Positions 1-44,336 of a stretch of 44,336 bases of DNA are shown piece after piece. The notes beneath the pieces were generated by a model, which saw only the letters and a list, made by a program, of their open reading frames with translations, was not told the DNA's origin and made no database searches. The DNA lies in IMG/VR virus record IMGVR_UViG_3300031578_000104, positions 1 through 44,336 of that record. One strand, given 5' to 3'. Both the position numbers and the translations under genes were made by a program. How positions within the stretch are numbered: the stretch's first letter is position 1; every line of letters starts with the position of its first letter. Origin of the DNA: a virus.

Positions 1-127
1 ACACCTGTCATTCCGGCAACTTTTTCCTGTGTCCAGCTTTTTTTGATTCTCAGGTCCACAAGCCACCTATTGTCCATCGGTGCACCTCCTTCTGTGAATC
101 TATATCACAATTATAATGTGAAATCTG
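1..127. repeat. Terminal direct repeat, copy 1 (identical to 44210-44336); the contig closes on itself
   Basis: Read directly: acacctgtcattccggcaac...tataatgtgaaatctg is present at both window ends, 127/127 identical. Confidence 0.97.
94..121. promoter_or_regulatory. Operator-like inverted repeats in the lysis/lysogeny switch (GTGA-N7-TCAC at 94-108, TCACA-N7-TGTGA at 105-121)
   Basis: gtgaatctatatcac and tcacaattataatgtga overlap the -10 and +1 region of the leftward promoter. The half-site TATCAC recurs at 204-209 and 28258-28263. Confidence 0.5.
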
Positions 128-138
128 GGCACAGTCAA
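110..138 (-). promoter_or_regulatory. Sigma-A/sigma-70 type early leftward promoter (TTGACT-17 nt-TATAAT) for the cro-like operon
   Basis: The - strand reads TTGACT (133-138), a 17-nt spacer, then TATAAT (110-115). The AAGGAGGTG SD and the ATG of the cro-like gene (position 77, equivalent to 44286) lie downstream. Confidence 0.7.
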
Positions 139-187
139 CATAAATTTTGTGAACCTGTATAACATTTTTATTTTTGGGAAAAAACTA

Positions 188-216
188 TTTAAACGTGACG
201 TATTATCACATATAAT
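188..216 (+). promoter_or_regulatory. Candidate repressor-gene promoter (TTTAAA-17 nt-TATAAT) with an operator-like site GTGACGTATTATCAC (195-209) in the spacer
   Basis: Perfect TATAAT at 211-216 and a weak -35 at 188-193. The 15-bp site has the same GTGA-N7-TCAC architecture as 94-108. Confidence 0.5.
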
Positions 217-236
217 ATATATTGAGGTGATTTGTT

Positions 237-584
237 TTGTCTGTAACAGGGGACAGATTAAGGGTGTTGAGAAAAGAGGCTGATTTAACACAAGAAGAAT
301 TAGCCCATAGAATAGGCATAAAAAGGGATAGATATGCAAAATATGAAACCGGTGGGAGTCCTTTAGGTCAAAAATTAATTAATGATTTTGCTAATTTTTT
401 TAACGTCTCCACCGACTACCTTCTTGGCAACTCAGACGATACCGAATCCAACCAAATCGTAGATCATGAGATATTAAAAGAATTGGAAGAGGCAACGAAG
501 GAGATGTATAAAGCCATAGCTCGCTATTTAAAGATAGCTAATCACCTTAAAACAATAGAAAAACATTCATCGAAAAGGAAATAA
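237..584 (+). CDS. XRE-family HTH repressor (CI-like lysogeny repressor candidate)
   Basis: 115-aa ORF with a TTG start and GAGGTGA SD. HTH_3-type motif LRVLRKEADLTQEELAHRIGIKRDRYAKYETG. Divergent from the cro-like gene and co-oriented with the integrase. Confidence 0.8.
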   Translation: MSVTGDRLRVLRKEADLTQEELAHRIGIKRDRYAKYETGGSPLGQKLINDFANFFNVSTDYLLGNSDDTESNQIVDHEILKELEEATKEMYKAIARYLKIANHLKTIEKHSSKRK

Positions 585-687
585 GTCCCAATAGATTTTA
601 GGAAAATTCTGACTTTTAATTATGTAACATTTTACCTACAATGGTATTACCGCCTAGTGGCGGAATATCGTGTAGGGGGGAAGCAAA

Positions 688-849
688 GTGTTAAAGTGCG
701 TTTGTATCAGCGAAGAGTTGGCGGTGGAGTGCTTTTGCAATGGCGGAATACTTCTCATAAATGCGTCCCTGTCTAATAAAAAGATTCTGGAGATAATAGA
801 GAGTCACCTTGACTTGAAGCAGGATAACCATCTGAATAGCGAAAAATAA
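688..849 (+). CDS. Hypothetical small protein (53 aa)
   Basis: Read manually: GTG start at 688 after a G-rich SD-like gtaggggggaag, stop TAA at 847-849. Below the ORF-track cutoff; no recognisable domain. Confidence 0.3.
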   Translation: MLKCVCISEELAVECFCNGGILLINASLSNKKILEIIESHLDLKQDNHLNSEK

Positions 850-937
850 CACAAGGTCGGTTTGGAGCTACCGCCGACTTAAATAAAACCCTCCCGCCCG
901 ATCATGTCTCCAGGGCGTTAGGCGTGAGACATAAAGG

Positions 938-974
938 GAACCTCACAGAAAAGCTCTGTGGGGTTCTTTGTTTT
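938..974 (+). terminator. Rho-independent terminator
   Basis: 11-bp stem gaacctcacag/ctgtggggttc (one G.U, valid only on the + strand RNA), 7-nt loop, then tttgtttt. Confidence 0.7.
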
Positions 975-1000
975 AATAAATAACTACAAGGAGGTATTAC

Positions 1001-1300
1001 GTGGAAGATAAATCTAAAGGAAATATTAAGCTTACAGATGGGGCAAAGATATTTATCACATCTCTTGTCTTTATTTTTGTTGGCTGCGTAATTATTATCG
1101 TATATTCGCTTATTCCGTATGAGCCAAAACCACAGCCCAGTAGCGGTAGCCCCGCTGTACATTATGAATACAAAACATTGACAGTTGATTATGAAGGAAA
1201 ATGTGATTTTTCCGAAATGCTGGATGATAAATGGCAGTTGACTGGTATTCAAATAAAAGAAAATGAGACAAATTTTAAATTCAGGAAAAACACTAATTGA
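1001..1300 (+). CDS. Membrane-anchored protein of the lysogeny module (superinfection-exclusion candidate)
   Basis: 99-aa ORF with a GTG start and AAGGAGG SD. One N-terminal TM helix (IFITSLVFIFVGCVIIIVYSLI). Lies between repressor and integrase. Confidence 0.6.
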   Translation: MEDKSKGNIKLTDGAKIFITSLVFIFVGCVIIIVYSLIPYEPKPQPSSGSPAVHYEYKTLTVDYEGKCDFSEMLDDKWQLTGIQIKENETNFKFRKNTN

Positions 1301-1309
1301 GGTGAACAT

Positions 1310-2464
1310 ATGAGAGGCCACATACGCCCAGGTAAAAGTAAAAATTCATGGGAAATTATTTATGACGCTCCACGGGAGCAGGGCCAGGAGCGCAAACAGA
1401 AAAGCGTTACCTTTAAAGGCAAACATTCGGACGCAGAAAAGAAACTCCGGGAAATTCTGCGCCAGATTGACCAGGGAGCGTATGTAGACAATGAAAAAAT
1501 CACCGTTAAGCACTTCCTGTCAAAATGGCTGAAAGAATACTGCAAGCCTACCCTCACCCAAACCACCTATGACAGCTATGCTATTGTGGCAGGAAAACAC
1601 CTTACCCCGGCCCTTGGGAAGCACATTTTAAATAAGCTGAAGCCACTTCATCTGCAATCCTATTATACAAAGGCTCTGGAGAGTGGCCGCTTAGACGGCA
1701 AAGGGGGCCTGTCTGCAAAGACCGTCCACTCGCACCACAGAATCATACACAAGGCCCTGGAAACTGCCGTCAAATGGCAGCTTATAGGCCGTAACATTGC
1801 CGATGCAGTGGATCCCCCAAGGCTTGAACAATATGAGGCCAATGTTTACGGAGAAGAAGAAGTCGGTAAACTTCTCAAGGCTGCGGAAGGTACACGCCTT
1901 TACGTACCCATACTGCTGACCATTGGGACAGGCTTGCGCCGGGGGGAGGTTTTGGGGCTTCGCTGGAAGGATGTTAATCATGAAAATAAAACAATAGCGG
2001 TCAACCAATCCCTATTATCAACAACAGAAGGACTTCAGTTTAAGTCTCCCAAAAACAAAAAAAGCCGGAGACTCATAACCGTGCCGGCTTCTGTGTTTGA
2101 CGAATTAATTAAACATAAAAAGGTTGCACAAAATAAGGATAGACTTGCCTGTGGCAAAGCATATATTGACAATGATCTAGTGTTCTGCCGGGAGGATGGA
2201 TCCGCATGGCACCCCGGAACATTCAGCCACAATTACCAAGACCTTTTAACCGCAAATAATTTTCCTTCTATCCGGTTCCATGATTTGCGGCATACTCATG
2301 CCTCGCTATTATTAAGGCAGGGCGTACACCCTAAAATTGTGTCTGAGAGATTGGGACATAGTCAGATAGGTATAACCTTAGACATATACTCACACATCCT
2401 CCCAGGGATAAAGGAGCAGGTTGCTCAAGACCTGGACGAAGCCTTATTTAAAAAGGTCAAATAG
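1310..2464 (+). CDS. int: Tyrosine recombinase / phage integrase
   Basis: 384 aa. Catalytic signature GLRRGEVLGLRW (Arg), FHDLRHTHASLLL (His-x-x-Arg), LGHSQIGITLDIYSH (His...Tyr). SAM-like N-terminal domain. Adjacent to the tRNA-fragment attP. Confidence 0.95.
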   Translation: MRGHIRPGKSKNSWEIIYDAPREQGQERKQKSVTFKGKHSDAEKKLREILRQIDQGAYVDNEKITVKHFLSKWLKEYCKPTLTQTTYDSYAIVAGKHLTPALGKHILNKLKPLHLQSYYTKALESGRLDGKGGLSAKTVHSHHRIIHKALETAVKWQLIGRNIADAVDPPRLEQYEANVYGEEEVGKLLKAAEGTRLYVPILLTIGTGLRRGEVLGLRWKDVNHENKTIAVNQSLLSTTEGLQFKSPKNKKSRRLITVPASVFDELIKHKKVAQNKDRLACGKAYIDNDLVFCREDGSAWHPGTFSHNYQDLLTANNFPSIRFHDLRHTHASLLLRQGVHPKIVSERLGHSQIGITLDIYSHILPGIKEQVAQDLDEALFKKVK

Positions 2465-2600
2465 TATCCAACATATCCAACAAAATATCCAACGAAGTTT
2501 TAAAATAGAGTGAGTTAGGGTGGACTGAAGTAGAGTAAATTCTTATATAACTGAAGGGTTAAGGGTTATATTGAATTGTAGTGAAAACTGTGGCGCAGAA

Positions 2601-2655
2601 CTTAGGATCCAGTGGGAGTGATCTCGTGGAGGTTCAAGTCCTCTCGCCCGCACCA
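2601..2655 (+). other. attP core candidate: 3' portion (anticodon loop to CCA) of a tRNA-Leu(UAG) gene
   Basis: cttaggatccagtgggagtgatctcgtggaggttcaagtcctctcgcccgcacca contains the anticodon loop CTTAGGA, a long variable arm, the T-arm GGAGG-TTCAAGT-CCTCT, the acceptor 3' strand and ACCA. No matching 5' acceptor strand (gcgggcg) or 5' anticodon-stem half lies upstream, so it is a fragment. Confidence 0.7.
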
Positions 2656-2658
2656 AGG

Positions 2659-2688
2659 CTTTCCGGTTTCGGAGGGTCTTTTTTATTT
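2659..2688 (+). terminator. Terminator-like hairpin directly after the tRNA fragment
   Basis: ctttccg-gttt-cggaggg (two G.U pairs, + strand specific) followed by tcttttttattt. It would reconstitute a tRNA gene terminator after integration. Confidence 0.55.
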
Positions 2689-2814
2689 GGGGCCATCCAA
2701 CGAAATATCCAACATGGGGAAAATTTTCCCTCATTTATTCTTATTCTTCTTCCTATATAAATAGAACCTTTCCGATCATATCGTTGACCTCACCAACATG
2801 ATCAACCCCACCGG

Positions 2815-2843
2815 GAGAAAAAGAAAAGCCCTGCTAGGCAGGG
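2815..2843 (-). terminator. Rho-independent terminator ending the attP-proximal cassette
   Basis: The - strand reads ccctgc-cta-gcaggg followed by cttttcttttt; it overlaps the stop of the 59-aa ORF. Confidence 0.6.
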
Positions 2844-3013
2844 TCACTTCTATAGATTACGTCCTCATCATCAAATTCCGGCTTCTCGTCCTGTATCTGA
2901 AAGTCAATCACTTCCCCAACATCTTCTCCGTGCTCAGGGCTAAATTTAAACTCCACTTCAGCAATGCCCCACCTGCCATCGTCAAGCTGGCGTATGTATG
3001 TTTGACGGCTCAC
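2834..3013 (-). CDS. Small acidic hypothetical protein (59 aa)
   Basis: Read manually: the GTG start overlaps the upstream stop (GTGA coupling). Product VSRQTYIRQLDDGRWGIAEVEFKFSPEHGEDVGEVIDFQIQDEKPEFDDEDVIYRSDPA. One residue under the ORF-track cutoff. Confidence 0.5.
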   Translation of the reverse strand: MSRQTYIRQLDDGRWGIAEVEFKFSPEHGEDVGEVIDFQIQDEKPEFDDEDVIYRSDPA

Positions 3014-3477
3014 TCCCCCACCTCCACGTCTATTCCTTTGGCTTTGAGGGCGGCGTGTGCTATGTATTTAGGGGCATCCCCACAAAGCACCCTCCAATCG
3101 GTGCATAACTCAGTGCAAAATTGCCTCCATTCGCTAGAAGAAAAGGATTCTCTGGCCTTCTCCACCGCTTCCCATGCTGCGGCTATATCGGAGGAATATT
3201 TGGGCAGTTCGTCCGCAAGGTAGGATTTTGTTGGTCCTTCCCACCAATATGTCAGCGTGTTAGAGTGAGGATGTTTTGCCCACCCCACGATCTTCTCAGC
3301 CACCAACTCATTGATTTTATCCAGGTTCATTTTGGGCCTCCTTCCTAAGCATTGTTTTCCAAACACGGTTTCCCCTAATATTTTAACCGCTTCATCATCA
3401 CCAGAGATACCGAATTTTTGAGCCAGAATATTGATAAATTCGTTTTCGATTAGTTCTTTGGTGGCTTGTTCGTTCAA
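3010..3477 (-). CDS. Phage ABA-sandwich-domain-like protein
   Basis: 155 aa. The segment LDKINELVAEKIVGW...LPKYSSDIAAAWEAVEKA matches my recollection of the Phage_ABA_S family signature (not searched). Confidence 0.55.
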   Translation of the reverse strand: MNEQATKELIENEFINILAQKFGISGDDEAVKILGETVFGKQCLGRRPKMNLDKINELVAEKIVGWAKHPHSNTLTYWWEGPTKSYLADELPKYSSDIAAAWEAVEKARESFSSSEWRQFCTELCTDWRVLCGDAPKYIAHAALKAKGIDVEVGE

Positions 3478-3905
3478 GGTTTTTCCTCCTTCCTGCTCTC
3501 AATAAACCTGCGCCGCTCTGCCTCATATTTCCTGTTCACGCTTGCCTTGGTTAAATCCTTGGCCTCAACACCCCGGCCGCAATGGGGGCAGCAGGGAAGC
3601 ATGTCGCCGCCCCGGTAAGTCTTTTCCAGTTCCCTGACAGCTAGAAGGTGAGGCTTCCAGTTTAATAATTCTCTGCGCTGATTCAGAAGGCTCTGCGCTT
3701 CTTTATTGAGTTTATTCATATCATAGGCTAAATCTTTCATTGCTTCGTATGGATCAACAACCGACCCGCATTCAGTACAAAGTATTTCTCTGTTCTGGGT
3801 GTCAACTTCAAAGCGCCTATTTCTACATGTGCATTTCTTATTTTTGTCGTGGGTAATACGGAGTGCCGTAATGGGGATTATGTTGTCAGGTAGTTTTTCG
3901 TCCAC
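3474..3905 (-). CDS. Zinc-ribbon / coiled-coil hypothetical protein
   Basis: 143 aa. CxC...CxxC (CTCRN...CTEC) and CCPHC motifs flank a helical, charged middle. 4-nt overlap with the next gene. Confidence 0.6.
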   Translation of the reverse strand: MDEKLPDNIIPITALRITHDKNKKCTCRNRRFEVDTQNREILCTECGSVVDPYEAMKDLAYDMNKLNKEAQSLLNQRRELLNWKPHLLAVRELEKTYRGGDMLPCCPHCGRGVEAKDLTKASVNRKYEAERRRFIESRKEEKP

Positions 3906-4062
3906 TGCTTTTTTCCTCCTTCCTGCGGTCCCTCCGCAACTTCTCCAATGCCGCTTGCTTCAGCCATGTGCTGACGGACATTTTAGACGATGCCGCCGCC
4001 TTCTGGATTTTTTCTTTTAATTCATCGTCTGGATACAGGTATAGGCGTGGTTGGTTTGGCAT
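3886..4062 (-). CDS. Ribbon-helix-helix (CopG/Arc-like) DNA-binding protein
   Basis: Internal ATG at 4062 with a GGAGGAAAAAGGA SD. MPNQPRLYLYPDDELKEKIQKAAASSKMSVSTWLKQAALEKL fits a beta-strand plus two helices RHH pattern. Confidence 0.55.
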   Translation of the reverse strand: MPNQPRLYLYPDDELKEKIQKAAASSKMSVSTWLKQAALEKLRRDRRKEEKSSGRKTT

Positions 4063-4082
4063 GATTATATCCTTTTTCCTCC

Positions 4083-4325
4083 TTATATGCGTTTCAATAT
4101 CTCTAAATACATAGCAGTTAATGAAGCAAGTAACACACAAAGCATAAAGATTGCAAAAACCCAGGGTATAAACTTATTTTTTATGTCGTGATACTTTTTG
4201 TATTTACGATCAAGATTCCATTCCCATTCCTTGATTTTGTCGCCAGCAAAAGATACAAAAAATACAATTCCAATCAATCCAGCCATGCCACCTATTAAAA
4301 TCAAAAATGATACTATATACTTCAC
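4083..4325 (-). CDS. Two-TM small membrane protein (paralog of 19962-20204)
   Basis: 80 aa with AGGAGG SD. Two hydrophobic helices flank the charged loop DKIKEWEWNLDRKYKKYHDIKNK. About 52% identical, ungapped, to the 80-aa product of 19962-20204. Confidence 0.8.
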   Translation of the reverse strand: MKYIVSFLILIGGMAGLIGIVFFVSFAGDKIKEWEWNLDRKYKKYHDIKNKFIPWVFAIFMLCVLLASLTAMYLEILKRI

Positions 4326-4360
4326 ATCTAAAACCTCCTTTATTAATTACTAATATTATA

Positions 4361-4390
4361 ATTATACACCCCCTTTACACCCACAGTCAA
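4361..4390 (-). promoter_or_regulatory. Near-consensus sigma-A promoter (TTGACT-18 nt-TATAAT) driving the attP-proximal cassette
   Basis: The - strand reads ttgact gtgggtgtaaagggggtg tataat tataat. It sits immediately after the terminator at 4394-4423 and about 35 nt before the SD of the 4325 gene. Confidence 0.7.
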
Positions 4391-4393
4391 CCC

Positions 4394-4423
4394 AAAAGAA
4401 AAACCCCAGCCGAAGCCGGGGGG
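4394..4423 (-). terminator. Rho-independent terminator (UUCG tetraloop)
   Basis: The - strand reads ccccggc-ttcg-gctgggg (a G.U pair here; an A-C mismatch on the + strand) followed by tttttctttt. Confidence 0.75.
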
Positions 4424-4597
4424 TAAAATAATTTTCATAAATGAAGGAATTTTTAGAAAACAATAGAAATATAAATTTACTCGTTTGAGCATTGCTAGGA
4501 GCAATCACCTTTACCTTTCTTGAGAGTACGAACATTGCAGCCTATGGCAAGGGGTTAATTAATGTTTCCGTACCCCTGGAAGGGAGGTGAAAAGGCT

Positions 4598-4744
4598 ATG
4601 ACGGTTTTTGTCGTGCTCTCCGTTCCGCAAACCAAATGCGGTAGCAACCCTGCCCTACCAGACTGCAACTATTGCGTCTATGGGCGAGGCTGCCAGGAAG
4701 CCCAAAAAGCAAAAACCCTCAGAGTGTCGGCTCTGAAGGCATAG
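4598..4744 (+). CDS. Candidate small Cys-rich peptide (48 aa)
   Basis: ATG 4598 lies 8 nt after GGGAGGTGA. Product MTVFVVLSVPQTKCGSNPALPDCNYCVYGRGCQEAQKAKTLRVSALKA. Opposite strand to all neighbours; no homology recognisable. Confidence 0.3.
   Translation: MTVFVVLSVPQTKCGSNPALPDCNYCVYGRGCQEAQKAKTLRVSALKA
4704..4739 (-). terminator. Rho-independent terminator
   Basis: The - strand reads ccttcagag-ccgaca-ctctgaggg (9 bp with one G.U; mismatch on the + strand) followed by tttttgcttttt. Confidence 0.7.
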
Positions 4745-4825
4745 GCTTGGGCGAGTTAGGCAGGGGCGCTATATGCGTCCTTGTCTATTTATTTATAGTA
4801 TATACTGTATTGACGTCAAAATACC

Positions 4826-4854
4826 TTTATTTGTTTTTGAATTACATATATAAT
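4826..4854 (+). promoter_or_regulatory. Candidate promoter (weak -35 TTTATT, perfect -10 TATAAT) in an AT-rich palindrome-rich segment
   Basis: TATAAT at 4849-4854. Upstream perfect palindromes AGTATATACT (4797-4806) and TTGACGTCAA (4810-4819). Confidence 0.3.
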
Positions 4855-4860
4855 ATGTGT

Positions 4861-4941
4861 GACAGGCATTTGCGCAGACGACCGCTCAGGGTATTAAACT
4901 GAGCCACCGGCCCTCACCGAAAGGTGGGGGTTGGTTCGTTT
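4861..4941 (+). ncRNA. Candidate ~80-nt small RNA (two hairpins, terminator-like 3' end)
   Basis: Hairpin gctcag/ctgagc (4884-4904). GAAA-tetraloop hairpin ccctcacc/ggtggggg (4911-4930; a G.U pair makes it + strand specific) followed by ttggttcgttt. No ORF with an SD. Confidence 0.25.
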
Positions 4942-4993
4942 ATGAGCACCCCCTATATTCTTTGTCAATAAAGGGTTTGAAGCTATTTTAGGG

Positions 4994-5020
4994 GACAAAA
5001 ACAGGCAAAATGAGCTTGCC
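4994..5020 (-). terminator. Weak terminator after the small membrane ORF
   Basis: The - strand reads ggcaa-gctcatt-ttgcc followed by tgtttttg. Confidence 0.4.
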
Positions 5021-5199
5021 TATTTCCCTATCACTGAGGGCACCTTCTTCATGCCCAGGCTGCCGGAAATTGCCCAAAAGACATTCTGTAGCAGAACGGG
5101 AATCTCCTGGCTGGTAGCGAACATATAACAGATAGTCCCCGTCACAATCAAAAAGCCGCCCACCAGGGCAGCGTCCACCATGTCAAATTTCTTTTCCAA
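5020..5199 (-). CDS. Small two-TM membrane protein (holin-like candidate, 59 aa)
   Basis: Read manually: TTG start 9 nt after AAGGAGG. Product LEKKFDMVDAALVGGFLIVTGTICYMFATSQEIPVLLQNVFWAISGSLGMKKVPSVIGK. Located downstream of the endolysin. Confidence 0.5.
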   Translation of the reverse strand: MEKKFDMVDAALVGGFLIVTGTICYMFATSQEIPVLLQNVFWAISGSLGMKKVPSVIGK

Positions 5200-5431
5200 T
5201 TTCTTGCGCCTCCTTAAATTTATTTTTACTGGGTACTCTTTACCCTCAAGGGGATCACCCCCCTATCAAATGAACCCCGTAGTCTTCCCCAGCGGCCCCC
5301 GGCACACCCGGGGGTCCTTCTCCTCCTTAAAAATACCAAACATATAGAGTATTGCCATCCTGCATAAACCATGCAGTATTGCTACCAATGTGTTCAACGC
5401 TTAATATTTCCACACCCACACCCCCGGCTAT

Positions 5432-5623
5432 TTACTCAAGTCCATAGGTGCATCCCACAAACGAGCACCACTTATCCCCTCGCTTATTGCCTAGCAGCTT
5501 GGCTCCACACTTAGGACAATACTCATTAATCCAATCACCGATTAACAAATCATCGAAACATGTCTTACTCGGCCCTACTGCCATTTCCAACACCTCCAAA
5601 ATAATTTCAATCACATGGGACAC
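5432..5623 (-). CDS. Small zinc-ribbon protein
   Basis: 63 aa with CPKCG...CSFVGC motifs; directly follows the endolysin gene. Confidence 0.6.
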   Translation of the reverse strand: MSHVIEIILEVLEMAVGPSKTCFDDLLIGDWINEYCPKCGAKLLGNKRGDKWCSFVGCTYGLE

Positions 5624-5626
5624 CCC

Positions 5627-6367
5627 TTAAACCATTTCTGGGGCCAGGAGGCCTCCAGCATTTTTAATGACCTGGCGAAGCCTACGGTTTTCCTCCGCCA
5701 CCTTCTGGGTTTCCCTGCTAATCTTTAAGAGTCCAGCCACAACAAAAGCCTTATTTGCTGGCTCCTCCGGCTTATGTTCACCCGCCTGAATCAACCCGGC
5801 CTGTTCCGCTACCTGCATAACCTCAATCTCCCATTGTTCCGGCACTGTTTTTTCCTCCTTCGTTGGTTCGTAAAAAATAAAATAGTTGAGTGATTGCTGC
5901 CTGAAAATGTCATAGCTTGCCTTGGTCCTCGTTTCCGAATTTGGATCGTTGACAAGGATCTGATCGCCACCCTCCGACAACCCCCACAGTAGGATGTAAT
6001 GACCTATTGTGGTGAAATATCCAGGCCCCATGCTTGCCACGACCAGAGCACCCTTTTTAAGGGCCTCAATGGCTTCGTTGGTCAAACTGGTCTGTTTAAA
6101 TTCCAGACCATACTTTTTCGCCGCAAAATCAAAGAATCCCCAGGCAACACCATTATTGTAGGTGCGATAAAAGTTATCCACGATCACCGTGGCCACATCG
6201 GGAGGCTTTATGTTCTGGTCCAGAAATGTGGCCAGCACCATTGCGAAGGATGCAGCTCCGCAGCCTGAAGTTGCAATCGTTTGTTTGGGGTCCCCGTGAC
6301 TGCTAAATGTTATGTATCCCCATCGGGTATCGTATTGGAGATAGTGAATAGGTTTGGTTGTCCGCAT
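5627..6367 (-). CDS. Endolysin candidate: peptidase C39-like cysteine peptidase domain protein
   Basis: ATG 6367 with a GGGGGTGA SD. Motifs TSGCGAASFAMVL (Cys) and GHYILLWG (His) are typical of Peptidase_C39_2-type cell wall hydrolases. Lies next to the XhlA-like gene. Confidence 0.65.
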   Translation of the reverse strand: MRTTKPIHYLQYDTRWGYITFSSHGDPKQTIATSGCGAASFAMVLATFLDQNIKPPDVATVIVDNFYRTYNNGVAWGFFDFAAKKYGLEFKQTSLTNEAIEALKKGALVVASMGPGYFTTIGHYILLWGLSEGGDQILVNDPNSETRTKASYDIFRQQSLNYFIFYEPTKEEKTVPEQWEIEVMQVAEQAGLIQAGEHKPEEPANKAFVVAGLLKISRETQKVAEENRRLRQVIKNAGGLLAPEMV

Positions 6368-6371
6368 CGAA

Positions 6372-6575
6372 TCACCCCCTTCTCTCAAGCAGGTTAGCCA
6401 CCAAAAGCAAAAGGGACAAAATACTTGTCCCCATTAGGCCCATGAACCAATATTGAAACCTGTCCAGTTTTTTTTCCATCCTAACTGCCCCTTCCTGTAA
6501 GCTTTTAATTTCGGTTTCAGTTCTAGTCAGCCTTTCCCGAACTTCAATCTCAGTCAATGTTCCACCCCCTGGCAA
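6372..6575 (-). CDS. XhlA-like lysis membrane protein
   Basis: 67 aa. N-terminal coiled coil (LTEIEVRERLTRTETEIKSLQE) plus a C-terminal TM helix (FMGLMGTSILSLLLLVANLL), the architecture of haemolysin XhlA family lysis proteins. Confidence 0.6.
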   Translation of the reverse strand: MPGGGTLTEIEVRERLTRTETEIKSLQEGAVRMEKKLDRFQYWFMGLMGTSILSLLLLVANLLERRG

Positions 6576-6749
6576 AATTTCTGCCCGACCCTAAGACTTT
6601 TTTCTCATTTCCGAAGTGTCAACTTTTCATTGCCCTTTTTACAGGCTTTTGTGATATTCTGATTATGCAGGTATGGGTGGTGACTCACCCACCCCGTTAG
6701 GGCCACCCCCGGCGGGGGCCTGCTGCCGCAAAAAGGAGAGATTGTAACT

Positions 6750-6916
6750 TGAAATACTTCTTTGGACTTATTGTCTTTTCCGCTGCAATCGGATTCATAT
6801 TCCCACCATGGAACAACTTTTTAGACTCCGCATGGCTTACCTTTTGGCTCGTAGTTGTCCCGGCAGCCGCATCATTTGTTTGGTGGTATGAGAGAAAAGA
6901 GCAAAGAAAAAATTAG
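6750..6916 (+). pseudogene. Frameshifted small 2-TM ORF on the opposite strand
   Basis: GGAGAG SD plus TTG 6750 opens a frame that stops after 24 codons. The -1 frame continues with AAIGFIFPPWNNFLDSAWLTFWLVVVPAAASFVWWYERKEQRKN. One extra T in the T4 run at 6777-6780 would give an intact 56-aa membrane protein. Confidence 0.3.
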
Positions 6917-9900
6917 CGCAGGATAATTCCAGAAGCCTTATCGCTGCGCTGTAGTTGATTCTTTTTCTCCGTATTTAGCTTCAGTTGTGACTTTGGCTTT
7001 TCTTCCACAACAAAACCCTTCCGCTTTAACCCATCGTAAACCTTCATTTGTGCCTCCACCGGCTGGTCTACGATGCTTGCCAGCGCTACGGTTTTTAACT
7101 GCATTTCGCGTAACTTGGCCTTTTTCTCAGCCGCACCCATGCCCGACTTTTCGATTTCCCTCATAACTATTCGATTGTCACCAATCAAATCAGCCACCTT
7201 ACCGTACAGCTTCCGCATTCTCTCGTCCTGGGTTTCCAAAGTACTGCCGGTCTGTTTTATGTCGGCCCTCATGGTGTCGAGTTCTTTCTTTCGCTCATAG
7301 AACTTTTGGGTCACATCTTGACTGTAGGCCGGGTCTGCGGTAAACATACGAGCAAGCGCATCCTTAAGAGAGCCTTCGGATGTTGCCGGAATGCCAACCT
7401 GGCCGATAATTCCCAGATAAGAGCTTGCAATATAATCAATCTGTTTTGGAGACACGTTGAACCTTTGCCCAATGGCCTTGGATATTTTACTTGTCTTTTC
7501 ATCATACTGCTGGCCCGGACTCATGTTTTCCATATAGCCCGGTACAATCGGCCTTCTGGCGAAGTCTTTGTTCGCCGGAATATCAGTGATTAACGGACTT
7601 GCAATGTTATCCGTCAATGGGTTAGGGGGTAAGAAGCTGGCTTTCACCGTATCCGCGAACTTATAAAAAGCATCAGGATCATGCTCTTTAAACTGCCTCA
7701 GTGTCCTTTCAACCAACGCACCAAATATTACCCCGCCCTCTCTTGGTTTTGGCAGCTTCAAGAATGTGCCATTTGGCAATGGAACGCAGAAGTTTGTGTC
7801 CTTTACCCAGTTGCTTAGTTTTTGGTAATTAGGATTGTCGTGGTTCATGGCATACAGGGCTAAAGTGGGCATGGTCACAGCGGCAAAGGTTTTGGTAATT
7901 GCCGCAAGGGGCCTATCCTTGTATGTGCGCCCAAACTTATCTATGCCCTGAATGGCCGCTCCGAAATAGGGTACAAAAGCATCCAGGAAATTTGATATTT
8001 CGGCCGATCTTGTTTTAGAGAAGTTAACCGTTATGTCCTTACTTTCAAACAGTGCCTTGCTCCTGGTCGCGTAGGTATCGCCCTCCTGCCGCAGAATGCG
8101 CCGGTATTCTCCCAGCCTTGGCAGGGTTTCTGTCACATCTGCCAGACGCTCCAGCCATGTAAACGGCACGTTTAAGATCCTCCGGGTATATTCCACCGGG
8201 TTTTTAATGTTACTTAAATCGTAATAACCAGGTGTCAATTTTGCCTTGGTAGTACGCAACAGGTTAACGTCAGCACTGACGGCGGTAGCATGACCACCGC
8301 CCATAGCCCTGTAGGACTTTGCCGCAGCCCTATTGCCGACAATATCAACCAATGCTCCGACAATGTCCCCGGCCCACGTCATAGGGTTATTGGTCGATTT
8401 TGACGCTACATAAGACATTGGCAGGTCGCGAACAATATTGCGCCCTAGGCTAAATATTGGGTTGATGCCTGTGGTCAACAGTTTCATTTTACTCGTAATA
8501 GAACGGGCACCCTCAACTACCATGTTCTGCGCTGGCGTTGAAAGATTGGTTAATGCCTCCAGTAATGGCAGATCGTTAATCCGCACATTTACCCTCTCAC
8601 CATTTACCCTGGCAGCAACGATATTCTTCATATTGAGGTTGGTGGTCTTAGGGTCAACCAGTTCACCAAATACCTTCATGCCGTCCGGGTCTTGGCGCAT
8701 CATCGAAATAAGTCGCTGAGCAACCTCGTTGCGCTTTGCTGCTTTGATGTAGGCCGGTACCCGTTCGATAAGAGTTTCCAGAGACTCAATAGTTTTGCGT
8801 TCTGATCCCTGTGCGCTCTTAATCGGGTTGGGTTGGTCTACAAAAGAACTCCGGGCACCCGTGGCACTGGTAACGCCCATTTCAACATCGTCTAAAAGAC
8901 GCTGCAAGGGAATATAGTCCTGATACTGCTGCCTCATGGCCTGCCATTGTGCTTTTGAGATCATGCCAGTATCAACAGCCCACTTTTCACCAAAGTCCTT
9001 GATCCATTTAGTGTAATCCTGTGCTGCCTGGGCCATCCACGGATGAGTACGGTCGTATTGTGCAACCTTTTTACTGGCCAGAATTTCATTCATGTTTAGA
9101 GCTTTAGGGTAGACCTCCAGGCCCTGTGTTTCCCATGATTTGAAATGCTTCAGCTTTAGGTAGTCCTCAAACTTGCGCCATTCACCTTTTGGCACCTTTT
9201 TAACTATCTCCATTAATGGTGCGCCGACAACGTTACCCTGAGAATCAACCATACCCTTAGTTAAAACGTGTTCTGCTATAGTTTCAGAGTTGCTGGCATT
9301 ATGGGCAAGAATAAAAGTTCGCTCGTTGTCAGGTAGGTTTCTGCCAATGTTTTTCGAGTACAACTTGTCAACGTCATTTAATCTGTTGCGGCCATCCACC
9401 GTCTTATAATAGAGAGTCTTTATTTTGTTAGCCACATTAACTGGGGCAAACCTCTGCAACAATGGTTCCCTGTCGGCTTTTGCCGTGATTGTCTCAATGG
9501 TGTCCGGTAGCTTCAGGCTTGCCGGGCTGATGCCGGGAGGTAAAGGTCGGGAACTTTTTATCTGGTCCCCAATATCCATACCAGTATCAAAAGCATCCTT
9601 CTCGGCCTTTCTTGACGCTCCGCTTCTCATTAGTTTAGACAGTCCTGCTTTTACCCCCATAAAAGCCAGTTCCCCGCCTGCGCCTACCCCGGCCCCAACA
9701 GCGGTCCGTTTTGCAACTTCCGCTGAAGTATCACCTTCATTAATTCCCCGAACACCTTCATAGCCGCCTACAGTTGCAGAAGCCGGTAAAATTTTAGTGA
9801 GCAAACCTCTACTTGCCGGCAATGCCTCTTTGACAAGAGATATGCCCCTGCCAATAGGAAGGGCCGCCCCGCCCAATTCACTACCTGCAGCCAAGACTTT

Positions 9901-10293
9901 TTCCGACAAGGTTTCAGGCTGAGTTGGAACAAAGGGTTGAAATCTGCCACCGGTTAATTTGGAGATACCACGTTCTAAACCGCCACCCTTGCCCAAGAAG
10001 CCAGCCGATACACCTTTAAGGGCATTGTCAAGGTTAATGTCCACGGCACGGGAAAGCTGTTGCGGTATAGACCGCACCGGTGGGGCACTGGTCGGCTCCA
10101 CGGATTCAAAAACGCCCTGCTTGACCAATGCGTTAGCGTCTAGCGTGGGGCGTTTTATGACCGGGGCAGGTGCCGGAGCAGAGGGAGGTTTCTTTAGCTG
10201 ACCTCTTGCCTTTTCTCCAAGACTATCATAGCTAAGCGATCCCTCATTTACTTTTTGCTGTAAATGCTGCTGTGCCCATTTAGGTATCGCCAT
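6913..10293 (-). CDS. Large virion-associated protein (internal/ejection-protein candidate)
   Basis: 1126-aa ORF, last gene of the structural block. Gly/Ala-rich hydrophobic segments (AVGAGVGAGGELAFMGV), a long helical C-terminus, no catalytic motif recognised. Confidence 0.5.
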   Translation of the reverse strand: MAIPKWAQQHLQQKVNEGSLSYDSLGEKARGQLKKPPSAPAPAPVIKRPTLDANALVKQGVFESVEPTSAPPVRSIPQQLSRAVDINLDNALKGVSAGFLGKGGGLERGISKLTGGRFQPFVPTQPETLSEKVLAAGSELGGAALPIGRGISLVKEALPASRGLLTKILPASATVGGYEGVRGINEGDTSAEVAKRTAVGAGVGAGGELAFMGVKAGLSKLMRSGASRKAEKDAFDTGMDIGDQIKSSRPLPPGISPASLKLPDTIETITAKADREPLLQRFAPVNVANKIKTLYYKTVDGRNRLNDVDKLYSKNIGRNLPDNERTFILAHNASNSETIAEHVLTKGMVDSQGNVVGAPLMEIVKKVPKGEWRKFEDYLKLKHFKSWETQGLEVYPKALNMNEILASKKVAQYDRTHPWMAQAAQDYTKWIKDFGEKWAVDTGMISKAQWQAMRQQYQDYIPLQRLLDDVEMGVTSATGARSSFVDQPNPIKSAQGSERKTIESLETLIERVPAYIKAAKRNEVAQRLISMMRQDPDGMKVFGELVDPKTTNLNMKNIVAARVNGERVNVRINDLPLLEALTNLSTPAQNMVVEGARSITSKMKLLTTGINPIFSLGRNIVRDLPMSYVASKSTNNPMTWAGDIVGALVDIVGNRAAAKSYRAMGGGHATAVSADVNLLRTTKAKLTPGYYDLSNIKNPVEYTRRILNVPFTWLERLADVTETLPRLGEYRRILRQEGDTYATRSKALFESKDITVNFSKTRSAEISNFLDAFVPYFGAAIQGIDKFGRTYKDRPLAAITKTFAAVTMPTLALYAMNHDNPNYQKLSNWVKDTNFCVPLPNGTFLKLPKPREGGVIFGALVERTLRQFKEHDPDAFYKFADTVKASFLPPNPLTDNIASPLITDIPANKDFARRPIVPGYMENMSPGQQYDEKTSKISKAIGQRFNVSPKQIDYIASSYLGIIGQVGIPATSEGSLKDALARMFTADPAYSQDVTQKFYERKKELDTMRADIKQTGSTLETQDERMRKLYGKVADLIGDNRIVMREIEKSGMGAAEKKAKLREMQLKTVALASIVDQPVEAQMKVYDGLKRKGFVVEEKPKSQLKLNTEKKNQLQRSDKASGIILR

Positions 10294-10297
10294 ATTA

Positions 10298-11548
10298 TTA
10301 CCCCCCGTAGTTATTCTTTACATACATGGTTTTCCACGCATCATACAATTGAGCATAATTTGACATGTCAGAAAGCAGCCTTGAGTCATTTTGCACCTGA
10401 TTAGTAACCCAGTCATTCATATTTTTACGACTAGTTTCTTCCTGTCCAGCCGTTAAGCCACCATTGCTCCCCGTACTATACGGCTCATTGGCCGAATGCT
10501 GATAGTTAGCCGTCTGCGCCTTAATCTGGTTAAGTTGCGCCAGGGCGGTGTCATAATCCAGGGAGCCAACATCCACCTTTTGCTGAAGCTGTTTAGCCTG
10601 TAGCTTCAATGTTTCAGGCAGGAAGGAATTCTGTATCTCCTGTGCAGCACTGTCAAGCGCCATCTTCCTGTTTGACAGAATTTGCGACTGCATGTCCGGG
10701 TTACTGCTTGACTTGCCCCAGTCAAACTGCTGCCCGGCCAGAGTTCTTGTTCCCCCCATGTCCCCGGTCAACTGCGACTGTTGCAGGTTATAACTCCTGT
10801 TGGCATTGTACTGGTCAATCATGCTCTGCATGGCCTGGGCCTCTACATCAGCCTCAGCCGCCGCCACATCGGAAGCATAACCGCTTTCAACATTCGCCCT
10901 CTGGCTTTCAATACCAGCAAGGTTAGAAGCCTCCTGCCTATCCAGCGCCCCTATCTGTCCCTGTAAACCGGCATTGCGGTAAACCTCCGGCATGGCCCCA
11001 GCTGCACCCTTTATGCCCCTGGCTGCCATGTACTGAGCAAAGTTCATAGCCCCCACATCTGATGCCGCCGCCGCCTGGTTCCGCTTGTCGTAATAGGTCG
11101 GGGCAACATTAGACTTTTCAGTATCCAGGGAGGACAGGGCGGTGTTTCTGGCCTTGTCCAGTGAGGCCATGCGGCTTGCCCGCTGGGCTTCTTTGAGTTG
11201 GTTGATGTATTGGGTGGGGTCGTATTGCTCCTCGGGCTGGATTTCTGGTTCGATGGGTGTTTGCATGCCCTGAAAAGCACTTACAGCATCTCCAAGCGGC
11301 ACGTATTGACCGTTCGGTGCTTGAACATCCCGAAACGGCCACTCGCTTTGAGCTTGCGGATTTGTGAGTAAGTCAACATATCCTTGTCCATTATAGGTGT
11401 TCTTTACGTTGGTCTGTGGTGTACCGGGGACGATCATTCCCTGCTGTCCAGCTACTCCACCCGTAATTCCGTATCTCTTGCTATAAGCATCGCTGTTAAT
11501 TTTTTGAATTTCCGCACCGCTTTTACCTGCTGTTGCGCTACCGCCCAT
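10298..11548 (-). CDS. Q/A/N-rich virion protein (internal/ejection-protein candidate)
   Basis: 416-aa ORF, compositionally biased (Gln, Ala, Asn, Ser), tightly packed between structural genes. Confidence 0.45.
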   Translation of the reverse strand: MGGSATAGKSGAEIQKINSDAYSKRYGITGGVAGQQGMIVPGTPQTNVKNTYNGQGYVDLLTNPQAQSEWPFRDVQAPNGQYVPLGDAVSAFQGMQTPIEPEIQPEEQYDPTQYINQLKEAQRASRMASLDKARNTALSSLDTEKSNVAPTYYDKRNQAAAASDVGAMNFAQYMAARGIKGAAGAMPEVYRNAGLQGQIGALDRQEASNLAGIESQRANVESGYASDVAAAEADVEAQAMQSMIDQYNANRSYNLQQSQLTGDMGGTRTLAGQQFDWGKSSSNPDMQSQILSNRKMALDSAAQEIQNSFLPETLKLQAKQLQQKVDVGSLDYDTALAQLNQIKAQTANYQHSANEPYSTGSNGGLTAGQEETSRKNMNDWVTNQVQNDSRLLSDMSNYAQLYDAWKTMYVKNNYGG

Positions 11549-11551
11549 AAT

Positions 11552-12088
11552 TTACACCCCCGTTCTAAAATCTCTCCATGAAAAACGGTCAACCCCTGTG
11601 AGGTCAAATTCTTCTTTCATGATCTCGTAGAATTTAACATCATAGAGCTGACCGTCATAGAGCTTGGCATCTTTTTTAAATATACCAACGATACGCCCCC
11701 CGTAGGAGGTTACAACATTGTCATAGACAGCTTCTGCAGGGTTTCCCACTATTACAAAGAAGGTGATTTTGTTTACTCCGAATTTTTTATAGAGGGAAAC
11801 AAAGAAGTCGTGTAGGTCTCCGGTAAACTCCTTGCTTTTTGAATCAAACTTAATAACTTGCAGTTCATACGCAGCGTTTGTTTCCCGGTTTATTTTGACG
11901 CTAAAATATCCTACTACGTCACCATTATCCAGACTGACCATTTGAATCATTTCGTCTGAATTTTGATATATCGGGATAAAGTATTCAATAAATGAACTGC
12001 GGCTATAAAATTTAAAACGGTCCCGAAAGACCGTTTCTCTGAACCTCTGATTTAACCTATCAGCATGATAAAAAGCTGGATCTAACAT
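11552..12088 (-). CDS. GNAT-like acetyltransferase-fold protein
   Basis: ATG 12088 follows GGGGGAAAGG. The C-terminal KITFFVIVGNPAEAVYDNVVTSYGGRIVG resembles the GNAT ...N-x-x-A-x-x-x-Y...G core. The upstream part of the tracked ORF overlaps a terminator. Confidence 0.4.
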   Translation of the reverse strand: MLDPAFYHADRLNQRFRETVFRDRFKFYSRSSFIEYFIPIYQNSDEMIQMVSLDNGDVVGYFSVKINRETNAAYELQVIKFDSKSKEFTGDLHDFFVSLYKKFGVNKITFFVIVGNPAEAVYDNVVTSYGGRIVGIFKKDAKLYDGQLYDVKFYEIMKEEFDLTGVDRFSWRDFRTGV

Positions 12089-12105
12089 ACCTTTCCCCCT
12101 TTTTG

Positions 12106-12134
12106 GGCAAATAAAAACACCCCCGAAGGGTGTT
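12106..12134 (-). terminator. Rho-independent terminator inside the tail module
   Basis: The - strand reads aacaccc-ttcgg-gggtgtt followed by tttatttgc; the stem contains the stop codon of 12133-12849. Confidence 0.65.
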
Positions 12135-12849
12135 ATTGTTGCTGACTTATCTGGTTTAGCATCTGTTCTAATAAAGCATTTTTCTCTGGTGATTGCCCCC
12201 ACCATTTATCGCGTTCGCTTTTTTCCACATATTCAATCATCCACTGCGGAGCGCTAATTGTTTTTAATACTTCTTTTTGTTTTTTTGATGCACTTAATTC
12301 TGCTCTTTCAATAGAATCAATTTTGTTATTATAGGTTTCTAAGCAGTGCCATGTCTCATGCATAAGCATAGCGGCCCACCATGCTTTGTCTGCTTTTCCA
12401 TAGTCAGAAGGAATATTAATTGCCATGTCTTTTCCCTGTGTTAATGGGCCTATAAATGAATCATTCAGCACTATCTTCCTGACATACATCCCAACAAACT
12501 TATAATCTTCCGGGTCTCTATCCTTTAGTAACTGCAGAGCATCCCGCATAGCCTTTTTAAAAGCCGCATCCCCCACAATCTCAATGTCTGTAAGCGCATC
12601 CCCCTGTGAAGCGATATAGGCAGTGCCTGTTAGACTGTCCCACCCCACAGTAGCCCCCATGGACTCGGAAACCGCCCTCAGAGGTACAAACACTCGCCCG
12701 TCAATTAGTTGGGGGCCAGGGGATGAAATAAGGAGCTTACCGTTTATCCAGACGTTAACCGATTCATTATCGGCAAAACCAACTCCCCCGGCCATCATCC
12801 CAACAAAGAAGGTCAAGACCAGAAGGACACTGTAAAGTCTTTTCTTCAT
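12133..12849 (-). CDS. Secreted protein: signal peptide + copper-amine-oxidase-N (stalk) domain + HExxH metallopeptidase-like domain
   Basis: ATG 12849 with an AAGGGGG SD. MKKRLYSVLLVLTFFVGMMAGGVGFA signal. VWINGKLL...DGRVFVPLRAVSESMGATVGWD stalk-domain motif. MLMHETWHCLE contains HExxH. Confidence 0.7.
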   Translation of the reverse strand: MKKRLYSVLLVLTFFVGMMAGGVGFADNESVNVWINGKLLISSPGPQLIDGRVFVPLRAVSESMGATVGWDSLTGTAYIASQGDALTDIEIVGDAAFKKAMRDALQLLKDRDPEDYKFVGMYVRKIVLNDSFIGPLTQGKDMAINIPSDYGKADKAWWAAMLMHETWHCLETYNNKIDSIERAELSASKKQKEVLKTISAPQWMIEYVEKSERDKWWGQSPEKNALLEQMLNQISQQQ

Positions 12850-12870
12850 GCAAATACCCCCTTTGCCACT

Positions 12871-12898
12871 ATTATACAGCATCGGGGGTAAATTGAAA
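12871..12898 (-). promoter_or_regulatory. Candidate promoter (TTTCAA-16 nt-TATAAT) for the secreted-protein gene
   Basis: The - strand has a perfect TATAAT (12871-12876) preceded by TG, and a -35-like TTTCAA at 12893-12898. Confidence 0.45.
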
Positions 12899-12942
12899 TA
12901 GGGGTTGGGGAAGTGTCAACTTCTAAGGTGGGTTTTTACACC

Positions 12943-13572
12943 TTATGACGTGGCAATATATTCAATGCAAAATGTTAATGTCGTGTTATTTTGAACCTGT
13001 GCCGGCTGTAAATTCGTTTGAATGGCGTTATCCCGTTCAAACGCTAATCTACAGTAGGTTGTATTAGGCATAGCTGCGCCAATTAGCCTTTTTTCATCTG
13101 CCGCATGATCAATATACGAAATACCACCAAAACTGACAGCGCCTAAATAATCAATAAATACAGCAAATGGCAAGCCGCCAATCCTAACATCTCCAGACAT
13201 AGCCGCATCTTTTGCAGATAGTGTTATCATCCCAAAACATGTGACCTTGTTGTTTATCTTAATATATGTGCCAGCTTGTGTGACGTAAGTGTGTGCACCT
13301 GCTGTAGTACTACCATATAAGGTTGGGGTCCAGTTTCCATTTTTAACTATTAACCCATGCGCCCCATTTGCGTCCGTCACCAAATCTGCCAGATGAGCAT
13401 CGCCTTCCACTAGATGTGTCGCATTAAACCACGCCACAAAATCAGCGCCAAACTTATCAAACAGAGCTTTTAGCTGAGTCGCCGTCAATCCTCCAACGTC
13501 ATTAGGTAAATTGTCCAGCGATGCTATATTATTTGTTACTACACTACATGTGGTAAAAGCCACGGGGCTCAC
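12943..13572 (-). CDS. Tail fibre / receptor-binding protein candidate
   Basis: 209 aa. The N-terminal NLPNDVGGLTATQLKALFDKFG motif is typical of Firmicute phage fibre N-termini. Beta-rich C-terminus. ATGA overlap with the upstream tail gene. Confidence 0.55.
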   Translation of the reverse strand: MSPVAFTTCSVVTNNIASLDNLPNDVGGLTATQLKALFDKFGADFVAWFNATHLVEGDAHLADLVTDANGAHGLIVKNGNWTPTLYGSTTAGAHTYVTQAGTYIKINNKVTCFGMITLSAKDAAMSGDVRIGGLPFAVFIDYLGAVSFGGISYIDHAADEKRLIGAAMPNTTYCRLAFERDNAIQTNLQPAQVQNNTTLTFCIEYIATS

Positions 13573-15356
13573 CTCCTGTTTCTTACCTCACCGCCCGTTC
13601 TTGCCGGTATTGTTACAGAAAGAACCGTGGCGGTGTCAGTGTCATTGTTTGAAATAATCAACTTGAAATAGTCAATCTTCTTAGCCTTAATCTTGAACTT
13701 AAAGGGCTGCGGGCTGTAGTTGGTTTCAAACGAAAAGGCCGCAAAGTCCATATGTTCAAATGTGCTAAGCGAATACTCCGCTGTATAGGTATCGTTTTCT
13801 CCATTTCTGTCTGTCTGATAGGTTATATCTATATGGGTTTTAATCCTCGGGAGAATAGTCACGAAAATACGCTGGATAAATTTTCTTAGCCATTCCACGC
13901 CGAAGTTAAAGAAGCCCATCTCCCAACTATCGGTTATTGTAGTGCCGTTGTATGTCCTCAAGGTCTCGTCAAACCGCATGATCTGCCCTGCCGTAGTGCC
14001 GAAATACAATTTGTCCTCAACTAGGCAAAAGCATGTCGGGGTGTCTGTCAACTCAAGAATGTGCCAGGTATCCGTTCTGTAATTAAGCACCCATATTGTT
14101 GTACCGACACATATCCAATACTGCCCCTTGTCGCTCCAATCGACGGTCAATGCTGTGGTTAAGTCAACTACGTCCAGATCATTCTGTACCCGCTTGCTTA
14201 TCCATTGGGCATTCTTTTCATTCATGACATAGGTACTTACCCACTCATAAATACCCTTCCAGATTGTAAAGGGATTGTTTCCGATAATCTGCGTCTGCCC
14301 CTTGGCTACGTTTCCAACTTTGGAGTTCATGGGGTATACAGGGAATAAGGCTGTTACCGCCCCGGTCGTAGCATCCCTGTAATCTTCTTCCTCTGAATAC
14401 CAGGCCGAAGCCTCCGAGGAATCGCCGGATGTGAAAATAAGCTGCTTATTATACTGAGTGCAGATGTCGGTTATCTCATATTCCCCAACGTCTGATTCTG
14501 CGAACTTGGGCCAGAACGAAGGGTCACTTGCCCCGGCCATCGTCACGCCTGAAGGGTAACGGGTGGCCTTGTGGTCAGGGTTTCCAAATACCCAGTACCG
14601 GGCGTAATAAACACCGCCATAATAGCGGTTCTTGACGATTGTGTCGCGGTCGCCGGCAATGGTTTTTGTCCAGGTTATGACCACATTGTTTACTCCTGTG
14701 GCCGGAGCCGCGACAAAGGTTACTGTACCATTAGCCAGACTTACGGTGTAGTCGGTTGTGACCGTTTTTAGTACGCCGCCGACATACACCGTATCAACCG
14801 AGCCAATGCCAAGTTCAGCCAGCTGGTAGACAGTGGCTGTGTTGTCACCGCTAAACTTTTGAGTTTTCTTCCCGGTCAGGTAGTTAATTGATTCAAGTAT
14901 TGTCCCGCCACCGGCCGGAGGCGCTGCGGTGTAAACTGTCGGGACATACCCGGCCACACTGGCAATACTGCCGGTTCCAGCCCAACTAAACAGGTCGGTG
15001 CCGTCCATGATGTAAACCGTGTTATTGGACACAAAAAAAGTGGTCGGATTTGCGTCCGTTACCGCTCCCAGGTCTGTATTTGCTCCTGTTGACAGGTTAT
15101 GTTCGTACACATGGCCATTGCAGGCGAATATGAGGTGTGATGTGCCGCTTATGGAGCCATACCACATACCATTAATGTCGTGCGCTCCCAGGGTGGCGAA
15201 AATCTGGACGTAGCCGGGGGTCTTTTGTAGTTTATAATCATCGGTTATAATCCAGTTTGTCATGGTAGAGGCTTCGCCAAGCTGGAGGAGTGTTTCTGTG
15301 GCTGTCTTGTTTACTCCCAAGAATTTGTCTAGAGTGTATGGGGTTAACTGAGCCAT
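13569..15356 (-). CDS. Large tail structural protein (nozzle/tubular-B-like by position)
   Basis: 595-aa beta-rich ORF between a head-tail gene and the fibre gene; function from position only. Confidence 0.5.
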   Translation of the reverse strand: MAQLTPYTLDKFLGVNKTATETLLQLGEASTMTNWIITDDYKLQKTPGYVQIFATLGAHDINGMWYGSISGTSHLIFACNGHVYEHNLSTGANTDLGAVTDANPTTFFVSNNTVYIMDGTDLFSWAGTGSIASVAGYVPTVYTAAPPAGGGTILESINYLTGKKTQKFSGDNTATVYQLAELGIGSVDTVYVGGVLKTVTTDYTVSLANGTVTFVAAPATGVNNVVITWTKTIAGDRDTIVKNRYYGGVYYARYWVFGNPDHKATRYPSGVTMAGASDPSFWPKFAESDVGEYEITDICTQYNKQLIFTSGDSSEASAWYSEEEDYRDATTGAVTALFPVYPMNSKVGNVAKGQTQIIGNNPFTIWKGIYEWVSTYVMNEKNAQWISKRVQNDLDVVDLTTALTVDWSDKGQYWICVGTTIWVLNYRTDTWHILELTDTPTCFCLVEDKLYFGTTAGQIMRFDETLRTYNGTTITDSWEMGFFNFGVEWLRKFIQRIFVTILPRIKTHIDITYQTDRNGENDTYTAEYSLSTFEHMDFAAFSFETNYSPQPFKFKIKAKKIDYFKLIISNNDTDTATVLSVTIPARTGGEVRNRR

Positions 15357-15367
15357 GTATCACCACC

Positions 15368-16315
15368 TCACTTAATTCCAGCAATATCATAAACATCCGC
15401 TATGGACTGAGGGGCCAAAGGCCGCTCTTTCATATCCTCGCTTTTCAGTTCCGCATACTTCTGTCTGCATCTCTGCGCCAACTCGCTGTTCTGGTCGGCC
15501 ATTGCGAAATGTTCAGCTAAATAATAAGCCCCAGAAATTGAGGAGGATTCGTTTATTTCCAAGGTTTGGGTTAACACCGTAATTTTTGTAGGAGTAGGTT
15601 TATAGGTAATCTTTAAGACACCCTCAAACGCATGGTTGATGTAAAGGTCTTTATTGTTTTCCCACCTGTGATACAATCCGCTCTGTGGGTTTTCCTCGGT
15701 AATTTGGGTTATTGAATTGAAATTTGTTGGCATGTCATATTTCACATATTCCCCATACTCCGGCACTCTCGCACAGGTGGGAAAGGCCGCTTTAAACAGT
15801 GCAAAGTTATAGAATTGGTAATAATAAGAACCGGAGAACCTTAACCGGGTCTTACTGCCGGTTGCCGTGATAATTCCCTTTATTCTGGACGGTTCTGTCA
15901 GTGCGGAAATGGTAATCAGGCCGGTAAATGCCGTTTCTGAACCATCATCCTGAATGTACTTACCTGAAACATTCGCCCACGCCCCGCCAACGTATTCCTC
16001 AACATAGACCTCGCCCTCGTTGTCAACTGTGAAATTGAAGGAGTTGGCTACCTCGCTTGTTTCGTAGGTTTTGTCCTCGTCAAAGTGTTCCTCGATGCCG
16101 AATTTTTCACCCAACAGGTTGGTCATAGGTCGCCGATTAATGGGTATGGTGTTGAACAGTGACCCCTTTTTGGCATATTCATGCTGCCACAAGTCCAGCA
16201 GGTACGGGGCACGGTATTTATACTCTTTTATTTGGGAATCAACGATTGTCCCGATGTCCGAGAGTTCGTCTAAGATTGCAATCGCTTGGTTAAATATCTC
16301 TGTGCCGGTATACAT
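15368..16315 (-). CDS. Tail/adaptor structural protein (by position)
   Basis: 315-aa ORF in the head-to-tail block. Confidence 0.45.
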   Translation of the reverse strand: MYTGTEIFNQAIAILDELSDIGTIVDSQIKEYKYRAPYLLDLWQHEYAKKGSLFNTIPINRRPMTNLLGEKFGIEEHFDEDKTYETSEVANSFNFTVDNEGEVYVEEYVGGAWANVSGKYIQDDGSETAFTGLITISALTEPSRIKGIITATGSKTRLRFSGSYYYQFYNFALFKAAFPTCARVPEYGEYVKYDMPTNFNSITQITEENPQSGLYHRWENNKDLYINHAFEGVLKITYKPTPTKITVLTQTLEINESSSISGAYYLAEHFAMADQNSELAQRCRQKYAELKSEDMKERPLAPQSIADVYDIAGIK

Positions 16316-16319
16316 ATCA

Positions 16320-16610
16320 TCACCCCTTGGCGTAATACCCTATCATTTGGCCGCTTGTAAGCGTGATTGAACTCCATTTTCCGTATATGATTGCACCCGC
16401 CGGAATGCTTGTAATGCTCGACAATGTTGCATTAACGGCCCCACTCACATCAGCCTGAGAAGCAACCACTGTTGCGGCCATTGCCTGGAGGGCGAAGAAG
16501 TAATATCCGGCTGCCGGAGTAACCGCGCTGGTCCCGGTTATTGCTTTTGACCCAGTTGCCCCGGCCTTATTTAGTTCAACTTGCGCCGCCATAAGTTCAA
16601 GTTGTGACAT
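16320..16610 (-). CDS. Small Ala/Ser/Thr-rich structural protein
   Basis: 96-aa ORF, tightly spaced in the structural block. Confidence 0.45.
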   Translation of the reverse strand: MSQLELMAAQVELNKAGATGSKAITGTSAVTPAAGYYFFALQAMAATVVASQADVSGAVNATLSSITSIPAGAIIYGKWSSITLTSGQMIGYYAKG

Positions 16611-16613
16611 TGA

Positions 16614-16934
16614 TTATCCCTCCTTGTGCTTGGCCCGAATATGGTTAGCCAATCCTGACGGGCTGGCCGCTTTGAAGCCGCAGACAGAACAAGTAAGACC
16701 ATCATCTGTACTGCCAGCCTGCTCTTCCTCTGCTTCCTCGGCCTGTACTTGGGCCTGCTCCTTAACCTCAATCAACTCTATTTCTTCGTGCTGGAAATGC
16801 GGCCCCATCCTTTTGGCAAGTGCCTTGTCCAGAGTTACATACTCGCCGTTCTCGTCGAATTTAAACATGGTCAGGCCGGTATTACCGTCGCTGACGGGGT
16901 GGCCCGGATTGGAAAAGAATCTATATGCTTTCAT
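16614..16934 (-). CDS. Small protein with a C-terminal C2H2-type zinc finger
   Basis: 106 aa. CSVCGFKAASPSGLANHIRAKH fits C-x2-C-x12-H-x4-H. An acidic linker precedes it. Confidence 0.6.
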   Translation of the reverse strand: MKAYRFFSNPGHPVSDGNTGLTMFKFDENGEYVTLDKALAKRMGPHFQHEEIELIEVKEQAQVQAEEAEEEQAGSTDDGLTCSVCGFKAASPSGLANHIRAKHKEG

Positions 16935-16987
16935 GTTTACCTCCTTGTAGATAGAGAGGGCGGTTTCCCGCCCCCCCCCAGTTTGGT

Positions 16988-17356
16988 CTAAGGCAGTTTA
17001 ATCACACCAAGCGAGACATCGGACACGGTACCACTCTGAGTCACGGAGCATCCAATCGTCAACTTGGAACCGGTACTTTTGAAACGACTACCTTCCAGCG
17101 GACCGATCACCTTCACCGCCCCGCCGTCCGCCACATCGACAGACAGAGTACCCAGCACACTTGCCAGGAACCCGCCCGGTGCAATGGTAATGGTCGCAGT
17201 ATTTACCGCCGCAGAATCGTTGTTGTTCTGCACGACGAGCAGCATCCTTTCGTCTGCCACATCGCTAACATCAACGGTCTGTGTGCTACCCATCGCCGTA
17301 AGAGTCAAGTCCACATCGTCATTAAAAGCCGCCACAGATGCAGTATAATCGCTCAT
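16988..17356 (-). CDS. Capsid-associated (decoration-like) protein by position
   Basis: 122-aa beta-rich ORF immediately downstream of the major capsid gene. Confidence 0.4.
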   Translation of the reverse strand: MSDYTASVAAFNDDVDLTLTAMGSTQTVDVSDVADERMLLVVQNNNDSAAVNTATITIAPGGFLASVLGTLSVDVADGGAVKVIGPLEGSRFKSTGSKLTIGCSVTQSGTVSDVSLGVIKLP

Positions 17357-17371
17357 TTATTACACCCCTCC

Positions 17372-18205
17372 TTATATAGTGCTCTCAGCCGCAGGAGTCA
17401 GTGTCAGCCTGACAAGCTCCTTGGGCCGGACTACTTTGCCACCCCACACCTGGAGAGACTTGACAGCATCGCCAAACCTCTTTTGGGGCCGGTAGGCTTC
17501 GGTTTCAGTCAACTGTGCCGCGAATGATACAGCCGCCTTGGTACGGGCAAGGCACTCGTAGGCAGAACCATTCACGACAATGTTATTGGACTCGTATACG
17601 TCGAATCCAAGCAGGTTGCCGAGGTAGCCGGTTTCAATGCGGCTGTCGTTTTTGGTTCCCCTGATGATCTTCGCCAGAATTATCTTGGTTGCGATTGCCG
17701 GCGACACCTCAAGGTATTTGGTGGTGCCCTCGGGCACGTTCACGGTCTTGAAATACTCCGCTGCCTCGGCAATGGCACTGAAGATGTTTGCAGTGGTCAA
17801 TGCGGCCTGGGCTATGGTTTTGCCGGCATCGGTGTACTTTCCGAATATAAAGGTATCCAAGTCGCCGGCCATGGTAATGCCCATCTGCCGCTTTTGCTCC
17901 TCCCAGAAGCCTTTACGGGTCTGTGCGGCGTCCAGGTCGTCAAAGCCGATGTGTGCATACTTGGCCTGGTCGATTACCAGATACTGGGCCGCCGAGGTTC
18001 CGAGGTCGGGGTCGGCAATGTCGGTGTTACGGGTGTAAGTCTTTGACACAACCGGGCCAACGGTCAGAATTTTCACCTGATCGCCCTGCTGCTTGATTTC
18101 ACCCTCATAATCAGTGTTGCAGTGCTTAACGCCTATGAGCACCTTGTCGCGCTCTTTCAGCACGTCCTCTGCCCATAGCATCGGGATGAAGTTTTTTGCG
18201 CCCAC
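17372..18205 (-). CDS. Major capsid protein (P22-coat-like family)
   Basis: 277 aa. The N-terminal NFIPMLWAEDVL...YEGEIKQQGDQVKI resembles the P22 coat family N-terminus. Follows the scaffold gene. Confidence 0.75.
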   Translation of the reverse strand: MGAKNFIPMLWAEDVLKERDKVLIGVKHCNTDYEGEIKQQGDQVKILTVGPVVSKTYTRNTDIADPDLGTSAAQYLVIDQAKYAHIGFDDLDAAQTRKGFWEEQKRQMGITMAGDLDTFIFGKYTDAGKTIAQAALTTANIFSAIAEAAEYFKTVNVPEGTTKYLEVSPAIATKIILAKIIRGTKNDSRIETGYLGNLLGFDVYESNNIVVNGSAYECLARTKAAVSFAAQLTETEAYRPQKRFGDAVKSLQVWGGKVVRPKELVRLTLTPAAESTI

Positions 18206-18241
18206 TTATGGTCACGCTCCTTTCAAAATAAAAGCGCCGGG

Positions 18242-19108
18242 TTATTTCCAGCGCTTTTCTGACTCTTTAACTGCCTCGTAATTGGACCTGATTTCCTCAC
18301 GGCTCATTGCCGTGACCTGATCCCGGGTGAAGAATGTTCCTGACTTGCCCTGGCCCTTGGCGCTGCCTGTTGAGCTGTCGGCGTTGGCATGGTTGGCATC
18401 GTTAGCCTGTGTCTGTGCCCTGCGCTGTTTGTCGTTGTACCGGGTCAGCGCATCGGCCAGTCTACGCCCTTCCCTGCCACCGGATTTAAGCCACTTTTCG
18501 GCCTCGGCGAATACTTCCCTGGGGATGGCTTTCCATTTTTCTTCCGTGTTGTAATCCGGGAACTCTGTCGTGAATTCGTCATACATGGAATTGCGCCTGT
18601 CGATGAAGTCTTTTTCCCCTTGGGTCTTGCGGTCGGATTCTTCACGGGCTTTCCTCTCGGCCATGGTTTCCTCACGGAAGCGTTTGCTTTCGAGCAGTTC
18701 ATTTAAAAGTTCATCCGGCACATTGGCATATTGTGACCGTATTTTATTCTCAAGTTCCTGCTCTTGCAGGGCTTGCTTGTACTCGGCCTCCGTGGTAATC
18801 GGCTTGCCTTTCCACTCATAACTCTGCTCGGCAATCCATGAATCACGGGCTTGTTGAGCCGCTTCCTGTCTGGCCCTCTCGATACCCTTGTCGTAGTTCA
18901 TGCCCTTTTGGATGTGCTGAACCGCTTCCTCATAAGGTAATTCAAATTCTTGGTGGTTGTACTTTACCTTGATTTTTTGCGGTTCCGGTGTTTGCTCGAC
19001 CTGCTGAGTGGTGTTCTCTTGGGTCGTTTCCTGTGTAGTTTCATTGGTTACTTCTTGGGTTTGCTCCTGACTTACTTCACTCTGGTTGGTGAATTCGTCC
19101 ATTAACAA
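18242..19108 (-). CDS. Scaffolding protein
   Basis: 288 aa, highly charged and Glu/Gln/Lys-rich helical sequence directly upstream of the capsid gene. Confidence 0.7.
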   Translation of the reverse strand: MLMDEFTNQSEVSQEQTQEVTNETTQETTQENTTQQVEQTPEPQKIKVKYNHQEFELPYEEAVQHIQKGMNYDKGIERARQEAAQQARDSWIAEQSYEWKGKPITTEAEYKQALQEQELENKIRSQYANVPDELLNELLESKRFREETMAERKAREESDRKTQGEKDFIDRRNSMYDEFTTEFPDYNTEEKWKAIPREVFAEAEKWLKSGGREGRRLADALTRYNDKQRRAQTQANDANHANADSSTGSAKGQGKSGTFFTRDQVTAMSREEIRSNYEAVKESEKRWK

Positions 19109-19168
19109 TCATCCTTTCGGCTATGGTAGGCCGTTTATTTACCCAGTTTAAAGCCTTGTGGCAGGGCA

Positions 19169-19192
19169 TCAAAAAAGCACTCCTAAGAGTGC
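19169..19192 (-). terminator. Strong rho-independent terminator closing the glycosylation island
   Basis: The - strand reads gcactc-ttag-gagtgc followed by ttttttg, 14 nt after the stop of 19206-19952. Confidence 0.75.
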
Positions 19193-19205
19193 AGGGAAAG
19201 GTATT

Positions 19206-19952
19206 TTATTTTGGAAAAGCGGCCTCATACCCGCCCTTTGCCATGTATTTGTCGTATAGATCCGGCCTATAGATATGAAATGACGGATAATGGGTATCAA
19301 TCCATATTTTGTAGCCAGCACATGCCGCCCGGACACAGAAGAACCTGTCCTCCCCATCAAAGCCAAGGTTGTAAATATCGTCATAACATACGCCGCGCTC
19401 AAACACGCTCCTGTGCAGGAGGATACAAGCCCCGGTCTGTCCTACCTCGTAGGTTCCCGGCCTCAGCCATTGGGCTACATGGTCGTAGTCAACACCAGAA
19501 TAGCTGTCGAACATCCAGCAGTTGGGCAGTGGCTGGCCTTTTTTGTCCCAGCGCGTCCAAAATATCTCAGCAACAATGTCCTTCTTGGTTTCCAGGAGTT
19601 GCACCAGCGTTTTAGGGTGTAACATGAGGTCTGTATCAACAAAGAAAATGTAGTCATACCCGTTTTCAAGGGCGAATTTGGCGATCCCGTTTTTCATCTT
19701 GATAATGTTTGCAACCAGCTTTGAAGTCCATAAATGCCGGTTCTCGTCGCTCTTGTATTCGTCGTCTGTCTTGTACTCAGCAAAAAAACATATCTCCGGG
19801 TGCGCCTTAATCAGCGGTATCAACTCTGGGGAGTTGTGCAAAATAAAAAGCCTGTCGCATTGACAAGGCTTTTCGAGGTTTTGCAGTGATTTAAGGTATT
19901 CCCGGAATATCTCCGGGTTTTGCCGAGCGGGGGCTGCAATTAGGATTTTCAT
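19206..19952 (-). CDS. Glycosyltransferase (GT-A fold, DxD = VDTD)
   Basis: 248 aa. MKILIAAPAR..., YDYIFFVDTDLMLHP, GEDRFFCVRA motifs typical of GT-A enzymes. Confidence 0.7.
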   Translation of the reverse strand: MKILIAAPARQNPEIFREYLKSLQNLEKPCQCDRLFILHNSPELIPLIKAHPEICFFAEYKTDDEYKSDENRHLWTSKLVANIIKMKNGIAKFALENGYDYIFFVDTDLMLHPKTLVQLLETKKDIVAEIFWTRWDKKGQPLPNCWMFDSYSGVDYDHVAQWLRPGTYEVGQTGACILLHRSVFERGVCYDDIYNLGFDGEDRFFCVRAACAGYKIWIDTHYPSFHIYRPDLYDKYMAKGGYEAAFPK

Positions 19953-19961
19953 TGTTCCTCC

Positions 19962-20204
19962 TTAAATCCATTCCACTATTTGGAGATAAATCGCAACCAG
20001 ACTTGCTATGAGAATACAAGAAAAAACCACCATAAATATCCAAGGGCCTATATTCTCTTTGAAGTGGCGGTATTTCTCATACTTCCGATCAAGATTAAAC
20101 TCCAATCCTTTAATCTTGTCCCCTATGTAAAGCACTGAAAATGTGAGTCCGACGATTCCTGCAAGTCCACTCATTAAAATTAAAAATGCCCATATGTATT
20201 TCAT
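19962..20204 (-). CDS. Two-TM small membrane protein (paralog of 4083-4325)
   Basis: Second ATG (20204) has proper SD spacing (AGGAGG, 8 nt). The 80-aa product aligns ungapped with the 4083-4325 product (42/80 identical by my count). Confidence 0.8.
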   Translation of the reverse strand: MKYIWAFLILMSGLAGIVGLTFSVLYIGDKIKGLEFNLDRKYEKYRHFKENIGPWIFMVVFSCILIASLVAIYLQIVEWI

Positions 20205-20206
20205 GC

Positions 20207-20800
20207 TCATATCCTCCTAAAAACTGCATGGTAACAGTACAGTCCGCAGTTATCCTCCCGTATAGCGTCCTGTGGCGGGTCTTTTTGGTACTCGGCATAC
20301 TTGAACCCTTCCGCAATTTCAAACAGCTCTGCGGGCCTCCTGATACACGAATAGCGGCCATCCATTGTTAGGTCCAGGGTCAACACAAGCCTGCCCCCAG
20401 GCTTCAGCACCCGGTAAAACTCCTGCAACACCCTCTTAGCTGTGTCATAAGGCAGATGTTCCAACACGCTTATGCAGTAGATTGTATCTACATCAGCATT
20501 GCACAGCGGTATATTGTCAATGCTGGCCACGATGTGAAGTATGTTCCGGTGCGCCTTGCTGTTTAGCAGATCAGGGTTGATGTCTATACTGAACACCTTG
20601 CAGCCATTCTCAGCCAGCTCATATTGAAAGGGGTAATTCGGGCCGCTGCCAGCATCGAGTACGGTTTCGCCCGGCTTAATCAGTTGTTTGGCCCATATAT
20701 ATTCATACAGGCGGCTCCACCATACTTCAGGTATAGTAAAGTCGTATACTTTATTGCATTTCTCGTCCCCGGTGGTGAAATAGGCGTTATCCAAGGTCAA
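20207..20800 (-). CDS. Class I SAM-dependent methyltransferase
   Basis: 197 aa. Motif I VLDAGSGPN and post-I/III motifs (LKPGGRLVLT). Confidence 0.8.
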   Translation of the reverse strand: MTLDNAYFTTGDEKCNKVYDFTIPEVWWSRLYEYIWAKQLIKPGETVLDAGSGPNYPFQYELAENGCKVFSIDINPDLLNSKAHRNILHIVASIDNIPLCNADVDTIYCISVLEHLPYDTAKRVLQEFYRVLKPGGRLVLTLDLTMDGRYSCIRRPAELFEIAEGFKYAEYQKDPPQDAIREDNCGLYCYHAVFRRI

Positions 20801-20806
20801 TCCTCC

Positions 20807-21436
20807 TTATTTCTGAACCCACATATAATAATCGTCCCATCCCTTTAATAAAGTCTGTTCCTCAATCTCGCACTTAGCAAAGGAACTGCCCAGCTCCTGC
20901 GCCTGTTCCTTCGTGAAGCACATACAAGTATTGTAATTGATGTAGTCCGGTTTGTTTTCCAGCTTCGGCAGATGTATACACGCCCACCCGCCGGGTTTCA
21001 GTGCCTTTTTAATCTTCCGGATTGTTTTTATCTGCTCGTCATATGTATTATGCTGGACCACCTGGAAGCAGATAGCCAAGTCGCAGTAGTTTTCCTTGTC
21101 AAATTCGCTTGCCAGTATAAGGCTGACATTGACCAGGCTGTACTCGCTGGCCTTGGCGTTGGCCGCATCTAAGACAATGGGCGAAATATCAACTCCGGTA
21201 TACTGCTTGCATTCCTTTGACAAGACCCTACCTATCCTCAGATTGCCGCAACCCCAGTCAACGATTATGTCTATCGGTTTTTGGGACCTCTTTCTAAATC
21301 CCTCCATCACCTGACGCGCGTTAAACTCGCCGCATCGGTTGTAATCTTCCTCCGGCATGGGTGGAAAGAACCGATCATTACCCATATTCCCGGTTATGTT
21401 GGCGTATGGGTTCACGGTCACGCTTACTTCATACAT
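20807..21436 (-). CDS. Class I SAM-dependent methyltransferase
   Basis: ATG 21436 with an AGGAGG SD, 8-nt overlap with the upstream gene. Motifs IVDWGCGNLRIG and LKPGGWACIH. Confidence 0.8.
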   Translation of the reverse strand: MYEVSVTVNPYANITGNMGNDRFFPPMPEEDYNRCGEFNARQVMEGFRKRSQKPIDIIVDWGCGNLRIGRVLSKECKQYTGVDISPIVLDAANAKASEYSLVNVSLILASEFDKENYCDLAICFQVVQHNTYDEQIKTIRKIKKALKPGGWACIHLPKLENKPDYINYNTCMCFTKEQAQELGSSFAKCEIEEQTLLKGWDDYYMWVQK

Positions 21437-22115
21437 CAGCAAACCTCCTGAGAATCGGGGTAGGGTCAAGAATGCTTTGATACTGCCCCATACACCCGCT
21501 TTTCCCTTCGGGGTCGGCCTCCATATAGCGCCCATACTTCTCCTGCCTATCTTCCGGCCGAGCCCAGCCCCAGTGCTGTATTCTAACCGGGCAAGTGGCT
21601 ATTCTTACCCCGGCATTCATCGGGAACCTGCCGCAATGAAGGGGAGTTTCCTTCCAGAAGCAATCAATATCCTCATATTTCACACAGAAGGGCCACACGC
21701 CATTGTGGGCCTGCCAGTAGTGATCATCACGGTAATGCGTCTCTGACCACATGTCAAATAGGGTGAATGCAAGGCTGTTACACTTGGCCGCCTCTGCTTG
21801 CTGTATGTAGTCCCGTATTAGGTCCAGCCGGTCAAAGGTTTCGTCGGCATCGAGGCAGAGGATCCAGTCTCCGAATTTTGCCTCATGTGTCGCCAATTCC
21901 CAAAGGAATTTTCTTTGTCTCAACTCATCTGTTCCCCAGTATGAGCGGTCAGAGTAAAAGACGTCAGCACCATAGGCCTTGCATATCTCCGGGGTATCAT
22001 CGGTTGAGCAGTCATCCAGGACTACGATCTTGTCACAGACTGACCGCATCTGCTCAAGGACTTTTTCAAGGTAGCGGCCTGACTCATTTCTGACCAGCAT
22101 CGCGCCAATTAACAT
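21429..22115 (-). CDS. Family-2 glycosyltransferase
   Basis: 228 aa. LVRNESGRYLEKVL..., VVLDDCSTDDT, ILCLDADE (DxD). Confidence 0.8.
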   Translation of the reverse strand: MLIGAMLVRNESGRYLEKVLEQMRSVCDKIVVLDDCSTDDTPEICKAYGADVFYSDRSYWGTDELRQRKFLWELATHEAKFGDWILCLDADETFDRLDLIRDYIQQAEAAKCNSLAFTLFDMWSETHYRDDHYWQAHNGVWPFCVKYEDIDCFWKETPLHCGRFPMNAGVRIATCPVRIQHWGWARPEDRQEKYGRYMEADPEGKSGCMGQYQSILDPTPILRRFADV

Positions 22116-22692
22116 AATGCGCCTCCCCTATCGTCTCGACGTTGCAATGGCCACACACAAGCGTAGTATCGCAGAATATCCTAAATCCTGCCCCCCGGGC
22201 CCGAACACAAAAAGATAGGTCTTCGCCCAGTATCTTGTGCGGGAAGAACCACGGCTGCGGTACGGTCTCGAACACTTTACGCTTAATCAGTGTACATGCC
22301 ATGCCCACGCCCTCAATCTCGGTCAAGCCCTTTGGGTAGTCAAGGTAAAATTTGGCGTCCTGTTCGTTGCACTCCTTGAATATGCAGGGCTCATACCCCG
22401 GGGTACGCCGAAAGGCCAAAGCGGAAACTATATCCTTGTCGGCCTCGATTAACTTCGTGAGCAAGTCCACCGGGACCACCATATCCGAATCAACGAATAA
22501 CAGGGCATCGTATTCCCCCTGCAAGAATGCCTTGACCGCTTCTTCCCGGGCCGTATAGACAAGGCTTAACCCGATGGGCAGCATATCAACGCTGACGCCC
22601 TTGTTACGTGCATGGCAAGCCATAGGGATAAGAGAATAAGCTGCCTGTGGTGCGACATAGCCGGTGTAGGGGATACAGATTAAGGCTTTCAT
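22084..22692 (-). CDS. Glycosyltransferase (GT-A-like, DSD motif)
   Basis: 202 aa. ALLFVDSDMVVP and GEDLSFCVRAR motifs; overlaps the next GT by 32 nt. Confidence 0.65.
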   Translation of the reverse strand: MKALICIPYTGYVAPQAAYSLIPMACHARNKGVSVDMLPIGLSLVYTAREEAVKAFLQGEYDALLFVDSDMVVPVDLLTKLIEADKDIVSALAFRRTPGYEPCIFKECNEQDAKFYLDYPKGLTEIEGVGMACTLIKRKVFETVPQPWFFPHKILGEDLSFCVRARGAGFRIFCDTTLVCGHCNVETIGEAHYVNWRDAGQK

Positions 22693-22700
22693 GTGGCCTC

Positions 22701-22898
22701 CTAATTAACTTTGTTTCGCACTACTGCCGCAACTTTCAATGGTTCATTCAGGTTTGTCCCCGCACATGTCCCGCATTTGGGATTGACACAGACAAGAAGC
22801 AGCTCCACATAAACATCGCTACTCCCTACCTCACTTTTATACTCACTATGCGACACCATCAAGGGTTGCTTGCACTCCAGACACTCCACCGCCTCCAC
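22701..22898 (-). CDS. Cys4 zinc-ribbon small protein
   Basis: 65 aa with CLEC...CVNPKCGTC; overlaps the portal 3' end by 53 nt. Confidence 0.5.
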   Translation of the reverse strand: MEAVECLECKQPLMVSHSEYKSEVGSSDVYVELLLVCVNPKCGTCAGTNLNEPLKVAAVVRNKVN

Positions 22899-24678
22899 CT
22901 CCTACCATCATTTGAGATTCTTGCGCTATCGCCGCCTGTAACTCCGGCGATAACTGACCGATAAACTGCTCAAAGGCCTCCATTTGCTCCTGCATTTTGG
23001 CCTGCTGCTCCTGTTGCTCCACCTCTTCGATTAAGCCCTCTTTGTCGGGGATAAGACCGCTTGCGATACGCTCCAGGTACTGTCTGAAGGTGATCAGCTG
23101 TTTGTCTAGTAGGCTGTCCAGGGTCTGAATAGAAGCGATCTCCGACCACTGAGTAGAGGCCCCCACGTCGATCTTGAGACTGAAAGTTGTCTGGCTGTAC
23201 TGCGAACCATCGAACGGTATCTGTACGACCTCCGACTGCTTTGTCTCGGGGTTGGTACGTTCAATCGTCAGCATCCGGGGGACACTATACTTTGTCAGCC
23301 AGTAGTCCAGCCATATAAGCCCCTGATCCTCTTTAAACTGTGCGAATCTGCGTTTGTTGGTGGACAGCGGCAGGACTGACGCTTTTTGCAGGGCAATAAT
23401 ACCGGCTGCGGTCTTGGTTACACTGTCATCACCAAGGGCTGTCTCATTTGCCCCGGCCATGTCCTTTGTGGTCTGCACCAGCATTTCAAAGAGGTTTTGA
23501 ACACTGGCGGGAAGTCCCTGCGGCTGGAGATACATAGCCGCGCTCGTTATGTCACCATCTACCGGTATTGCTTTGGTTATATCGTTTGACCATGCCGGGA
23601 TCCGGGAAGAGTCGTAAACAGGTTTGGGGTATGCGTTTATCATTGTCCACAAGATCATGGTCGCCATTAATTTGTTGATCGCGATATTGTTCGGGATTAA
23701 CTCCGTGGCCTCGGCCTCACCGTGACAACTATTTTTGCGTGGTGTCCACTGTAGGGATGCCACCGGGTAGCGGTGTAGTTTGGTATCCCAATCCTTGCGA
23801 ACTACAGCGGCCTGTGTGGATTTCCTGGCCCATATGGTGGTCACCCTATCCATAAGTTGCTTGCCTGTCTGGTCCATCATCGGAAACCCTGCGGGGTCAG
23901 TTTTGGGTATCTCCTCTGTCTTGGTCCACATCTTCAGCAGGACAGTGCAGAAACCGCCCTCATTGTCCTTATTGGGTTCTTTCTTGGCCCTGTCTCCTGC
24001 CCGGTACTGAGTATCACTGTCGCCGGTGATTTTATCTATCTCTTCCTTCGGTGCCTTGTTTCGCTTGGCTTCCTCTCGGACTTCTTTAACCAACTTACGA
24101 AATGACAAGATGATATAAGGCTGTACCGGCCCTCTCTTGTCGTTGGGCCTTGGGTCGCTGGTATTGCCTGGGAAGTAGCACACGTTGTCAATCAGTTCCC
24201 CGTTCATGTCGCCCATGACCGCGGCGCCCATCTCATTAACACCGGCATTAATGGTATCGTCCCAGTAGTAATAGATAATGCCATCACCGGACAAGGCGGC
24301 ATCAAAAATGGCCTGCTCGTCAAGGGTAGACTGTTTTAAGTTTTCATCGACTGTTTTTGAGTAGTCAGAGAGTAACCTTGCCACCTCTTGCAGCATGGCA
24401 ATCTTGTCCGGGTTGGCCGGGTCATAATTGGCTGAGTTCTCGGCGCTAAACTGCATGGTCAGCATGTCTGACATGATCTGACTGACCTTCCAATTGACTA
24501 TCCTTTTAGTCACGTTTAACCGGACCTGTGGCAGCCCCCCGGTGTCTACTCCGTCCCAGTGGTGGCCGGCGTAAAACCGTTCATTTCGGTTAGTGGTGGC
24601 GAATAGGTTGAGGCTGGATTTATAGTCTATCCCGTCCTTATAAAGCTGCCAATCGACTGTTTGGGTCTGCTCGTCCAA
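22846..24678 (-). CDS. Portal protein
   Basis: 610-aa ORF directly after TerL. NERFYAGHHW motif and an acidic C-terminus with a Gly run; size and position typical. Confidence 0.8.
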   Translation of the reverse strand: MDEQTQTVDWQLYKDGIDYKSSLNLFATTNRNERFYAGHHWDGVDTGGLPQVRLNVTKRIVNWKVSQIMSDMLTMQFSAENSANYDPANPDKIAMLQEVARLLSDYSKTVDENLKQSTLDEQAIFDAALSGDGIIYYYWDDTINAGVNEMGAAVMGDMNGELIDNVCYFPGNTSDPRPNDKRGPVQPYIILSFRKLVKEVREEAKRNKAPKEEIDKITGDSDTQYRAGDRAKKEPNKDNEGGFCTVLLKMWTKTEEIPKTDPAGFPMMDQTGKQLMDRVTTIWARKSTQAAVVRKDWDTKLHRYPVASLQWTPRKNSCHGEAEATELIPNNIAINKLMATMILWTMINAYPKPVYDSSRIPAWSNDITKAIPVDGDITSAAMYLQPQGLPASVQNLFEMLVQTTKDMAGANETALGDDSVTKTAAGIIALQKASVLPLSTNKRRFAQFKEDQGLIWLDYWLTKYSVPRMLTIERTNPETKQSEVVQIPFDGSQYSQTTFSLKIDVGASTQWSEIASIQTLDSLLDKQLITFRQYLERIASGLIPDKEGLIEEVEQQEQQAKMQEQMEAFEQFIGQLSPELQAAIAQESQMMVGGGGGGVSGVQATLDGVA

Positions 24679-24683
24679 CTACT

Positions 24684-24929
24684 TCACCTTCTTTCCTCGG
24701 GCAAGAATCCATCATAAGCCATCATATTTGCATGGCCCTTCAATATCTCGGCTGTGGCCGGGTTAGGTTTGGGAGGTGCAATGGCCTCCTTCACGGCCTT
24801 AACCGGGGTTAGCTTCGGCGGCACGTTTCCCTTGGCTGTCTGCATACCAAGGCGCAGGCCGGTACGGAAGCCGAGGTAAAGGCATAGAAAAAGGAGTATC
24901 CCTACTCCTACGCTGATCAAAATATCCAA
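24684..24929 (-). CDS. Small membrane-anchored protein between TerL and portal
   Basis: 81 aa with an N-terminal TM helix ILISVGVGILLFLCLYLGF. Confidence 0.55.
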   Translation of the reverse strand: MDILISVGVGILLFLCLYLGFRTGLRLGMQTAKGNVPPKLTPVKAVKEAIAPPKPNPATAEILKGHANMMAYDGFLPEERR

Positions 24930-26435
24930 TTAACTCCACCCTCCCTTAAAAAATCCCTCCGTCACCGTCGCGCTGTCGGCTCGGGGTTTGGGTTTTTCGC
25001 ACTCGAAGTTATAGTGTTCTGGTTCCGGTGCTGGGTGCTTAGTTGGTATTGTCTTCATCCTTATAGCCAACCCTGTCACTCCATCCGGCGCATCGTCGTG
25101 TTTATTCTTGCCAATCTTTACGTATGAGGTCAAGGCCCTCATAAACTTATCGTAGTCGCTGCCAGGTTCGTAATCTGACCGGAAATAGAAATACTCCTTT
25201 ACATACCCGGCATTCATTAGGATTCGCGTTTCTTTGTTGGTTGTTTCATGTTGGTCAATAACTGAGCATTTCCATTTTGGTTTAACCAGCTTACGAACAT
25301 TACGGGCATAGCTGCTTCCACCGTTATTGGCCTCAATGATCTCTATATCTTCCTTGGCATCGATAATCTTCTGCGCTACAAGCGGTTCGGTAACCTCAAC
25401 GCCGTCCTGGGTAAATACCACATCGGTTATGTAGGTGTAATCACCGTATCTTTTGCCTGTGACTGAACAAAGGTAATCGTCCCCCCGGTCTGCCGTATCG
25501 GTAAACCCTATAATACCGTCCGGCCTCTTTGTGGCCAAGTCTGCCATTGTAAAGCGGTTTAGCTGTTCAACGGGATAGAGTAAGCCCTTGGCCTCTATGG
25601 GGTTCTGCATGTACTCAGCTTCCCAGATAAAGTCCTCGGTCACTCGCTTAATGGACATATATTCAGCCGTTGTCTTTATTGCAGGGCAGAAGGTTTTGCC
25701 ATATTGGTCAAGGGCCGGTATCTTTATGACTGTAAACTCGTCGCTAAAATACTCGCTTGCCTCGTCTGCAAGCCGTCCTATGGGATCGTTTCTGCTCCAC
25801 CTGGTGGCAATGTGGATCTCCGGACATCCACTCTCAAACCGGCTCAGGTGTGTTGATGTGTACCAAAGCCACACGTTTTTTATGACTGTCTCGGACATGG
25901 CCTCTTCAATGTTTTTTATCGGATCGTCAAGTATGCCGGCCAGGTCGCAGCCTTTACCTGTTATTGGCCCACCCACGCCAGCACAAAAATAAGCGCTCCT
26001 TTTTGATGTTTCAAGCGCCCAATCTTCAATGGCTTTCCGGTCTGATTTTAGCTTTATCTTCGGGAATACCCTCAGATATTTGTCACTCTGCACCATCTGC
26101 CGTATATCATAGCTAAATGTGTGCGCCAGGTCTGCGGCGTAACTGTTTCTCATTATCGCGCCGACCGGATTCTTACCAAACATCCAGGCACACCACAAAG
26201 ATGTTTCATACGACTTGCCGGCCCGGGGCGGTTCTGAAATGGCTAGTTTTAGTATTTGCTTATCTGTTACACCCTGAAACGCTTCAGCAATTTCTTGAAG
26301 ATGTGGCTTATCATCTGAAAAAAACAACGGGTCCATATACCTACAAAAAAAATAGAAGTTGTTTATTAGTTTATCAATCCGATCCTCTTCAAGCAGCCTT
26401 AAAAGTTCAGTTTCCTCTTTTGGCGATAAGCTCAT
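24930..26435 (-). CDS. terL: Terminase large subunit
   Basis: 501 aa. Walker A PPRAGKSY, ATPase plus nuclease-domain length, follows TerS with a 29-nt overlap. Confidence 0.9.
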   Translation of the reverse strand: MSLSPKEETELLRLLEEDRIDKLINNFYFFCRYMDPLFFSDDKPHLQEIAEAFQGVTDKQILKLAISEPPRAGKSYETSLWCAWMFGKNPVGAIMRNSYAADLAHTFSYDIRQMVQSDKYLRVFPKIKLKSDRKAIEDWALETSKRSAYFCAGVGGPITGKGCDLAGILDDPIKNIEEAMSETVIKNVWLWYTSTHLSRFESGCPEIHIATRWSRNDPIGRLADEASEYFSDEFTVIKIPALDQYGKTFCPAIKTTAEYMSIKRVTEDFIWEAEYMQNPIEAKGLLYPVEQLNRFTMADLATKRPDGIIGFTDTADRGDDYLCSVTGKRYGDYTYITDVVFTQDGVEVTEPLVAQKIIDAKEDIEIIEANNGGSSYARNVRKLVKPKWKCSVIDQHETTNKETRILMNAGYVKEYFYFRSDYEPGSDYDKFMRALTSYVKIGKNKHDDAPDGVTGLAIRMKTIPTKHPAPEPEHYNFECEKPKPRADSATVTEGFFKGGWS

Positions 26436-26994
26436 TTATTCTCGCCTGCCGTTCTTCGGGGGTTAATGTGGCGGTTTCTATCGGCCCCCCGTCCTTGCCG
26501 GTAAGCTCCACCTTGTCCGTAAACATGCCCAGGTGCTTGCCTATCAACTCCAGGGCCTTCAGGGAGTCATGGCGTTTGATTTTAAGGCCATCCTTTGTTT
26601 CTGACACCTCCGCAAGCAGGGTACCGTCAACTTCATCGCTGGGCCTTATTTTGACCGCGCTATACTCCTTTATTAACTTAATAGTATTGCCTTCCTCGTC
26701 CTCTCCAATATCACGCTCAACCCTGGCATTTTCGAAGGCCACAAAATCCTTAATGTCGCCAAAGGCTATCTTGGCCAGCTGCTGGAGGACTTTATCGGAT
26801 GTTATTTCGGTTCGTTTTTCCCTTTTTTGTTGGGCCTCTCCTATTGCAGCCTGGATGTTAGGTTTTCTTAGGTTTTCATGGCCTATTATCTCGGCTGTCT
26901 TTTCCGAGTACCCAGCCCTCCTGGCAGCTGCAGTTGCATTCAGATCTACCAGGTACTCCAGCACAAACATTTTCTGTTTTCCCGTTAGACCCAC
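26407..26994 (-). CDS. terS: Terminase small subunit (Terminase_2 family)
   Basis: 195 aa. GLTGKQKMFVLEYLVDLNATAAARRAGYSEKTA is the family signature. GTG start with a GGAGGG SD. Confidence 0.9.
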   Translation of the reverse strand: MGLTGKQKMFVLEYLVDLNATAAARRAGYSEKTAEIIGHENLRKPNIQAAIGEAQQKREKRTEITSDKVLQQLAKIAFGDIKDFVAFENARVERDIGEDEEGNTIKLIKEYSAVKIRPSDEVDGTLLAEVSETKDGLKIKRHDSLKALELIGKHLGMFTDKVELTGKDGGPIETATLTPEERQARINELIAKRGN

Positions 26995-27032
26995 GCCGCA
27001 TCCCTCCGTTTAAAAATAATTTGATTTATGTG

Positions 27033-27087
27033 TTGACAACGCCAACCATACATAGTACATTATATACAAGAGGTTGGCAACGCCAAC
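27033..27087. promoter_or_regulatory. Back-to-back overlapping promoters plus two copies of the inverted-repeat motif TTGRCAACGCCAA
   Basis: + strand: TTGACA (27033-38), 17 nt, TACATT (27056-61). - strand: TTGGCG (27081-86), 16 nt, TATAAT (27059-64). Motif copies at 27033-27046 and 27074-87; the second is the palindrome TTGGC-AAC-GCCAA. Confidence 0.5.
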
Positions 27088-27127
27088 ATATACCTGGCCC
27101 CCAGGGTGAAGGGGAAGGAGATTGAAC

Positions 27128-27403
27128 ATGACTAAAGAGTATACCATCTATAACCGCTACGATGGCGAGAGCAAGGAACTCACCGAAGCTGAAGCCATAG
27201 CTATCACTAAAGCAGCCGACTTACATACCGGGCCTTATGGCGGTATGGGCAGCCAGATTGACATGACGCTGTGCCGGTACGATGAAGCCAACGACACTTA
27301 TGTCATCGAAGCTGTACACCACCGGGGCGAATGGCTTGCAATCCCCGAGAGCCAGTCTGCGTTTATGGAGCATGAGTTAGGTCAGAATGCCCAGGGGGAG
27401 TAG
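27128..27403 (+). CDS. Hypothetical protein
   Basis: ATG 27128 lies 6 nt after GGAGA; 91 aa; the opposite strand to the packaging genes. Confidence 0.55.
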   Translation: MTKEYTIYNRYDGESKELTEAEAIAITKAADLHTGPYGGMGSQIDMTLCRYDEANDTYVIEAVHHRGEWLAIPESQSAFMEHELGQNAQGE

Positions 27404-27441
27404 TTCCCCCGCTCTGCGGTTATAAAGAGGCCGCCGAGATT

Positions 27442-27585
27442 ATGGGGGTATCACACAAGGCCTTGGCCGTGTATATCAAGCGCGGTTGGCCGGGTGGCAA
27501 ACATTTTCCTGAGCCGGTCCAGAGATTAGCAAGTGGGCCGGTATGGAGGAAAAGCGATATAGAAAAATTTAAAGAATCTATCTAA
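27442..27585 (+). CDS. HTH_17 (excisionase/MerR-like) DNA-binding domain, N-terminally truncated as called
   Basis: MGVSHKALAVYIKRGWPGGKHFPEPVQRLASGPVWRKSDIEKFKESI. The frame is open upstream to 27376 and there encodes YKEAAEI (helix 1) but has no start codon. Confidence 0.45.
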   Translation: MGVSHKALAVYIKRGWPGGKHFPEPVQRLASGPVWRKSDIEKFKESI

Positions 27586-27610
27586 CCTCCCCCCGGGAGG
27601 TTTTTCTTTT
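27586..27610 (+). terminator. Rho-independent terminator
   Basis: cctccc-ccc-gggagg followed by tttttctttt. Confidence 0.75.
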
Positions 27611-27663
27611 TATCAAGTACCCGTCAAGTAAAAATCAAAAAAGCAACAATACCTGTAAGGTAC

Positions 27664-27702
27664 TGGTCTCTGTTATAGTGGTCTCTGTTAATGGTATCTG
27701 TT
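27664..27702. repeat. Iteron set A: TGGTCTCTGTTA x2 plus TGGTATCTGTT
   Basis: Copies start at 27664, 27679 and 27692. Confidence 0.8.
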
Positions 27703-27710
27703 CGTATACT

Positions 27711-27782
27711 AAATCTAGTATAGGTGGGTATATCAAATCTAGTATAGGTCATCCCCTAACCTATATCATTTTTAGTATAGGT
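27711..27782. repeat. Iteron set B: AAATCTAGTATAGGT x2 plus TTTTTAGTATAGGT, with an inverted partial copy ACCTATA
   Basis: TAGTATAGGT at 27716, 27740 and 27773; the inverted acctat at 27759-27764. The last copy overlaps the stop of the wHTH gene. Confidence 0.8.
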
Positions 27783-28099
27783 CAATAGTGGGGTTCTTTG
27801 CGCCACTCGGCAAAATCCAGCATGTAATACTCGCTTGGTTTACCTGGCCTCTTGCTGATTTGAATTAAGCCTTTTGCCTCCAGCTGGTCAACGTGTTTTA
27901 GCACCGTGACCCTGCTTAATCCCCTGCAGTCCTCCGCTATCCTGTCTATGGATGGGTAGCAGGTCAAGTCCTCCTTATCAGCCCTGGACAGGAGCATAAT
28001 GTATATTAACAGGTCTATTGAGTCTATTTCCCGGCTACCTTTATCCCTCAGCCAGGTGAGGTAAAAGGCATTTATGGGGAGTATATTGTCTTGTCGCAT
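27782..28099 (-). CDS. Winged-helix DNA-binding protein (replication-initiator/HTH_36-like)
   Basis: 105 aa. CYPSIDRIAEDCRGLSRVTVLKHVDQLEAKGLI is a typical wHTH (MarR/DnaD-N-like) segment. Confidence 0.6.
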   Translation of the reverse strand: MRQDNILPINAFYLTWLRDKGSREIDSIDLLIYIMLLSRADKEDLTCYPSIDRIAEDCRGLSRVTVLKHVDQLEAKGLIQISKRPGKPSEYYMLDFAEWRKEPHY

Positions 28100-28245
28100 A
28101 TCACCACGCTCCTGTGGTATTTGCTCCCTAAATGTTTAAGACGGGTGCCAATGGAGCTATTGGCCAGGCTGCAGACCTGTTTTACCCGCCAAAATAAAAA
28201 TCAGCCACCGGCTGAAATATTTTCAAAATTATTTACAAAAAGGTG

Positions 28246-28274
28246 TTGACAGGGTGGTATCACCGTGATATATT
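28246..28274 (+). promoter_or_regulatory. Strong promoter (TTGACA-17 nt-TATATT) with the perfect palindrome TATCAC-C-GTGATA in the spacer
   Basis: TTGACA 28246-51, TATATT 28269-74, palindrome 28258-28270. Confidence 0.7.
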
Positions 28275-28310
28275 GTGTATAAGGAAAAGTCATGAAGGGA
28301 GCAAATACAA

Positions 28311-28715
28311 ATGCTTAAAAGTGAGCTTGCAAAAAACATCAACGCAGTAAAAGACCTCGGCAGAATCATAACAACAAATTTTGAATTAGACTTTACCGAA
28401 GGCACAATATATGACAACCACGGAAAGGTTGAGAGCTGGACGGACAGAGACAACTCAAAAGTTGCCTTTATCCCCGAAACTACAGGCAAAATAATGTACG
28501 TCCTGCACTGTGACCAGGTCCCCTGCCACGCCGTAGACTACAGTAATGCAGAAGAATGTGACCTGCTTGGCGCTACCGACTGCGAAAGTGAAGCCGAATG
28601 CCTAGTACCCTCCGACACAAAAATGAGAATCACCTACGTATCTAGCGAAGATGATTATAGAGAAATGGACTACTATCTAATAGAGTTTGAGTTGGTCATA
28701 GATGAAGAAGAATAA
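28311..28715 (+). CDS. Acidic hypothetical protein
   Basis: 134 aa, strongly acidic C-terminal half (SSEDDYREMDYYLIEFELVIDEEE), first gene of a + strand operon. Confidence 0.6.
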   Translation: MLKSELAKNINAVKDLGRIITTNFELDFTEGTIYDNHGKVESWTDRDNSKVAFIPETTGKIMYVLHCDQVPCHAVDYSNAEECDLLGATDCESEAECLVPSDTKMRITYVSSEDDYREMDYYLIEFELVIDEEE

Positions 28716-29019
28716 CATTAACGACATCCTTATCCAGTTAGACCAACCTGCCTCAGATTATGAGTTAGAGTACAAAAAAATTAAAATAAAAACTAAAAAA
28801 GCCGTTGTCCGAAGAAGGTACGGCGGGAGGTTGCCAAATAAATTTTTATCTGATGCAGATTGGCTGAAAGAAGCGTATGAAACCTCTAGTGTAAAGCAAC
28901 TAGCCGCTAAACTTAACGTAATCCCTGAAAGTATTTTGTATTGGCTAAAGAAGCACCAAATACCTCGCAAAGAAGTTGTTGTTAGGCGCACTAGAAAGTC
29001 AAAGACCGAGGAGGATTGA
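28702..29019 (+). CDS. Basic protein with a C-terminal HTH
   Basis: 105 aa. SVKQLAAKLNVIPESILYWLKKHQI is a helix-turn-helix; Lys/Arg-rich flanks. Confidence 0.55.
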   Translation: MKKNNINDILIQLDQPASDYELEYKKIKIKTKKAVVRRRYGGRLPNKFLSDADWLKEAYETSSVKQLAAKLNVIPESILYWLKKHQIPRKEVVVRRTRKSKTEED

Positions 29020-29384
29020 CAATGTCCATTTCCCCATTAAAAACCCGCATATTACTGACCATAGACCGCGAACTTTTGGCTTGGGTTGACACTCAGGCCA
29101 AGGCCGAATATCGGGACCGGAATAACTGGATTATAGCCCAAATTTTAAACGTTAAGAAGGAGGTCGCCCCAATGAAAAAAATCTATAACGGTGAAAACTT
29201 TGATATCACGGTGGTTATTGACCTACAAGACGTTGTTATCCCTGCAAAATCCTATACCGAAGTAGTAATACCGGAAAACGTAACCTTCAACTCGGACAGC
29301 TTTTATGTGCAAGAAGAAGGAAACTTTTACGCCAAATACGAAAACTGCCACAGTGGGGCAGATATAGAAATCTACACAAACTAG
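29016..29384 (+). CDS. RHH (CopG-like) N-terminal domain protein with an extra C-terminal domain
   Basis: 122 aa. KTRILLTIDRELLAWVDTQAKAEYRDRNNWIIAQIL fits RHH. An in-frame internal AAGGAGG-N8-ATG at 29172 could also yield a separate 70-aa product. Confidence 0.55.
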   Translation: MTMSISPLKTRILLTIDRELLAWVDTQAKAEYRDRNNWIIAQILNVKKEVAPMKKIYNGENFDITVVIDLQDVVIPAKSYTEVVIPENVTFNSDSFYVQEEGNFYAKYENCHSGADIEIYTN

Positions 29385-29408
29385 TCGCCGGCATGGAAAG
29401 ACTATACG

Positions 29409-29436
29409 GCCCCCGCAAATAGGGGGCTTTTTCTTT
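29409..29436 (+). terminator. Rho-independent terminator
   Basis: gccccc-gcaaata-gggggc followed by tttttcttt. Confidence 0.8.
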
Positions 29437-29484
29437 GCCCTGAAGGGCTCCAGGGAACCAATTAAGGTTTACCCCGGCAAATAT

Positions 29485-29667
29485 CTAAATAGCTCTGAGC
29501 ACCCACCCACGCCACTCTACTTCTGTAGCCATCGGACTCCAATTCAAGCCCATGGCTTTGCCCAGTTCAGGTAGGCGTTTAACATAGTATACCTTCTCGT
29601 CTGGGGCCTTGTGGTAGTCGGCTGGAGTCCAGCCATATTGCTCGAACATTTTACTCAGGCTTTGCAT
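29485..29667 (-). CDS. Hypothetical protein
   Basis: 60-aa ORF, GGAGG-like SD. Confidence 0.5.
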   Translation of the reverse strand: MQSLSKMFEQYGWTPADYHKAPDEKVYYVKRLPELGKAMGLNWSPMATEVEWRGWVLRAI

Positions 29668-29703
29668 AAAACCTCCAAATTTACCGGCAAGGGCAGGCCG
29701 GTT

Positions 29704-29922
29704 TTACTTTACGGGCGGATAATACCCGACGTTGTCCGTCAGTACGTCGCGCCCTCCATGTGTAAATGAAGCATGTTCTACATTCTGTCCGACTGCCTTC
29801 AGTTTTTCGACGGTCTCTTTGAGGATCTGGTTTGCATCCCCCTCAAAGTTTTCCTGCCCTTCCCTGTATCCCTTGTTGTGGTGTGCGCCAGTTCCGATGA
29901 TTGTAACAGCCCAGTTTCCCAT
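29704..29922 (-). CDS. Hypothetical protein (conserved small phage protein type)
   Basis: 72-aa ORF with an AAGGAGAG SD; MGNWAVTIIGTGAHHN... resembles a recurrent small phage protein, family name not recalled. Confidence 0.55.
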   Translation of the reverse strand: MGNWAVTIIGTGAHHNKGYREGQENFEGDANQILKETVEKLKAVGQNVEHASFTHGGRDVLTDNVGYYPPVK

Positions 29923-29954
29923 GGTTACACTCTCCTTAAATTTATTTGTCCTTG

Positions 29955-29981
29955 CTAAAAGAAAACAGCCTTTCGGCTGCT
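29955..29981 (-). terminator. Terminator-like hairpin in the long untranslated region downstream of the ArpU-like gene
   Basis: The - strand reads cagcc-gaaa-ggctg followed by ttttctttt. Confidence 0.5.
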
Positions 29982-30248
29982 GATTTCTGGGCCTGCGCTT
30001 TTTCGGATCTTTGTACGCAGGCCATCATAGTTTGCTCACTAAAGAGCTACACAGTAAGCGGTATAGCGCACAGGTTCGCTTTAAAGCGTTAACATTTTTA
30101 TGCGCCCGTAACTCCGTGCCAAACCTGGCCGCTTACAAACTAAATATTATCTGGCCGGGTCGCCCCGGCCTTGGGATGAGAGGCAGGATAAAGCCACCTC
30201 TCCATAATTATAATATAGCACGTTTACCGTAGCATTTTCGTAGCATAT

Positions 30249-30779
30249 TTAGTACACCTTCCTGCTAAATAGGCTTAAACTCATGTACCAGACTGCCCTT
30301 TCTCGTATCCGCTTACAATGCCCCAGTTCATAATTCAGCTTCTTGCCTACATCCTCCCACTTCATGCCCTCGATATAAAAGAGGTTCACCACATCCTTTT
30401 CCTTTTGCAGCAGCGATCCGATTGCAATATCAATCTTCTGCAAGTCGGCCCTTGTGGTGTGCAATTCGTCTGTCTTGCCCTTTTTGTCTAGTACGAAGCT
30501 GCGCCACACTCGATGGAAGTCCTTCCGGTATTTCTCCCGCCACTCTTCGGCCACCCGGGCGGTCTTGTCGGTGGTTTCCGTCCCCATTGGCATACCGTTT
30601 ACCACCCTGGCATAGTACATCCCCTCAATGGCCTCTTCCTGCGTCTCCGTTACGCCTGCCCCCCCGATTGCAACCAGCTCATTTTCCAGTATGGCCACCC
30701 TTGCCTTCATGGCCCTATAGTTCTGTAGTTGTTCCTCGGTGCGCCTGTATAAGGTGCCTTTTTCGATGCCTGATGCCAT
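30249..30779 (-). CDS. ArpU/RinA-type late-gene transcriptional activator (sigma-70 region-4-like)
   Basis: ATG 30779 after AAGGGGGTGG. The N-terminal TEEQLQNYRAMKARVAILENEL and C-terminal LLQKEKDVVNLFYIEGMKWEDVGKKLNYELGHCKRIRERAV match the ArpU-family pattern. Confidence 0.65.
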   Translation of the reverse strand: MASGIEKGTLYRRTEEQLQNYRAMKARVAILENELVAIGGAGVTETQEEAIEGMYYARVVNGMPMGTETTDKTARVAEEWREKYRKDFHRVWRSFVLDKKGKTDELHTTRADLQKIDIAIGSLLQKEKDVVNLFYIEGMKWEDVGKKLNYELGHCKRIRERAVWYMSLSLFSRKVY

Positions 30780-30834
30780 CCCCGCCACCCCCTTGCCATA
30801 TTTCCCACCCGTGGTATAATAATTCTGAGCGTAT

Positions 30835-30862
30835 CCCTCGGGTGACCGGGGGTTATTTTTTA
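30835..30862 (+). terminator. Terminator-like hairpin on the + strand just upstream of the ArpU-like start
   Basis: ccctcgg-gtga-ccggggg (one G.U) followed by ttattttttat. Confidence 0.45.
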
Positions 30863-31007
30863 TCTAAATATGCACCACGCGACAAAGGCACTGCAAATGC
30901 AGGCCACTGATAATGTAACTGCTTGCGGACAAGTTAAATCAATCATTGTCCCGTTCCTACTGCGCTCATCGTTTCATCCCCCTTATTTTTACCGCCCCTG
31001 CGGTTAT

Positions 31008-31047
31008 TTTAAAAAGTAGCCCCGATCCGATTCCACGCGAACCGGGG
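31008..31047 (-). terminator. Rho-independent terminator ending the early/middle operon
   Basis: The - strand has a 10-bp stem ccccggttcg/cggatcgggg (two G.U), an 8-nt loop, then ctacttttt. Confidence 0.65.
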
Positions 31048-31182
31048 CCAATTGCCTAAGATACGCCAAGACTACCTCCCTTCGTATTTATTCCTCACAC
31101 TACTACTGTTACTCCCCCCGGTGACCGGTGCTGGCCTCCTTTAAGGGGGAAGGGTTTTGGCGTGGTGTCTTTAAATTGTTCA

Positions 31183-31413
31183 TTAATTTATCGATTTTAC
31201 CGACCTTTTTAATTGGTTGAAAATTTTCTTGATTATTTTATTATTTTCACTGTCTGCCAAACAACTATTAAACAATAATGTTAATCTAGCATGATTTAAA
31301 TTATTAAACTTCTCTATGCTTTCAGGACTCGCTTTCAATCCTTGCTCCTCTAATTGTTTTTCTATCGGGGCCGCTAAAGCCCCAAAGTGTACGCCCATTC
31401 CTTTTTCATTCAT
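31183..31413 (-). CDS. Hypothetical protein (AT-rich gene)
   Basis: 76-aa ORF; its 3' half is visibly more AT-rich than its surroundings. Confidence 0.55.
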   Translation of the reverse strand: MNEKGMGVHFGALAAPIEKQLEEQGLKASPESIEKFNNLNHARLTLLFNSCLADSENNKIIKKIFNQLKRSVKSIN

Positions 31414-31452
31414 AATCTCACTCCTTTTTACTGCACAACATTACCATTAAAT

Positions 31453-31686
31453 TCACTTCCACCCCTTAACCTCGGCCAACCCTGCGCTCAAGTCCTGACT
31501 GATAAAGTTTATCGCTTCCTGCTGGGTTTTTAGGTCGGTCAGCTCGGTGTTTAGTTGGCTGACTTGTCTTTTTAAATCATCAATCAACTTCTTTTGCTTA
31601 ATATCTACGTCAATGCTTAGGTAGACCGAAAAAAGAAGTGCCGCCATTACTGAAAAGAATAAGATGTTGTTTAGTAGTTTTTTCAT
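31453..31686 (-). CDS. Membrane-anchored coiled-coil protein
   Basis: ATGA-coupled start at 31686. TM helix ILFFSVMAALLFSVYL followed by a heptad-like region. Confidence 0.55.
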   Translation of the reverse strand: MKKLLNNILFFSVMAALLFSVYLSIDVDIKQKKLIDDLKRQVSQLNTELTDLKTQQEAINFISQDLSAGLAEVKGWK

Positions 31687-31901
31687 TGTCCCACCGTCCT
31701 TTTCATCCAATCCCAGCCATTCCGCCTACACTTCGCCTCACCTTTCACCGGACAATCATCCTCGCAAGCTTGCCGATAAAAGGTTGTAGGGTATAAGCAG
31801 CAGTATTCTGAGTAAATCATCCTCGCATCTTTCCGACTGAAGCGGACAGGCTTCTTCGCTCGCCTTACCCCCTCATATCTTAGGCCGGGGAAGCCGTACA
31901 T
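31683..31901 (-). CDS. Cys-rich hypothetical protein
   Basis: ATG 31901 after GAGGGGGTGA; 72 aa, six Cys. Confidence 0.5.
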   Translation of the reverse strand: MYGFPGLRYEGVRRAKKPVRFSRKDARMIYSEYCCLYPTTFYRQACEDDCPVKGEAKCRRNGWDWMKRTVGQ

Positions 31902-31929
31902 GGGATCACCCCCTCTATTAGGCACTCTT

Positions 31930-32280
31930 TTACTTTACCTCTAAAAAGTCAATGTCTGGATACCTAAACTTCAACAACTTAACCCTGATGGTATACTGCT
32001 GTGTCCTGACTCCCTTAACGTCAATTACCTGTTTTCGGCCATCAGATAAAGTTATTTCAAAATCTGCCGTGTATGTAATAGGGAGAATTGTCTTACTATT
32101 ATGTTTAAATTTTGGCATTAGCTCATATTTTGGCTGTAGTCTGATTTCTTTTATCTCTCCGGCCATTTTGCGATATTTTAACTCCTGGTAGTAGCTGGAT
32201 TCGCGCTTTGAGTCAAAGGTATATCCGTCAACCTCAACCTTTGTGTTGTGATATTTCCTCGGCATTGGTTTTACCGGCAT
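31930..32280 (-). CDS. DUF1064-family protein (putative endonuclease/resolvase-like)
   Basis: 116 aa. KYHNTKVEVDGYTFDSKRESSYYQELK and ...ADFEIT...IDVKG are family hallmarks. Confidence 0.75.
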   Translation of the reverse strand: MPVKPMPRKYHNTKVEVDGYTFDSKRESSYYQELKYRKMAGEIKEIRLQPKYELMPKFKHNSKTILPITYTADFEITLSDGRKQVIDVKGVRTQQYTIRVKLLKFRYPDIDFLEVK

Positions 32281-32291
32281 TACTCCACCCC

Positions 32292-32549
32292 CTAAAACCT
32301 ATTTGCCACCAACATTTCCCGGACAGCCGGGGTAAATTTCTTCGGCTCCCCAAAGGCTCCCCCGGGGCGCTGCCCGATCTTCCCCCTGTCGGCCTGGTCA
32401 ATTACGATAAAAGCTATCTCTGCCGGTTTACGCTTCAATTTTTGTGCAATATCGGCTATGTCATTGCCGTTTTTCCAGAGGTTGCGGAACTTAGTTAGGT
32501 CCTCCGGGGTCCACTGAAAATTGTATTGTTCACAGGCTGTGTGGATCAT
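32292..32549 (-). CDS. Small HTH (Myb/GcrA-N-like) protein
   Basis: 85 aa; WTPEDLTKFRNLWKNGNDIADIAQKLKRKPAEI. Confidence 0.35.
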   Translation of the reverse strand: MIHTACEQYNFQWTPEDLTKFRNLWKNGNDIADIAQKLKRKPAEIAFIVIDQADRGKIGQRPGGAFGEPKKFTPAVREMLVANRF

Positions 32550-33162
32550 GGGTCTCTTCCACCTCCCTGATTATCCAGCCAATTAACTTGCCGATTGCCG
32601 GCACGACTGCGTTTCCGCACATTCTGGCAATTGCTGCTTCAGAAAATCCAGCAAACCATCCCGGAGGGAATCCGGCAAAGGCTGTTCGCTCATCACCGTC
32701 CAAGATTCGGAGTGCTCCGTCAAAAACATAACTGTCGCGGGAATCGTATCTGCGCCGGTTTGTAGTAAGACACGGAATGACCTGCCTCTCGCCACAGCGC
32801 GGCGAATAATACCTCTGACTCCTCTGGGCTTGACATAGCTGTCCTGCATGGCTTGGCCAGGAGGTTTTAATACTTCCGATAATAAAATCCCTGACCCTTT
32901 GTTGCCCTGTAAACGTACTGGCGTCCGTCCGGATAATAGCGCATCGGTATCCAAGTACATCCAGTGCGGCTTCAAAGTGGACATCATCTGGTGCAGGAAC
33001 ATTTTCGCGGACCACCCACCGGGGCAGGCCGGGGTAATGCTTTTCTAGAACCTGCTGACATATGCGGTTTTTCTCAACCTGCCACGCCGGTTTAAATCCT
33101 GCATCCTCAAACCCTTTGTCTAGGCCGCCAGCTCCCGAAAATAAACTCCCAAACGTCAGCAC
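32530..33162 (-). CDS. DNA (cytosine-5) methyltransferase-like protein lacking the catalytic motif IV region
   Basis: GTG 33162 after GGGAGGGG. Motif I FSGAGGLD, motif VI RENV, motif VIII QQRVRDFIIG and motif X GNAVVP are present. No PCQ motif; KHYPGLP is joined directly to RWVVRENV. Confidence 0.7.
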   Translation of the reverse strand: MLTFGSLFSGAGGLDKGFEDAGFKPAWQVEKNRICQQVLEKHYPGLPRWVVRENVPAPDDVHFEAALDVLGYRCAIIRTDASTFTGQQRVRDFIIGSIKTSWPSHAGQLCQAQRSQRYYSPRCGERQVIPCLTTNRRRYDSRDSYVFDGALRILDGDERTAFAGFPPGWFAGFSEAAIARMCGNAVVPAIGKLIGWIIREVEETHDPHSL

Positions 33163-33197
33163 CTCAACCCCTCCCTTTCCTCCCAACTCTCCACGGC

Positions 33198-33398
33198 CTA
33201 TTTTGCCACCCTGGCGATCTGCGGTTCCCAATTATGTGGCGGGGCACTCCTGAACTCAGCTAACCCCTCAGTCAACACCTCGCCCCTTACCCCAGAAAGG
33301 TGCTTTCTCATGTACCTTCCTTGCCCGGCTATCGGCATTTTTAGCAGTGTGTCCCTGTGCTCCTTGCACCACTCGTAAACCTGCCATTTGTTCATCAT
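33198..33398 (-). CDS. Hypothetical protein overlapping the dnaB 3' end in another frame
   Basis: 66 aa, ATG after GAAAGGGA. The sequence MMNKWQVYEWCKEHRDTLLK... looks protein-like, whereas the co-located DnaB tail is Arg/Gly-rich. Confidence 0.4.
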   Translation of the reverse strand: MMNKWQVYEWCKEHRDTLLKMPIAGQGRYMRKHLSGVRGEVLTEGLAEFRSAPPHNWEPQIARVAK

Positions 33399-34722
33399 TT
33401 ACATCCCTTTCAATCTCCAAAAATCTTGTTGACTCCTTAGCGAAGAATATTTCAAGTTTGCCCGTGGGGCCGTTGCGCTGCTTGGCTAAAATAACCTCGG
33501 CAATACCCTTCTTGTCTGACTTTTCCCGCTTGTAATGCTCATCCCGGTATAGGAACATCACCACATCAGCATCTTGCTCCAAGTCTCCTGACTCCCGGAG
33601 ATCCCTTAACTGCGGCCTTTTATCTTTCTCGCTTTCTGCCCCCCGGTTAAGCTGACACAGGAGCACTACCGGTATATTTAGTTCTTTGGCCAACTCTTTC
33701 AGGTCTTTGGATATTTCCCCGACCTCCATGTAGCGTTTTTCCGCTTTCCTGGCTGACCTTATAAAGCCAAGATGATCAATAAAAACCATGTCAAGACCCA
33801 TAGTCACCTTCATTTTGCGACATCTATGCGCTATATCGATGGTGGTCAACCTTGTGGTATCGTCGATGTAAACCCCTGACTGTATAAGCGTTGACCCTGC
33901 TGCAGATATGCGATCCCATTCTCCCGCACTCAACATTCCAACTCTGACGTTTTGCGCTGACACTGCACCCTCGTTAACAAGTAACTTTTCAATCATCTGC
34001 CGCCTGGACATTTCCAGGGAAAAGAATGCAACTTTTGCCCCGTGGTTTACTGCTGCCGTTTTTGCTTCTTGGGCAGCAAAGGTGGTTTTACCCATTGATG
34101 GTCTGCCGGCAATTATAATCAGGTCTCCCCGTTGGTATCCGGCAAGCCAGGCTGTCAGCACGGGATATCCTGTCGGTATGCCGGTGATAGTTTTTTTCCT
34201 GGCCCTATTTTCAATGTCCAGCATGACCGGCACTAATCCCTGTCCAATATGCTCAAGTCCACCCTTAACCGTTTTAACTTCAATGTTGGATAATTCTGCC
34301 TCAGCGTAGGTCAGTAATTCCATGGGACTTTCGTACTCTCCATTAAAAGCCTTAGCCTTTATTTTTTCCAGTGCTGACAGTGTTTTACGGGCTATTGCCT
34401 TGGACTCTACTATTTTGGCGTGCTGCTCAACAAAAGACGTTGATGCAAGACATCCAGTTAGCCCGGCAATAAACACGCTGCCGCCTATAGTTTCAAGCAT
34501 CCCTTTGTTTCTCAGGTAGTCGCACACACTTACCATGTCGGGGGTAGTTTTTTTGTTGATAAGGTGTGTGATGGCCTCAAATATTTCACCGTGGCCAGAT
34601 ATGTAAAAGTCACTCGGGGAAAGTATTTCCTGCGCCTTTTCTGCAGCCTCACGCTCCATTAGGCAAGCTCCTAATACTTGTCGTTCAGCTTCCTGGTCCT
34701 GGGGCTGTATTAAAGCGGCCAT
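33268..34722 (-). CDS. dnaB: Replicative DNA helicase DnaB
   Basis: 484 aa. N-terminal QDQEAERQVLGACL, Walker A GRPSMGKTTFA, Walker B MVFIDHLG, LAKELNIPVVLLCQLNR. Confidence 0.95.
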   Translation of the reverse strand: MAALIQPQDQEAERQVLGACLMEREAAEKAQEILSPSDFYISGHGEIFEAITHLINKKTTPDMVSVCDYLRNKGMLETIGGSVFIAGLTGCLASTSFVEQHAKIVESKAIARKTLSALEKIKAKAFNGEYESPMELLTYAEAELSNIEVKTVKGGLEHIGQGLVPVMLDIENRARKKTITGIPTGYPVLTAWLAGYQRGDLIIIAGRPSMGKTTFAAQEAKTAAVNHGAKVAFFSLEMSRRQMIEKLLVNEGAVSAQNVRVGMLSAGEWDRISAAGSTLIQSGVYIDDTTRLTTIDIAHRCRKMKVTMGLDMVFIDHLGFIRSARKAEKRYMEVGEISKDLKELAKELNIPVVLLCQLNRGAESEKDKRPQLRDLRESGDLEQDADVVMFLYRDEHYKREKSDKKGIAEVILAKQRNGPTGKLEIFFAKESTRFLEIERDVNDEQMAGLRVVQGAQGHTAKNADSRARKVHEKAPFWGKGRGVD

Positions 34723-35443
34723 CTTCTCTCATCCTCTCGATCAGGTCCTGCATGGCTATTTCATCGTCGGTTAGTTCTTGTGGTGGTGACTTCCCACCAC
34801 TTTTCTGCTCATCTTCCTCAAGCCTTTTAATAACCCAGTTCAGTATTGCCCGGTAATCAGATTTGTATTTTTTCCCGTTTGCCCCTTTGTAGTTGTCAAG
34901 GATTTCAATACATAGCCTAACCCTTTCCTCGCTGCCCAGTTTCGCCACAAGTGCCTTGTGCTCGGCATTGGTCAGGCTGACAAACTCGGCATATTTTTTT
35001 TTAAGGGGGGTAAGGGGGGTATTAGTATCTGTATCTGTATCTGTATCTGTATCTGAGTATGTATCGTGACTTCTCGTGACAACTAGTGACTGTTCCACTT
35101 TTTGTCGTGACCTTTGTTGTCTTTTCCTTTCCCTGGTGGCTTCCGGGGTATCTGATGGATTGTCGTAATTTCGTTTACGGAAGTTAATAAAGGTTATTTC
35201 TTCGTCAGTCACCTCGATAATACGGAGGCGTTCAAGGAGCTGGACGGTTTCGTTTAATGCGTCAATATCTCCATTTGAAACTTCAATAGCAAGTAACTCC
35301 GGATCGTATCCTGAGACGGTTCCCCGATTATCCTGCTCATTTACAAGGCAAAGAAGATTAAACCATATCCTGTGTTGACTATCGGTAAGTGACCTTATTT
35401 TTGCGTCATTCCTGGCCTCTGAGTACATCCGAAACCAATCCAA
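34685..35443 (-). CDS. Phage replisome organiser / DnaD-like replication initiation protein
   Basis: 252 aa. The N-terminal WFRMYSEARNDAKIRSL motif (Phage_rep_org_N), a (DT)n linker and a DnaD-like C-terminal half; immediately upstream of dnaB. Confidence 0.8.
   Translation of the reverse strand: MDWFRMYSEARNDAKIRSLTDSQHRIWFNLLCLVNEQDNRGTVSGYDPELLAIEVSNGDIDALNETVQLLERLRIIEVTDEEITFINFRKRNYDNPSDTPEATRERKRQQRSRQKVEQSLVVTRSHDTYSDTDTDTDTDTNTPLTPLKKKYAEFVSLTNAEHKALVAKLGSEERVRLCIEILDNYKGANGKKYKSDYRAILNWVIKRLEEDEQKSGGKSPPQELTDDEIAMQDLIERMREDGRFNTAPGPGS
35025..35054. repeat. Hexanucleotide microsatellite (GTATCT)x5 inside the replisome organiser gene
   Basis: Read directly; encodes DTDTDTDTDT. It is flanked by T9 (34994-35002) and two G6 runs (35005-10, 35014-19). 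Confidence 0.95.
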
Positions 35444-35462
35444 TCCCCACGCCCCCTACTCC

Positions 35463-35657
35463 CTACTCAGTCACAATCTTCCATGTCCCAAACAATATCT
35501 GGCTAGGTGAAAAACAAAAGTTCCTATAGTCATATATCTCGCCGTTGACAGTTAATTCATCGGTTATTACCTGATATATAACTGGACTTCCGTCACCGAC
35601 AGTGCAGCTAACCCTTTTACCTTCGCCTATTGCTTTTAATGCGTTCAGGAATTCCAT
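35463..35657 (-). CDS. DUF2829-like small protein (Tad2-type anti-Thoeris family candidate)
   Basis: 64 aa. The N-terminal MEFLNALKAIGEGKRV and C-terminal SQILFGTWKIV resemble DUF2829 end motifs. Weak; by memory only. Confidence 0.3.
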   Translation of the reverse strand: MEFLNALKAIGEGKRVSCTVGDGSPVIYQVITDELTVNGEIYDYRNFCFSPSQILFGTWKIVTE

Positions 35658-35669
35658 TGTTTAACCCCC

Positions 35670-35834
35670 TCACTTCCTAATCATCCTTAAGCACCCCTTA
35701 CCCCCATAAGCGCACCACGCACAATCAGGCTCCCCGCTCTCCGTCAGCCGCATCCTCTCGTAGCACTCAGGAGGGTATTTATCTCCCCACATCTGCCGCC
35801 AGGGGTAGGAGCAGGGAGGTTGTGGCTTATTCAT
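35670..35834 (-). CDS. Small Cys-rich protein (54 aa)
   Basis: Read manually: the ATG overlaps the upstream stop (ATGAATAA). Product MNKPQPPCSYPWRQMWGDKYPPECYERMRLTESGEPDCAWCAYGGKGCLRMIRK. Confidence 0.4.
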   Translation of the reverse strand: MNKPQPPCSYPWRQMWGDKYPPECYERMRLTESGEPDCAWCAYGGKGCLRMIRK

Positions 35835-36519
35835 GGGCAGTCAGCATTTCGAATTCAGTCACCCAGACCCAAGGATTACTATAAATAACCCAGGGTTTTC
35901 CCTTGAAGATACATGTTTCTTGGACGTCTTCCCAGGGGCAACTGTAATAAGAAACTATTTTTTCGTCCTCATACAAAGGTATGGGTTCGGAGTAGATGGA
36001 GTCCCATAGGGTATGATAGTCTTTGATTAACCATTCCTCAAAGTGCGGAAAAGCGCCGTTGAAAGGTCTAAATAATATTCCCTCTGCTCTACAATCAAAC
36101 GGTGTAATATCCTGCACCCTCTCCACCCTGACGTTTTTCACCGTAAGAAATAACCGGGCGGCTTCTCTAGGCATGTGGATAGAGGGGCGCCACTTCTTAC
36201 ATCCCCCTTCTCCACAACAATCGTTTCCTACAGTAGACCTATAACAATAGTCACTGTGTCCGGCAAATCTATTTGGTATAGTGTTTCTGTTTAGGCAAAA
36301 ATGTTGCCACGTTTCCCGCATCCAGAGAATGTCGCCGGACTGGTAGGGGGGTTTAATCCATCGCTGATTATCAACCCAAAAGGCTTCCGGTACCCTCTTT
36401 TTAGGGTCGCGTTCTATCGTTTTTGGTTGCGGCTTAATAATCCGCCTCGTCTGCATTTTCCGCCCATCCAGTATCGCCCTGACCATTTCCGTTGAGAACA
36501 GGATCGGTTTCTCAGCCAT
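35827..36519 (-). CDS. ASCH-domain-like protein
   Basis: ATG 36519. PILFSTEMVRAILDGRKMQTRR...PPYQSGDILWMRETW is the typical ASCH/PUA-like N-terminal pattern. Confidence 0.6.
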   Translation of the reverse strand: MAEKPILFSTEMVRAILDGRKMQTRRIIKPQPKTIERDPKKRVPEAFWVDNQRWIKPPYQSGDILWMRETWQHFCLNRNTIPNRFAGHSDYCYRSTVGNDCCGEGGCKKWRPSIHMPREAARLFLTVKNVRVERVQDITPFDCRAEGILFRPFNGAFPHFEEWLIKDYHTLWDSIYSEPIPLYEDEKIVSYYSCPWEDVQETCIFKGKPWVIYSNPWVWVTEFEMLTAHE

Positions 36520-36625
36520 CCGCTTCCACCTCCGTAACATCCTTTCCGCAGTACGGGCAAATCCAGGGCACGGCCCCGGCGCTGAATGACTCTTTGTTGC
36601 AGTGGGGGCAGATACGGCTAATCAT
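36512..36625 (-). CDS. Zinc-ribbon mini-protein (37 aa)
   Basis: ATGA-type overlap with the upstream stop. Product MISRICPHCNKESFSAGAVPWICPYCGKDVTEVEADG. Confidence 0.45.
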   Translation of the reverse strand: MISRICPHCNKESFSAGAVPWICPYCGKDVTEVEADG

Positions 36626-37253
36626 TGACCGGCACCTGGCCGACATACTCACATCTTTTCTCGCAATTCTTGCTATTCCCGCAGGTAAGACAGCAGGTAC
36701 GTCTGCCGGTAACAGCACAAACATCATGGACGGTGCATTCGTCCCCTTGCTGGTCTTCGCATAATTGCTTTACAGTACCCCCGTTGGCCTGGGCGGCCTG
36801 TTCGTGGGCGGCAATAGCGTCCCTTGTTTTGTTGATATGAAAGTCCGTAACCTCATCACTACCAACGGTAACAAGAGCGAAAATTAAGTTTTTTGCCGCC
36901 CGCACCACCGCCTCCATCTCTCGGTAGCGTGAAGACTGGGAGGGGGAGGATAGGGCCTGGTTAATTGCCTTTAGGGCCTCGTCCATTTTTTCCATAACAT
37001 ATGTCCAATATCTAAAGTCAGCATCACCCTTAATGGTCGATCTGTGTGCCTCAACTACATGTCTAAGTCGCTCAAATGGGTATTCTTCTCCGACACCAGC
37101 GTATGTCAATGCCTTACCTGCAACTTCCAACGCCTCCCGCAGCGCCGCATTCATATCGTGGGACTGCTGGAGCTGGGATTCAAGCTTACCTATTGAATCT
37201 TCCAAACTGTGTATTTCCTCAATGAGAATGCGATCCTCAATGTCTCTTTCCAT
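36618..37253 (-). CDS. Coiled-coil protein with a Cys-rich C-terminus
   Basis: 211-aa ORF, helical N-terminal region, CxxxxC...CCLTCGNSKNCEKRC tail. Confidence 0.6.
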   Translation of the reverse strand: MERDIEDRILIEEIHSLEDSIGKLESQLQQSHDMNAALREALEVAGKALTYAGVGEEYPFERLRHVVEAHRSTIKGDADFRYWTYVMEKMDEALKAINQALSSPSQSSRYREMEAVVRAAKNLIFALVTVGSDEVTDFHINKTRDAIAAHEQAAQANGGTVKQLCEDQQGDECTVHDVCAVTGRRTCCLTCGNSKNCEKRCEYVGQVPVND

Positions 37254-37319
37254 TCCTCACACCTCCTGGCTTATTCCGACTTAGGAGGCCGGTGGACTAT
37301 GGGCTGTGTCGGTAAGAGG

Positions 37320-37721
37320 TCAAAAAGGAAGGTCGTTTTCATCAAACGGCACTTCGGTGAATTCAGCGTCCTGCTGTCTACCTTGTGGCTGGACGCTATC
37401 TTTGCCCCGATCTAAGAACCTGATGTTCTCACAGATAACCTCTACCACCTTGCGTCTGACACCCTCTTTGTCATCGTAGGAACGTATTTCTAGCCTGCCA
37501 TCAACCACTACCATGTAGCCCTTTTTAACATGATTTGCGACTGTTTCAGCAAGGCCACGCCATGCTATACAGTCAATGAAGTCTGTTATTTTCTCGCCGT
37601 CTTTACTCTTAAAAGCACGGGCAACGGCAAGGGTAAACTTTGTTACTGCGACACCAGAGGGAGTGAACCTTAGTTCTGGATCTGCGGTTGTGCGGCCCAC
37701 TAAAATTATCTTGTTATACAT
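37320..37721 (-). CDS. ssb: Single-stranded DNA-binding protein
   Basis: 133 aa. MYNKIILVGRTTADPELRFTPSGVAVTKFTLAV OB-fold start and an acidic tail ending DENDLPF. Confidence 0.93.
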   Translation of the reverse strand: MYNKIILVGRTTADPELRFTPSGVAVTKFTLAVARAFKSKDGEKITDFIDCIAWRGLAETVANHVKKGYMVVVDGRLEIRSYDDKEGVRRKVVEVICENIRFLDRGKDSVQPQGRQQDAEFTEVPFDENDLPF

Positions 37722-37724
37722 TAA

Positions 37725-38423
37725 TTAGCCTGCCTTCCTCTGGTTAAACACCTTGACAATTCCCCTTGCTTCAGACTCGGAGAGGTCTTTAAGGGACCTT
37801 ATTTCCCTTTTTATCATCTGGGAGAGTCCTTGCTTGAATTCTTCCTCTGTCTTTCCGACCTCGCCTCTTATGGCGTGGAGTGCTTTGATTGTGATGGGTT
37901 GTATTGCATCCTTGGGTGTTTCCGGTTCTTCTGTCCCAGGTTTCGTCTGTCCCTGCCCATTCTGTGCCGCCTGGGGTGGTTTATTATACTTAGTCGTATC
38001 CTTATCCCAATAGACATCTGCACCAAACCCCAAAGCCTTACACGCCACCGATATTGCATCGGTCAGGGCCATCTTGAAACATTCATCTGAGGTATATGGT
38101 CCACTCTTTTCCTTGGCGACAAATGAGCTGCCCCCGGTGCCGGGTATTGCCTCAGACCATGCCCCTTCATACTTAAAAAACAGTTCAATGTTCACAAATG
38201 CCGCTATTTCATCATTGCCGCCATTCTCAAGCCACTGCTTTGCAATTACATATCTCCAACCGATACCGCAGGGGCCGAATAGTTCAGTAAGTTGTTTGAT
38301 CCTCCACATGGGATTGATGTCGCTTTTGCCGCTTAGCCTGCCGCCAGCTATTACTTTCAGGGCTTCCTTTGGCACTGCCCTGGCTTGGTTGTATATGTGC
38401 AAATTGCCAACCTGTGCCGACAT
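37725..38423 (-). CDS. Single-strand annealing recombinase (Rad52/Sak-like)
   Basis: 232 aa. GGRLSGKSDINPMWRIKQLTELFGPCGIGW resembles the Rad52-family core. Flanked by SSB and Gp157. Confidence 0.55.
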   Translation of the reverse strand: MSAQVGNLHIYNQARAVPKEALKVIAGGRLSGKSDINPMWRIKQLTELFGPCGIGWRYVIAKQWLENGGNDEIAAFVNIELFFKYEGAWSEAIPGTGGSSFVAKEKSGPYTSDECFKMALTDAISVACKALGFGADVYWDKDTTKYNKPPQAAQNGQGQTKPGTEEPETPKDAIQPITIKALHAIRGEVGKTEEEFKQGLSQMIKREIRSLKDLSESEARGIVKVFNQRKAG

Positions 38424-38434
38424 TGCTACCCCCC

Positions 38435-38929
38435 CTATCTAATCCTTAAACTCTTGCCCTGCGTCAGCGTTGCCCCTGGCACTTCCGCGCCACCTTTCAA
38501 GGCTTCCGCTATGCGCTTTTTGTCGGGTATGCGTTGCTCTGGTACGATTGTGATAAATGCGGCTGGTATTTTGGCCTCATCCTCGATGTTAACAGCAGGA
38601 GGATTCTTCTGAAGTGCTATGGTGATTGTGGGGGTCTTAATTTTGTCCAGGTTAGCAAACTCCATCTGCCCCTGTATATACTCCTTAATATTGCTCACTC
38701 TGTTCTCAAGGGCTTTTCTGCGCTCTGCAAGGCGTTTTTCCTCTGCCTTGATAATACTCGCATCACCCTCCAGGGACCGGATAAAGTTGACGATGTTCAC
38801 AGCCTTATCCTCAATGGCCCCCTCTATAGAGGCTAAAGTGTCTTCTATGACCGCAAGGTCAACAGTCTCATCGTTGACCATATCCCACACTTGGCGGTAA
38901 TCCCCGGTCAGCTCGTATAGGCTAGGCAT
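38435..38929 (-). CDS. Siphovirus Gp157-family protein
   Basis: Start at MPSLYELTGDY. The helical N-terminus and C-terminal IPDKKRIAEALKGGAEVPGA pattern are typical of the Gp157 family. Confidence 0.65.
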   Translation of the reverse strand: MPSLYELTGDYRQVWDMVNDETVDLAVIEDTLASIEGAIEDKAVNIVNFIRSLEGDASIIKAEEKRLAERRKALENRVSNIKEYIQGQMEFANLDKIKTPTITIALQKNPPAVNIEDEAKIPAAFITIVPEQRIPDKKRIAEALKGGAEVPGATLTQGKSLRIR

Positions 38930-39004
38930 CGTGCTCAACCTCCTCATCCTCTTGGCAGTCGTCATAGTGGTCCATATACCACTTTGCGTATGGCAGCGGC
39001 TTAC

Positions 39005-39121
39005 TCATTCACCCTCATCCTCCCTCAAAAAATCATCCTGTTCCTCCAAAATCGCCTGCCAGTTCGGGCCGTAAAGCCTGCGGTAAACCTCATCACGCTT
39101 GAGTTCTTCGGGGTTATCCAT
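39005..39121 (-). CDS. Mini-ORF (38 aa), acidic
   Basis: ATG immediately after the upstream TAA. Product MDNPEELKRDEVYRRLYGPNWQAILEEQDDFLREDEGE. Its stop overlaps a further 28-aa ORF. Confidence 0.3.
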   Translation of the reverse strand: MDNPEELKRDEVYRRLYGPNWQAILEEQDDFLREDEGE

Positions 39122-40408
39122 TTAAACTGCCACCCCCTCAAGAACCTCCTTGACTTCTCCGTCCTCTATGTAAACGCCCAGCTTTCCGGATTCGTCCACA
39201 ATCTCAACCCACACCTGGAAGTCCTGCTCTTTTGCCATTTCCTCGATGAGCTTCATGTTGCTGCTGTCAAGAAGTGAACCGTCAGCTATGCGAATAACCC
39301 GAAGTTTGGGATTAAGGGCCATTGCCATTGCCAGAGATACGCGGAGCCTTTCAGCACTTGAACACTGCTTGAACGGTATGTCCTTGAAGGTTACGCCTGT
39401 TTCGTCAAATCCTAAACCTTCGATGGGGAATTTGGCCGCTTTCAGCATGGCCTCTTTTTCTGCATCAACTTTCCCAATGTCGGCGGTAAGTTTTTCGCTC
39501 TCCGCTTTCTTGTCTTCATACTTGGCCTTTGCTTCCTTGTAGGCTTTGGCATTGCGAACATCCTTGTTTGTTTCCTCCACCCCATCAAGCTTGCTCTGAA
39601 AGGAATCGAGGTCGGGGTCTTTAAGGGCGGTAACTTCGGCCCGGAGTGTTTTACCCTTCCTGTTGATGCCGTCCAAAAGAAGGTTTATACTGTTGCGTTT
39701 CTCTTCGAGTTTTTTAATATGTTCGGTCATACCTTCTATTTCAGTCCTGTACTGTTCTGCCTGTCTTGCCAACCCTTGCAACTCTCTCCGCTTCTCATCG
39801 TTGGCATTCTTGGCGTCCTGTGCCGACCGGAGTTCTGCAAGTACCTCTGATGCACTTAGTTCTTCGGCGGGAACATTTTCCCCCGGTGCTGTCATTCCGT
39901 CCAGCTGTCCCTTTAGCTGAGTGACTTCCCGGTTAACAATGGTCCTTTGGTCGAAAATGGTTTTCCTCTTTGCGTCCAGGGGAGCAGGGTCGATGCCCGT
40001 AAACTCCTGCAGGGTTTTGGCCTGTACCTTATCTTCCTGCTGGGCAAAGGCCAGTGGGTCAAAGGAGAGTCTACCCACAAGGGCATCCAGCATCTTTTGG
40101 GGGCTTTTGAAGGTGGCCCCATCCTTGTTATCAACCTTGAGATAGCTTTTGTCGTTGTCGGTCCATGTGCGGGTTACAACCAGATCCCCAAGGTCAAGAG
40201 TAGTGTTGGCCTTCTTCTCTCCGGTTCGTATGGGTTTAGGCATCCCCTTAGAGGCATCCGCACCAGCCAGGGCAAGCCATATGCAGTCAAGAACACTGGT
40301 CTTTCCCTGCTCGTTTCTGCCTGATATAATAACGACGTTTCCCTCCGGGGTGATTTCAACGGCCTTTAACTTCTTGATGTTTTCCGCTTTCAAAGTGATT
40401 ATTCTCAT
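39122..40408 (-). CDS. SMC/Rad50/RecF-like AAA ATPase
   Basis: 428 aa. Walker A GRNEQGKTS, a long central coiled coil, signature-like SSAERLRVSLAMA, Walker B VIRIADGSLLD. Confidence 0.8.
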   Translation of the reverse strand: MRIITLKAENIKKLKAVEITPEGNVVIISGRNEQGKTSVLDCIWLALAGADASKGMPKPIRTGEKKANTTLDLGDLVVTRTWTDNDKSYLKVDNKDGATFKSPQKMLDALVGRLSFDPLAFAQQEDKVQAKTLQEFTGIDPAPLDAKRKTIFDQRTIVNREVTQLKGQLDGMTAPGENVPAEELSASEVLAELRSAQDAKNANDEKRRELQGLARQAEQYRTEIEGMTEHIKKLEEKRNSINLLLDGINRKGKTLRAEVTALKDPDLDSFQSKLDGVEETNKDVRNAKAYKEAKAKYEDKKAESEKLTADIGKVDAEKEAMLKAAKFPIEGLGFDETGVTFKDIPFKQCSSAERLRVSLAMAMALNPKLRVIRIADGSLLDSSNMKLIEEMAKEQDFQVWVEIVDESGKLGVYIEDGEVKEVLEGVAV

Positions 40409-40611
40409 TACGCAACCTCCAACTCATCAGAATTTATTTCCTCAACCTGGCAAAACTTAATCACGCAAAGGTGGTTTCCGCAGAGGATATTGCCCCCCGC
40501 TGTCCTGTGTATCTGCTCGCCGGGGTAAATTTCCTCCCGGCATTGCTCGCAGACTGCGATTGCCTGTTCTTGCTGGGGGTCCCTGCCTTGGGAGAACCTG
40601 TCGAGATTCAT
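40408..40611 (-). CDS. Cys-rich small protein
   Basis: 67 aa, CEQC...C..HLC...FC; 1-nt start/stop overlaps on both sides. Confidence 0.55.
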   Translation of the reverse strand: MNLDRFSQGRDPQQEQAIAVCEQCREEIYPGEQIHRTAGGNILCGNHLCVIKFCQVEEINSDELEVA

Positions 40612-40973
40612 TACGATCCCTCGCTTTCAAGGAGGTTTTTAACCGCCTCACGTGGCGTATCCCCAAATCCCGCATTGCTTTGTTGGAGGTCGATAAAGCC
40701 GTCTCTTGTGGCGCACCACGCATTGCCATCCATGCAAACATTTATGTCTGTGTCCCACCAAATAGGAGCAGGACCCATGTTAGGAGCAGGATTATTGGAA
40801 CTATTTGTGCAATATTGCCTAGCGCATCTCCAGCCACCACCATAATTAAATGTCCTTGCCCCACACTCAGGGCATGGCCCTAAATAAGAATGCCATTCAT
40901 CTATGCCGCCAGAAACCTTTTGCCCATGCGCCCACTTGTCTTTCCCGGTATCGTATGCTTTCATGGCTTCCAC
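40611..40973 (-). CDS. Zinc-ribbon-containing hypothetical protein
   Basis: 120 aa, CPECG...RCARQYC; the C-terminal DGNAWCATRDGFIDLQQSNAGFGDTPREAV is a recurrent phage motif. Confidence 0.6.
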   Translation of the reverse strand: MEAMKAYDTGKDKWAHGQKVSGGIDEWHSYLGPCPECGARTFNYGGGWRCARQYCTNSSNNPAPNMGPAPIWWDTDINVCMDGNAWCATRDGFIDLQQSNAGFGDTPREAVKNLLESEGS

Positions 40974-41103
40974 CTTTCTTTAAAAACTTGCCCTTTCGGG
41001 CCGGATTCGAACCGGCGCATATTACCTTTGTGGTTAGGGATGTTCCATATCATCGTGGATTACTTGGCCTTCGCTTTCCACGCCACCGCCCCCAATGGTG
41101 ACG

Positions 41104-41517
41104 TTAAACTCTTTCAAATCCAAACAATTCCGCACATCTGTTGAAAGCGTTTCTTTGATACCAGCCGCCGTCCATAGACCATATCTCCTTCCACTCAGAG
41201 CATCCGGCCAGCATCATTCTTATTGCAAACTGCGCCTTCCCACGGTGAACGGAGATTCCTCGCTCATCCTCTACTTTTTGCCTCCACCAATCACGGTAAT
41301 GTTCAAAATCTTCCCTAAGTTCATTGTCGCCTTTTGGTTCTCCCCATTGTTCGGGGGTAGCGCCATCTTTTAGGAAGGATTTTGCGCTTTCAAACGGCAG
41401 ATATAACAAGCAAGAAGTATATTCCCCAAAAAAATCGTCCTTTTTTATGGTGTTCTCATAGGCATTTATGATTTGTTCAGGTGTTGCCTTTACGGTCATT
41501 TCGTCTATGTTGTACAT
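41104..41517 (-). CDS. Hypothetical protein
   Basis: 137-aa ORF with SD. Confidence 0.6.
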   Translation of the reverse strand: MYNIDEMTVKATPEQIINAYENTIKKDDFFGEYTSCLLYLPFESAKSFLKDGATPEQWGEPKGDNELREDFEHYRDWWRQKVEDERGISVHRGKAQFAIRMMLAGCSEWKEIWSMDGGWYQRNAFNRCAELFGFERV

Positions 41518-41574
41518 ATTTAAACCCCTTCCTTGACCGCCCCACTCGGCGGTGGTATAATTTGTTTAGGAAAT

Positions 41575-42075
41575 TTATCTCGCCGCCTTGAGCGGTTTTT
41601 CTTTATCTACCAGTAAATCCAGCAGCCCCAACTTGTATCTGTCCTCCAGCTCCACCAGCATGTTAAAATCCGTCTTTATCCTGTCCGTTACTTCCTTTGC
41701 CGCCAGGGTCAGCTCGATCCGGTCCTCTTCGGTCAAGTCTTCGGGACCATCCTTGTCTATGAGTCTCCGTCCCATGTCTTTAAGGGCCATGTCTGCCTCC
41801 TGGTCCTCTTTCTCGACCCGGCGAATCATCGTCTGCACATGCCGGTCTCCTGTAATAAACTCGAATATTCTGTACCCCGTTTCCTGTAGGCAGATCGCCA
41901 TTCCCATTAGTGGGTGTGTCTCTGACAACTTCCTCTTTGCCTCCTGGGGGATTCTCCGCTTCTCCTTTATGGCCGCATACAATGCGTCCGTGCTGTAATT
42001 GGTCTCTGCCGCCAGGGCCTTTATTGGTATGTCGCATCTGTCTATTGCCTCTTGCAGCATCATTCCCACTGACAA
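41575..42075 (-). CDS. HTH-containing regulator candidate
   Basis: TTG 42075 lies 6 nt after AGGAGGG (the ATG at 42111 lacks an SD). MLQEAIDRCDIPIKALAAETNYSTDALYAAIK is HTH-like. Confidence 0.5.
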   Translation of the reverse strand: MSVGMMLQEAIDRCDIPIKALAAETNYSTDALYAAIKEKRRIPQEAKRKLSETHPLMGMAICLQETGYRIFEFITGDRHVQTMIRRVEKEDQEADMALKDMGRRLIDKDGPEDLTEEDRIELTLAAKEVTDRIKTDFNMLVELEDRYKLGLLDLLVDKEKPLKAAR

Positions 42076-42202
42076 TTTAATCCCTCCTTTGTCGGATTTA
42101 CTAGGTTTCATTGGACAGGGGTTAGGGTGTACTATTTAGATGCCACTCAATTACATCCCCCAGGCCGGAAGTTCTCCCGGGTGCTTCCGGTTTTAGTCCC
42201 GC

Positions 42203-42385
42203 CTATTCTTGACTTGCTAATATCTCTAAGATCTCGTTCGCTTTTCCATTTAATATGTCAATAGCCTGTCTGTCGGTAAGATTGAACTTGTCTCTTAGTT
42301 CTCTGCCTAAGGCCTTAAACTCGCCTATCGTTTTAATGGTTTCCAGCTTGTCATGGTATTCTTGAACATCCTTTGCGGTTAACAT
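42203..42385 (-). CDS. Small helical hypothetical protein
   Basis: ATG 42385 after GGGGGTGAG; 60 aa. Confidence 0.5.
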   Translation of the reverse strand: MLTAKDVQEYHDKLETIKTIGEFKALGRELRDKFNLTDRQAIDILNGKANEILEILASQE

Positions 42386-42569
42386 CCTTCTCACCCCCTA
42401 ACTAACGAATCCAGCCGCTATTCCGGCCAGGAGCATTAACGACATCACGCCAATTATGCGTACCCGATCTGTCACCTAATCCCACCCCCGAAATAAGCTA
42501 CTAACGGGGCCATTGCAAAGCCTGAAGCTGCTATTACCACGGCGGCTAAGATTATTGTGGTTATTACTT

Positions 42570-42758
42570 TCAGCGGCAGGCACTTCCTCGGGTTCCATAG
42601 CCTTCTGATGCTTGGGTCTTTTGGTTGATAGACACTATTGATCCGATTGATAACAGTTCACTCCTTTCGTTTAGACTTTTTCTTATCTCGTCAACCCGTT
42701 CCCTGACAATCATCCTAATTATGTCCGCAGTCCAGGGGCCGGGAGGATAATCTAACAT
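42570..42758 (-). CDS. Hypothetical protein
   Basis: 62-aa ORF overlapping the upstream stop by 7 nt. Confidence 0.45.
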   Translation of the reverse strand: MLDYPPGPWTADIIRMIVRERVDEIRKSLNERSELLSIGSIVSINQKTQASEGYGTRGSACR

Positions 42759-43663
42759 TCCACAAACACCCCATTAACCAGTTGGTAAAACGTATCTGAC
42801 TTAATTTTTTCACCATCTACCATAGCACACTGAACATCTTTTATGCGATCTCCACCTTCGTCCCACTCAGCAAGAACGATCCAACATCCAAGGGCACCCC
42901 TAGCTTTACTTTTGTAGCCGGTTGCAATAGCGACTGACTCTTTGCCCTCAACGGTGGCTGCGCTCCGGTCTCCGGTGTTGGTGGCTGCGCTCCGGTCTCC
43001 GGTGTTGGTGGCTGCGCTCCGGTCTCCGGTGTTGGTGGCTGCGCTCTGGTACCCGGTGTTGGTGGCTGCGCTCTGGTCTCCGGTGTTGGTGGCTGCGCTC
43101 TGGTACCCGGTGTTGGTGGCTGCGCTCTGGTACCCGGTGTTGGTGGCTGCGCTCTGGTCTCCGGTGTTGGTGGCTGCGCTCCGGTCTCCGGTGTTGGTGG
43201 CTGCGCTCCGGTCTCCGGTGTTGGTGGCTGCGCTCTGGTACCCGGTGTTGGTGGCTGCGCTCTGGTCTCCGGTGTTGGTGGCTACGCTCTGGTCTCCGGT
43301 GTTGGTGGCTGCGCTCCGGTCTCCGGTGTTGGATTTTTTTTTATCATCCCAATTCACCCGGTCAAGAATAAACTTAACGCCAGCCTCAATCAGTCCAGGT
43401 AGTTTAATTTCAGCGCCAATCTTTATTTTTGTGCAGGCAACCTTGCTATCGTCATTGTGCCTATCCGTTTCTCCGTCACCCTCAACCTCTGCAAAGCGGC
43501 TGTCGGCTGGTTGGTAATAGCTAAAAATATCCAGTGGGTTCTCGCAAAAGTGAAATCCTTTCTGGCAGGCTTTGGCTTCCCTTTCCTCGTACTCGCCGCC
43601 GATTTCGTATTGGAAGCCTTTGCATTTTAGATCTTTGTCAAATCCCTTGAATCCTTTAATCAT
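42752..43663 (-). CDS. Repeat protein: Cys-containing N-domain (DUF7666-like) + 14 nonapeptide repeats (ATNTGD/Y-Q/R-SA) + C-terminal domain
   Basis: ATG 43663 (MIKGFKGFDKDLKCKGFQYE...GFHFCENPLDIFSYY) after GGGAAGGA. Repeats read directly. The family name is from memory. Confidence 0.75.
   Translation of the reverse strand: MIKGFKGFDKDLKCKGFQYEIGGEYEEREAKACQKGFHFCENPLDIFSYYQPADSRFAEVEGDGETDRHNDDSKVACTKIKIGAEIKLPGLIEAGVKFILDRVNWDDKKKSNTGDRSAATNTGDQSVATNTGDQSAATNTGYQSAATNTGDRSAATNTGDRSAATNTGDQSAATNTGYQSAATNTGYQSAATNTGDQSAATNTGYQSAATNTGDRSAATNTGDRSAATNTGDRSAATVEGKESVAIATGYKSKARGALGCWIVLAEWDEGGDRIKDVQCAMVDGEKIKSDTFYQLVNGVFVEC
42953..43330. repeat. Tandem repeat, 14 x 27 bp, near-identical units of three types
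   Basis: Unit ggtggctgcgctccggtctccggtgtt. Variants differ only at ccg/ctg and tctcc/taccc, plus one gct>gcta change. Unit starts at 42953 + 27n. Confidence 0.97.
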
Positions 43664-43692
43664 GGTATCCGTCCTTCCCGGCCTACATGGCC

Positions 43693-43821
43693 CTAACTCG
43701 TCTGTGACACTGGCTGATACCTCACGCACACCGGACACTTGGCACAATCGTCACACTCCTCTGTTATGCGCCCCGTACACTTTGGATTTATGCAGTTCTG
43801 GCAACAGGTGTCGGTTTTCAT
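43693..43821 (-). CDS. Cys8 mini-protein (42 aa)
   Basis: ATG 43821 after AAAGGAG. Product MKTDTCCQNCINPKCTGRITEECDDCAKCPVCVRYQPVSQTS. Confidence 0.5.
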   Translation of the reverse strand: MKTDTCCQNCINPKCTGRITEECDDCAKCPVCVRYQPVSQTS

Positions 43822-43839
43822 GCGGTTGCTCCTTTCTGG

Positions 43840-44037
43840 CTAGGCTGGCTCGCTTCGCTTTTCCATCCATTCAAAAAACTTTTGTTTTGGCACCCTGACC
43901 CGGCTTCCTATTTTGATAACCGGGAAATACTTTTGCTTTGCCAGTTCGTAAGCTCTGGCCTCGCCTATCCTGAGAATTTCAGCCACTTCCGGTATCGTGA
44001 ATAGATAAGGGTTTTCCTGCGGCCTTATAGGGTACAA
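43840..44037 (-). CDS. HTH_17 / excisionase-type DNA-binding protein (Xis candidate)
   Basis: 65 aa. YLFTIPEVAEILRIGEARAYELAKQKYFPVIKIGSRVRVPKQKFFEWM is the classic excisionase-family HTH pattern. Confidence 0.7.
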   Translation of the reverse strand: MYPIRPQENPYLFTIPEVAEILRIGEARAYELAKQKYFPVIKIGSRVRVPKQKFFEWMEKRSEPA

Positions 44038-44055
44038 CTAGTTCAACTCCTTTCG

Positions 44056-44286
44056 TTAGGATTCGGTTCCGGTTGGATTTTGGGAAATCTCATCACATTT
44101 ATCATCAAAAAATTTTTGCCAACGAAACCTGAATACCTTACCCAGATTCTTAGCGACCTTAACGCTGGGCACTTGACCGGCTTCTATCTTGGCTATGTAA
44201 GACCTGTCCACACCTGTCATTCCGGCAACTTTTTCCTGTGTCCAGCTTTTTTTGATTCTCAGGTCCACAAGCCACCTATTGTCCAT
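44056..44286 (-). CDS. XRE-family HTH protein (Cro-like, first gene of the leftward early operon)
   Basis: 76 aa. WTQEKVAGMTGVDRSYIAKIEAG is HTH_3. Divergent from the repressor gene across the circular junction; its 5' end is duplicated at 1-77. Confidence 0.8.
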   Translation of the reverse strand: MDNRWLVDLRIKKSWTQEKVAGMTGVDRSYIAKIEAGQVPSVKVAKNLGKVFRFRWQKFFDDKCDEISQNPTGTES

Positions 44287-44336
44287 CGGTGCACCTCCTT
44301 CTGTGAATCTATATCACAATTATAATGTGAAATCTG
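44210..44336. repeat. Terminal direct repeat, copy 2 (identical to 1-127)
   Basis: Same 127-nt string as bases 1-127. Confidence 0.97.

Follow-up and report, generated by a model that had tools for sequence, protein, structure and literature searches.

A candidate RHH-regulated accessory operon with exchangeable cargo between the lysis genes and attP of a temperate Bacillota phage

Introduction

Temperate phages carry accessory genes in recurrent positions, as described by the "moron" concept for lambdoid phages and by the lysogenic-conversion slot that lies between the lysin gene and the attachment site in siphophages of low-GC Gram-positive bacteria. In the immI region of phage P22, the ribbon-helix-helix (RHH) repressors Arc and Mnt control the promoter Pant. 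The anti-CRISPR loci of Listeria prophages are autorepressed by the N-terminal domain of AcrIIA1, carry a palindrome that lies within the promoter or overlaps it, and are active during infection as well as in the prophage state (10.1101/787200). Aca14, an anti-CRISPR-associated regulator from Proteobacteria (Pasteurella), belongs to the RHH class and is linked to an inverted repeat overlapping the -10 element (10.64898/2026.07.27.740549).

Here, we analyze a five-gene cassette (g1 to g5) in IMG/VR record IMGVR_UViG_3300031578_000104. The whole stretch of DNA analyzed, 44,336 nt and referred to as the window, represents a phage genome that is circular and complete at 44,209 bp, and its owner is a temperate phage of Bacillota.

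Results

Layout and insulation of the cassette

The cassette consists of five tightly coupled minus-strand ORFs running from 4325 to 2834 (Table 1). The endolysin gene is not its direct neighbor, as three small genes intervene. The 48-aa gene that faces away from the cassette is preceded by a conserved leader (4430-4597) and, when aligned with relatives, shows substitutions mostly at third codon positions; family searches including NCBIfam assigned it to no family. The 3' end of this plus-strand gene is overlapped by the hairpin at 4715-4740, which is kept in the related phage L043 and in the alignment of left-flank relatives. The cassette is insulated from the late and lysis genes by a pair of minus-strand terminators together with a small gene running in the opposite direction. 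Rfam searches returned nothing credible in the whole window at gathering thresholds or in positions 2400-5300 at E<=1, and the sole blastn match of 2400-5300 to GenBank phages was a 46-nt tRNA-like stretch. Transcription of the cassette solely by late read-through was considered and rejected, given the two terminators and the opposing gene in between.

Table 1. Features of the cassette and its surroundings, in window positions.
Feature	Position	Strand	Details
Small ORF	5432-5623	-	between endolysin gene and cassette
Small ORF	5020-5199	-	between endolysin gene and cassette
Terminator	4740..4715	-	10 pairs, then TTTTGCTTTT; first minus-strand terminator past the lysis region
48-aa Cys-rich gene	4598-4744	+	conserved; divergent from cassette; conserved left flank of slot; outside the operon
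Second intrinsic terminator	4394..4423	-	stem 4421..4404, 7 pairs, 6 G-C; then TTTTTCTTTT to 4394
Cassette promoter, sigma-70/SigA-type	4361..4390	-	TTGACT (4390-4385), 18-nt spacer, TATAAT (4366-4361); 11/12
Candidate operator	4365..4381	-	direct repeat GGTGTA-N5-GGTGTA, from spacer to start of -10 hexamer
g1	4083..4325	-	80 aa, basic; AAGGAGG-N7-GTG start
g2	3886..4062	-	58 aa, putative RHH; ATG 20 nt past g1 stop
g3	3474..3905	-	143 aa; GTG start; 20-nt overlap with g2
g4	3010..3477	-	155 aa; TTGA start/stop overlap with g3; two modules
g5	2834..3013	-	59 aa, very acidic, pI 4.1, net charge -11; GTGA overlap with g4; last gene before attP
Cassette terminator	2815..2843	-	stem 2843..2829 and CTTTTCTTTT
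Terminator	2655-2680	+	at attP
attP	2475..2713	+	tRNA-3'-end-like core about 2585-2656, beside integrase gene; arm-type repeats on either side
Arm-type repeats	2475-2493 and 2695-2713		ATCCAAC(A/G)AAATATCCAAC

The -35 hexamer begins three nt past the end of the T-tail of the second terminator, which, judging from its sequence, should shield the cassette promoter from upstream transcription. This near-consensus housekeeping-type promoter is predicted to drive all five translationally coupled ORFs. Sites with 11 of 12 consensus positions are found only twice on the minus (coding) strand of the window, the other being the early promoter at 138..110. A motif search of the cassette promoter found no operator-like motif of the immunity-region (cI) type. 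A sequence-only reading of this DNA had described the terminator and TTGACT-18-TATAAT promoter at 4361-4423, five coupled genes (for a two-span membrane protein, an RHH protein, a zinc-ribbon protein, an ABA-sandwich protein, and an acidic 59-aa protein begun at a GTGA overlap) and a separate terminator before attP; each was seen where it had been placed, the RHH protein being recognized through sub-threshold matches.

The direct repeat in the promoter occurs once in the window against an expectation of 0.01, and its probability within the 40-nt promoter is P=0.028. Inverted repeats are found at the matching promoter position in relatives. With each promoter tested alone, these reach significance in L048 (P=0.007) and L044 (P=0.044) and are non-significant in L052, L045, L040, and L043. 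Common descent may account for the repeat in the L041, L044, and L045 promoters.

At the downstream end, the stem of the cassette terminator overlaps the g5 stop codon, and positions 2774-2845 are 96-97% identical in L040 and L041, whose last gene differs. ARAGORN detected no complete tRNA at the attP core; the relatives carry other tRNA-3' fragments beside their recombinase genes. Elsewhere in the genome, a membrane-protein gene at 1001-1300 lies between cI and int, the classical exclusion slot.

Cassette genes

The g1 product has two hydrophobic (transmembrane) spans at residues 3-28 and 51-76. Its gene has a GC content of 31%, against 47.7% for the genome and 47-49% for g2-g5, and is thus probably a recent insertion. 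Searches of Pfam, PHROGs, PADLOC, NCBIfam, and GenBank phages and an exact-peptide scan of IMG/VR yielded no family and no homologue of g1 beyond copies of the same phage, and g1 is missing from every relative. Likewise, neither g1 nor g5 had a tblastn match at E<=1 in GenBank phages, and exact-peptide IMG/VR scans with g1 or g3 alone retrieved no relatives. We also considered and rejected a holin identity for g1: its match to Phage_holin_5_2 reaches 19.1 bits where the cutoff is 29.2 and involves only one transmembrane span, and two terminators and an opposing gene separate g1 from the lysis genes.

All matches of g2 are sub-threshold, and all are to RHH families (NikA-like, RHH_1, Arc-like phrog_228, MobA/RelB, and PDB entries NikA, HP0222, and PutA). 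An RHH profile found nothing significant among PDB sequences, and NCBIfam matches to the cassette proteins were all far under their cutoffs. The g2 product shares 41% identity with the protein encoded first in the L048 cassette, and its identity to the C-terminal domain of an L045 cassette protein reaches 69%. From these similarities, we propose that g2 is an RHH protein and the putative autorepressor of the cassette.

The g3 product combines an N-terminal C4 zinc ribbon (TFIIB-type), a long helix, and a CCPHC motif. It belongs to phrog_8538 (E=1.1e-41), its residues 3-133 covering positions 2-131 of the 138-position profile. Of the 37 homologues found, 34 could be aligned, with C27, C43, C46, C106, H108, and C109 invariant. 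The family reaches phages of Paenibacillus, Pseudomonas, and cyanobacteria. Its genes lie inside early/replication operons in GenBank phages and in the majority of 29 non-redundant loci, in about 21 of which no upstream RHH gene was detected. Neighbors in other phages include genes for SSB, RecT, a DnaC-like protein, methylases, RuvC/RecU, and sigma factors, as well as terminase genes.

The g4 product has an N-terminal module (residues 1-46; 3334-3477) resembling stand-alone 50-aa proteins and an ABA-sandwich domain (3010-3330) with its own RBS and an ATG at 3330. With 32.0 bits, residues 58-143 exceed the PF18066 gathering cutoff of 27, and this family too usually lies inside early/replication operons of other phages. 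Structure-based searches gave a divided result, leading from g4 to a known structure and from g3 to no match in the PDB. The AlphaFold2 (AF2) model of g4 (pLDDT 88) has 1R7L as its best PDB match (probability 1.0, TM 0.58), a Bacillus cereus phage protein without known function that shares its fold. Unlike PF18066 and 1R7L, g4 carries the extra N-terminal module, which other genomes encode as a small gene of its own. Compared with BFVD, the g4 model matched uncharacterized phage proteins only. For g3, the model was mediocre (pLDDT 69.5), and the best Foldseek hit had E=0.66, save for a local likeness to the TFIIB zinc ribbon. Sequence searches of the PDB with the g3 profile or with g4 returned nothing significant. 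Both phrog_8538 and PF18066 are families without known function, and the literature on "ABA sandwich", PF18066, and YopX held no functional data. Only three clusters of g5 are known. It keeps the terminal position in L043, L045, and L048, with 78-83% identity.

Related phages and exchange of cargo

Seven related metagenomic phages share the order of lysis genes, terminator, strong promoter, cassette, terminator, and, where the contig reaches, recombinase. At the position of the second terminator, hairpins of differing sequence occur in L040, L041, L043, L044, L045, and L048, and every relative has an equivalent promoter. An RHH gene is found in all eight cassette variants, in at least three sequence types whose domain matches are all sub-threshold, and it is the first cassette gene in L045 and L048. 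The frame and the presence of an RHH gene are thus constant among the relatives, but the cargo differs.

The full five-gene set was found in copies of the same phage only. L040 and L041 have g3 and g4 together, L043 has g3, g4, and g5, and L045 and L048 have g5 alone; the frequency of g3 and g5 in the slot is ascertainment-biased, because most cassettes were found through g3 or g5 queries. L043 and L045 match the window at about 83% identity over 4399-4840. The L048 tail protein shows 92% identity, but in place of g3 and g4 this phage has unrelated proteins of 239 and 151 aa. Cargo in the relatives includes YopX and ProQ_C-like proteins, whose families elsewhere lie inside early/replication operons of phages. 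A 19-mer search with the left flank recovered two related loci only, L048 (with its duplicate L049) and L052, and five further metagenome matches that were unrelated. As in an accessory hotspot, the block has its own promoter and terminator between conserved modules, and its cargo differs while the flanks are conserved. The earlier view, in which a unit with its own promoter fills the classical accessory position between lysis genes and attP, is borne out by a layout that recurs in seven lineages with swapped cargo, whereas its expectation that the five genes recur as a unit is not, subsets being found elsewhere.

Defense and anti-defense searches

PADLOC-DB v2 gave zero matches for g1-g5 (E<=1) and for ten cargo proteins of the relatives (E<=0.01). 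In the general libraries Pfam and PHROGs, no characterized anti-defense, Acr, or host-takeover family was matched by the cassette or by the relatives' cargo, and the PHROGs annotation of the cargo is "unknown function" throughout. The locus does resemble acr-aca operons in two respects: a repeat lies in or overlaps the core promoter (significant when tested alone in the window, L048, and L044), and a small regulator gene, with sub-threshold RHH matches, is present in all members.

Discussion

We favor, with about even confidence, the reading that this region is an insulated, RHH-autoregulated accessory operon in a recombination hotspot, whose mosaic cargo is likelier to act in host takeover or counter-defense than in defense. 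The g2 protein would bind the GGTGTA repeats over the -10 element and repress its own promoter. Expression would then peak briefly on induction or upon arrival of naked phage DNA in a cell, and in lysogens it would settle at a low, fixed level; the cI/Cro switch would play no part in this. The remaining products, g1, g3, g4, and g5, would be non-essential accessory proteins directed at targets in the host or in competitors. An autoregulatory role for the RHH protein, as first suggested by the sequence-only reading, fits the presence of an RHH gene in every cassette and of predicted operator repeats overlapping the -10 element. Host takeover or counter-defense appears to be the most likely class of function, ahead of prophage defense, because the cargo families normally reside in early operons.

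That same reading had viewed the cassette as a defense or conversion module, and it is conceivable that a constitutive promoter expresses a lysogen-borne module for defense, superinfection exclusion, or conversion, with g1 as the most plausible exclusion factor. The position between lysis genes and attP with a separate promoter and terminator, the variable cargo, and the character of g1, which like many morons is AT-rich and encodes a small membrane protein with two spans, are all consistent with this, and a promoter lacking immunity-type operator motifs could be active in lysogens. We nevertheless regard it as unlikely. The five proteins were recognized by PADLOC no more than the ten cargo proteins of the relatives, g1 is restricted to this phage, and the exclusion slot between cI and int is already filled. 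The g3 and g4 families sit elsewhere mostly in early lytic operons, which would be silent in lysogens. As such, no positive evidence emerged for the defense or conversion claim, and the early/replication setting of g3, g4, and the relatives' YopX and ProQ_C-like families suggests infection-time functions rather than lysogen-protective immunity. This setting would equally suit a lytic helper block, made up of DNA-metabolism or late-transcription factors displaced from the early region, that serves efficient replication and not conflict with host defenses. The company that g3 keeps elsewhere, from SSB and RecT to sigma factors and terminase genes, its TFIIB-type zinc ribbon, and the genome-typical GC content of g2-g5 speak for such a block. 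However, the close relatives L048 and L045 have neither g3 nor g4 in the slot, so both genes must be dispensable or replaceable; the family distribution is patchy, and Pfam, PDB structure, and PDB sequence searches linked the families to no established role in replication or transcription. We consider this alternative improbable as well.

The regulatory layout also recalls an anti-immunity region like immI of P22, in which an Arc-like RHH protein controls a strong antirepressor promoter and the targets are repressors of the phage itself or of other prophages. The weak match of g2 to the Arc-like phrog_228, the strong promoter with its embedded repeats, and the first position of the RHH gene in the L045 and L048 cassettes point in this direction. 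Yet no Ant, KilA-C, or BRO domain was found in any product with Pfam or PHROGs, and the divergent gene encodes the Cys-rich 48-aa protein of no family in place of a Mnt-like RHH protein. We rejected this explanation for want of an antirepressor, and we hold it to be very unlikely. Even less probable, in our view, is a type II toxin-antitoxin pair of g2 as RHH antitoxin and g3 as toxin, accompanied by passenger genes. The 20-nt overlap of g2 and g3 and weak RelB and MqsA-like matches would be expected of such a pair, but g3 mostly occurs with no RHH gene detected upstream, g2-related RHH proteins precede unrelated genes in L048 and L045, and Pfam, PADLOC, and NCBIfam gave no match to a toxin family. 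This candidate was rejected since the pairing is not conserved across genomes.

Returning to the insulated accessory operon with mosaic cargo, a more specific version can be offered tentatively, and we think it rather doubtful: the slot may be a counter-defense island of uncultivated Bacillota phages under RHH (Aca-like) autorepressors, with g5, g3, and the ABA-sandwich protein as new immunity inhibitors. If this is true, several widespread families of "hypothetical" phage proteins would receive their first function, and the RHH-plus-promoter frame could serve as bait for further genes of this kind. More generally, the conserved frame (terminator, strong promoter with repeat, RHH gene, variable cargo, terminator, attP) provides a guilt-by-association handle for accessory genes of uncultivated Firmicutes phages, and it puts phrog_8538, PF18066, and YopX, three widespread families without known function, among accessory genes that are mobile and dispensable. 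Should the cargo turn out to be anti-defense or exclusion factors, the slot would bring new players into the conflict between phage and host; otherwise, the locus is an ordinary moron region.

Among the described systems, P22 immI shares with this locus an RHH repressor (putative here) and a strong accessory-operon promoter among late genes, separate from the main immunity region, whereas the window has neither an antirepressor homologue nor a second, divergent RHH gene. The Listeria AcrIIA1 loci are likewise operons of small variable genes in temperate Firmicutes siphophages. Their regulator, however, is of the HTH type, while an RHH protein is the predicted repressor here, and Pfam and PHROGs searches detected neither an acr homologue nor another known anti-defense gene in our cassette. 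Compared by description only, Aca14 is similar in that an RHH regulator lies in an operon of small accessory genes with an operator (a candidate here) overlapping the -10 element; the repeat of Aca14 is inverted and that of the window is direct. Finally, the locus resembles morons in forming a block with its own promoter and terminator between conserved modules beside the att site, in its variation in presence and cargo, and in the deviant composition of g1. It differs from them in that four of the five cassette genes have a genome-typical composition, in that the families are mostly those of early operons and not of conversion, and in the dedicated RHH regulator that is always present in the slot.

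Results

Every element that the sequence-only reading had listed for the accessory cassette between the lysis genes and attP (terminators, promoter, and the five coupled minus-strand ORFs g1 to g5) is present. The cassette promoter and the early promoter are the only coding-strand promoter sites in the whole genome that score 11/12. All five ORFs are preceded by strong Shine-Dalgarno sequences; g1 and g2 are separated by 20 nt, g2 and g3 overlap by 20 nt, and the last two junctions are TTGA and GTGA. The endolysin gene is not adjacent to the cassette; two small minus-strand ORFs, a plus-strand 48-aa gene, and a minus-strand terminator lie between them. Because nt 1-127 and 44210-44336 of the window are identical, we regard it as a circularly assembled complete genome with a unit of 44,209 bp. 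The majority of its genes lie on the minus strand, and several metagenome assemblies hold the same phage (loci L001-L005).

Features of the phage genome in and around the cassette slot
Feature	Position	Strand	Remarks
Candidate immunity operators	94-209		GTGA-N7-TCAC and TCACA-N7-TGTGA, clustered
Early promoter	138..110		
HTH repressor	237-584	+	lysogeny module
Small membrane protein, 99 aa	1001-1300	+	N-terminal transmembrane segment; between repressor and integrase genes
Tyrosine integrase	1310-2464	+	lysogeny module
Arm-type repeats	2475-2493, 2695-2713		ATCCAAC(A/G)AAATATCCAAC; flank the tRNA-3'-end-like stretch
tRNA-3'-end-like stretch	~2585-2656		downstream of integrase gene
Terminator	2655-2680	+	after tRNA-3'-end-like stretch
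Cassette terminator	2843..2829	-	overlaps g5 stop codon
g5, 59 aa	2834-3013	-	pI 4.1; three sequence clusters known in all
g4, 155 aa	3010-3477	-	ABA-sandwich domain (PF18066, above threshold) and an N-terminal module
g3, 143 aa	3474-3905	-	zinc ribbon, long helix, CCPHC motif
g2, 58 aa	3886-4062	-	ribbon-helix-helix (RHH); convergent weak matches only
g1, 80 aa	4083-4325	-	two hydrophobic spans, basic
Cassette promoter	4390..4361	-	TTGACT-18-TATAAT; starts 3 nt past terminator T-tail
Upstream terminator	stem 4421..4404	-	T-tail to 4394
Cys-rich 48-aa gene	4598-4744	+	MTVFVVLSVPQTKCGSNPALPDCNYCVYGRGCQEAQKAKTLRVSALKA; divergent from cassette
Terminator	4740..4715	-	between endolysin and cassette
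Peptidase_C39_2-type endolysin	5627-6388		lysis gene
Holin-like gene	6372-6575		lysis gene
1126-aa protein	6913-10293	-	LPD38 'large polyvalent protein' domain; directly upstream of lysis genes
ORF stretch	~26000-31600	+	within otherwise minus-strand genome

The tRNA-3'-end-like stretch, in which ARAGORN found no complete tRNA, the arm-type repeats, and the plus-strand terminator convincingly make up attP. In the integrated state, the phage-borne tRNA 3' end would precede a plus-strand terminator supplied by the phage. Facing it is the cassette terminator (2815-2843, minus strand), and the convergent pair would therefore protect the reconstituted tRNA gene against antisense transcripts.

Several neighboring features merit description. 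The 99-aa membrane protein gene occupies the classical superinfection-exclusion position, and its product has no family match in searches including NCBIfam. The 48-aa gene, without a match in Pfam, NCBIfam, or Rfam, is conserved in four relatives (L043, L045, L048, and L052), its substitutions falling at third codon positions; its leader of ~170 nt (4430-4744 together with the gene) is more conserved than the ORF, and gene or leader could provide a peptide expressed in lysogens or an element of regulation. The LPD38 protein shows 92% identity in L048 and L052. The plus-strand ORF stretch, with plus-strand promoter-like sites scoring 11/12 at 28246 and 30793, may be a second variable region; terminator-like hairpins over 26-44 kb number 44, against 20.7 expected.

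Among the cassette proteins, g1 has no family and no homologue anywhere searched, and its matches to holin families were sub-threshold only. Its GC content of 31%, against 47.7% for the genome, suggests that it was recently inserted downstream of the promoter. The weak matches of g2 are NikA-like, RHH_1, Arc-like phrog_228, MobA/RelB, and NikA, HP0222, and PutA in the PDB. The g3 protein belongs to phrog_8538 (E=1e-41); 37 homologues were found, and in the alignment of 34 of them C27, C43, C46, C106, H108, and C109 are invariant. In structure searches, which the sequence-only reading had proposed, the good AF2 model of g4 (pLDDT 88) matched a phage protein from Bacillus cereus without known function (PDB 1R7L); for g3 (mediocre model, pLDDT 69.5) they gave no PDB resemblance beyond a TFIIB-type ribbon. 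Residues 1-46 of g4 match stand-alone 50-51-aa proteins (homologues P0053 and P0108), stand-alone ABA-sandwich proteins start at the position of its Met50, and the domain has its own RBS and start (GGAAGGAGG-N6-ATG, at 3330). The g4 ORF thus joins in frame, by fusion or read-through, two units that other genomes encode as separate genes.

Relatives were gathered via the closest g3 and g5 homologues, together with loci that share the window's conserved left flank. Seven further lineages share the frame of lysis genes, terminator, strong promoter, cassette, terminator, and recombinase, although several contigs stop before the recombinase; in the window itself, integrase and attP come next. Nucleotide comparison shows conserved flanks (~83% identity in L043 and L045 for 4399-4840, and 96-97% in L040 and L041 for 2774-2845) around a mosaic interior. 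The terminators keep their structure and differ in sequence. In L048, other genes stand in place of g3 and g4, although its tail protein shows 92% identity to that of the window.

Cassettes and promoter repeats in the window and related loci (identities in brackets; P, probability that a repeat of this length arises by chance in the 40-nt promoter, each locus tested alone)
Locus	Cassette	Promoter repeat	P
Window	g1 to g5	direct GGTGTA-N5-GGTGTA	0.028
L040	65 aa, RHH, 80 aa, g3, ABA, YopX, terminator; 75-aa gene before integrase gene	none convincing	not significant
L041	lysis side: Amidase_3 endolysin, 55-aa gene; next: terminator, promoter; cassette: 118 aa (phrog_9662), RHH, g3 (79%), ABA (49%), YopX, terminator	inverted, same kind as L044	0.145, not significant
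L043	91 aa, RHH, 93 aa, g3 (74%), 75 aa, 57 aa, ABA, g5 (81%), terminator	none convincing	not significant
L044	ProQ_C-like, RHH, g3 (63%), 82 aa, serine recombinase	TATACAC-N7-GTGTATA	0.044
L045	RHH, 129 aa (C-terminus 69% to g2), 65 aa, 48 aa, g5 (78%), integrase	inverted, same kind as L044	0.60, not significant
L048	RHH (41% to g2), 239 aa (phrog_26990), 151 aa, g5 (81%), integrase	inverted 8+8, TGTACGCA-N5-TGCGTACA, same place as in window	0.007
L052	RHH (41% to g2), contig stops inside gene	none convincing	not significant

The RHH gene, of at least three sequence types, is the sole constant of the slot. The repeat of the window, found once against 0.01 occurrences expected, reaches across the spacer into the -10 hexamer, and the promoters of L041, L044, and L045 may share their repeat by descent. 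No operator-like motifs of the cI/Cro region occur at the cassette promoter.

The usual genomic home of g3 was surveyed in 29 non-redundant g3-bearing loci. In the more distant ones, the g3 homologue lies within long same-strand operons, often near an ABA-sandwich gene, with neighbors including SSB, RecT, AAA_24, DnaC-like IstB, DnaB, RuvC/RecU, methylases, dUTPase, HNH, YopX, and terminase genes. In Paenibacillus phage PG1, it stands among early or middle genes ahead of a sigma factor and the packaging genes, and in Pseudomonas phage PAJU2 just one further gene of the Erf/exonuclease early operon follows it. In three groundwater contigs (L009-L011, 300-9300), the g3 homologue sits in a run with DprA-like, ABA-sandwich, YopX, and ProQ_C-like genes, downstream of FtsK_SpoIIIE and Replic_Relax-like genes and with a Tad2-like (PF11195) gene 5 kb upstream; this may be an element other than a typical phage.

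Discussion

The slot is best understood as a recombination hotspot with interchangeable cargo rather than a conserved five-gene system, since the frame is kept and the complete set is confined to copies of this one phage. The sequence-only reading was sound in its observations and partly so in interpretation: the insulated, independently promoted hotspot is borne out by the cassette's own signals and its recurrence across lineages, and the RHH protein remains a plausible autoregulator, its gene being found in every slot and several of the promoters carrying repeats, but the five-gene unit does not survive comparison.

Our preferred explanation, put forward with middling confidence, is an accessory operon under RHH autoregulation in a hotspot that exchanges its cargo; the genes would most likely benefit the phage on entry or induction, by host takeover or counter-defence. 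Since the cargo families are infection-phase genes elsewhere, host takeover, counter-defence, or replication help fits better than lysogen-expressed immunity. Exclusion or defence expressed in the lysogen, chiefly through g1, is unlikely; the defence reading gained no positive support. PADLOC matched none of g1-g5 and 0/10 cargo proteins of the relatives. That these are ordinary lytic helper genes also seems doubtful, and an immI-like region is very improbable. A toxin-antitoxin pair appears hardly credible, as the RHH gene is bound to no particular neighbor, which argues for a promoter regulator rather than an antitoxin.

The value of the accessory operon lies mainly in its conserved frame, which can serve as bait for accessory genes, and in the hint that it gives at the kind of function to be expected of phrog_8538, PF18066, and YopX.

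It is plausible that g2 represses its own cassette promoter and that this promoter is independent of the immunity switch. The same regulatory logic has been documented in Listeria phage acr loci, where the N-terminal domain of AcrIIA1 recognizes a palindromic promoter sequence (10.1101/787200), and for the RHH regulator Aca14, whose repeat overlapping the -10 is inverted (10.64898/2026.07.27.740549), whereas that of the window is direct.

What the first reader, a model, noticed from the sequence alone, without database searches (positions are those of the whole stretch)
19169..22898. Glycosyltransferase/methyltransferase island inserted between portal and scaffold genes
The late operon carries a ~3.7-kb block that canonical head modules lack.
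- Contents, in - strand order: a Cys4 zinc-ribbon ORF (22701-22898), a GT with a DSD motif (22084-22692), a GT2 with LDDCSTDD/DAD (21429-22115), two class I SAM methyltransferases (20807-21436, 20207-20800), a 2-TM protein (19962-20204) and a third GT with VDTD (19206-19952).
- The genes overlap or abut, and the block ends in a strong intrinsic terminator (19169-19192) just before the scaffold gene.
- Late-operon placement suggests decoration of virion proteins with methylated glycans. Virion glycosylation is known for some mycobacteriophages, but not in this architecture.
- Alternatives are envelope glycan remodelling during infection or superinfection exclusion.
- Ser/Thr/Ala-rich small structural proteins (16320-16610, 16988-17356) are plausible acceptors.
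Basis: partly seen in the sequence, partly recalled or inferred. Interest (0 to 1): 0.78.

Follow-up and report, generated by a model that had tools for sequence, protein, structure and literature searches.

The report
Capsid-linked glycosylation cassette in phage
A temperate phage of spore-forming Firmicutes carries three soluble sugar-transferases and two methyltransferases between its portal and scaffold genes. They most likely decorate its own head proteins with methylated sugars, a trait proven so far only in mycobacteriophages but apparently common in uncultured phages.

Summary
The genes exist as described: three GT-A glycosyltransferases, two class I SAM methyltransferases and a 2-TM ORF. 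They are tightly packed on the minus strand between a P22-like portal gene and the scaffold/major-capsid genes.

Corrections:
- The Zn-ribbon ORF is a backbone gene. It is present in relatives that have no GTs.
- The terminator is modest but recurs in relatives.
- The 2-TM ORF is a window-specific duplicate of ORF 4083-4325.
- The junction is a variable cargo slot, 68 to 3,737 nt across relatives, holding 0-3 GTs and 0-2 MTs.

The paralogous GT1/GT3 pair (phrog_1574) occurs in at least 437 IMG/VR contigs. In 72 of 80 loci examined it abuts the capsid gene, in two unrelated head-module types. GT1 is homologous to gp12 of the known capsid-adjacent GT/MT island of Cluster J mycobacteriophages.

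The best structural matches are protein glycosyltransferases: STIV A197, COLGALT1, LH3, GmaR and SunS. Cellular homologues sit beside flagellin and collagen-like genes. The enzymes lack TM segments. I found no pathway for hydroxymethylated DNA bases.

Best reading: cytoplasmic O-glycosylation of head proteins, with sugar O-methylation (confidence about 0.6). The acceptor is unknown, and nothing here is biochemical. This is a new variant of a known kind.

The parts
22084..22692 (-). GT1: soluble 202-aa GT-A glycosyltransferase with a DSD motif; paralogue of GT3
   Evidence: phrog_1574 1.3e-20. AF2 pLDDT 95.6. Foldseek top hit is STIV A197 (8.8e-12, TM 0.68/0.71), followed by COLGALT1, LH3, Mimivirus R699, Mnn9 and ppGalNAc-T2. 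D68, S69 and D70 are invariant. 31% identity to Optimus gp12. No TM segment.
21429..22115 (-). GT2: soluble 228-aa family-2 glycosyltransferase (DDCSTDD / DAD motifs); accessory member of the cassette
   Evidence: Pfam Glyco_tranf_2_4 5.8e-10 and Glycos_transf_2 2.4e-9. PDB sequence hits: GmaR flagellin glycosyltransferase 1.2e-7 and SunS peptide S-glycosyltransferase 1.3e-4. Present in some relatives and absent in others.
20807..21436 (-). MT1: class I SAM-dependent methyltransferase (209 aa from the ATG at 21436, which has an AGGAGG RBS)
   Evidence: Methyltransf_25 2.3e-13; RBS. 87% identical orthologue in L088; absent in L165 and L001. The MT2-MT1 pair recurs next to the GT pair in L074 and L043.
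20207..20800 (-). MT2: class I SAM-dependent methyltransferase (197 aa)
   Evidence: Methyltransf_11 5.3e-16. Orthologues in L088 (86%) and L165 (83%). Weak similarity to the Optimus gp14 methyltransferase (36% over 75 aa).
19962..20204 (-). 80-aa two-TM protein; window-specific insertion in the island and paralogue of ORF 4083-4325
   Evidence: Maximum 19-residue hydropathy 2.77. 53% identical to ORF 4083-4325, E 1e-29. Absent from L088, L165, L001, L007. No family hit.
19206..19952 (-). GT3: soluble 248-aa GT-A glycosyltransferase with a VDTD motif; core member of the cassette
   Evidence: Family profile hits the COLGALT1 N-terminal GT-A domain at 5.4e-15. AF2 pLDDT 93.4. Foldseek: COLGALT1 1.7e-14 (TMq 0.74), LH3 3e-11, Mnn9 4.4e-10, Mimivirus R699 1.1e-9. 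D106 and D108 are invariant. At least 437 IMG/VR contigs and 476 GTDB species genomes carry a relative.
19177..19192 (-). Terminator-like hairpin (GCACTC-TTAG-GAGTGC) followed by T6, between GT3 and the scaffold gene
   Evidence: L088 has a hairpin at the same position with a different stem (AAGCCC/GGGCTT) and the same tail TTTTGATGC. Similar hairpins occur in L004, L013, L106, L111; none was found in several other relatives.
22701..22898 (-). 65-aa Cys4 Zn-ribbon ORF overlapping the portal 3' end; head-module backbone gene, not island cargo
   Evidence: Present between portal and scaffold in relatives that have no GTs (L097, L107). Only weak family hits.
22846..24678 (-). Portal protein (upstream flank of the slot)
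   Evidence: phrog_156 4e-23; P22_portal 2.4e-6.
18242..19108 (-). Putative scaffold protein (downstream flank); assigned by position only
   Evidence: phrog_14606 (no assigned function) 5.1e-13. Lies between portal and MCP in all relatives.
17372..18205 (-). Major capsid protein; candidate acceptor through its C-terminal ...TPAAESTI tail (hypothesis only)
   Evidence: phrog_267 4.5e-43. C-terminal Ser/Thr count in the last 8 residues averages 3.2 in GT+ relatives and 1.55 in GT- relatives. This is confounded by phylogeny and has exceptions.

Best explanation
The block is a phage-encoded protein-glycosylation cassette that acts on the phage's own head proteins.

Proposed mechanism (all steps inferred):
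- It is transcribed with the terminase-portal unit late in infection.
- The three soluble GT-A enzymes use host nucleotide-sugars in the cytoplasm to start and extend a short O-linked glycan on a head protein. The likeliest acceptor is the major capsid protein, possibly at its Ser/Thr-bearing C-terminal tail.
- The two SAM methyltransferases O-methylate sugars of that glycan.
- The decorated subunits assemble into glycan-coated virions.

What is shown directly: gene content, predicted folds, solubility, synteny and the distribution of the cassette.

The paralogous GT1/GT3 pair is the conserved core. GT2, MT1 and MT2 are accessory genes that diversify the glycan. The 2-TM ORF and the Zn-ribbon ORF are probably not part of the pathway.
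For: 1. Synteny. Of 80 IMG/VR loci encoding a GT3 relative, 14 have portal-GTs-scaffold-MCP and 58 have protease-MCP-(~130 aa)-GT1-GT3-head-tail adaptor. So 72 of 80 abut the capsid gene in two unrelated head-module types. The same holds for Cluster J mycobacteriophages (Optimus MCP gp11, then GT gp12). In the archaeal virus PhiF1 the GT lies in the structural module five genes upstream of the capsid gene.
2. Fold and sequence. GT1's best PDB match is STIV A197, the essential GT of a virus whose capsid protein is glycosylated. GT3 matches COLGALT1, LH3 and Mimivirus R699. GT2 matches GmaR and SunS. These top matches are protein- or peptide-glycosylating enzymes.
3. Cellular homologues. Five of 80 lie beside flagellin or FliD (for example L219: FliC-GT-GT3 homologue-GT4...FliD). 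Fifteen of 80 lie beside collagen-like (GXY)n proteins. These are typical substrates of cytoplasmic O-glycosylation.
4. None of the five enzymes has a TM segment. I found no flippase or polyprenyl-phosphate transferase.
5. Operon context. The genes are tightly coupled, and no sigma-70-like promoter was found on the coding strand inside the island.
6. Methyltransferases recur with the GT pair in phage loci (L088, L074, L043, L053) and in cellular loci. This parallels Corndog-type GT+O-MT sets (PMC11600133) and PBCV-1 A064R (PMC7826918).
7. Pfam scans of the larger ORFs found no hydroxymethylase or TET.
Against: - There is no biochemical or proteomic evidence, and the acceptor is unidentified.
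- Similarity of GT-A folds does not determine the acceptor. Polysaccharide and teichoic-acid GTs (TarP, K4CP, SpsA) also appear lower in the Foldseek lists.
- The MCP has only a short C-terminal Ser/Thr motif, not a long extension. Its correlation with GT presence is confounded by phylogeny and has exceptions (L158, L118).
- The window encodes no collagen-like or flagellin-like acceptor.
- BLASTP at E <= 0.01 finds no similarity between any island enzyme and the experimentally proven Che8 GTs.
- The methyltransferases are generic, so a protein or small-molecule substrate is not excluded.
- Most cellular homologues lie in large multi-GT clusters of unknown product.
Confidence: 0.6

Rival explanations
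1. The enzymes remodel a host envelope glycopolymer (wall teichoic acid, secondary cell-wall polymer or S-layer glycan) at the cytoplasmic face, as the prophage-encoded TarP does in S. aureus. This would block superinfection or stop progeny from adsorbing to cell debris.
For: The phage is temperate (integrase at 1310-2464). TarP, SpsA and the chondroitin and hyaluronan synthases appear among the Foldseek hits at E of about 1e-7. Many cellular homologues lie in large multi-GT clusters that could make polysaccharides. The island ends in a terminator-like hairpin, as morons often do.
Against: - The cassette sits inside the late head operon, with no promoter of its own detected on the coding strand. 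It is far from the integrase and immunity region.
- It is glued to the capsid gene in 72 of 80 loci across unrelated head modules. An envelope-directed function does not predict this.
- There are no TM segments, no flippase and no lipid-carrier enzymes.
- The top structural matches are protein GTs, not wall-polymer GTs.
Confidence: 0.2
2. The enzymes glycosylate a host surface protein such as flagellin, pilin, an S-layer protein or a collagen-like exosporium protein. This would alter a receptor or the host's physiology rather than the virion.
For: Cellular homologues sit in flagellin and collagen-like protein loci. GT2 resembles GmaR, a flagellin GT. Relatives occur mostly in spore-forming Bacillota.
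Against: Late-operon placement and conserved adjacency to capsid genes fit a target made at the same time and in the same place, namely head proteins. In archaeal virus vir323 the GT lies just upstream of the virus's own collagen-repeat tail proteins.
Confidence: 0.1
3. The GTs and MTs hypermodify phage DNA by glycosylating hydroxymethylated bases, to evade restriction.
For: Phage GTs classically glucosylate DNA. The genome also encodes a C5-cytosine DNA methylase fragment (32530-33231). Diverse phage DNA GTs have been reported (Pyle 2024, cited in PMC12619734).
Against: - Pfam scans of the larger ORFs found no dCMP/dUMP hydroxymethylase, thymidylate-synthase homologue or TET/JBP dioxygenase.
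- The cassette lies in the head module, not the replication module.
- The closest structures are protein GTs.
- The methyltransferases are not DNA-methylase families.
Confidence: 0.03

Closest known systems
Cluster J mycobacteriophage capsid-adjacent GT/MT island (Optimus gp12-gp21; Thibault, BAKA, Omega, LittleE)
   Same: Several glycosyltransferases plus a SAM methyltransferase are inserted as 'non-structural' genes inside the head morphogenesis module (PMC3706429). Optimus gp12 is homologous to window GT1 (31% identity, E 4e-22) and more weakly to GT3. Optimus gp14 MT weakly resembles MT2. In HK97-type relatives of the window's cassette, the position immediately after the MCP is the same.
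   Different: In the window the island lies between portal and scaffold, upstream of the MCP. The likely host is Bacillota (closest prophage in a Peptococcaceae MAG), not Actinobacteria. The Ser/Thr kinase and Zn-protease genes of the Cluster J island are absent. The window has 3 GTs against 5-6. The 2013 paper stated that the island's role was unknown.
Virion O-glycosylation of mycobacteriophages Che8, Corndog and Myrna (Freeman et al. 2023; known here only through citing papers)
   Same: Phage-encoded GTs, accompanied in cluster O by an O-methyltransferase, glycosylate capsid and tail-tube subunits at their C-termini (PMC11600133; PMC12619734; PMC12363180). This is the functional model adopted here.
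   Different: BLAST finds no similarity between the window GTs and Che8 gp108-110. The Che8 GT genes lie at the right genome end, not in the head module. Glycosylation is demonstrated there and only inferred here.
STIV A197 (PDB 2C0N), minimal GT-A glycosyltransferase of an archaeal virus
   Same: Best structural match of GT1 (E 8.8e-12, TM about 0.7, 22% identity, about 200 aa). It is virus-encoded, soluble and essential. The STIV major capsid protein is glycosylated and A197 is the proposed enzyme (PMC10551542).
   Different: STIV is an archaeal double-jelly-roll virus. Donor and acceptor of A197 are also unproven. There is no partner GT or MT cassette.
Collagen glycosyltransferases COLGALT1 and LH3/PLOD3, and Mimivirus R699
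   Same: Best sequence and structure matches of GT3. They share the GT-A fold with DxD and they act on proteins. Bacterial homologues of GT3 sit beside collagen-like (GXY)n genes.
   Different: The match is to the N-terminal GT-A domain of COLGALT1. The eukaryotic acceptor is hydroxylysine, and the window has no lysyl hydroxylase and no collagen-like protein. Identity is only 15-19%.
Chlorovirus PBCV-1 A064R (two rhamnosyltransferase domains plus a sugar 2-O-methyltransferase domain)
   Same: Virus-encoded GTs are combined with a methyltransferase that methylates a sugar of the capsid-protein glycan (PMC7826918). This is the precedent for pairing GTs and MTs.
   Different: PBCV-1 is a eukaryotic giant virus with N-linked glycans, and A064R is a single multidomain protein. 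Homology was not tested here.
Bacterial flagellin glycosylation islands (GmaR-type GT2 enzymes)
   Same: GT2 resembles the GmaR GT domain (1.2e-7). GT3 homologues lie between fliC and fliD in Paenibacillus, Cytobacillus, Defluviitalea and Tepidanaerobacter genomes and an Atribacteria MAG. Both act in the cytoplasm on a self-assembling structural protein before assembly.
   Different: The substrate there is a cellular filament protein, not a virion protein, and flagellar genes are absent from the window.

Membership tests
Phage-encoded virion glycosylation systems (Che8/Corndog/Myrna type) | One or more phage-encoded glycosyltransferases | tested here: met
   Three GT-A enzymes.
Phage-encoded virion glycosylation systems (Che8/Corndog/Myrna type) | Glycans covalently attached to capsid or tail-tube subunits of purified virions | not testable with these tools
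   Needs glycoprotein staining and LC-MS/MS of virions.
Phage-encoded virion glycosylation systems (Che8/Corndog/Myrna type) | Sequence homology to the proven GTs (Che8 gp108-110) | tested here: not met
   BLASTP with the window proteins as queries (GT1-3, MT1, MT2 and others) against Che8 gp108, gp109 and gp110 gave no hit at E <= 0.01.
Phage-encoded virion glycosylation systems (Che8/Corndog/Myrna type) | Ser/Thr acceptor sites at the C-terminus of the capsid subunit | tested here: inconclusive
   The MCP ends in ...TPAAESTI. GT+ relatives average 3.2 Ser/Thr in the last 8 residues against 1.55 in GT- relatives. This is confounded by phylogeny and has exceptions.
Phage-encoded virion glycosylation systems (Che8/Corndog/Myrna type) | Accompanying O-methyltransferase (cluster O type) | tested here: inconclusive
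   Two class I SAM MTs are present. Their substrate class could not be assigned.
Cluster J mycobacteriophage head-module GT/MT island | GT and MT genes inserted among head morphogenesis genes | tested here: met
   for the window; for Cluster J.
Cluster J mycobacteriophage head-module GT/MT island | Homology of the component GTs | tested here: met
   GT1 against Optimus gp12: 31% over 154 aa, E 4e-22. GT3 against gp12: E 1.9e-4. 35 Mycobacterium phage records hit.
Cluster J mycobacteriophage head-module GT/MT island | Position between the major capsid gene and the head-tail connector gene | tested here: not met
   The window island lies between portal and scaffold. The Cluster J position is met in 58 HK97-type relatives of the cassette.
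Cluster J mycobacteriophage head-module GT/MT island | Associated Ser/Thr kinase and Zn-protease genes | tested here: not met
   No such domains among the island ORFs.
GT-A fold, DxD, metal-dependent glycosyltransferases (A197 / COLGALT1 / PLOD-GT-like) | GT-A fold | tested here: met
   AF2 pLDDT 93.4 and 95.6. Foldseek E 1e-14 to 1e-12 with TM about 0.7.
GT-A fold, DxD, metal-dependent glycosyltransferases (A197 / COLGALT1 / PLOD-GT-like) | Conserved DxD motif | tested here: met
   GT3 D106/D108 and GT1 D68/D70 are invariant in alignments of 37 and 43 sequences.
GT-A fold, DxD, metal-dependent glycosyltransferases (A197 / COLGALT1 / PLOD-GT-like) | Transferase activity, donor sugar and acceptor | not testable with these tools
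   Requires enzyme assays.
Serotype-converting gtrABC-type or lipid-linked glycosylation modules | Membrane-embedded GtrA flippase, GtrB with C-terminal TM helices, polytopic Gtr(type) transferase | tested here: not met
   All five enzymes have a maximum 19-residue hydropathy below 1.5. The only membrane protein is an 80-aa 2-TM ORF with no family hit.
Serotype-converting gtrABC-type or lipid-linked glycosylation modules | Location beside integrase/attP, expressed from the prophage | tested here: not met
   The integrase is at 1310-2464, about 17 kb away. No coding-strand promoter-like site lies inside the island.
Phage DNA base glycosylation systems | Enzyme that generates a hydroxymethylated base (dCMP/dUMP hydroxymethylase or TET/JBP) | tested here: not met
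   None found in Pfam scans of the larger ORFs of the genome. ORFs below about 90 aa were not all scanned.

The most novel reading that the evidence does not exclude
The paralogous GT1/GT3 pair (phrog_1574; A197 / collagen-GT-like) marks a mobile capsid-glycosylation module. It is shared by hundreds of uncultured phages of Bacillota, by Cluster J mycobacteriophages and by viruses of Methanobacteriales. If so, glycan-coated virions are common outside actinobacteriophages. A portal-scaffold or MCP-adaptor 'cargo slot' would hold interchangeable GTs and MTs that diversify the virion glycan, perhaps attached to the Ser/Thr-bearing C-terminal tail of the capsid protein.
Probability: 0.4. Interest if true: 0.72.

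Novelty: new variant of a known kind. Interest (0 to 1): 0.55.

Why it matters
Virion glycosylation by phage-encoded enzymes has been demonstrated only in a few mycobacteriophages, where it shields particles from antibodies.

If this cassette does the same, glycosylated capsids would be widespread in phages of anaerobic and spore-forming Firmicutes and in some archaeal viruses. The GT pair next to the capsid gene would then be a simple genomic marker for them.

That would affect:
- how phage-host and phage-immune interactions are interpreted;
- how structural models of capsids are built;
- the search for compact soluble protein O-glycosyltransferases and sugar methyltransferases that could be used to glyco-engineer phage particles.

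It would also suggest a function for the long-unexplained Cluster J island.

Tried and rejected
- Nucleotide search of the 7.9-kb region against 50,697 GenBank phage records: no match.
- NCBIfam gave no specific assignment for any island protein.
- PDB sequence searches with the two MTs returned only generic class I methyltransferases.
- I asked whether the small protein after the MCP is a shared acceptor in both head-module types. p122 and the ~128-aa protein of the HK97-type phages are not homologous (BLASTP E 8.9; hhalign probability 1.2%).
- p122 as an acceptor on grounds of composition: rejected as evidence, because GT-less relatives have equally Ser/Thr-rich p122.
- Collagen-like acceptor in the window: only two 4-unit GXY runs, neither in a credible gene.
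- The Freeman et al. 2023 paper is not in the library. Its content is cited only through citing papers. My memory that it found little evidence of glycosylation outside actinobacteriophages is unverified.
- DNA hypermodification was considered and rejected (no hydroxymethylase or TET).
- A gtrABC-type module was considered and rejected (no membrane components).

Full report
**Observation**

- Pfam places 21429-22115 in GT family 2.
- Pfam places 20807-21436 and 20207-20800 among class I SAM methyltransferases, all above the curated thresholds.
- ORFs 22084-22692 (GT1) and 19206-19952 (GT3) miss Pfam thresholds, with only weak Anp1/GT62 hits.
- GT1 and GT3 both match phrog_1574. They are paralogues, 32% identical over 132 aa with E 1e-13.
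- Both model as confident GT-A folds (pLDDT 93.4 and 95.6). Their DxD aspartates are invariant across family alignments.

The genes overlap or abut (gaps from -32 to +9 nt), and each is preceded by an AGGAGG-type ribosome-binding site. None of the five enzymes has a hydrophobic segment. The only membrane protein is the 80-aa 2-TM ORF.

The flanks are a P22-like portal gene and a major capsid gene. The 'scaffold' label rests on position alone.

**The genome**

The window is a complete circularly assembled genome of about 44.2 kb. Bases 1-127 repeat exactly at 44210-44336.

It is a temperate phage, with an integrase, CI-like and HTH regulators, DnaB, SSB and a sigma-like factor.

Its closest located relative is a prophage in a Peptococcaceae MAG, JUEB01000017.1 (locus L165). 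Identities are 89% for portal, 88% for MCP and 91% for GT3.

**Corrections to the observation**

1. *Zn-ribbon ORF.* It overlaps the portal 3' end by 53 nt. It also occurs between portal and scaffold in relatives that have no glycosyltransferase at all (L097, L107). It therefore belongs to the head-module backbone.
2. *2-TM ORF.* It is absent from all close relatives. It is a 53%-identical duplicate of ORF 4083-4325 in the same genome. It looks like a recent passenger, not a pathway component.
3. *Terminator.* It is a 6-bp stem with 4 GC pairs followed by T6, and the 61-nt fold has z = -1.9. That is not strong.
   - L088 has a hairpin at the same place with a different stem but the same tail.
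   - Similar hairpins occur in four more relatives and are missing in others.
   - The simple scan found no sigma-70-like promoter on the coding strand inside the island.
   - I infer that the island is the tail end of the terminase-portal transcription unit, and that scaffold and MCP start a new one.

**Is the block an insertion?**

I scanned IMG/VR with an MCP profile and annotated the loci with iterated local HMMs. The portal-to-scaffold distance ranges from 68 nt (L094) to 3,737 nt (the window).

| Content between portal and scaffold | Loci |
|---|---|
| Nothing | L094, L095, L158 |
| Zn-ribbon only | L097, L107 |
| Zn-ribbon + one GT | L106, L109 |
| Two GTs | L104 |
| GT1-GT2-GT3 | L001, L098, L099-L102 |
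| GT1-GT2-MT2-GT3 | L089, L165 |
| GT1-GT2-MT1-MT2-GT3 | L088 |
| As L088 plus the 2-TM ORF | window |

A prophage in a 237-kb contig (L006) carries a different methyltransferase and an Rv2179c-like exonuclease beside GT3.

The junction is therefore a cargo slot with modular, exchangeable content.

**How widespread, and where**

- It finds relatives in 476 GTDB species genomes, mostly Bacillota.
- Among 50,697 GenBank phage records it finds only four weak matches.

I tallied the 80 best IMG/VR loci:
- 14 have the window's arrangement, portal-GTs-scaffold-MCP.
- 58 belong to a different, HK97-type siphovirus module. There the order is TerL-portal-protease-MCP-(~130-aa protein)-GT1-GT3-head-tail adaptor...major tail protein. 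PHROGs confirmed this for L024.
- 8 are too short or unassigned.

So in 72 of 80 loci the GT pair abuts the capsid gene, in two unrelated head-gene sets.

Further instances in cultured or annotated viruses:
- GT1 has homologues in 35 Mycobacterium phage records. The rows listed are Optimus-like ~110-kb genomes (Cluster J).
- In Optimus the homologue gp12 immediately follows the major head protein gp11. It opens an island of GTs, a kinase and a methyltransferase that ends at the head-tail connector.
- That island was described in 2013 with its role 'not known' (PMC3706429).
- Homologues in two Methanobacteriales viruses also lie in structural modules.
- In vir323 the GT lies one gene upstream of a collagen-repeat tail protein, and a collagen-repeat tail fibre protein follows further downstream.

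The MT2/MT1 pair recurs beside the GT pair in L088, L074 and L043, and an MT2 homologue does so in L053.

**What the enzymes resemble**

| Enzyme | Matches |
|---|---|
| GT3 family profile (sequence) | N-terminal GT-A domain of human COLGALT1, 5.4e-15 |
| GT3 model (Foldseek) | COLGALT1 1.7e-14 (TMq 0.74), LH3/PLOD3 GT domain, Mnn9, Mimivirus R699 |
| GT1 model (Foldseek) | STIV A197 8.8e-12 (TM about 0.7), then the same collagen GTs and ppGalNAc-T2 |
| GT2 (sequence) | Listeria flagellin glycosyltransferase GmaR 1.2e-7; SPbeta peptide S-glycosyltransferase SunS 1.3e-4 |
| MT1, MT2 | Generic class I methyltransferases only |

A197 is essential for STIV. The STIV capsid protein is glycosylated, and A197 is the proposed enzyme (PMC10551542).

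The top matches of all three GTs are enzymes that glycosylate proteins or peptides. Polysaccharide and teichoic-acid GTs appear further down the lists.

**Cellular homologues**

In bacterial genomes, GT3/GT1-like domains are usually parts of 500-660-aa fusion GTs in multi-GT clusters. Two contexts stand out.
- Five of 80 loci lie in flagellar filament regions. In Paenibacillus gallinarum the order is flagellin, GT2, GT3 homologue, GT4-family protein, then FliD.
- Fifteen of 80 loci lie beside collagen-like (GXY)n proteins with 9 to 339 repeats, in Clostridium, Paenibacillus, Sporosarcina, Brevibacillus and others.

Such genes are few per genome, so I judge this enrichment well above chance. 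That is an inference and was not computed.

Flagellins and collagen-like exosporium proteins are classic substrates of cytoplasmic protein O-glycosylation (established knowledge). Methyltransferase homologues accompany the GTs in many of these loci as well.

**Mechanism proposed**

*Shown:*
- a soluble three-GT, two-MT cassette inside the late head operon;
- a conserved GT1/GT3 core glued to capsid genes in unrelated modules;
- folds closest to protein GTs;
- cellular relatives in protein-glycosylation loci;
- no membrane or lipid-carrier components;
- no route to hydroxymethylated DNA bases.

*Inferred:*
- the GTs use host nucleotide-sugars to build a short O-glycan on a head protein in the cytoplasm, before or during assembly;
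- the MTs O-methylate the sugars, as PBCV-1 A064R does (PMC7826918) and as the O-MT + GT sets of cluster O mycobacteriophages are thought to do (PMC11600133).

**The acceptor is unresolved**

MCPs of GT-bearing relatives end in ...AES[ST]I or ...ESSG. They average 3.2 Ser/Thr in their last eight residues, against 1.55 in GT-less relatives.

This recalls the C-terminal glycosylation of mycobacteriophage capsid subunits. But the contrast is confounded by phylogeny and has exceptions (L158, L118).

It is not homologous to the small post-MCP protein of the HK97-type phages.

**Rivals**

- *Remodelling of a wall glycopolymer, TarP-like (about 0.2).* It would explain the terminator and the temperate lifestyle. 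It does not explain the conserved adjacency to capsid genes, the missing promoter or the absence of membrane components.
- *Glycosylation of a host surface protein (about 0.1).* It is suggested by the flagellin and collagen contexts, but it again does not predict the head-module synteny.
- *DNA glycosylation (about 0.03).* It lacks the required base-hydroxymethylation enzymes.

**Novelty**

The concept is known: phage-encoded virion glycosylation in Che8, Corndog and Myrna, and a GT/MT island in the head module of Cluster J phages. GT1 belongs to the same family as the first Cluster J GT.

What appears new:
- the likely host phylum, Bacillota;
- the portal-scaffold location as a variable cargo slot;
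- the recognition that a GT1/GT3 pair next to the capsid gene recurs in hundreds of uncultured phage contigs and in archaeal viruses;
- the link of this GT family to collagen-like and flagellin glycosylation loci.

My literature searches found no paper describing this for Firmicutes phages. I rate it a new variant of a known kind, of moderate interest, resting entirely on comparative and structural inference.

Noticed in passing
window 1-127 and 44210-44336: Exact 127-nt direct repeat at the two ends of the window. The sequence is a circularly assembled (or terminally redundant) complete phage genome of about 44,209 bp.
   Followed up: partly
window 4083-4325 (-) and 19962-20204 (-): Two 80-aa two-TM paralogues, 53% identical with E 1e-29. 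One lies in the GT island. The other lies downstream of the putative holin (6372-6575) and endolysin (5627-6388) genes and next to small regulatory ORFs. The island copy is absent from all close relatives. Function unknown.
   Followed up: partly
window 42872-43411, within ORF 42752-43747 (-): About 20 tandem copies of a 27-nt unit (a 9-aa repeat) inside a 331-aa DUF7666 protein.
   Followed up: no
window 27705-27784: Three copies of a 23-nt operator-like repeat (TATATCAAATCTAGTATAGGTCA). They lie at the 5' end of the minus-strand HTH_36 gene (27782-28099), upstream of the plus-strand CI-like gene (28702-29019). This is probably the immunity switch.
   Followed up: no
L247 (Prochlorococcus phage P-SSM2 NC_006883.2, 70230-72597): The cyanomyovirus homologue of GT1 (PSSM2_106) is flanked by two 2OG-Fe(II) oxygenase genes and lies just upstream of the baseplate wedge genes gp25, gp6 and gp7. 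A hydroxylase next to a collagen-GT-like enzyme is reminiscent of lysyl hydroxylase/glycosyltransferase systems. GT1 relatives occur in 77 Synechococcus phage records.
   Followed up: partly
L203, L234, L235, L236, L224, L244, L178, L217 and others (GTDB genome loci): Large GT3/GT1-domain fusion glycosyltransferases lie beside collagen-like (GXY)n proteins of up to 339 repeats, in Clostridium, Sporosarcina, Paenibacillus and Brevibacillus genomes and MAGs assigned to Peptococcaceae and Solirubrobacterales. These are possibly glycosylation loci for exosporium-type glycoproteins.
   Followed up: partly
L164 (Methanobacteriales virus vir323, BK063679.1), locus 6866-12880: The GT homologue lies one gene upstream of a tail protein with 31 GXY repeats. 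A tail fibre protein with 21 GXY repeats follows further downstream.
   Followed up: no
L006 8320-10004 (prophage in a 237-kb metagenomic contig): A variant cargo in the same portal-scaffold slot: a 382-aa methyltransferase and an Rv2179c-like 3'-5' exonuclease precede the GT3 homologue.
   Followed up: no
window 32530-33231 (-): This 233-aa ORF matches only the first ~40 positions of the C-5 cytosine DNA methylase model. It is possibly truncated or split.
   Followed up: no
window 16614-16934 (-): A 106-aa ORF in the structural module, between p122 and p96. It has an acidic linker and a C-terminal C2H2-like motif (CSVCGF...HIRAKH). No family hit.
   Followed up: no

Follow-up and report, generated by a model that had tools for sequence, protein, structure and literature searches.

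The closest described relatives of the gene analyzed here are gp53 of Salmonella phage ES18 and its homologues SEN22 gp35, phi2 gp13 and fLi-Aba02 gp30, which have the same N-domain, nine-residue repeat array, C-terminal domain and early-operon position. In this family a conserved N-domain of about 100 aa precedes 4–40 repeats and a conserved C-terminal domain, and members are found in phages of Salmonella, Pseudomonas, Vibrio, Acinetobacter, Blautia, Ralstonia and Pseudanabaena. The repeat consensus varies (SAATNTGxx, GAQATGxx, GAASATGxx, SALTGGxx, ANAATNGxx or AQIGSSGxx), and every form ends in Gly followed by two hypervariable residues, mostly D/N/Y and then Q/R/Y/W. In the Rheinheimera Barba phages, DUF7666, the Pfam domain that marks the N-terminal part, is followed by a five-residue NTGxx array drawn from the same residue alphabet, the match lengths of 115 Barba isolates differing by 15 nt, and a C-terminal motif is common to subfamilies whose repeat consensus differs. 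More than 8000 proteins match the family at E≤1e-5, and the N-domain by itself matches 4607 clusters at 50% identity. A literature search on DUF7666, PF24703, phrog_4433 and ES18 gp53 found no paper on the family or its function. Homologous arrays have wrongly been labeled CRISPR spacers, lectin precursors, pentapeptide proteins or flagellar hook-length control proteins.

Temperate relatives carry the gene in their early-left operon. In ES18 it is located in the PL operon, 3′ of P-L, nutL and gene 24 (N) and 5′ of a terminator and cIII. In related P22-like phages, the slot that it occupies after N holds ral, sieB or a pentapeptide-repeat protein, and in Pseudomonas phi2 and Acinetobacter fLi-Aba02 the homologue lies downstream of the repressor. 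Three known classes of repeat protein also invite comparison. Like the arrays of transcription activator-like (TAL) effectors with their RVDs, the array described below consists of near-identical DNA repeats that vary in two adjacent codons and whose number depends on the allele; the likeness is one of evolutionary pattern only. TAL effectors have α-helical units of 33–35 aa and a proven code of one repeat to one base, whereas the present units are 9 aa long and of predicted β structure. Pentapeptide-repeat proteins (Qnr, MfpA and orf232 of phage ST64T) are likewise predicted repeat β-solenoids, one of them is encoded at this early-left position in some P22-like phages, and relatives of our gene are often annotated as 'pentapeptide'. 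The period here is nevertheless nine rather than five, the A(D/N)LXX consensus is lacking, and ST64T orf232 lacks DUF7666; Pfam Pentapeptide gave no match in our protein at E≤1, whereas the same scan detected ST64T orf232 (E=1e-28). The RTX nonapeptide β-roll (GGxGxDxUx) shares the period of nine residues and the layout of each unit as a short strand plus a turn, but our unit has only one Gly and lacks the calcium-binding motif GGxGxD, no RTX-type Pfam match was found in the protein, and RTX proteins are secreted toxins rather than cytoplasmic phage proteins.

The window, that is, the whole stretch of 44,336 nucleotides of viral DNA that was analyzed, carries the repeat gene at 42752..43663 on the minus strand, as established from the ORF list, its translation, Pfam and PHROG. 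The product is 303 aa long, followed by the stop codon. Its start codon is ATG 43663: a ribosome-binding-like motif, GGGAAGGA (43672..43679, minus strand), was read 8 nt 5′ of this codon, and homologues begin M-x-KG(F/Y)KGF at the equivalent Met. The TTG start at 43747, used in the gene call of the source (331 aa), is unsupported; P0001, the entry for this call in the protein collection, is otherwise identical to our product. Pfam DUF7666 (PF24703) matched residues 2–93 with E=2e-38 and 131 bits, against a cut-off of 27, covering positions 1–94 of the 95 in the profile. The phrog_4433 profile matched residues 2–303 with E=3.7e-107 (positions 13–310 of 312), and ES18 gp53 is 51% identical over the full length. 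These results show that the gene is a member of the DUF7666/phrog_4433 family of ES18 gp53, and they bear out the proposal, made in a preliminary description of this DNA from its letters alone, that the domains flanking the repeats represent a conserved but uncharacterized phage family. Nothing essential distinguishes the window copy from this family; it differs in having 14 units, only three types of variable pair and, within the linker, an A9 of unusual length. Megablast found no close relative of the phage in the phage collection, the best protein match being 77% identical, and no copy of the gene was found in complete E. coli genomes with queries from related enterobacterial loci.

Three minus-strand genes lie upstream in the same operon, encoding a Cro/XRE-like helix-turn-helix protein (44056–44286), an excisionase-like helix-turn-helix protein (43840–44037) and a 42-aa Cys-rich product (43693–43821); the profiles matched among the upstream genes (43693..44286) were phrog_2439, phrog_3, phrog_66 and phrog_7338. 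Downstream, the ORF list contains a 62-aa frame (42570..42758, minus strand) with no PHROG match, whose ATG overlaps the stop codon of the repeat gene, an arrangement that suggests translational coupling within the same operon. The repeat gene, the fourth gene after the Cro-like regulator, occupies an early-operon position next to the immunity region. Its assignment as an early gene, as originally proposed, agrees with this position and with that of the ES18 homologue directly after N in the PL operon. When ORFs within 3.5 kb of 81 loci were clustered, no conserved partner gene emerged; the neighbors were lineage-specific early genes (SSB-like, antirepressor-like and SbcC-like), none of them common to the window. 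In phage Emek the gene is a collapsed, frameshifted pseudogene, showing that it is dispensable in one cultured phage. PADLOC, which covers defense systems but not anti-defense proteins, gave no match.

The encoded protein falls into three parts. Pfam, alignments and AlphaFold2 delimit an N-terminal domain of residues 1–107 (43343..43663, minus strand), in which K6, C14, H38, P43 and Y50 are invariant in alignments and C33 and C40 are kept in at least 90% of members. A linker between this domain and the array contains the A9 homopolymer (43334..43342, T9 on the plus strand), which encodes K108–K110. The array itself (42956..43333, minus strand; residues 111–236), defined by Tandem Repeats Finder and in-frame reading, is followed by degenerate terminal units and the C-terminal domain, residues 237–303 (42755..42955, minus strand), recognized by conserved alignment columns and containing ESVAIATGYKSKARGALGCWIVLAEW and, further on, VDGEKIKSDTFYQLVNGVFVEC. 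Two or three degenerate units, TVEGKESVA, IATGYKSKA and RGALGCWIV, lie 3′ of the array. An antisense ORF (42942–43517, plus strand, 191 aa) was rejected as a gene: the array is free of stop codons in several frames, and this ORF results from that.

Tandem Repeats Finder reported a period of 27 with 14.1 copies, 94% matches and a score of 655 at 42953–43332. Read on the coding strand from 43333 to 42956, the 378-bp array has the unit (S/T)NTG-xx-S(A/V)A, with a mean unit identity of 93.7% and a G+C content of 67%, compared with 47.7% for the genome. The variable pairs run DR DQ DQ YQ DR DR DQ YQ YQ DQ YQ DR DR DR, that is, SNTGDRSAA/TNTGDRSAA six times, TNTGDQSAA four times (with A>V in unit 2) and TNTGYQSAA four times; translation reproduced exactly the initial count of 14 in-phase 27-bp units. 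The unit types had also been said to differ at two nucleotide positions, but they are separated at three, in two codon sites: GGAGAC versus GGGTAC, in which two adjacent bases are changed, the Gly codon silently, and CGG versus CAG. Singletons are restricted to a C>T change in unit 2 and a T/A difference at the first base of unit 1. When up to 3 mismatches were allowed, the consensus unit matched 14 times in the window and never in 100 dinucleotide-preserving shuffles, and no copy was found outside the array at this threshold. A diversity-generating retroelement was rejected as the source of variation: the window holds no template copy (≤3 mismatches) and the changes are G/T and G/A rather than adenine-specific; no reverse transcriptase was detected among the scanned ORFs, a subset of those in the window. 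A CRISPR array was likewise dismissed: the homologous array is labeled as CRISPR spacers in a Vibrio phage entry in GenBank, but it is plainly coding. Comparison of the order of unit types with shuffled orders at lags 1–8 revealed no convincing periodicity (largest z, 2.5), and the order within arrays is near random, which is neutral as to a defined binding surface.

To compare units codon by codon, we used 8453 within-array unit pairs from 81 loci. Differences at codons 5 and 6 occur in 58% of these pairs, with non-synonymous to synonymous counts of 4873:12 and 4858:12, respectively, whereas the seven scaffold codons differ in just 3–16%. Between loci, by contrast, the scaffold codons differ synonymously in 48–72% of pairs. 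DQ, YQ, YR and DR together account for 63% of 1133 units; family-wide, Asp makes up 44% of the first variable position and Arg 35% of the second. The idea of a variable binding surface, put forward at the outset, fits these data, in which variation stays within two residues of each unit and nearly all changes are non-synonymous. Recent expansion and contraction of the array had also been proposed, and relatives do vary in unit number, from 6 to 40, phages with identical flanks differing in both number and order. Among cultured Salmonella phages with N and C parts 93–100% identical, ES18 has 12 units, S135 and S107 have 4, SEN22 has 22 and GE_vB_TR has about 27. Across cultured phages, the lengths of the gene differ by multiples of 27 nt. 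Pairs of metagenomic loci with 100% identical gene flanks had 22 versus 12, 13 versus 8, 10 versus 9, 9 versus 17 and 28 versus 9 units, and a further pair had 14 units each, three of them changed. Short-read metagenome assemblies may give wrong unit counts or orders, and phage records are found broken inside the array; the metagenomic pairs are therefore weaker than they appear, and it is the cultured-phage comparison that carries weight.

The same consideration applies to the window itself, and the 14-unit order of this contig could be a product of short-read assembly from a population with other unit numbers or orders. The array, at 378 bp of units so alike, exceeds typical short reads, the contig ends overlap by 127 bp, as is typical of a k-mer assembler, and records are broken in the homologous array in Pseudomonas phages vB_Pae_CF24a, BR320a and PSA04 and in Ralstonia phages Firinga, Albius and Raharianne. 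The frame is nonetheless intact across the array into the conserved C-terminal domain, and the existence of the array is beyond doubt, the feature being family-wide with the same properties, including in the early ES18 record, of 2004 accession; we regard a misassembled order as rather unlikely. A different source of heterogeneity would be the A9 tract, which is present and in frame directly before the array, as first described, and which could act as a phase-variation or frameshift switch in which slippage by one base ends the full-length protein or yields an alternative product. Slippage had been expected to truncate the protein before the repeats. In silico reading of the frames confirmed a short product for A8, but one that ends after 126 aa, inside unit 2, because the A>V change makes a TAG there, whereas A10 reads through the array in another frame (QHRRPERSH units) to give a 238-aa product. 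Some database members are frameshifted at the Lys-rich linker or in the array (e.g., P0123, P0142 and P0150), as are GE_vB_TR and Emek, though within the array and not the linker; such database entries, however, are indistinguishable from sequencing errors and are over-represented among cluster representatives by construction. Moreover, the tract is not conserved, A-runs at the linker position ranging from 2 to 6 in 80 relatives, and the window has five other homopolymers of at least 8 bases, among them C9 and another T9. A switch at A9 is thus very unlikely, and the A9 most likely reflects nothing more than Lys codons that happen to adjoin in a Lys-rich linker.

We then considered what the protein might do. 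The AlphaFold2 model of the full-length protein had a pLDDT of 82.7, with 94.8 for the N-domain modeled alone, 86–95 for the C-terminal region and 58–80 for the array, where each unit forms one five-residue strand (A-A-T-N-T) and the variable pair is placed in the G-x-x-S turn. Against the PDB the full model gave only weak matches, to β-helix proteins; in BFVD there were strong matches to other DUF7666 proteins. The β-solenoid suggested earlier is thus a prediction of AlphaFold2, held with moderate confidence. Matches of the repeats to collagen-like adhesins and YdhT, all far under the NCBIfam cut-off, and to Spt5 in the PDB were compositional. A tail-fiber or other virion protein was also rejected: PHROG tail-fiber matches were weak (E from 7e-5 to 0.1) and restricted to the repeat region, and the gene sits among early genes, distant from the structural module.

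Two alternative functions were weighed. The N-domain may be an ADP-ribosyltransferase-like enzyme or a module binding NAD or ADP-ribose, with the array targeting a substrate, so that a host or phage macromolecule would be modified early in infection. Foldseek matched the N-domain model to the rifampin ADP-ribosyltransferase Arr (9iaf; E=0.042, probability 0.92, TMq 0.51, rmsd 8.6), its sole PDB match above noise although not a significant one, and another Arr structure, 2hw2, was the top-ranked PDB match of the full model. His38 and Tyr50 are invariant in 40 diverse N-domains, as an H-Y-[EDQ] transferase needs, and homologues in Acinetobacter phages fLi-Aba02 and fEg-Aba01 are annotated as putative ADP-ribosyltransferases. 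In addition, a further domain (phrog_2072, E=2e-36) is present at the N-terminus in 7 of 150 cluster representatives and at one other locus (L065). It resembles a macro domain of the TARG1 type (E=0.004 to Pfam Macro), its five best PDB profile matches all being to OARD1/TARG1 (E of about 0.09). Every one of these lines is below significance, however. No similarity to Arr exists at the sequence or profile level: hhalign gave the DUF7666 profile a probability of 0.1% against the single Arr-2 sequence, and the N-domain profile retrieved no ADP-ribosyltransferase from the PDB by sequence. The third catalytic acid, E85, is present in only about 70% of the 40 N-domains and so is not a conserved residue, and Cys14, Cys33 and Cys40, which are invariant or nearly so, are not features of these transferases and would, with His38, fit a zinc site. 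An ADP-ribosyltransferase-like N-domain is thus weakly indicated by the models, and the enzymatic reading as a whole is doubtful. Alternatively, the protein could be a nucleic-acid mimic or decoy that, in the manner of pentapeptide-repeat proteins or Ocr/ArdA, blocks a DNA-binding defense enzyme of the host. A rod-like solenoid is the usual scaffold of nucleic-acid mimics, and the equivalent slot of P22-like phages contains the restriction-alleviation gene ral or a genuine pentapeptide-repeat protein, for example ST64T orf232. The protein is just mildly acidic, however (pI 4.87, net charge −10 over 303 aa, about −3 for the array), Asp at the first variable position is nearly balanced across the family by Arg at the second, and a hypervariable surface is not expected of a protein that mimics an invariant ligand. 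The decoy role raised in the preliminary description finds no support in these values, and we consider it very unlikely indeed.

Within its catalogued family the gene is unremarkable, and its architecture and pattern of variation are plain. For its role, the reading that we favor, at about an even chance, is that of a dispensable early accessory protein whose β-solenoid shows a variable binding surface and which acts in conflict; binding and conflict are what we infer from that pattern. The N-terminal α/β domain of about 100 aa would be a constant effector or adaptor module. The 14 nine-residue units would stack in β-solenoid fashion, each with an invariant strand, A-A-T-N-T, and a G-x-x-S turn with a hypervariable middle pair, and the conserved C-terminal domain would cap the solenoid. 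Unequal recombination, slippage or gene conversion would homogenize the array DNA and also add, delete and shuffle units, while selection would fix the scaffold and diversify the turn pair among a few amino acids (D/N/Y at its first position, Q/R/Y/W at its second). Arranged in a row, the variable pairs would then form the specificity-determining surface for a macromolecule of the host or of a rival phage, and the protein would most likely act in phage–host or phage–phage conflict, for example in counter-defense or host take-over. A bolder version, which we hold to be extremely unlikely, is that the array is a modular recognition code in which each unit reads, through its variable pair, one unit of a periodic ligand such as a nucleic acid strand or a glycan, the conserved N-domain acting on whatever the array binds; if true, it would constitute a programmable binder of the TAL-effector kind, reshuffled by phage recombination and unrecognized in thousands of phage lineages.

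In practical terms, the arrays are a point at which short-read assemblies break and a source of wrong annotation. The DUF7666 family is very large, spans phages of many bacterial phyla and is completely unstudied, and it is experimentally approachable because homologues are present in tractable phages, namely ES18, SEN22 and temperate phages of P. aeruginosa. In each unit two exposed residues turn over faster than their surroundings, and such fast-turnover pairs, combined with early expression, dispensability and a slot otherwise used for anti-restriction or exclusion, are the usual signature of an arms-race gene.

The repeat gene (window 42752-43663, minus strand) is an ORF of 303 codons starting at the ATG at 43663, which has a ribosome-binding-like motif upstream and whose Met is shared by the homologues; measured against this motif and these starts, the upstream TTG start of the deposited gene call was unsupported. 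Tandem Repeats Finder placed the array at 42953-43332 (period 27 bp, 14.1 copies, score 655), and translation gave in-frame units from 43333 to 42956 on the minus strand. Unit 1 reads SNTGDRSAA and the remaining 13 read TNTG-xx-SAA, the variable pairs of units 1 to 14 being DR, DQ, DQ, YQ, DR, DR, DQ, YQ, YQ, DQ, YQ, DR, DR and DR, with an additional A>V change in unit 2. Searching the window for the unit with up to three mismatches returned 14 matches, compared to 0 in 100 shuffles, and no copy outside the array. The preliminary description of this array was accurate apart from small details, among them the number of nucleotide positions separating the unit types, given as two and counted here as three (GGAGAC versus GGGTAC, and CGG versus CAG).

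The same description proposed that one-base slippage in the A9 tract preceding the array (43334-43342, minus strand; in frame, encoding K108-K110) would truncate the protein before the repeats. Loss of one A shortens the product to 126 aa, the stop being a TAG that arises from the A>V change in unit 2, but gain of one A leads to a 238-aa product that reads through the whole array in a different frame. Five other homopolymers of at least 8 bases occur in the window, and A-runs ahead of the array reach at most 6 bases in 80 relatives, which is evidence against conservation of the A9 length. The tract is probably incidental. An antisense ORF (42942-43517, plus strand, 191 aa) also runs through the array, and on the coding strand the frame entered by gain of one A is open across all of it, while the other shifted frame stops at the TAG in unit 2; these open frames look like by-products of the repeat composition, not genes. 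Elsewhere in the window, a C9 run (16971-16979), a second T9 run (34994-35002) beside a GTATCT x5 tandem repeat (35025-35065), and two short tandem repeats with 15-bp and 24-bp units (27664-27749), around which there are few long ORFs, could be regulatory or origin-like elements.

The N-terminal 93 residues matched Pfam DUF7666 at 131 bits (cut-off, 27) and the whole protein matched phrog_4433 (E=4e-107), confirming the suggestion that the flanking domains represent a conserved but uncharacterised phage family. The repeat gene has all the defining features of this family and is a member of it; the gene is new, whereas the family was already catalogued, under both entries as of unknown function, and our literature search returned no paper dealing with either the family or its repeat. 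Scans of the protein against NCBIfam gave sub-threshold compositional matches only, and PADLOC gave no match. More than 8000 proteins matched the full-length protein at E<=1e-5, the N-domain alone matched 4607 cluster representatives (50% identity clusters), and tblastn detected a homologous gene in 191 phage records, with hosts including Salmonella, Pseudomonas, Vibrio, Acinetobacter, Blautia, Ralstonia and Pseudanabaena. Protein identity is 77% for the next best match and 51% for gp53 of Salmonella phage ES18; megablast found no close relative of the window phage in the phage collection. Homologues are labelled in other records as c-type lectin precursor, pentapeptide, flagellar hook-length control protein or putative ADP-ribosyltransferase. 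The record of Vibrio phage 1.185.O._10N.286.49.C2 (MG592551.1, 27865-28674) marks the array as four CRISPR spacers, although it is the coding array of a DUF7666 protein.

Our main result is the pattern of variation across the family. In 150 diverse representatives, the order of N-domain, repeat array and C-terminal domain (consensus ..SIA..G..SKAKG.LG.WIVL.E...VDG..IK.DT.Y.L..G..VE) was constant, and the repeat of every subfamily (SAATNTGxx, GAQATGxx, GAASATGxx, SALTGGxx, ANAATNGxx, AQIGSSGxx and NAAASGxx) ended in Gly plus two variable residues. Rheinheimera Barba phages carry, after the DUF7666 domain, an array of five-residue NTGxx units with the same variable alphabet; gp043 of Barba5S (L091:604-1581), a phage with 114 sister isolates, combines DUF7666 with about 30 such units (Pfam Pentapeptide_2) and a different C-terminal domain. 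A closer analysis covered the window and 80 SAATNTG-type loci from IMG/VR. Arrays contained 6-40 units (median, 13), with D (44%), Y (35%) and N (18%) at the first variable position, Q (42%), R (35%), Y (10%) and W (7%) at the second, and the remaining seven positions essentially invariant. Within arrays, the two variable codons differed in 58% of unit pairs, with non-synonymous:synonymous counts of 4873:12 and 4858:12, whereas scaffold codons differed in only 3-16% of pairs; between loci, scaffold codons showed synonymous differences in 48-72% of pairs. The scaffold is under concerted evolution and diversification is confined to two residues. The order of unit types within arrays was close to random.

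Repeat number was not invariant across relatives, in agreement with the recent expansion or contraction proposed earlier. Metagenomic loci with 100% identical gene flanks, and about 100% identity over the neighbouring 1.5 kb where comparable, differed in unit number (22 versus 12, 13 versus 8, and 10 versus 9) or, in one pair with 14 units each, in three changed units. Further pairs with gene flanks 97-100% identical and upstream DNA 77-82% identical had 9 versus 17 and 28 versus 9 units, and block duplications were visible inside arrays. Since short-read assemblies are unreliable at the array, several deposited phage genomes being broken inside it, we gave more weight to cultured phages. Among cultured Salmonella phages whose N and C parts are 93-100% identical, S135 and S107 have 4 units, ES18 has 12, SEN22 has 22, and GE_vB_TR has about 27 and is frameshifted. 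The differences in match length are exact multiples of 27 nt among Salmonella and Pseudomonas phages, and 15 nt, one five-residue unit, among near-identical Barba isolates (732, 747 or 762 nt). Records of Pseudomonas phages (MK511039, MK511041, MK511044, MK511047, MK511048, MK511050, MK511042 and MZ089728) and Ralstonia phages (MT740737, MT740726 and NC_054955) start or end in the array, evidently a place where assemblies break and genome ends become arbitrary.

Window positions 1-127 are identical to 44210-44336, indicating a circular assembly of about 44.2 kb (about 44,209 bp); an overlap of 127 bases is typical of a k=127 assembler. The virus is a temperate tailed phage, encoding an integrase (1310-2464), portal (22846-24678), large terminase (24930-26435), DnaB-like helicase (33268-34722), exonuclease (37725-38423) and Gam (38435-38965), and the window is probably its complete genome. 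The minus strand carries nearly all of the genes. From the window end, the operon comprises a Cro/XRE-like HTH gene, an excisionase-like HTH gene, a 42-aa Cys-rich ORF (43693-43821, minus strand) and the repeat gene, whose stop codon is overlapped by the ATG of the next ORF. The cysteine pairs of the 42-aa ORF (CCQNC...C...C..C..C..C), which had no PHROG match, suggest a small zinc-ribbon-like protein. We call the repeat gene early from its position. The ES18 homologue directly follows P-L, nutL and an N-like antiterminator and precedes a terminator, cIII and kil. The homologues of Pseudomonas phi2 and Acinetobacter fLi-Aba02 likewise belong to the leftward early operon, downstream of the repressor. 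Other P22-like phages have ral, sieB or a true pentapeptide-repeat protein in the equivalent slot. One such protein, ST64T orf232 (L090:1152-1850; A(D/N)LXX repeats with GADLR units, without DUF7666), sits between ral and sieB/cIII, so that a second kind of repeat solenoid occupies the position of ES18 gp53. Salmonella phage Emek retains only a remnant of the gene, with the array collapsed to about 1.5 units plus a frameshift, showing that the gene is dispensable for that phage.

The full-length AlphaFold2 model reached a mean pLDDT of 82.7, with values of about 90 for both terminal domains and 58-80 across the array; it has a five-residue strand, A-A-T-N-T, once per nine residues, with the variable pair in the G-x-x-S turn. 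On this model, a beta-solenoid or beta-roll with two units per coil would be a reasonable reading of the array. The protein is mildly acidic (pI 4.87, net charge -10). Foldseek with the full model found nothing significant in the PDB, where Arr ranked first, followed by beta-helix proteins and the CAP C-terminal domain, all with low TM-scores. In BFVD, other DUF7666 proteins matched strongly, and giant-virus ankyrin-repeat proteins aligned over about 110 columns at E about 0.01 (matches included mimivirus R267 (Q5UPU4), ankyrin-repeat proteins of Megavirus, Moumouvirus and Tupanvirus, and Marseillevirus DUF4116 proteins); if this alignment covers the N-domain, a DUF7666-like fold may be joined there to a different repeat scaffold.

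The N-domain modelled alone (pLDDT 94.8) had a single above-noise PDB match, the rifampin ADP-ribosyltransferase Arr (9iaf; E=0.042, prob 0.92, TMq 0.51), raising the question of whether it is ADP-ribosyltransferase-like, as its label in two Acinetobacter phage records implies. A link to ADP-ribose is also suggested by phrog_2072, an additional N-terminal domain of about 130 aa that occurs in 7 of the 150 representatives (P0137, P0183, P0197, P0218, P0246, P0262 and P0267) and in L065:5538-6910. This domain has the motifs FVFGSN..G.H.GGAA and IGCGIAG(F/Y). Its matches are weak, and the best of them are all to macro domains (Pfam Macro, E=0.004), the five top PDB profile matches being OARD1/TARG1 (E about 0.09) and the next the macro-like BT1257. 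However, hhalign of the DUF7666 profile detected no similarity to Arr-2, and the profile found no transferase in the PDB by sequence. K6, C14, H38, P43 and Y50 are invariant in 40 diverse N-domains and C33, C40 and others are at least 90% conserved, but the third catalytic acid of transferases is not conserved and the cysteines would instead fit a zinc site. We regard a transferase-like N-domain as a lead of low probability.

With regard to known repeat systems, a pentapeptide-repeat protein was ruled out by the period of 9 and the lack of a Pfam match, an RTX repeat by its different consensus, and a diversity-generating retroelement target because the window holds no template copy and the variation lacks adenine specificity. 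The array resembles TAL-effector repeats in its near-identical DNA repeats, two adjacent variable codons and a repeat number that varies. The repeats themselves are not related, and the resemblance is one of evolutionary pattern. As for function, which we infer, the best-supported explanation is an accessory protein, early and dispensable, with a stack of repeats that recombination maintains and reshuffles and that would display one fast-evolving residue pair per unit. In conflict between phage and host or between phages, this stack would most likely act as a surface that determines specificity, and the cultured relatives make decisive experiments feasible.
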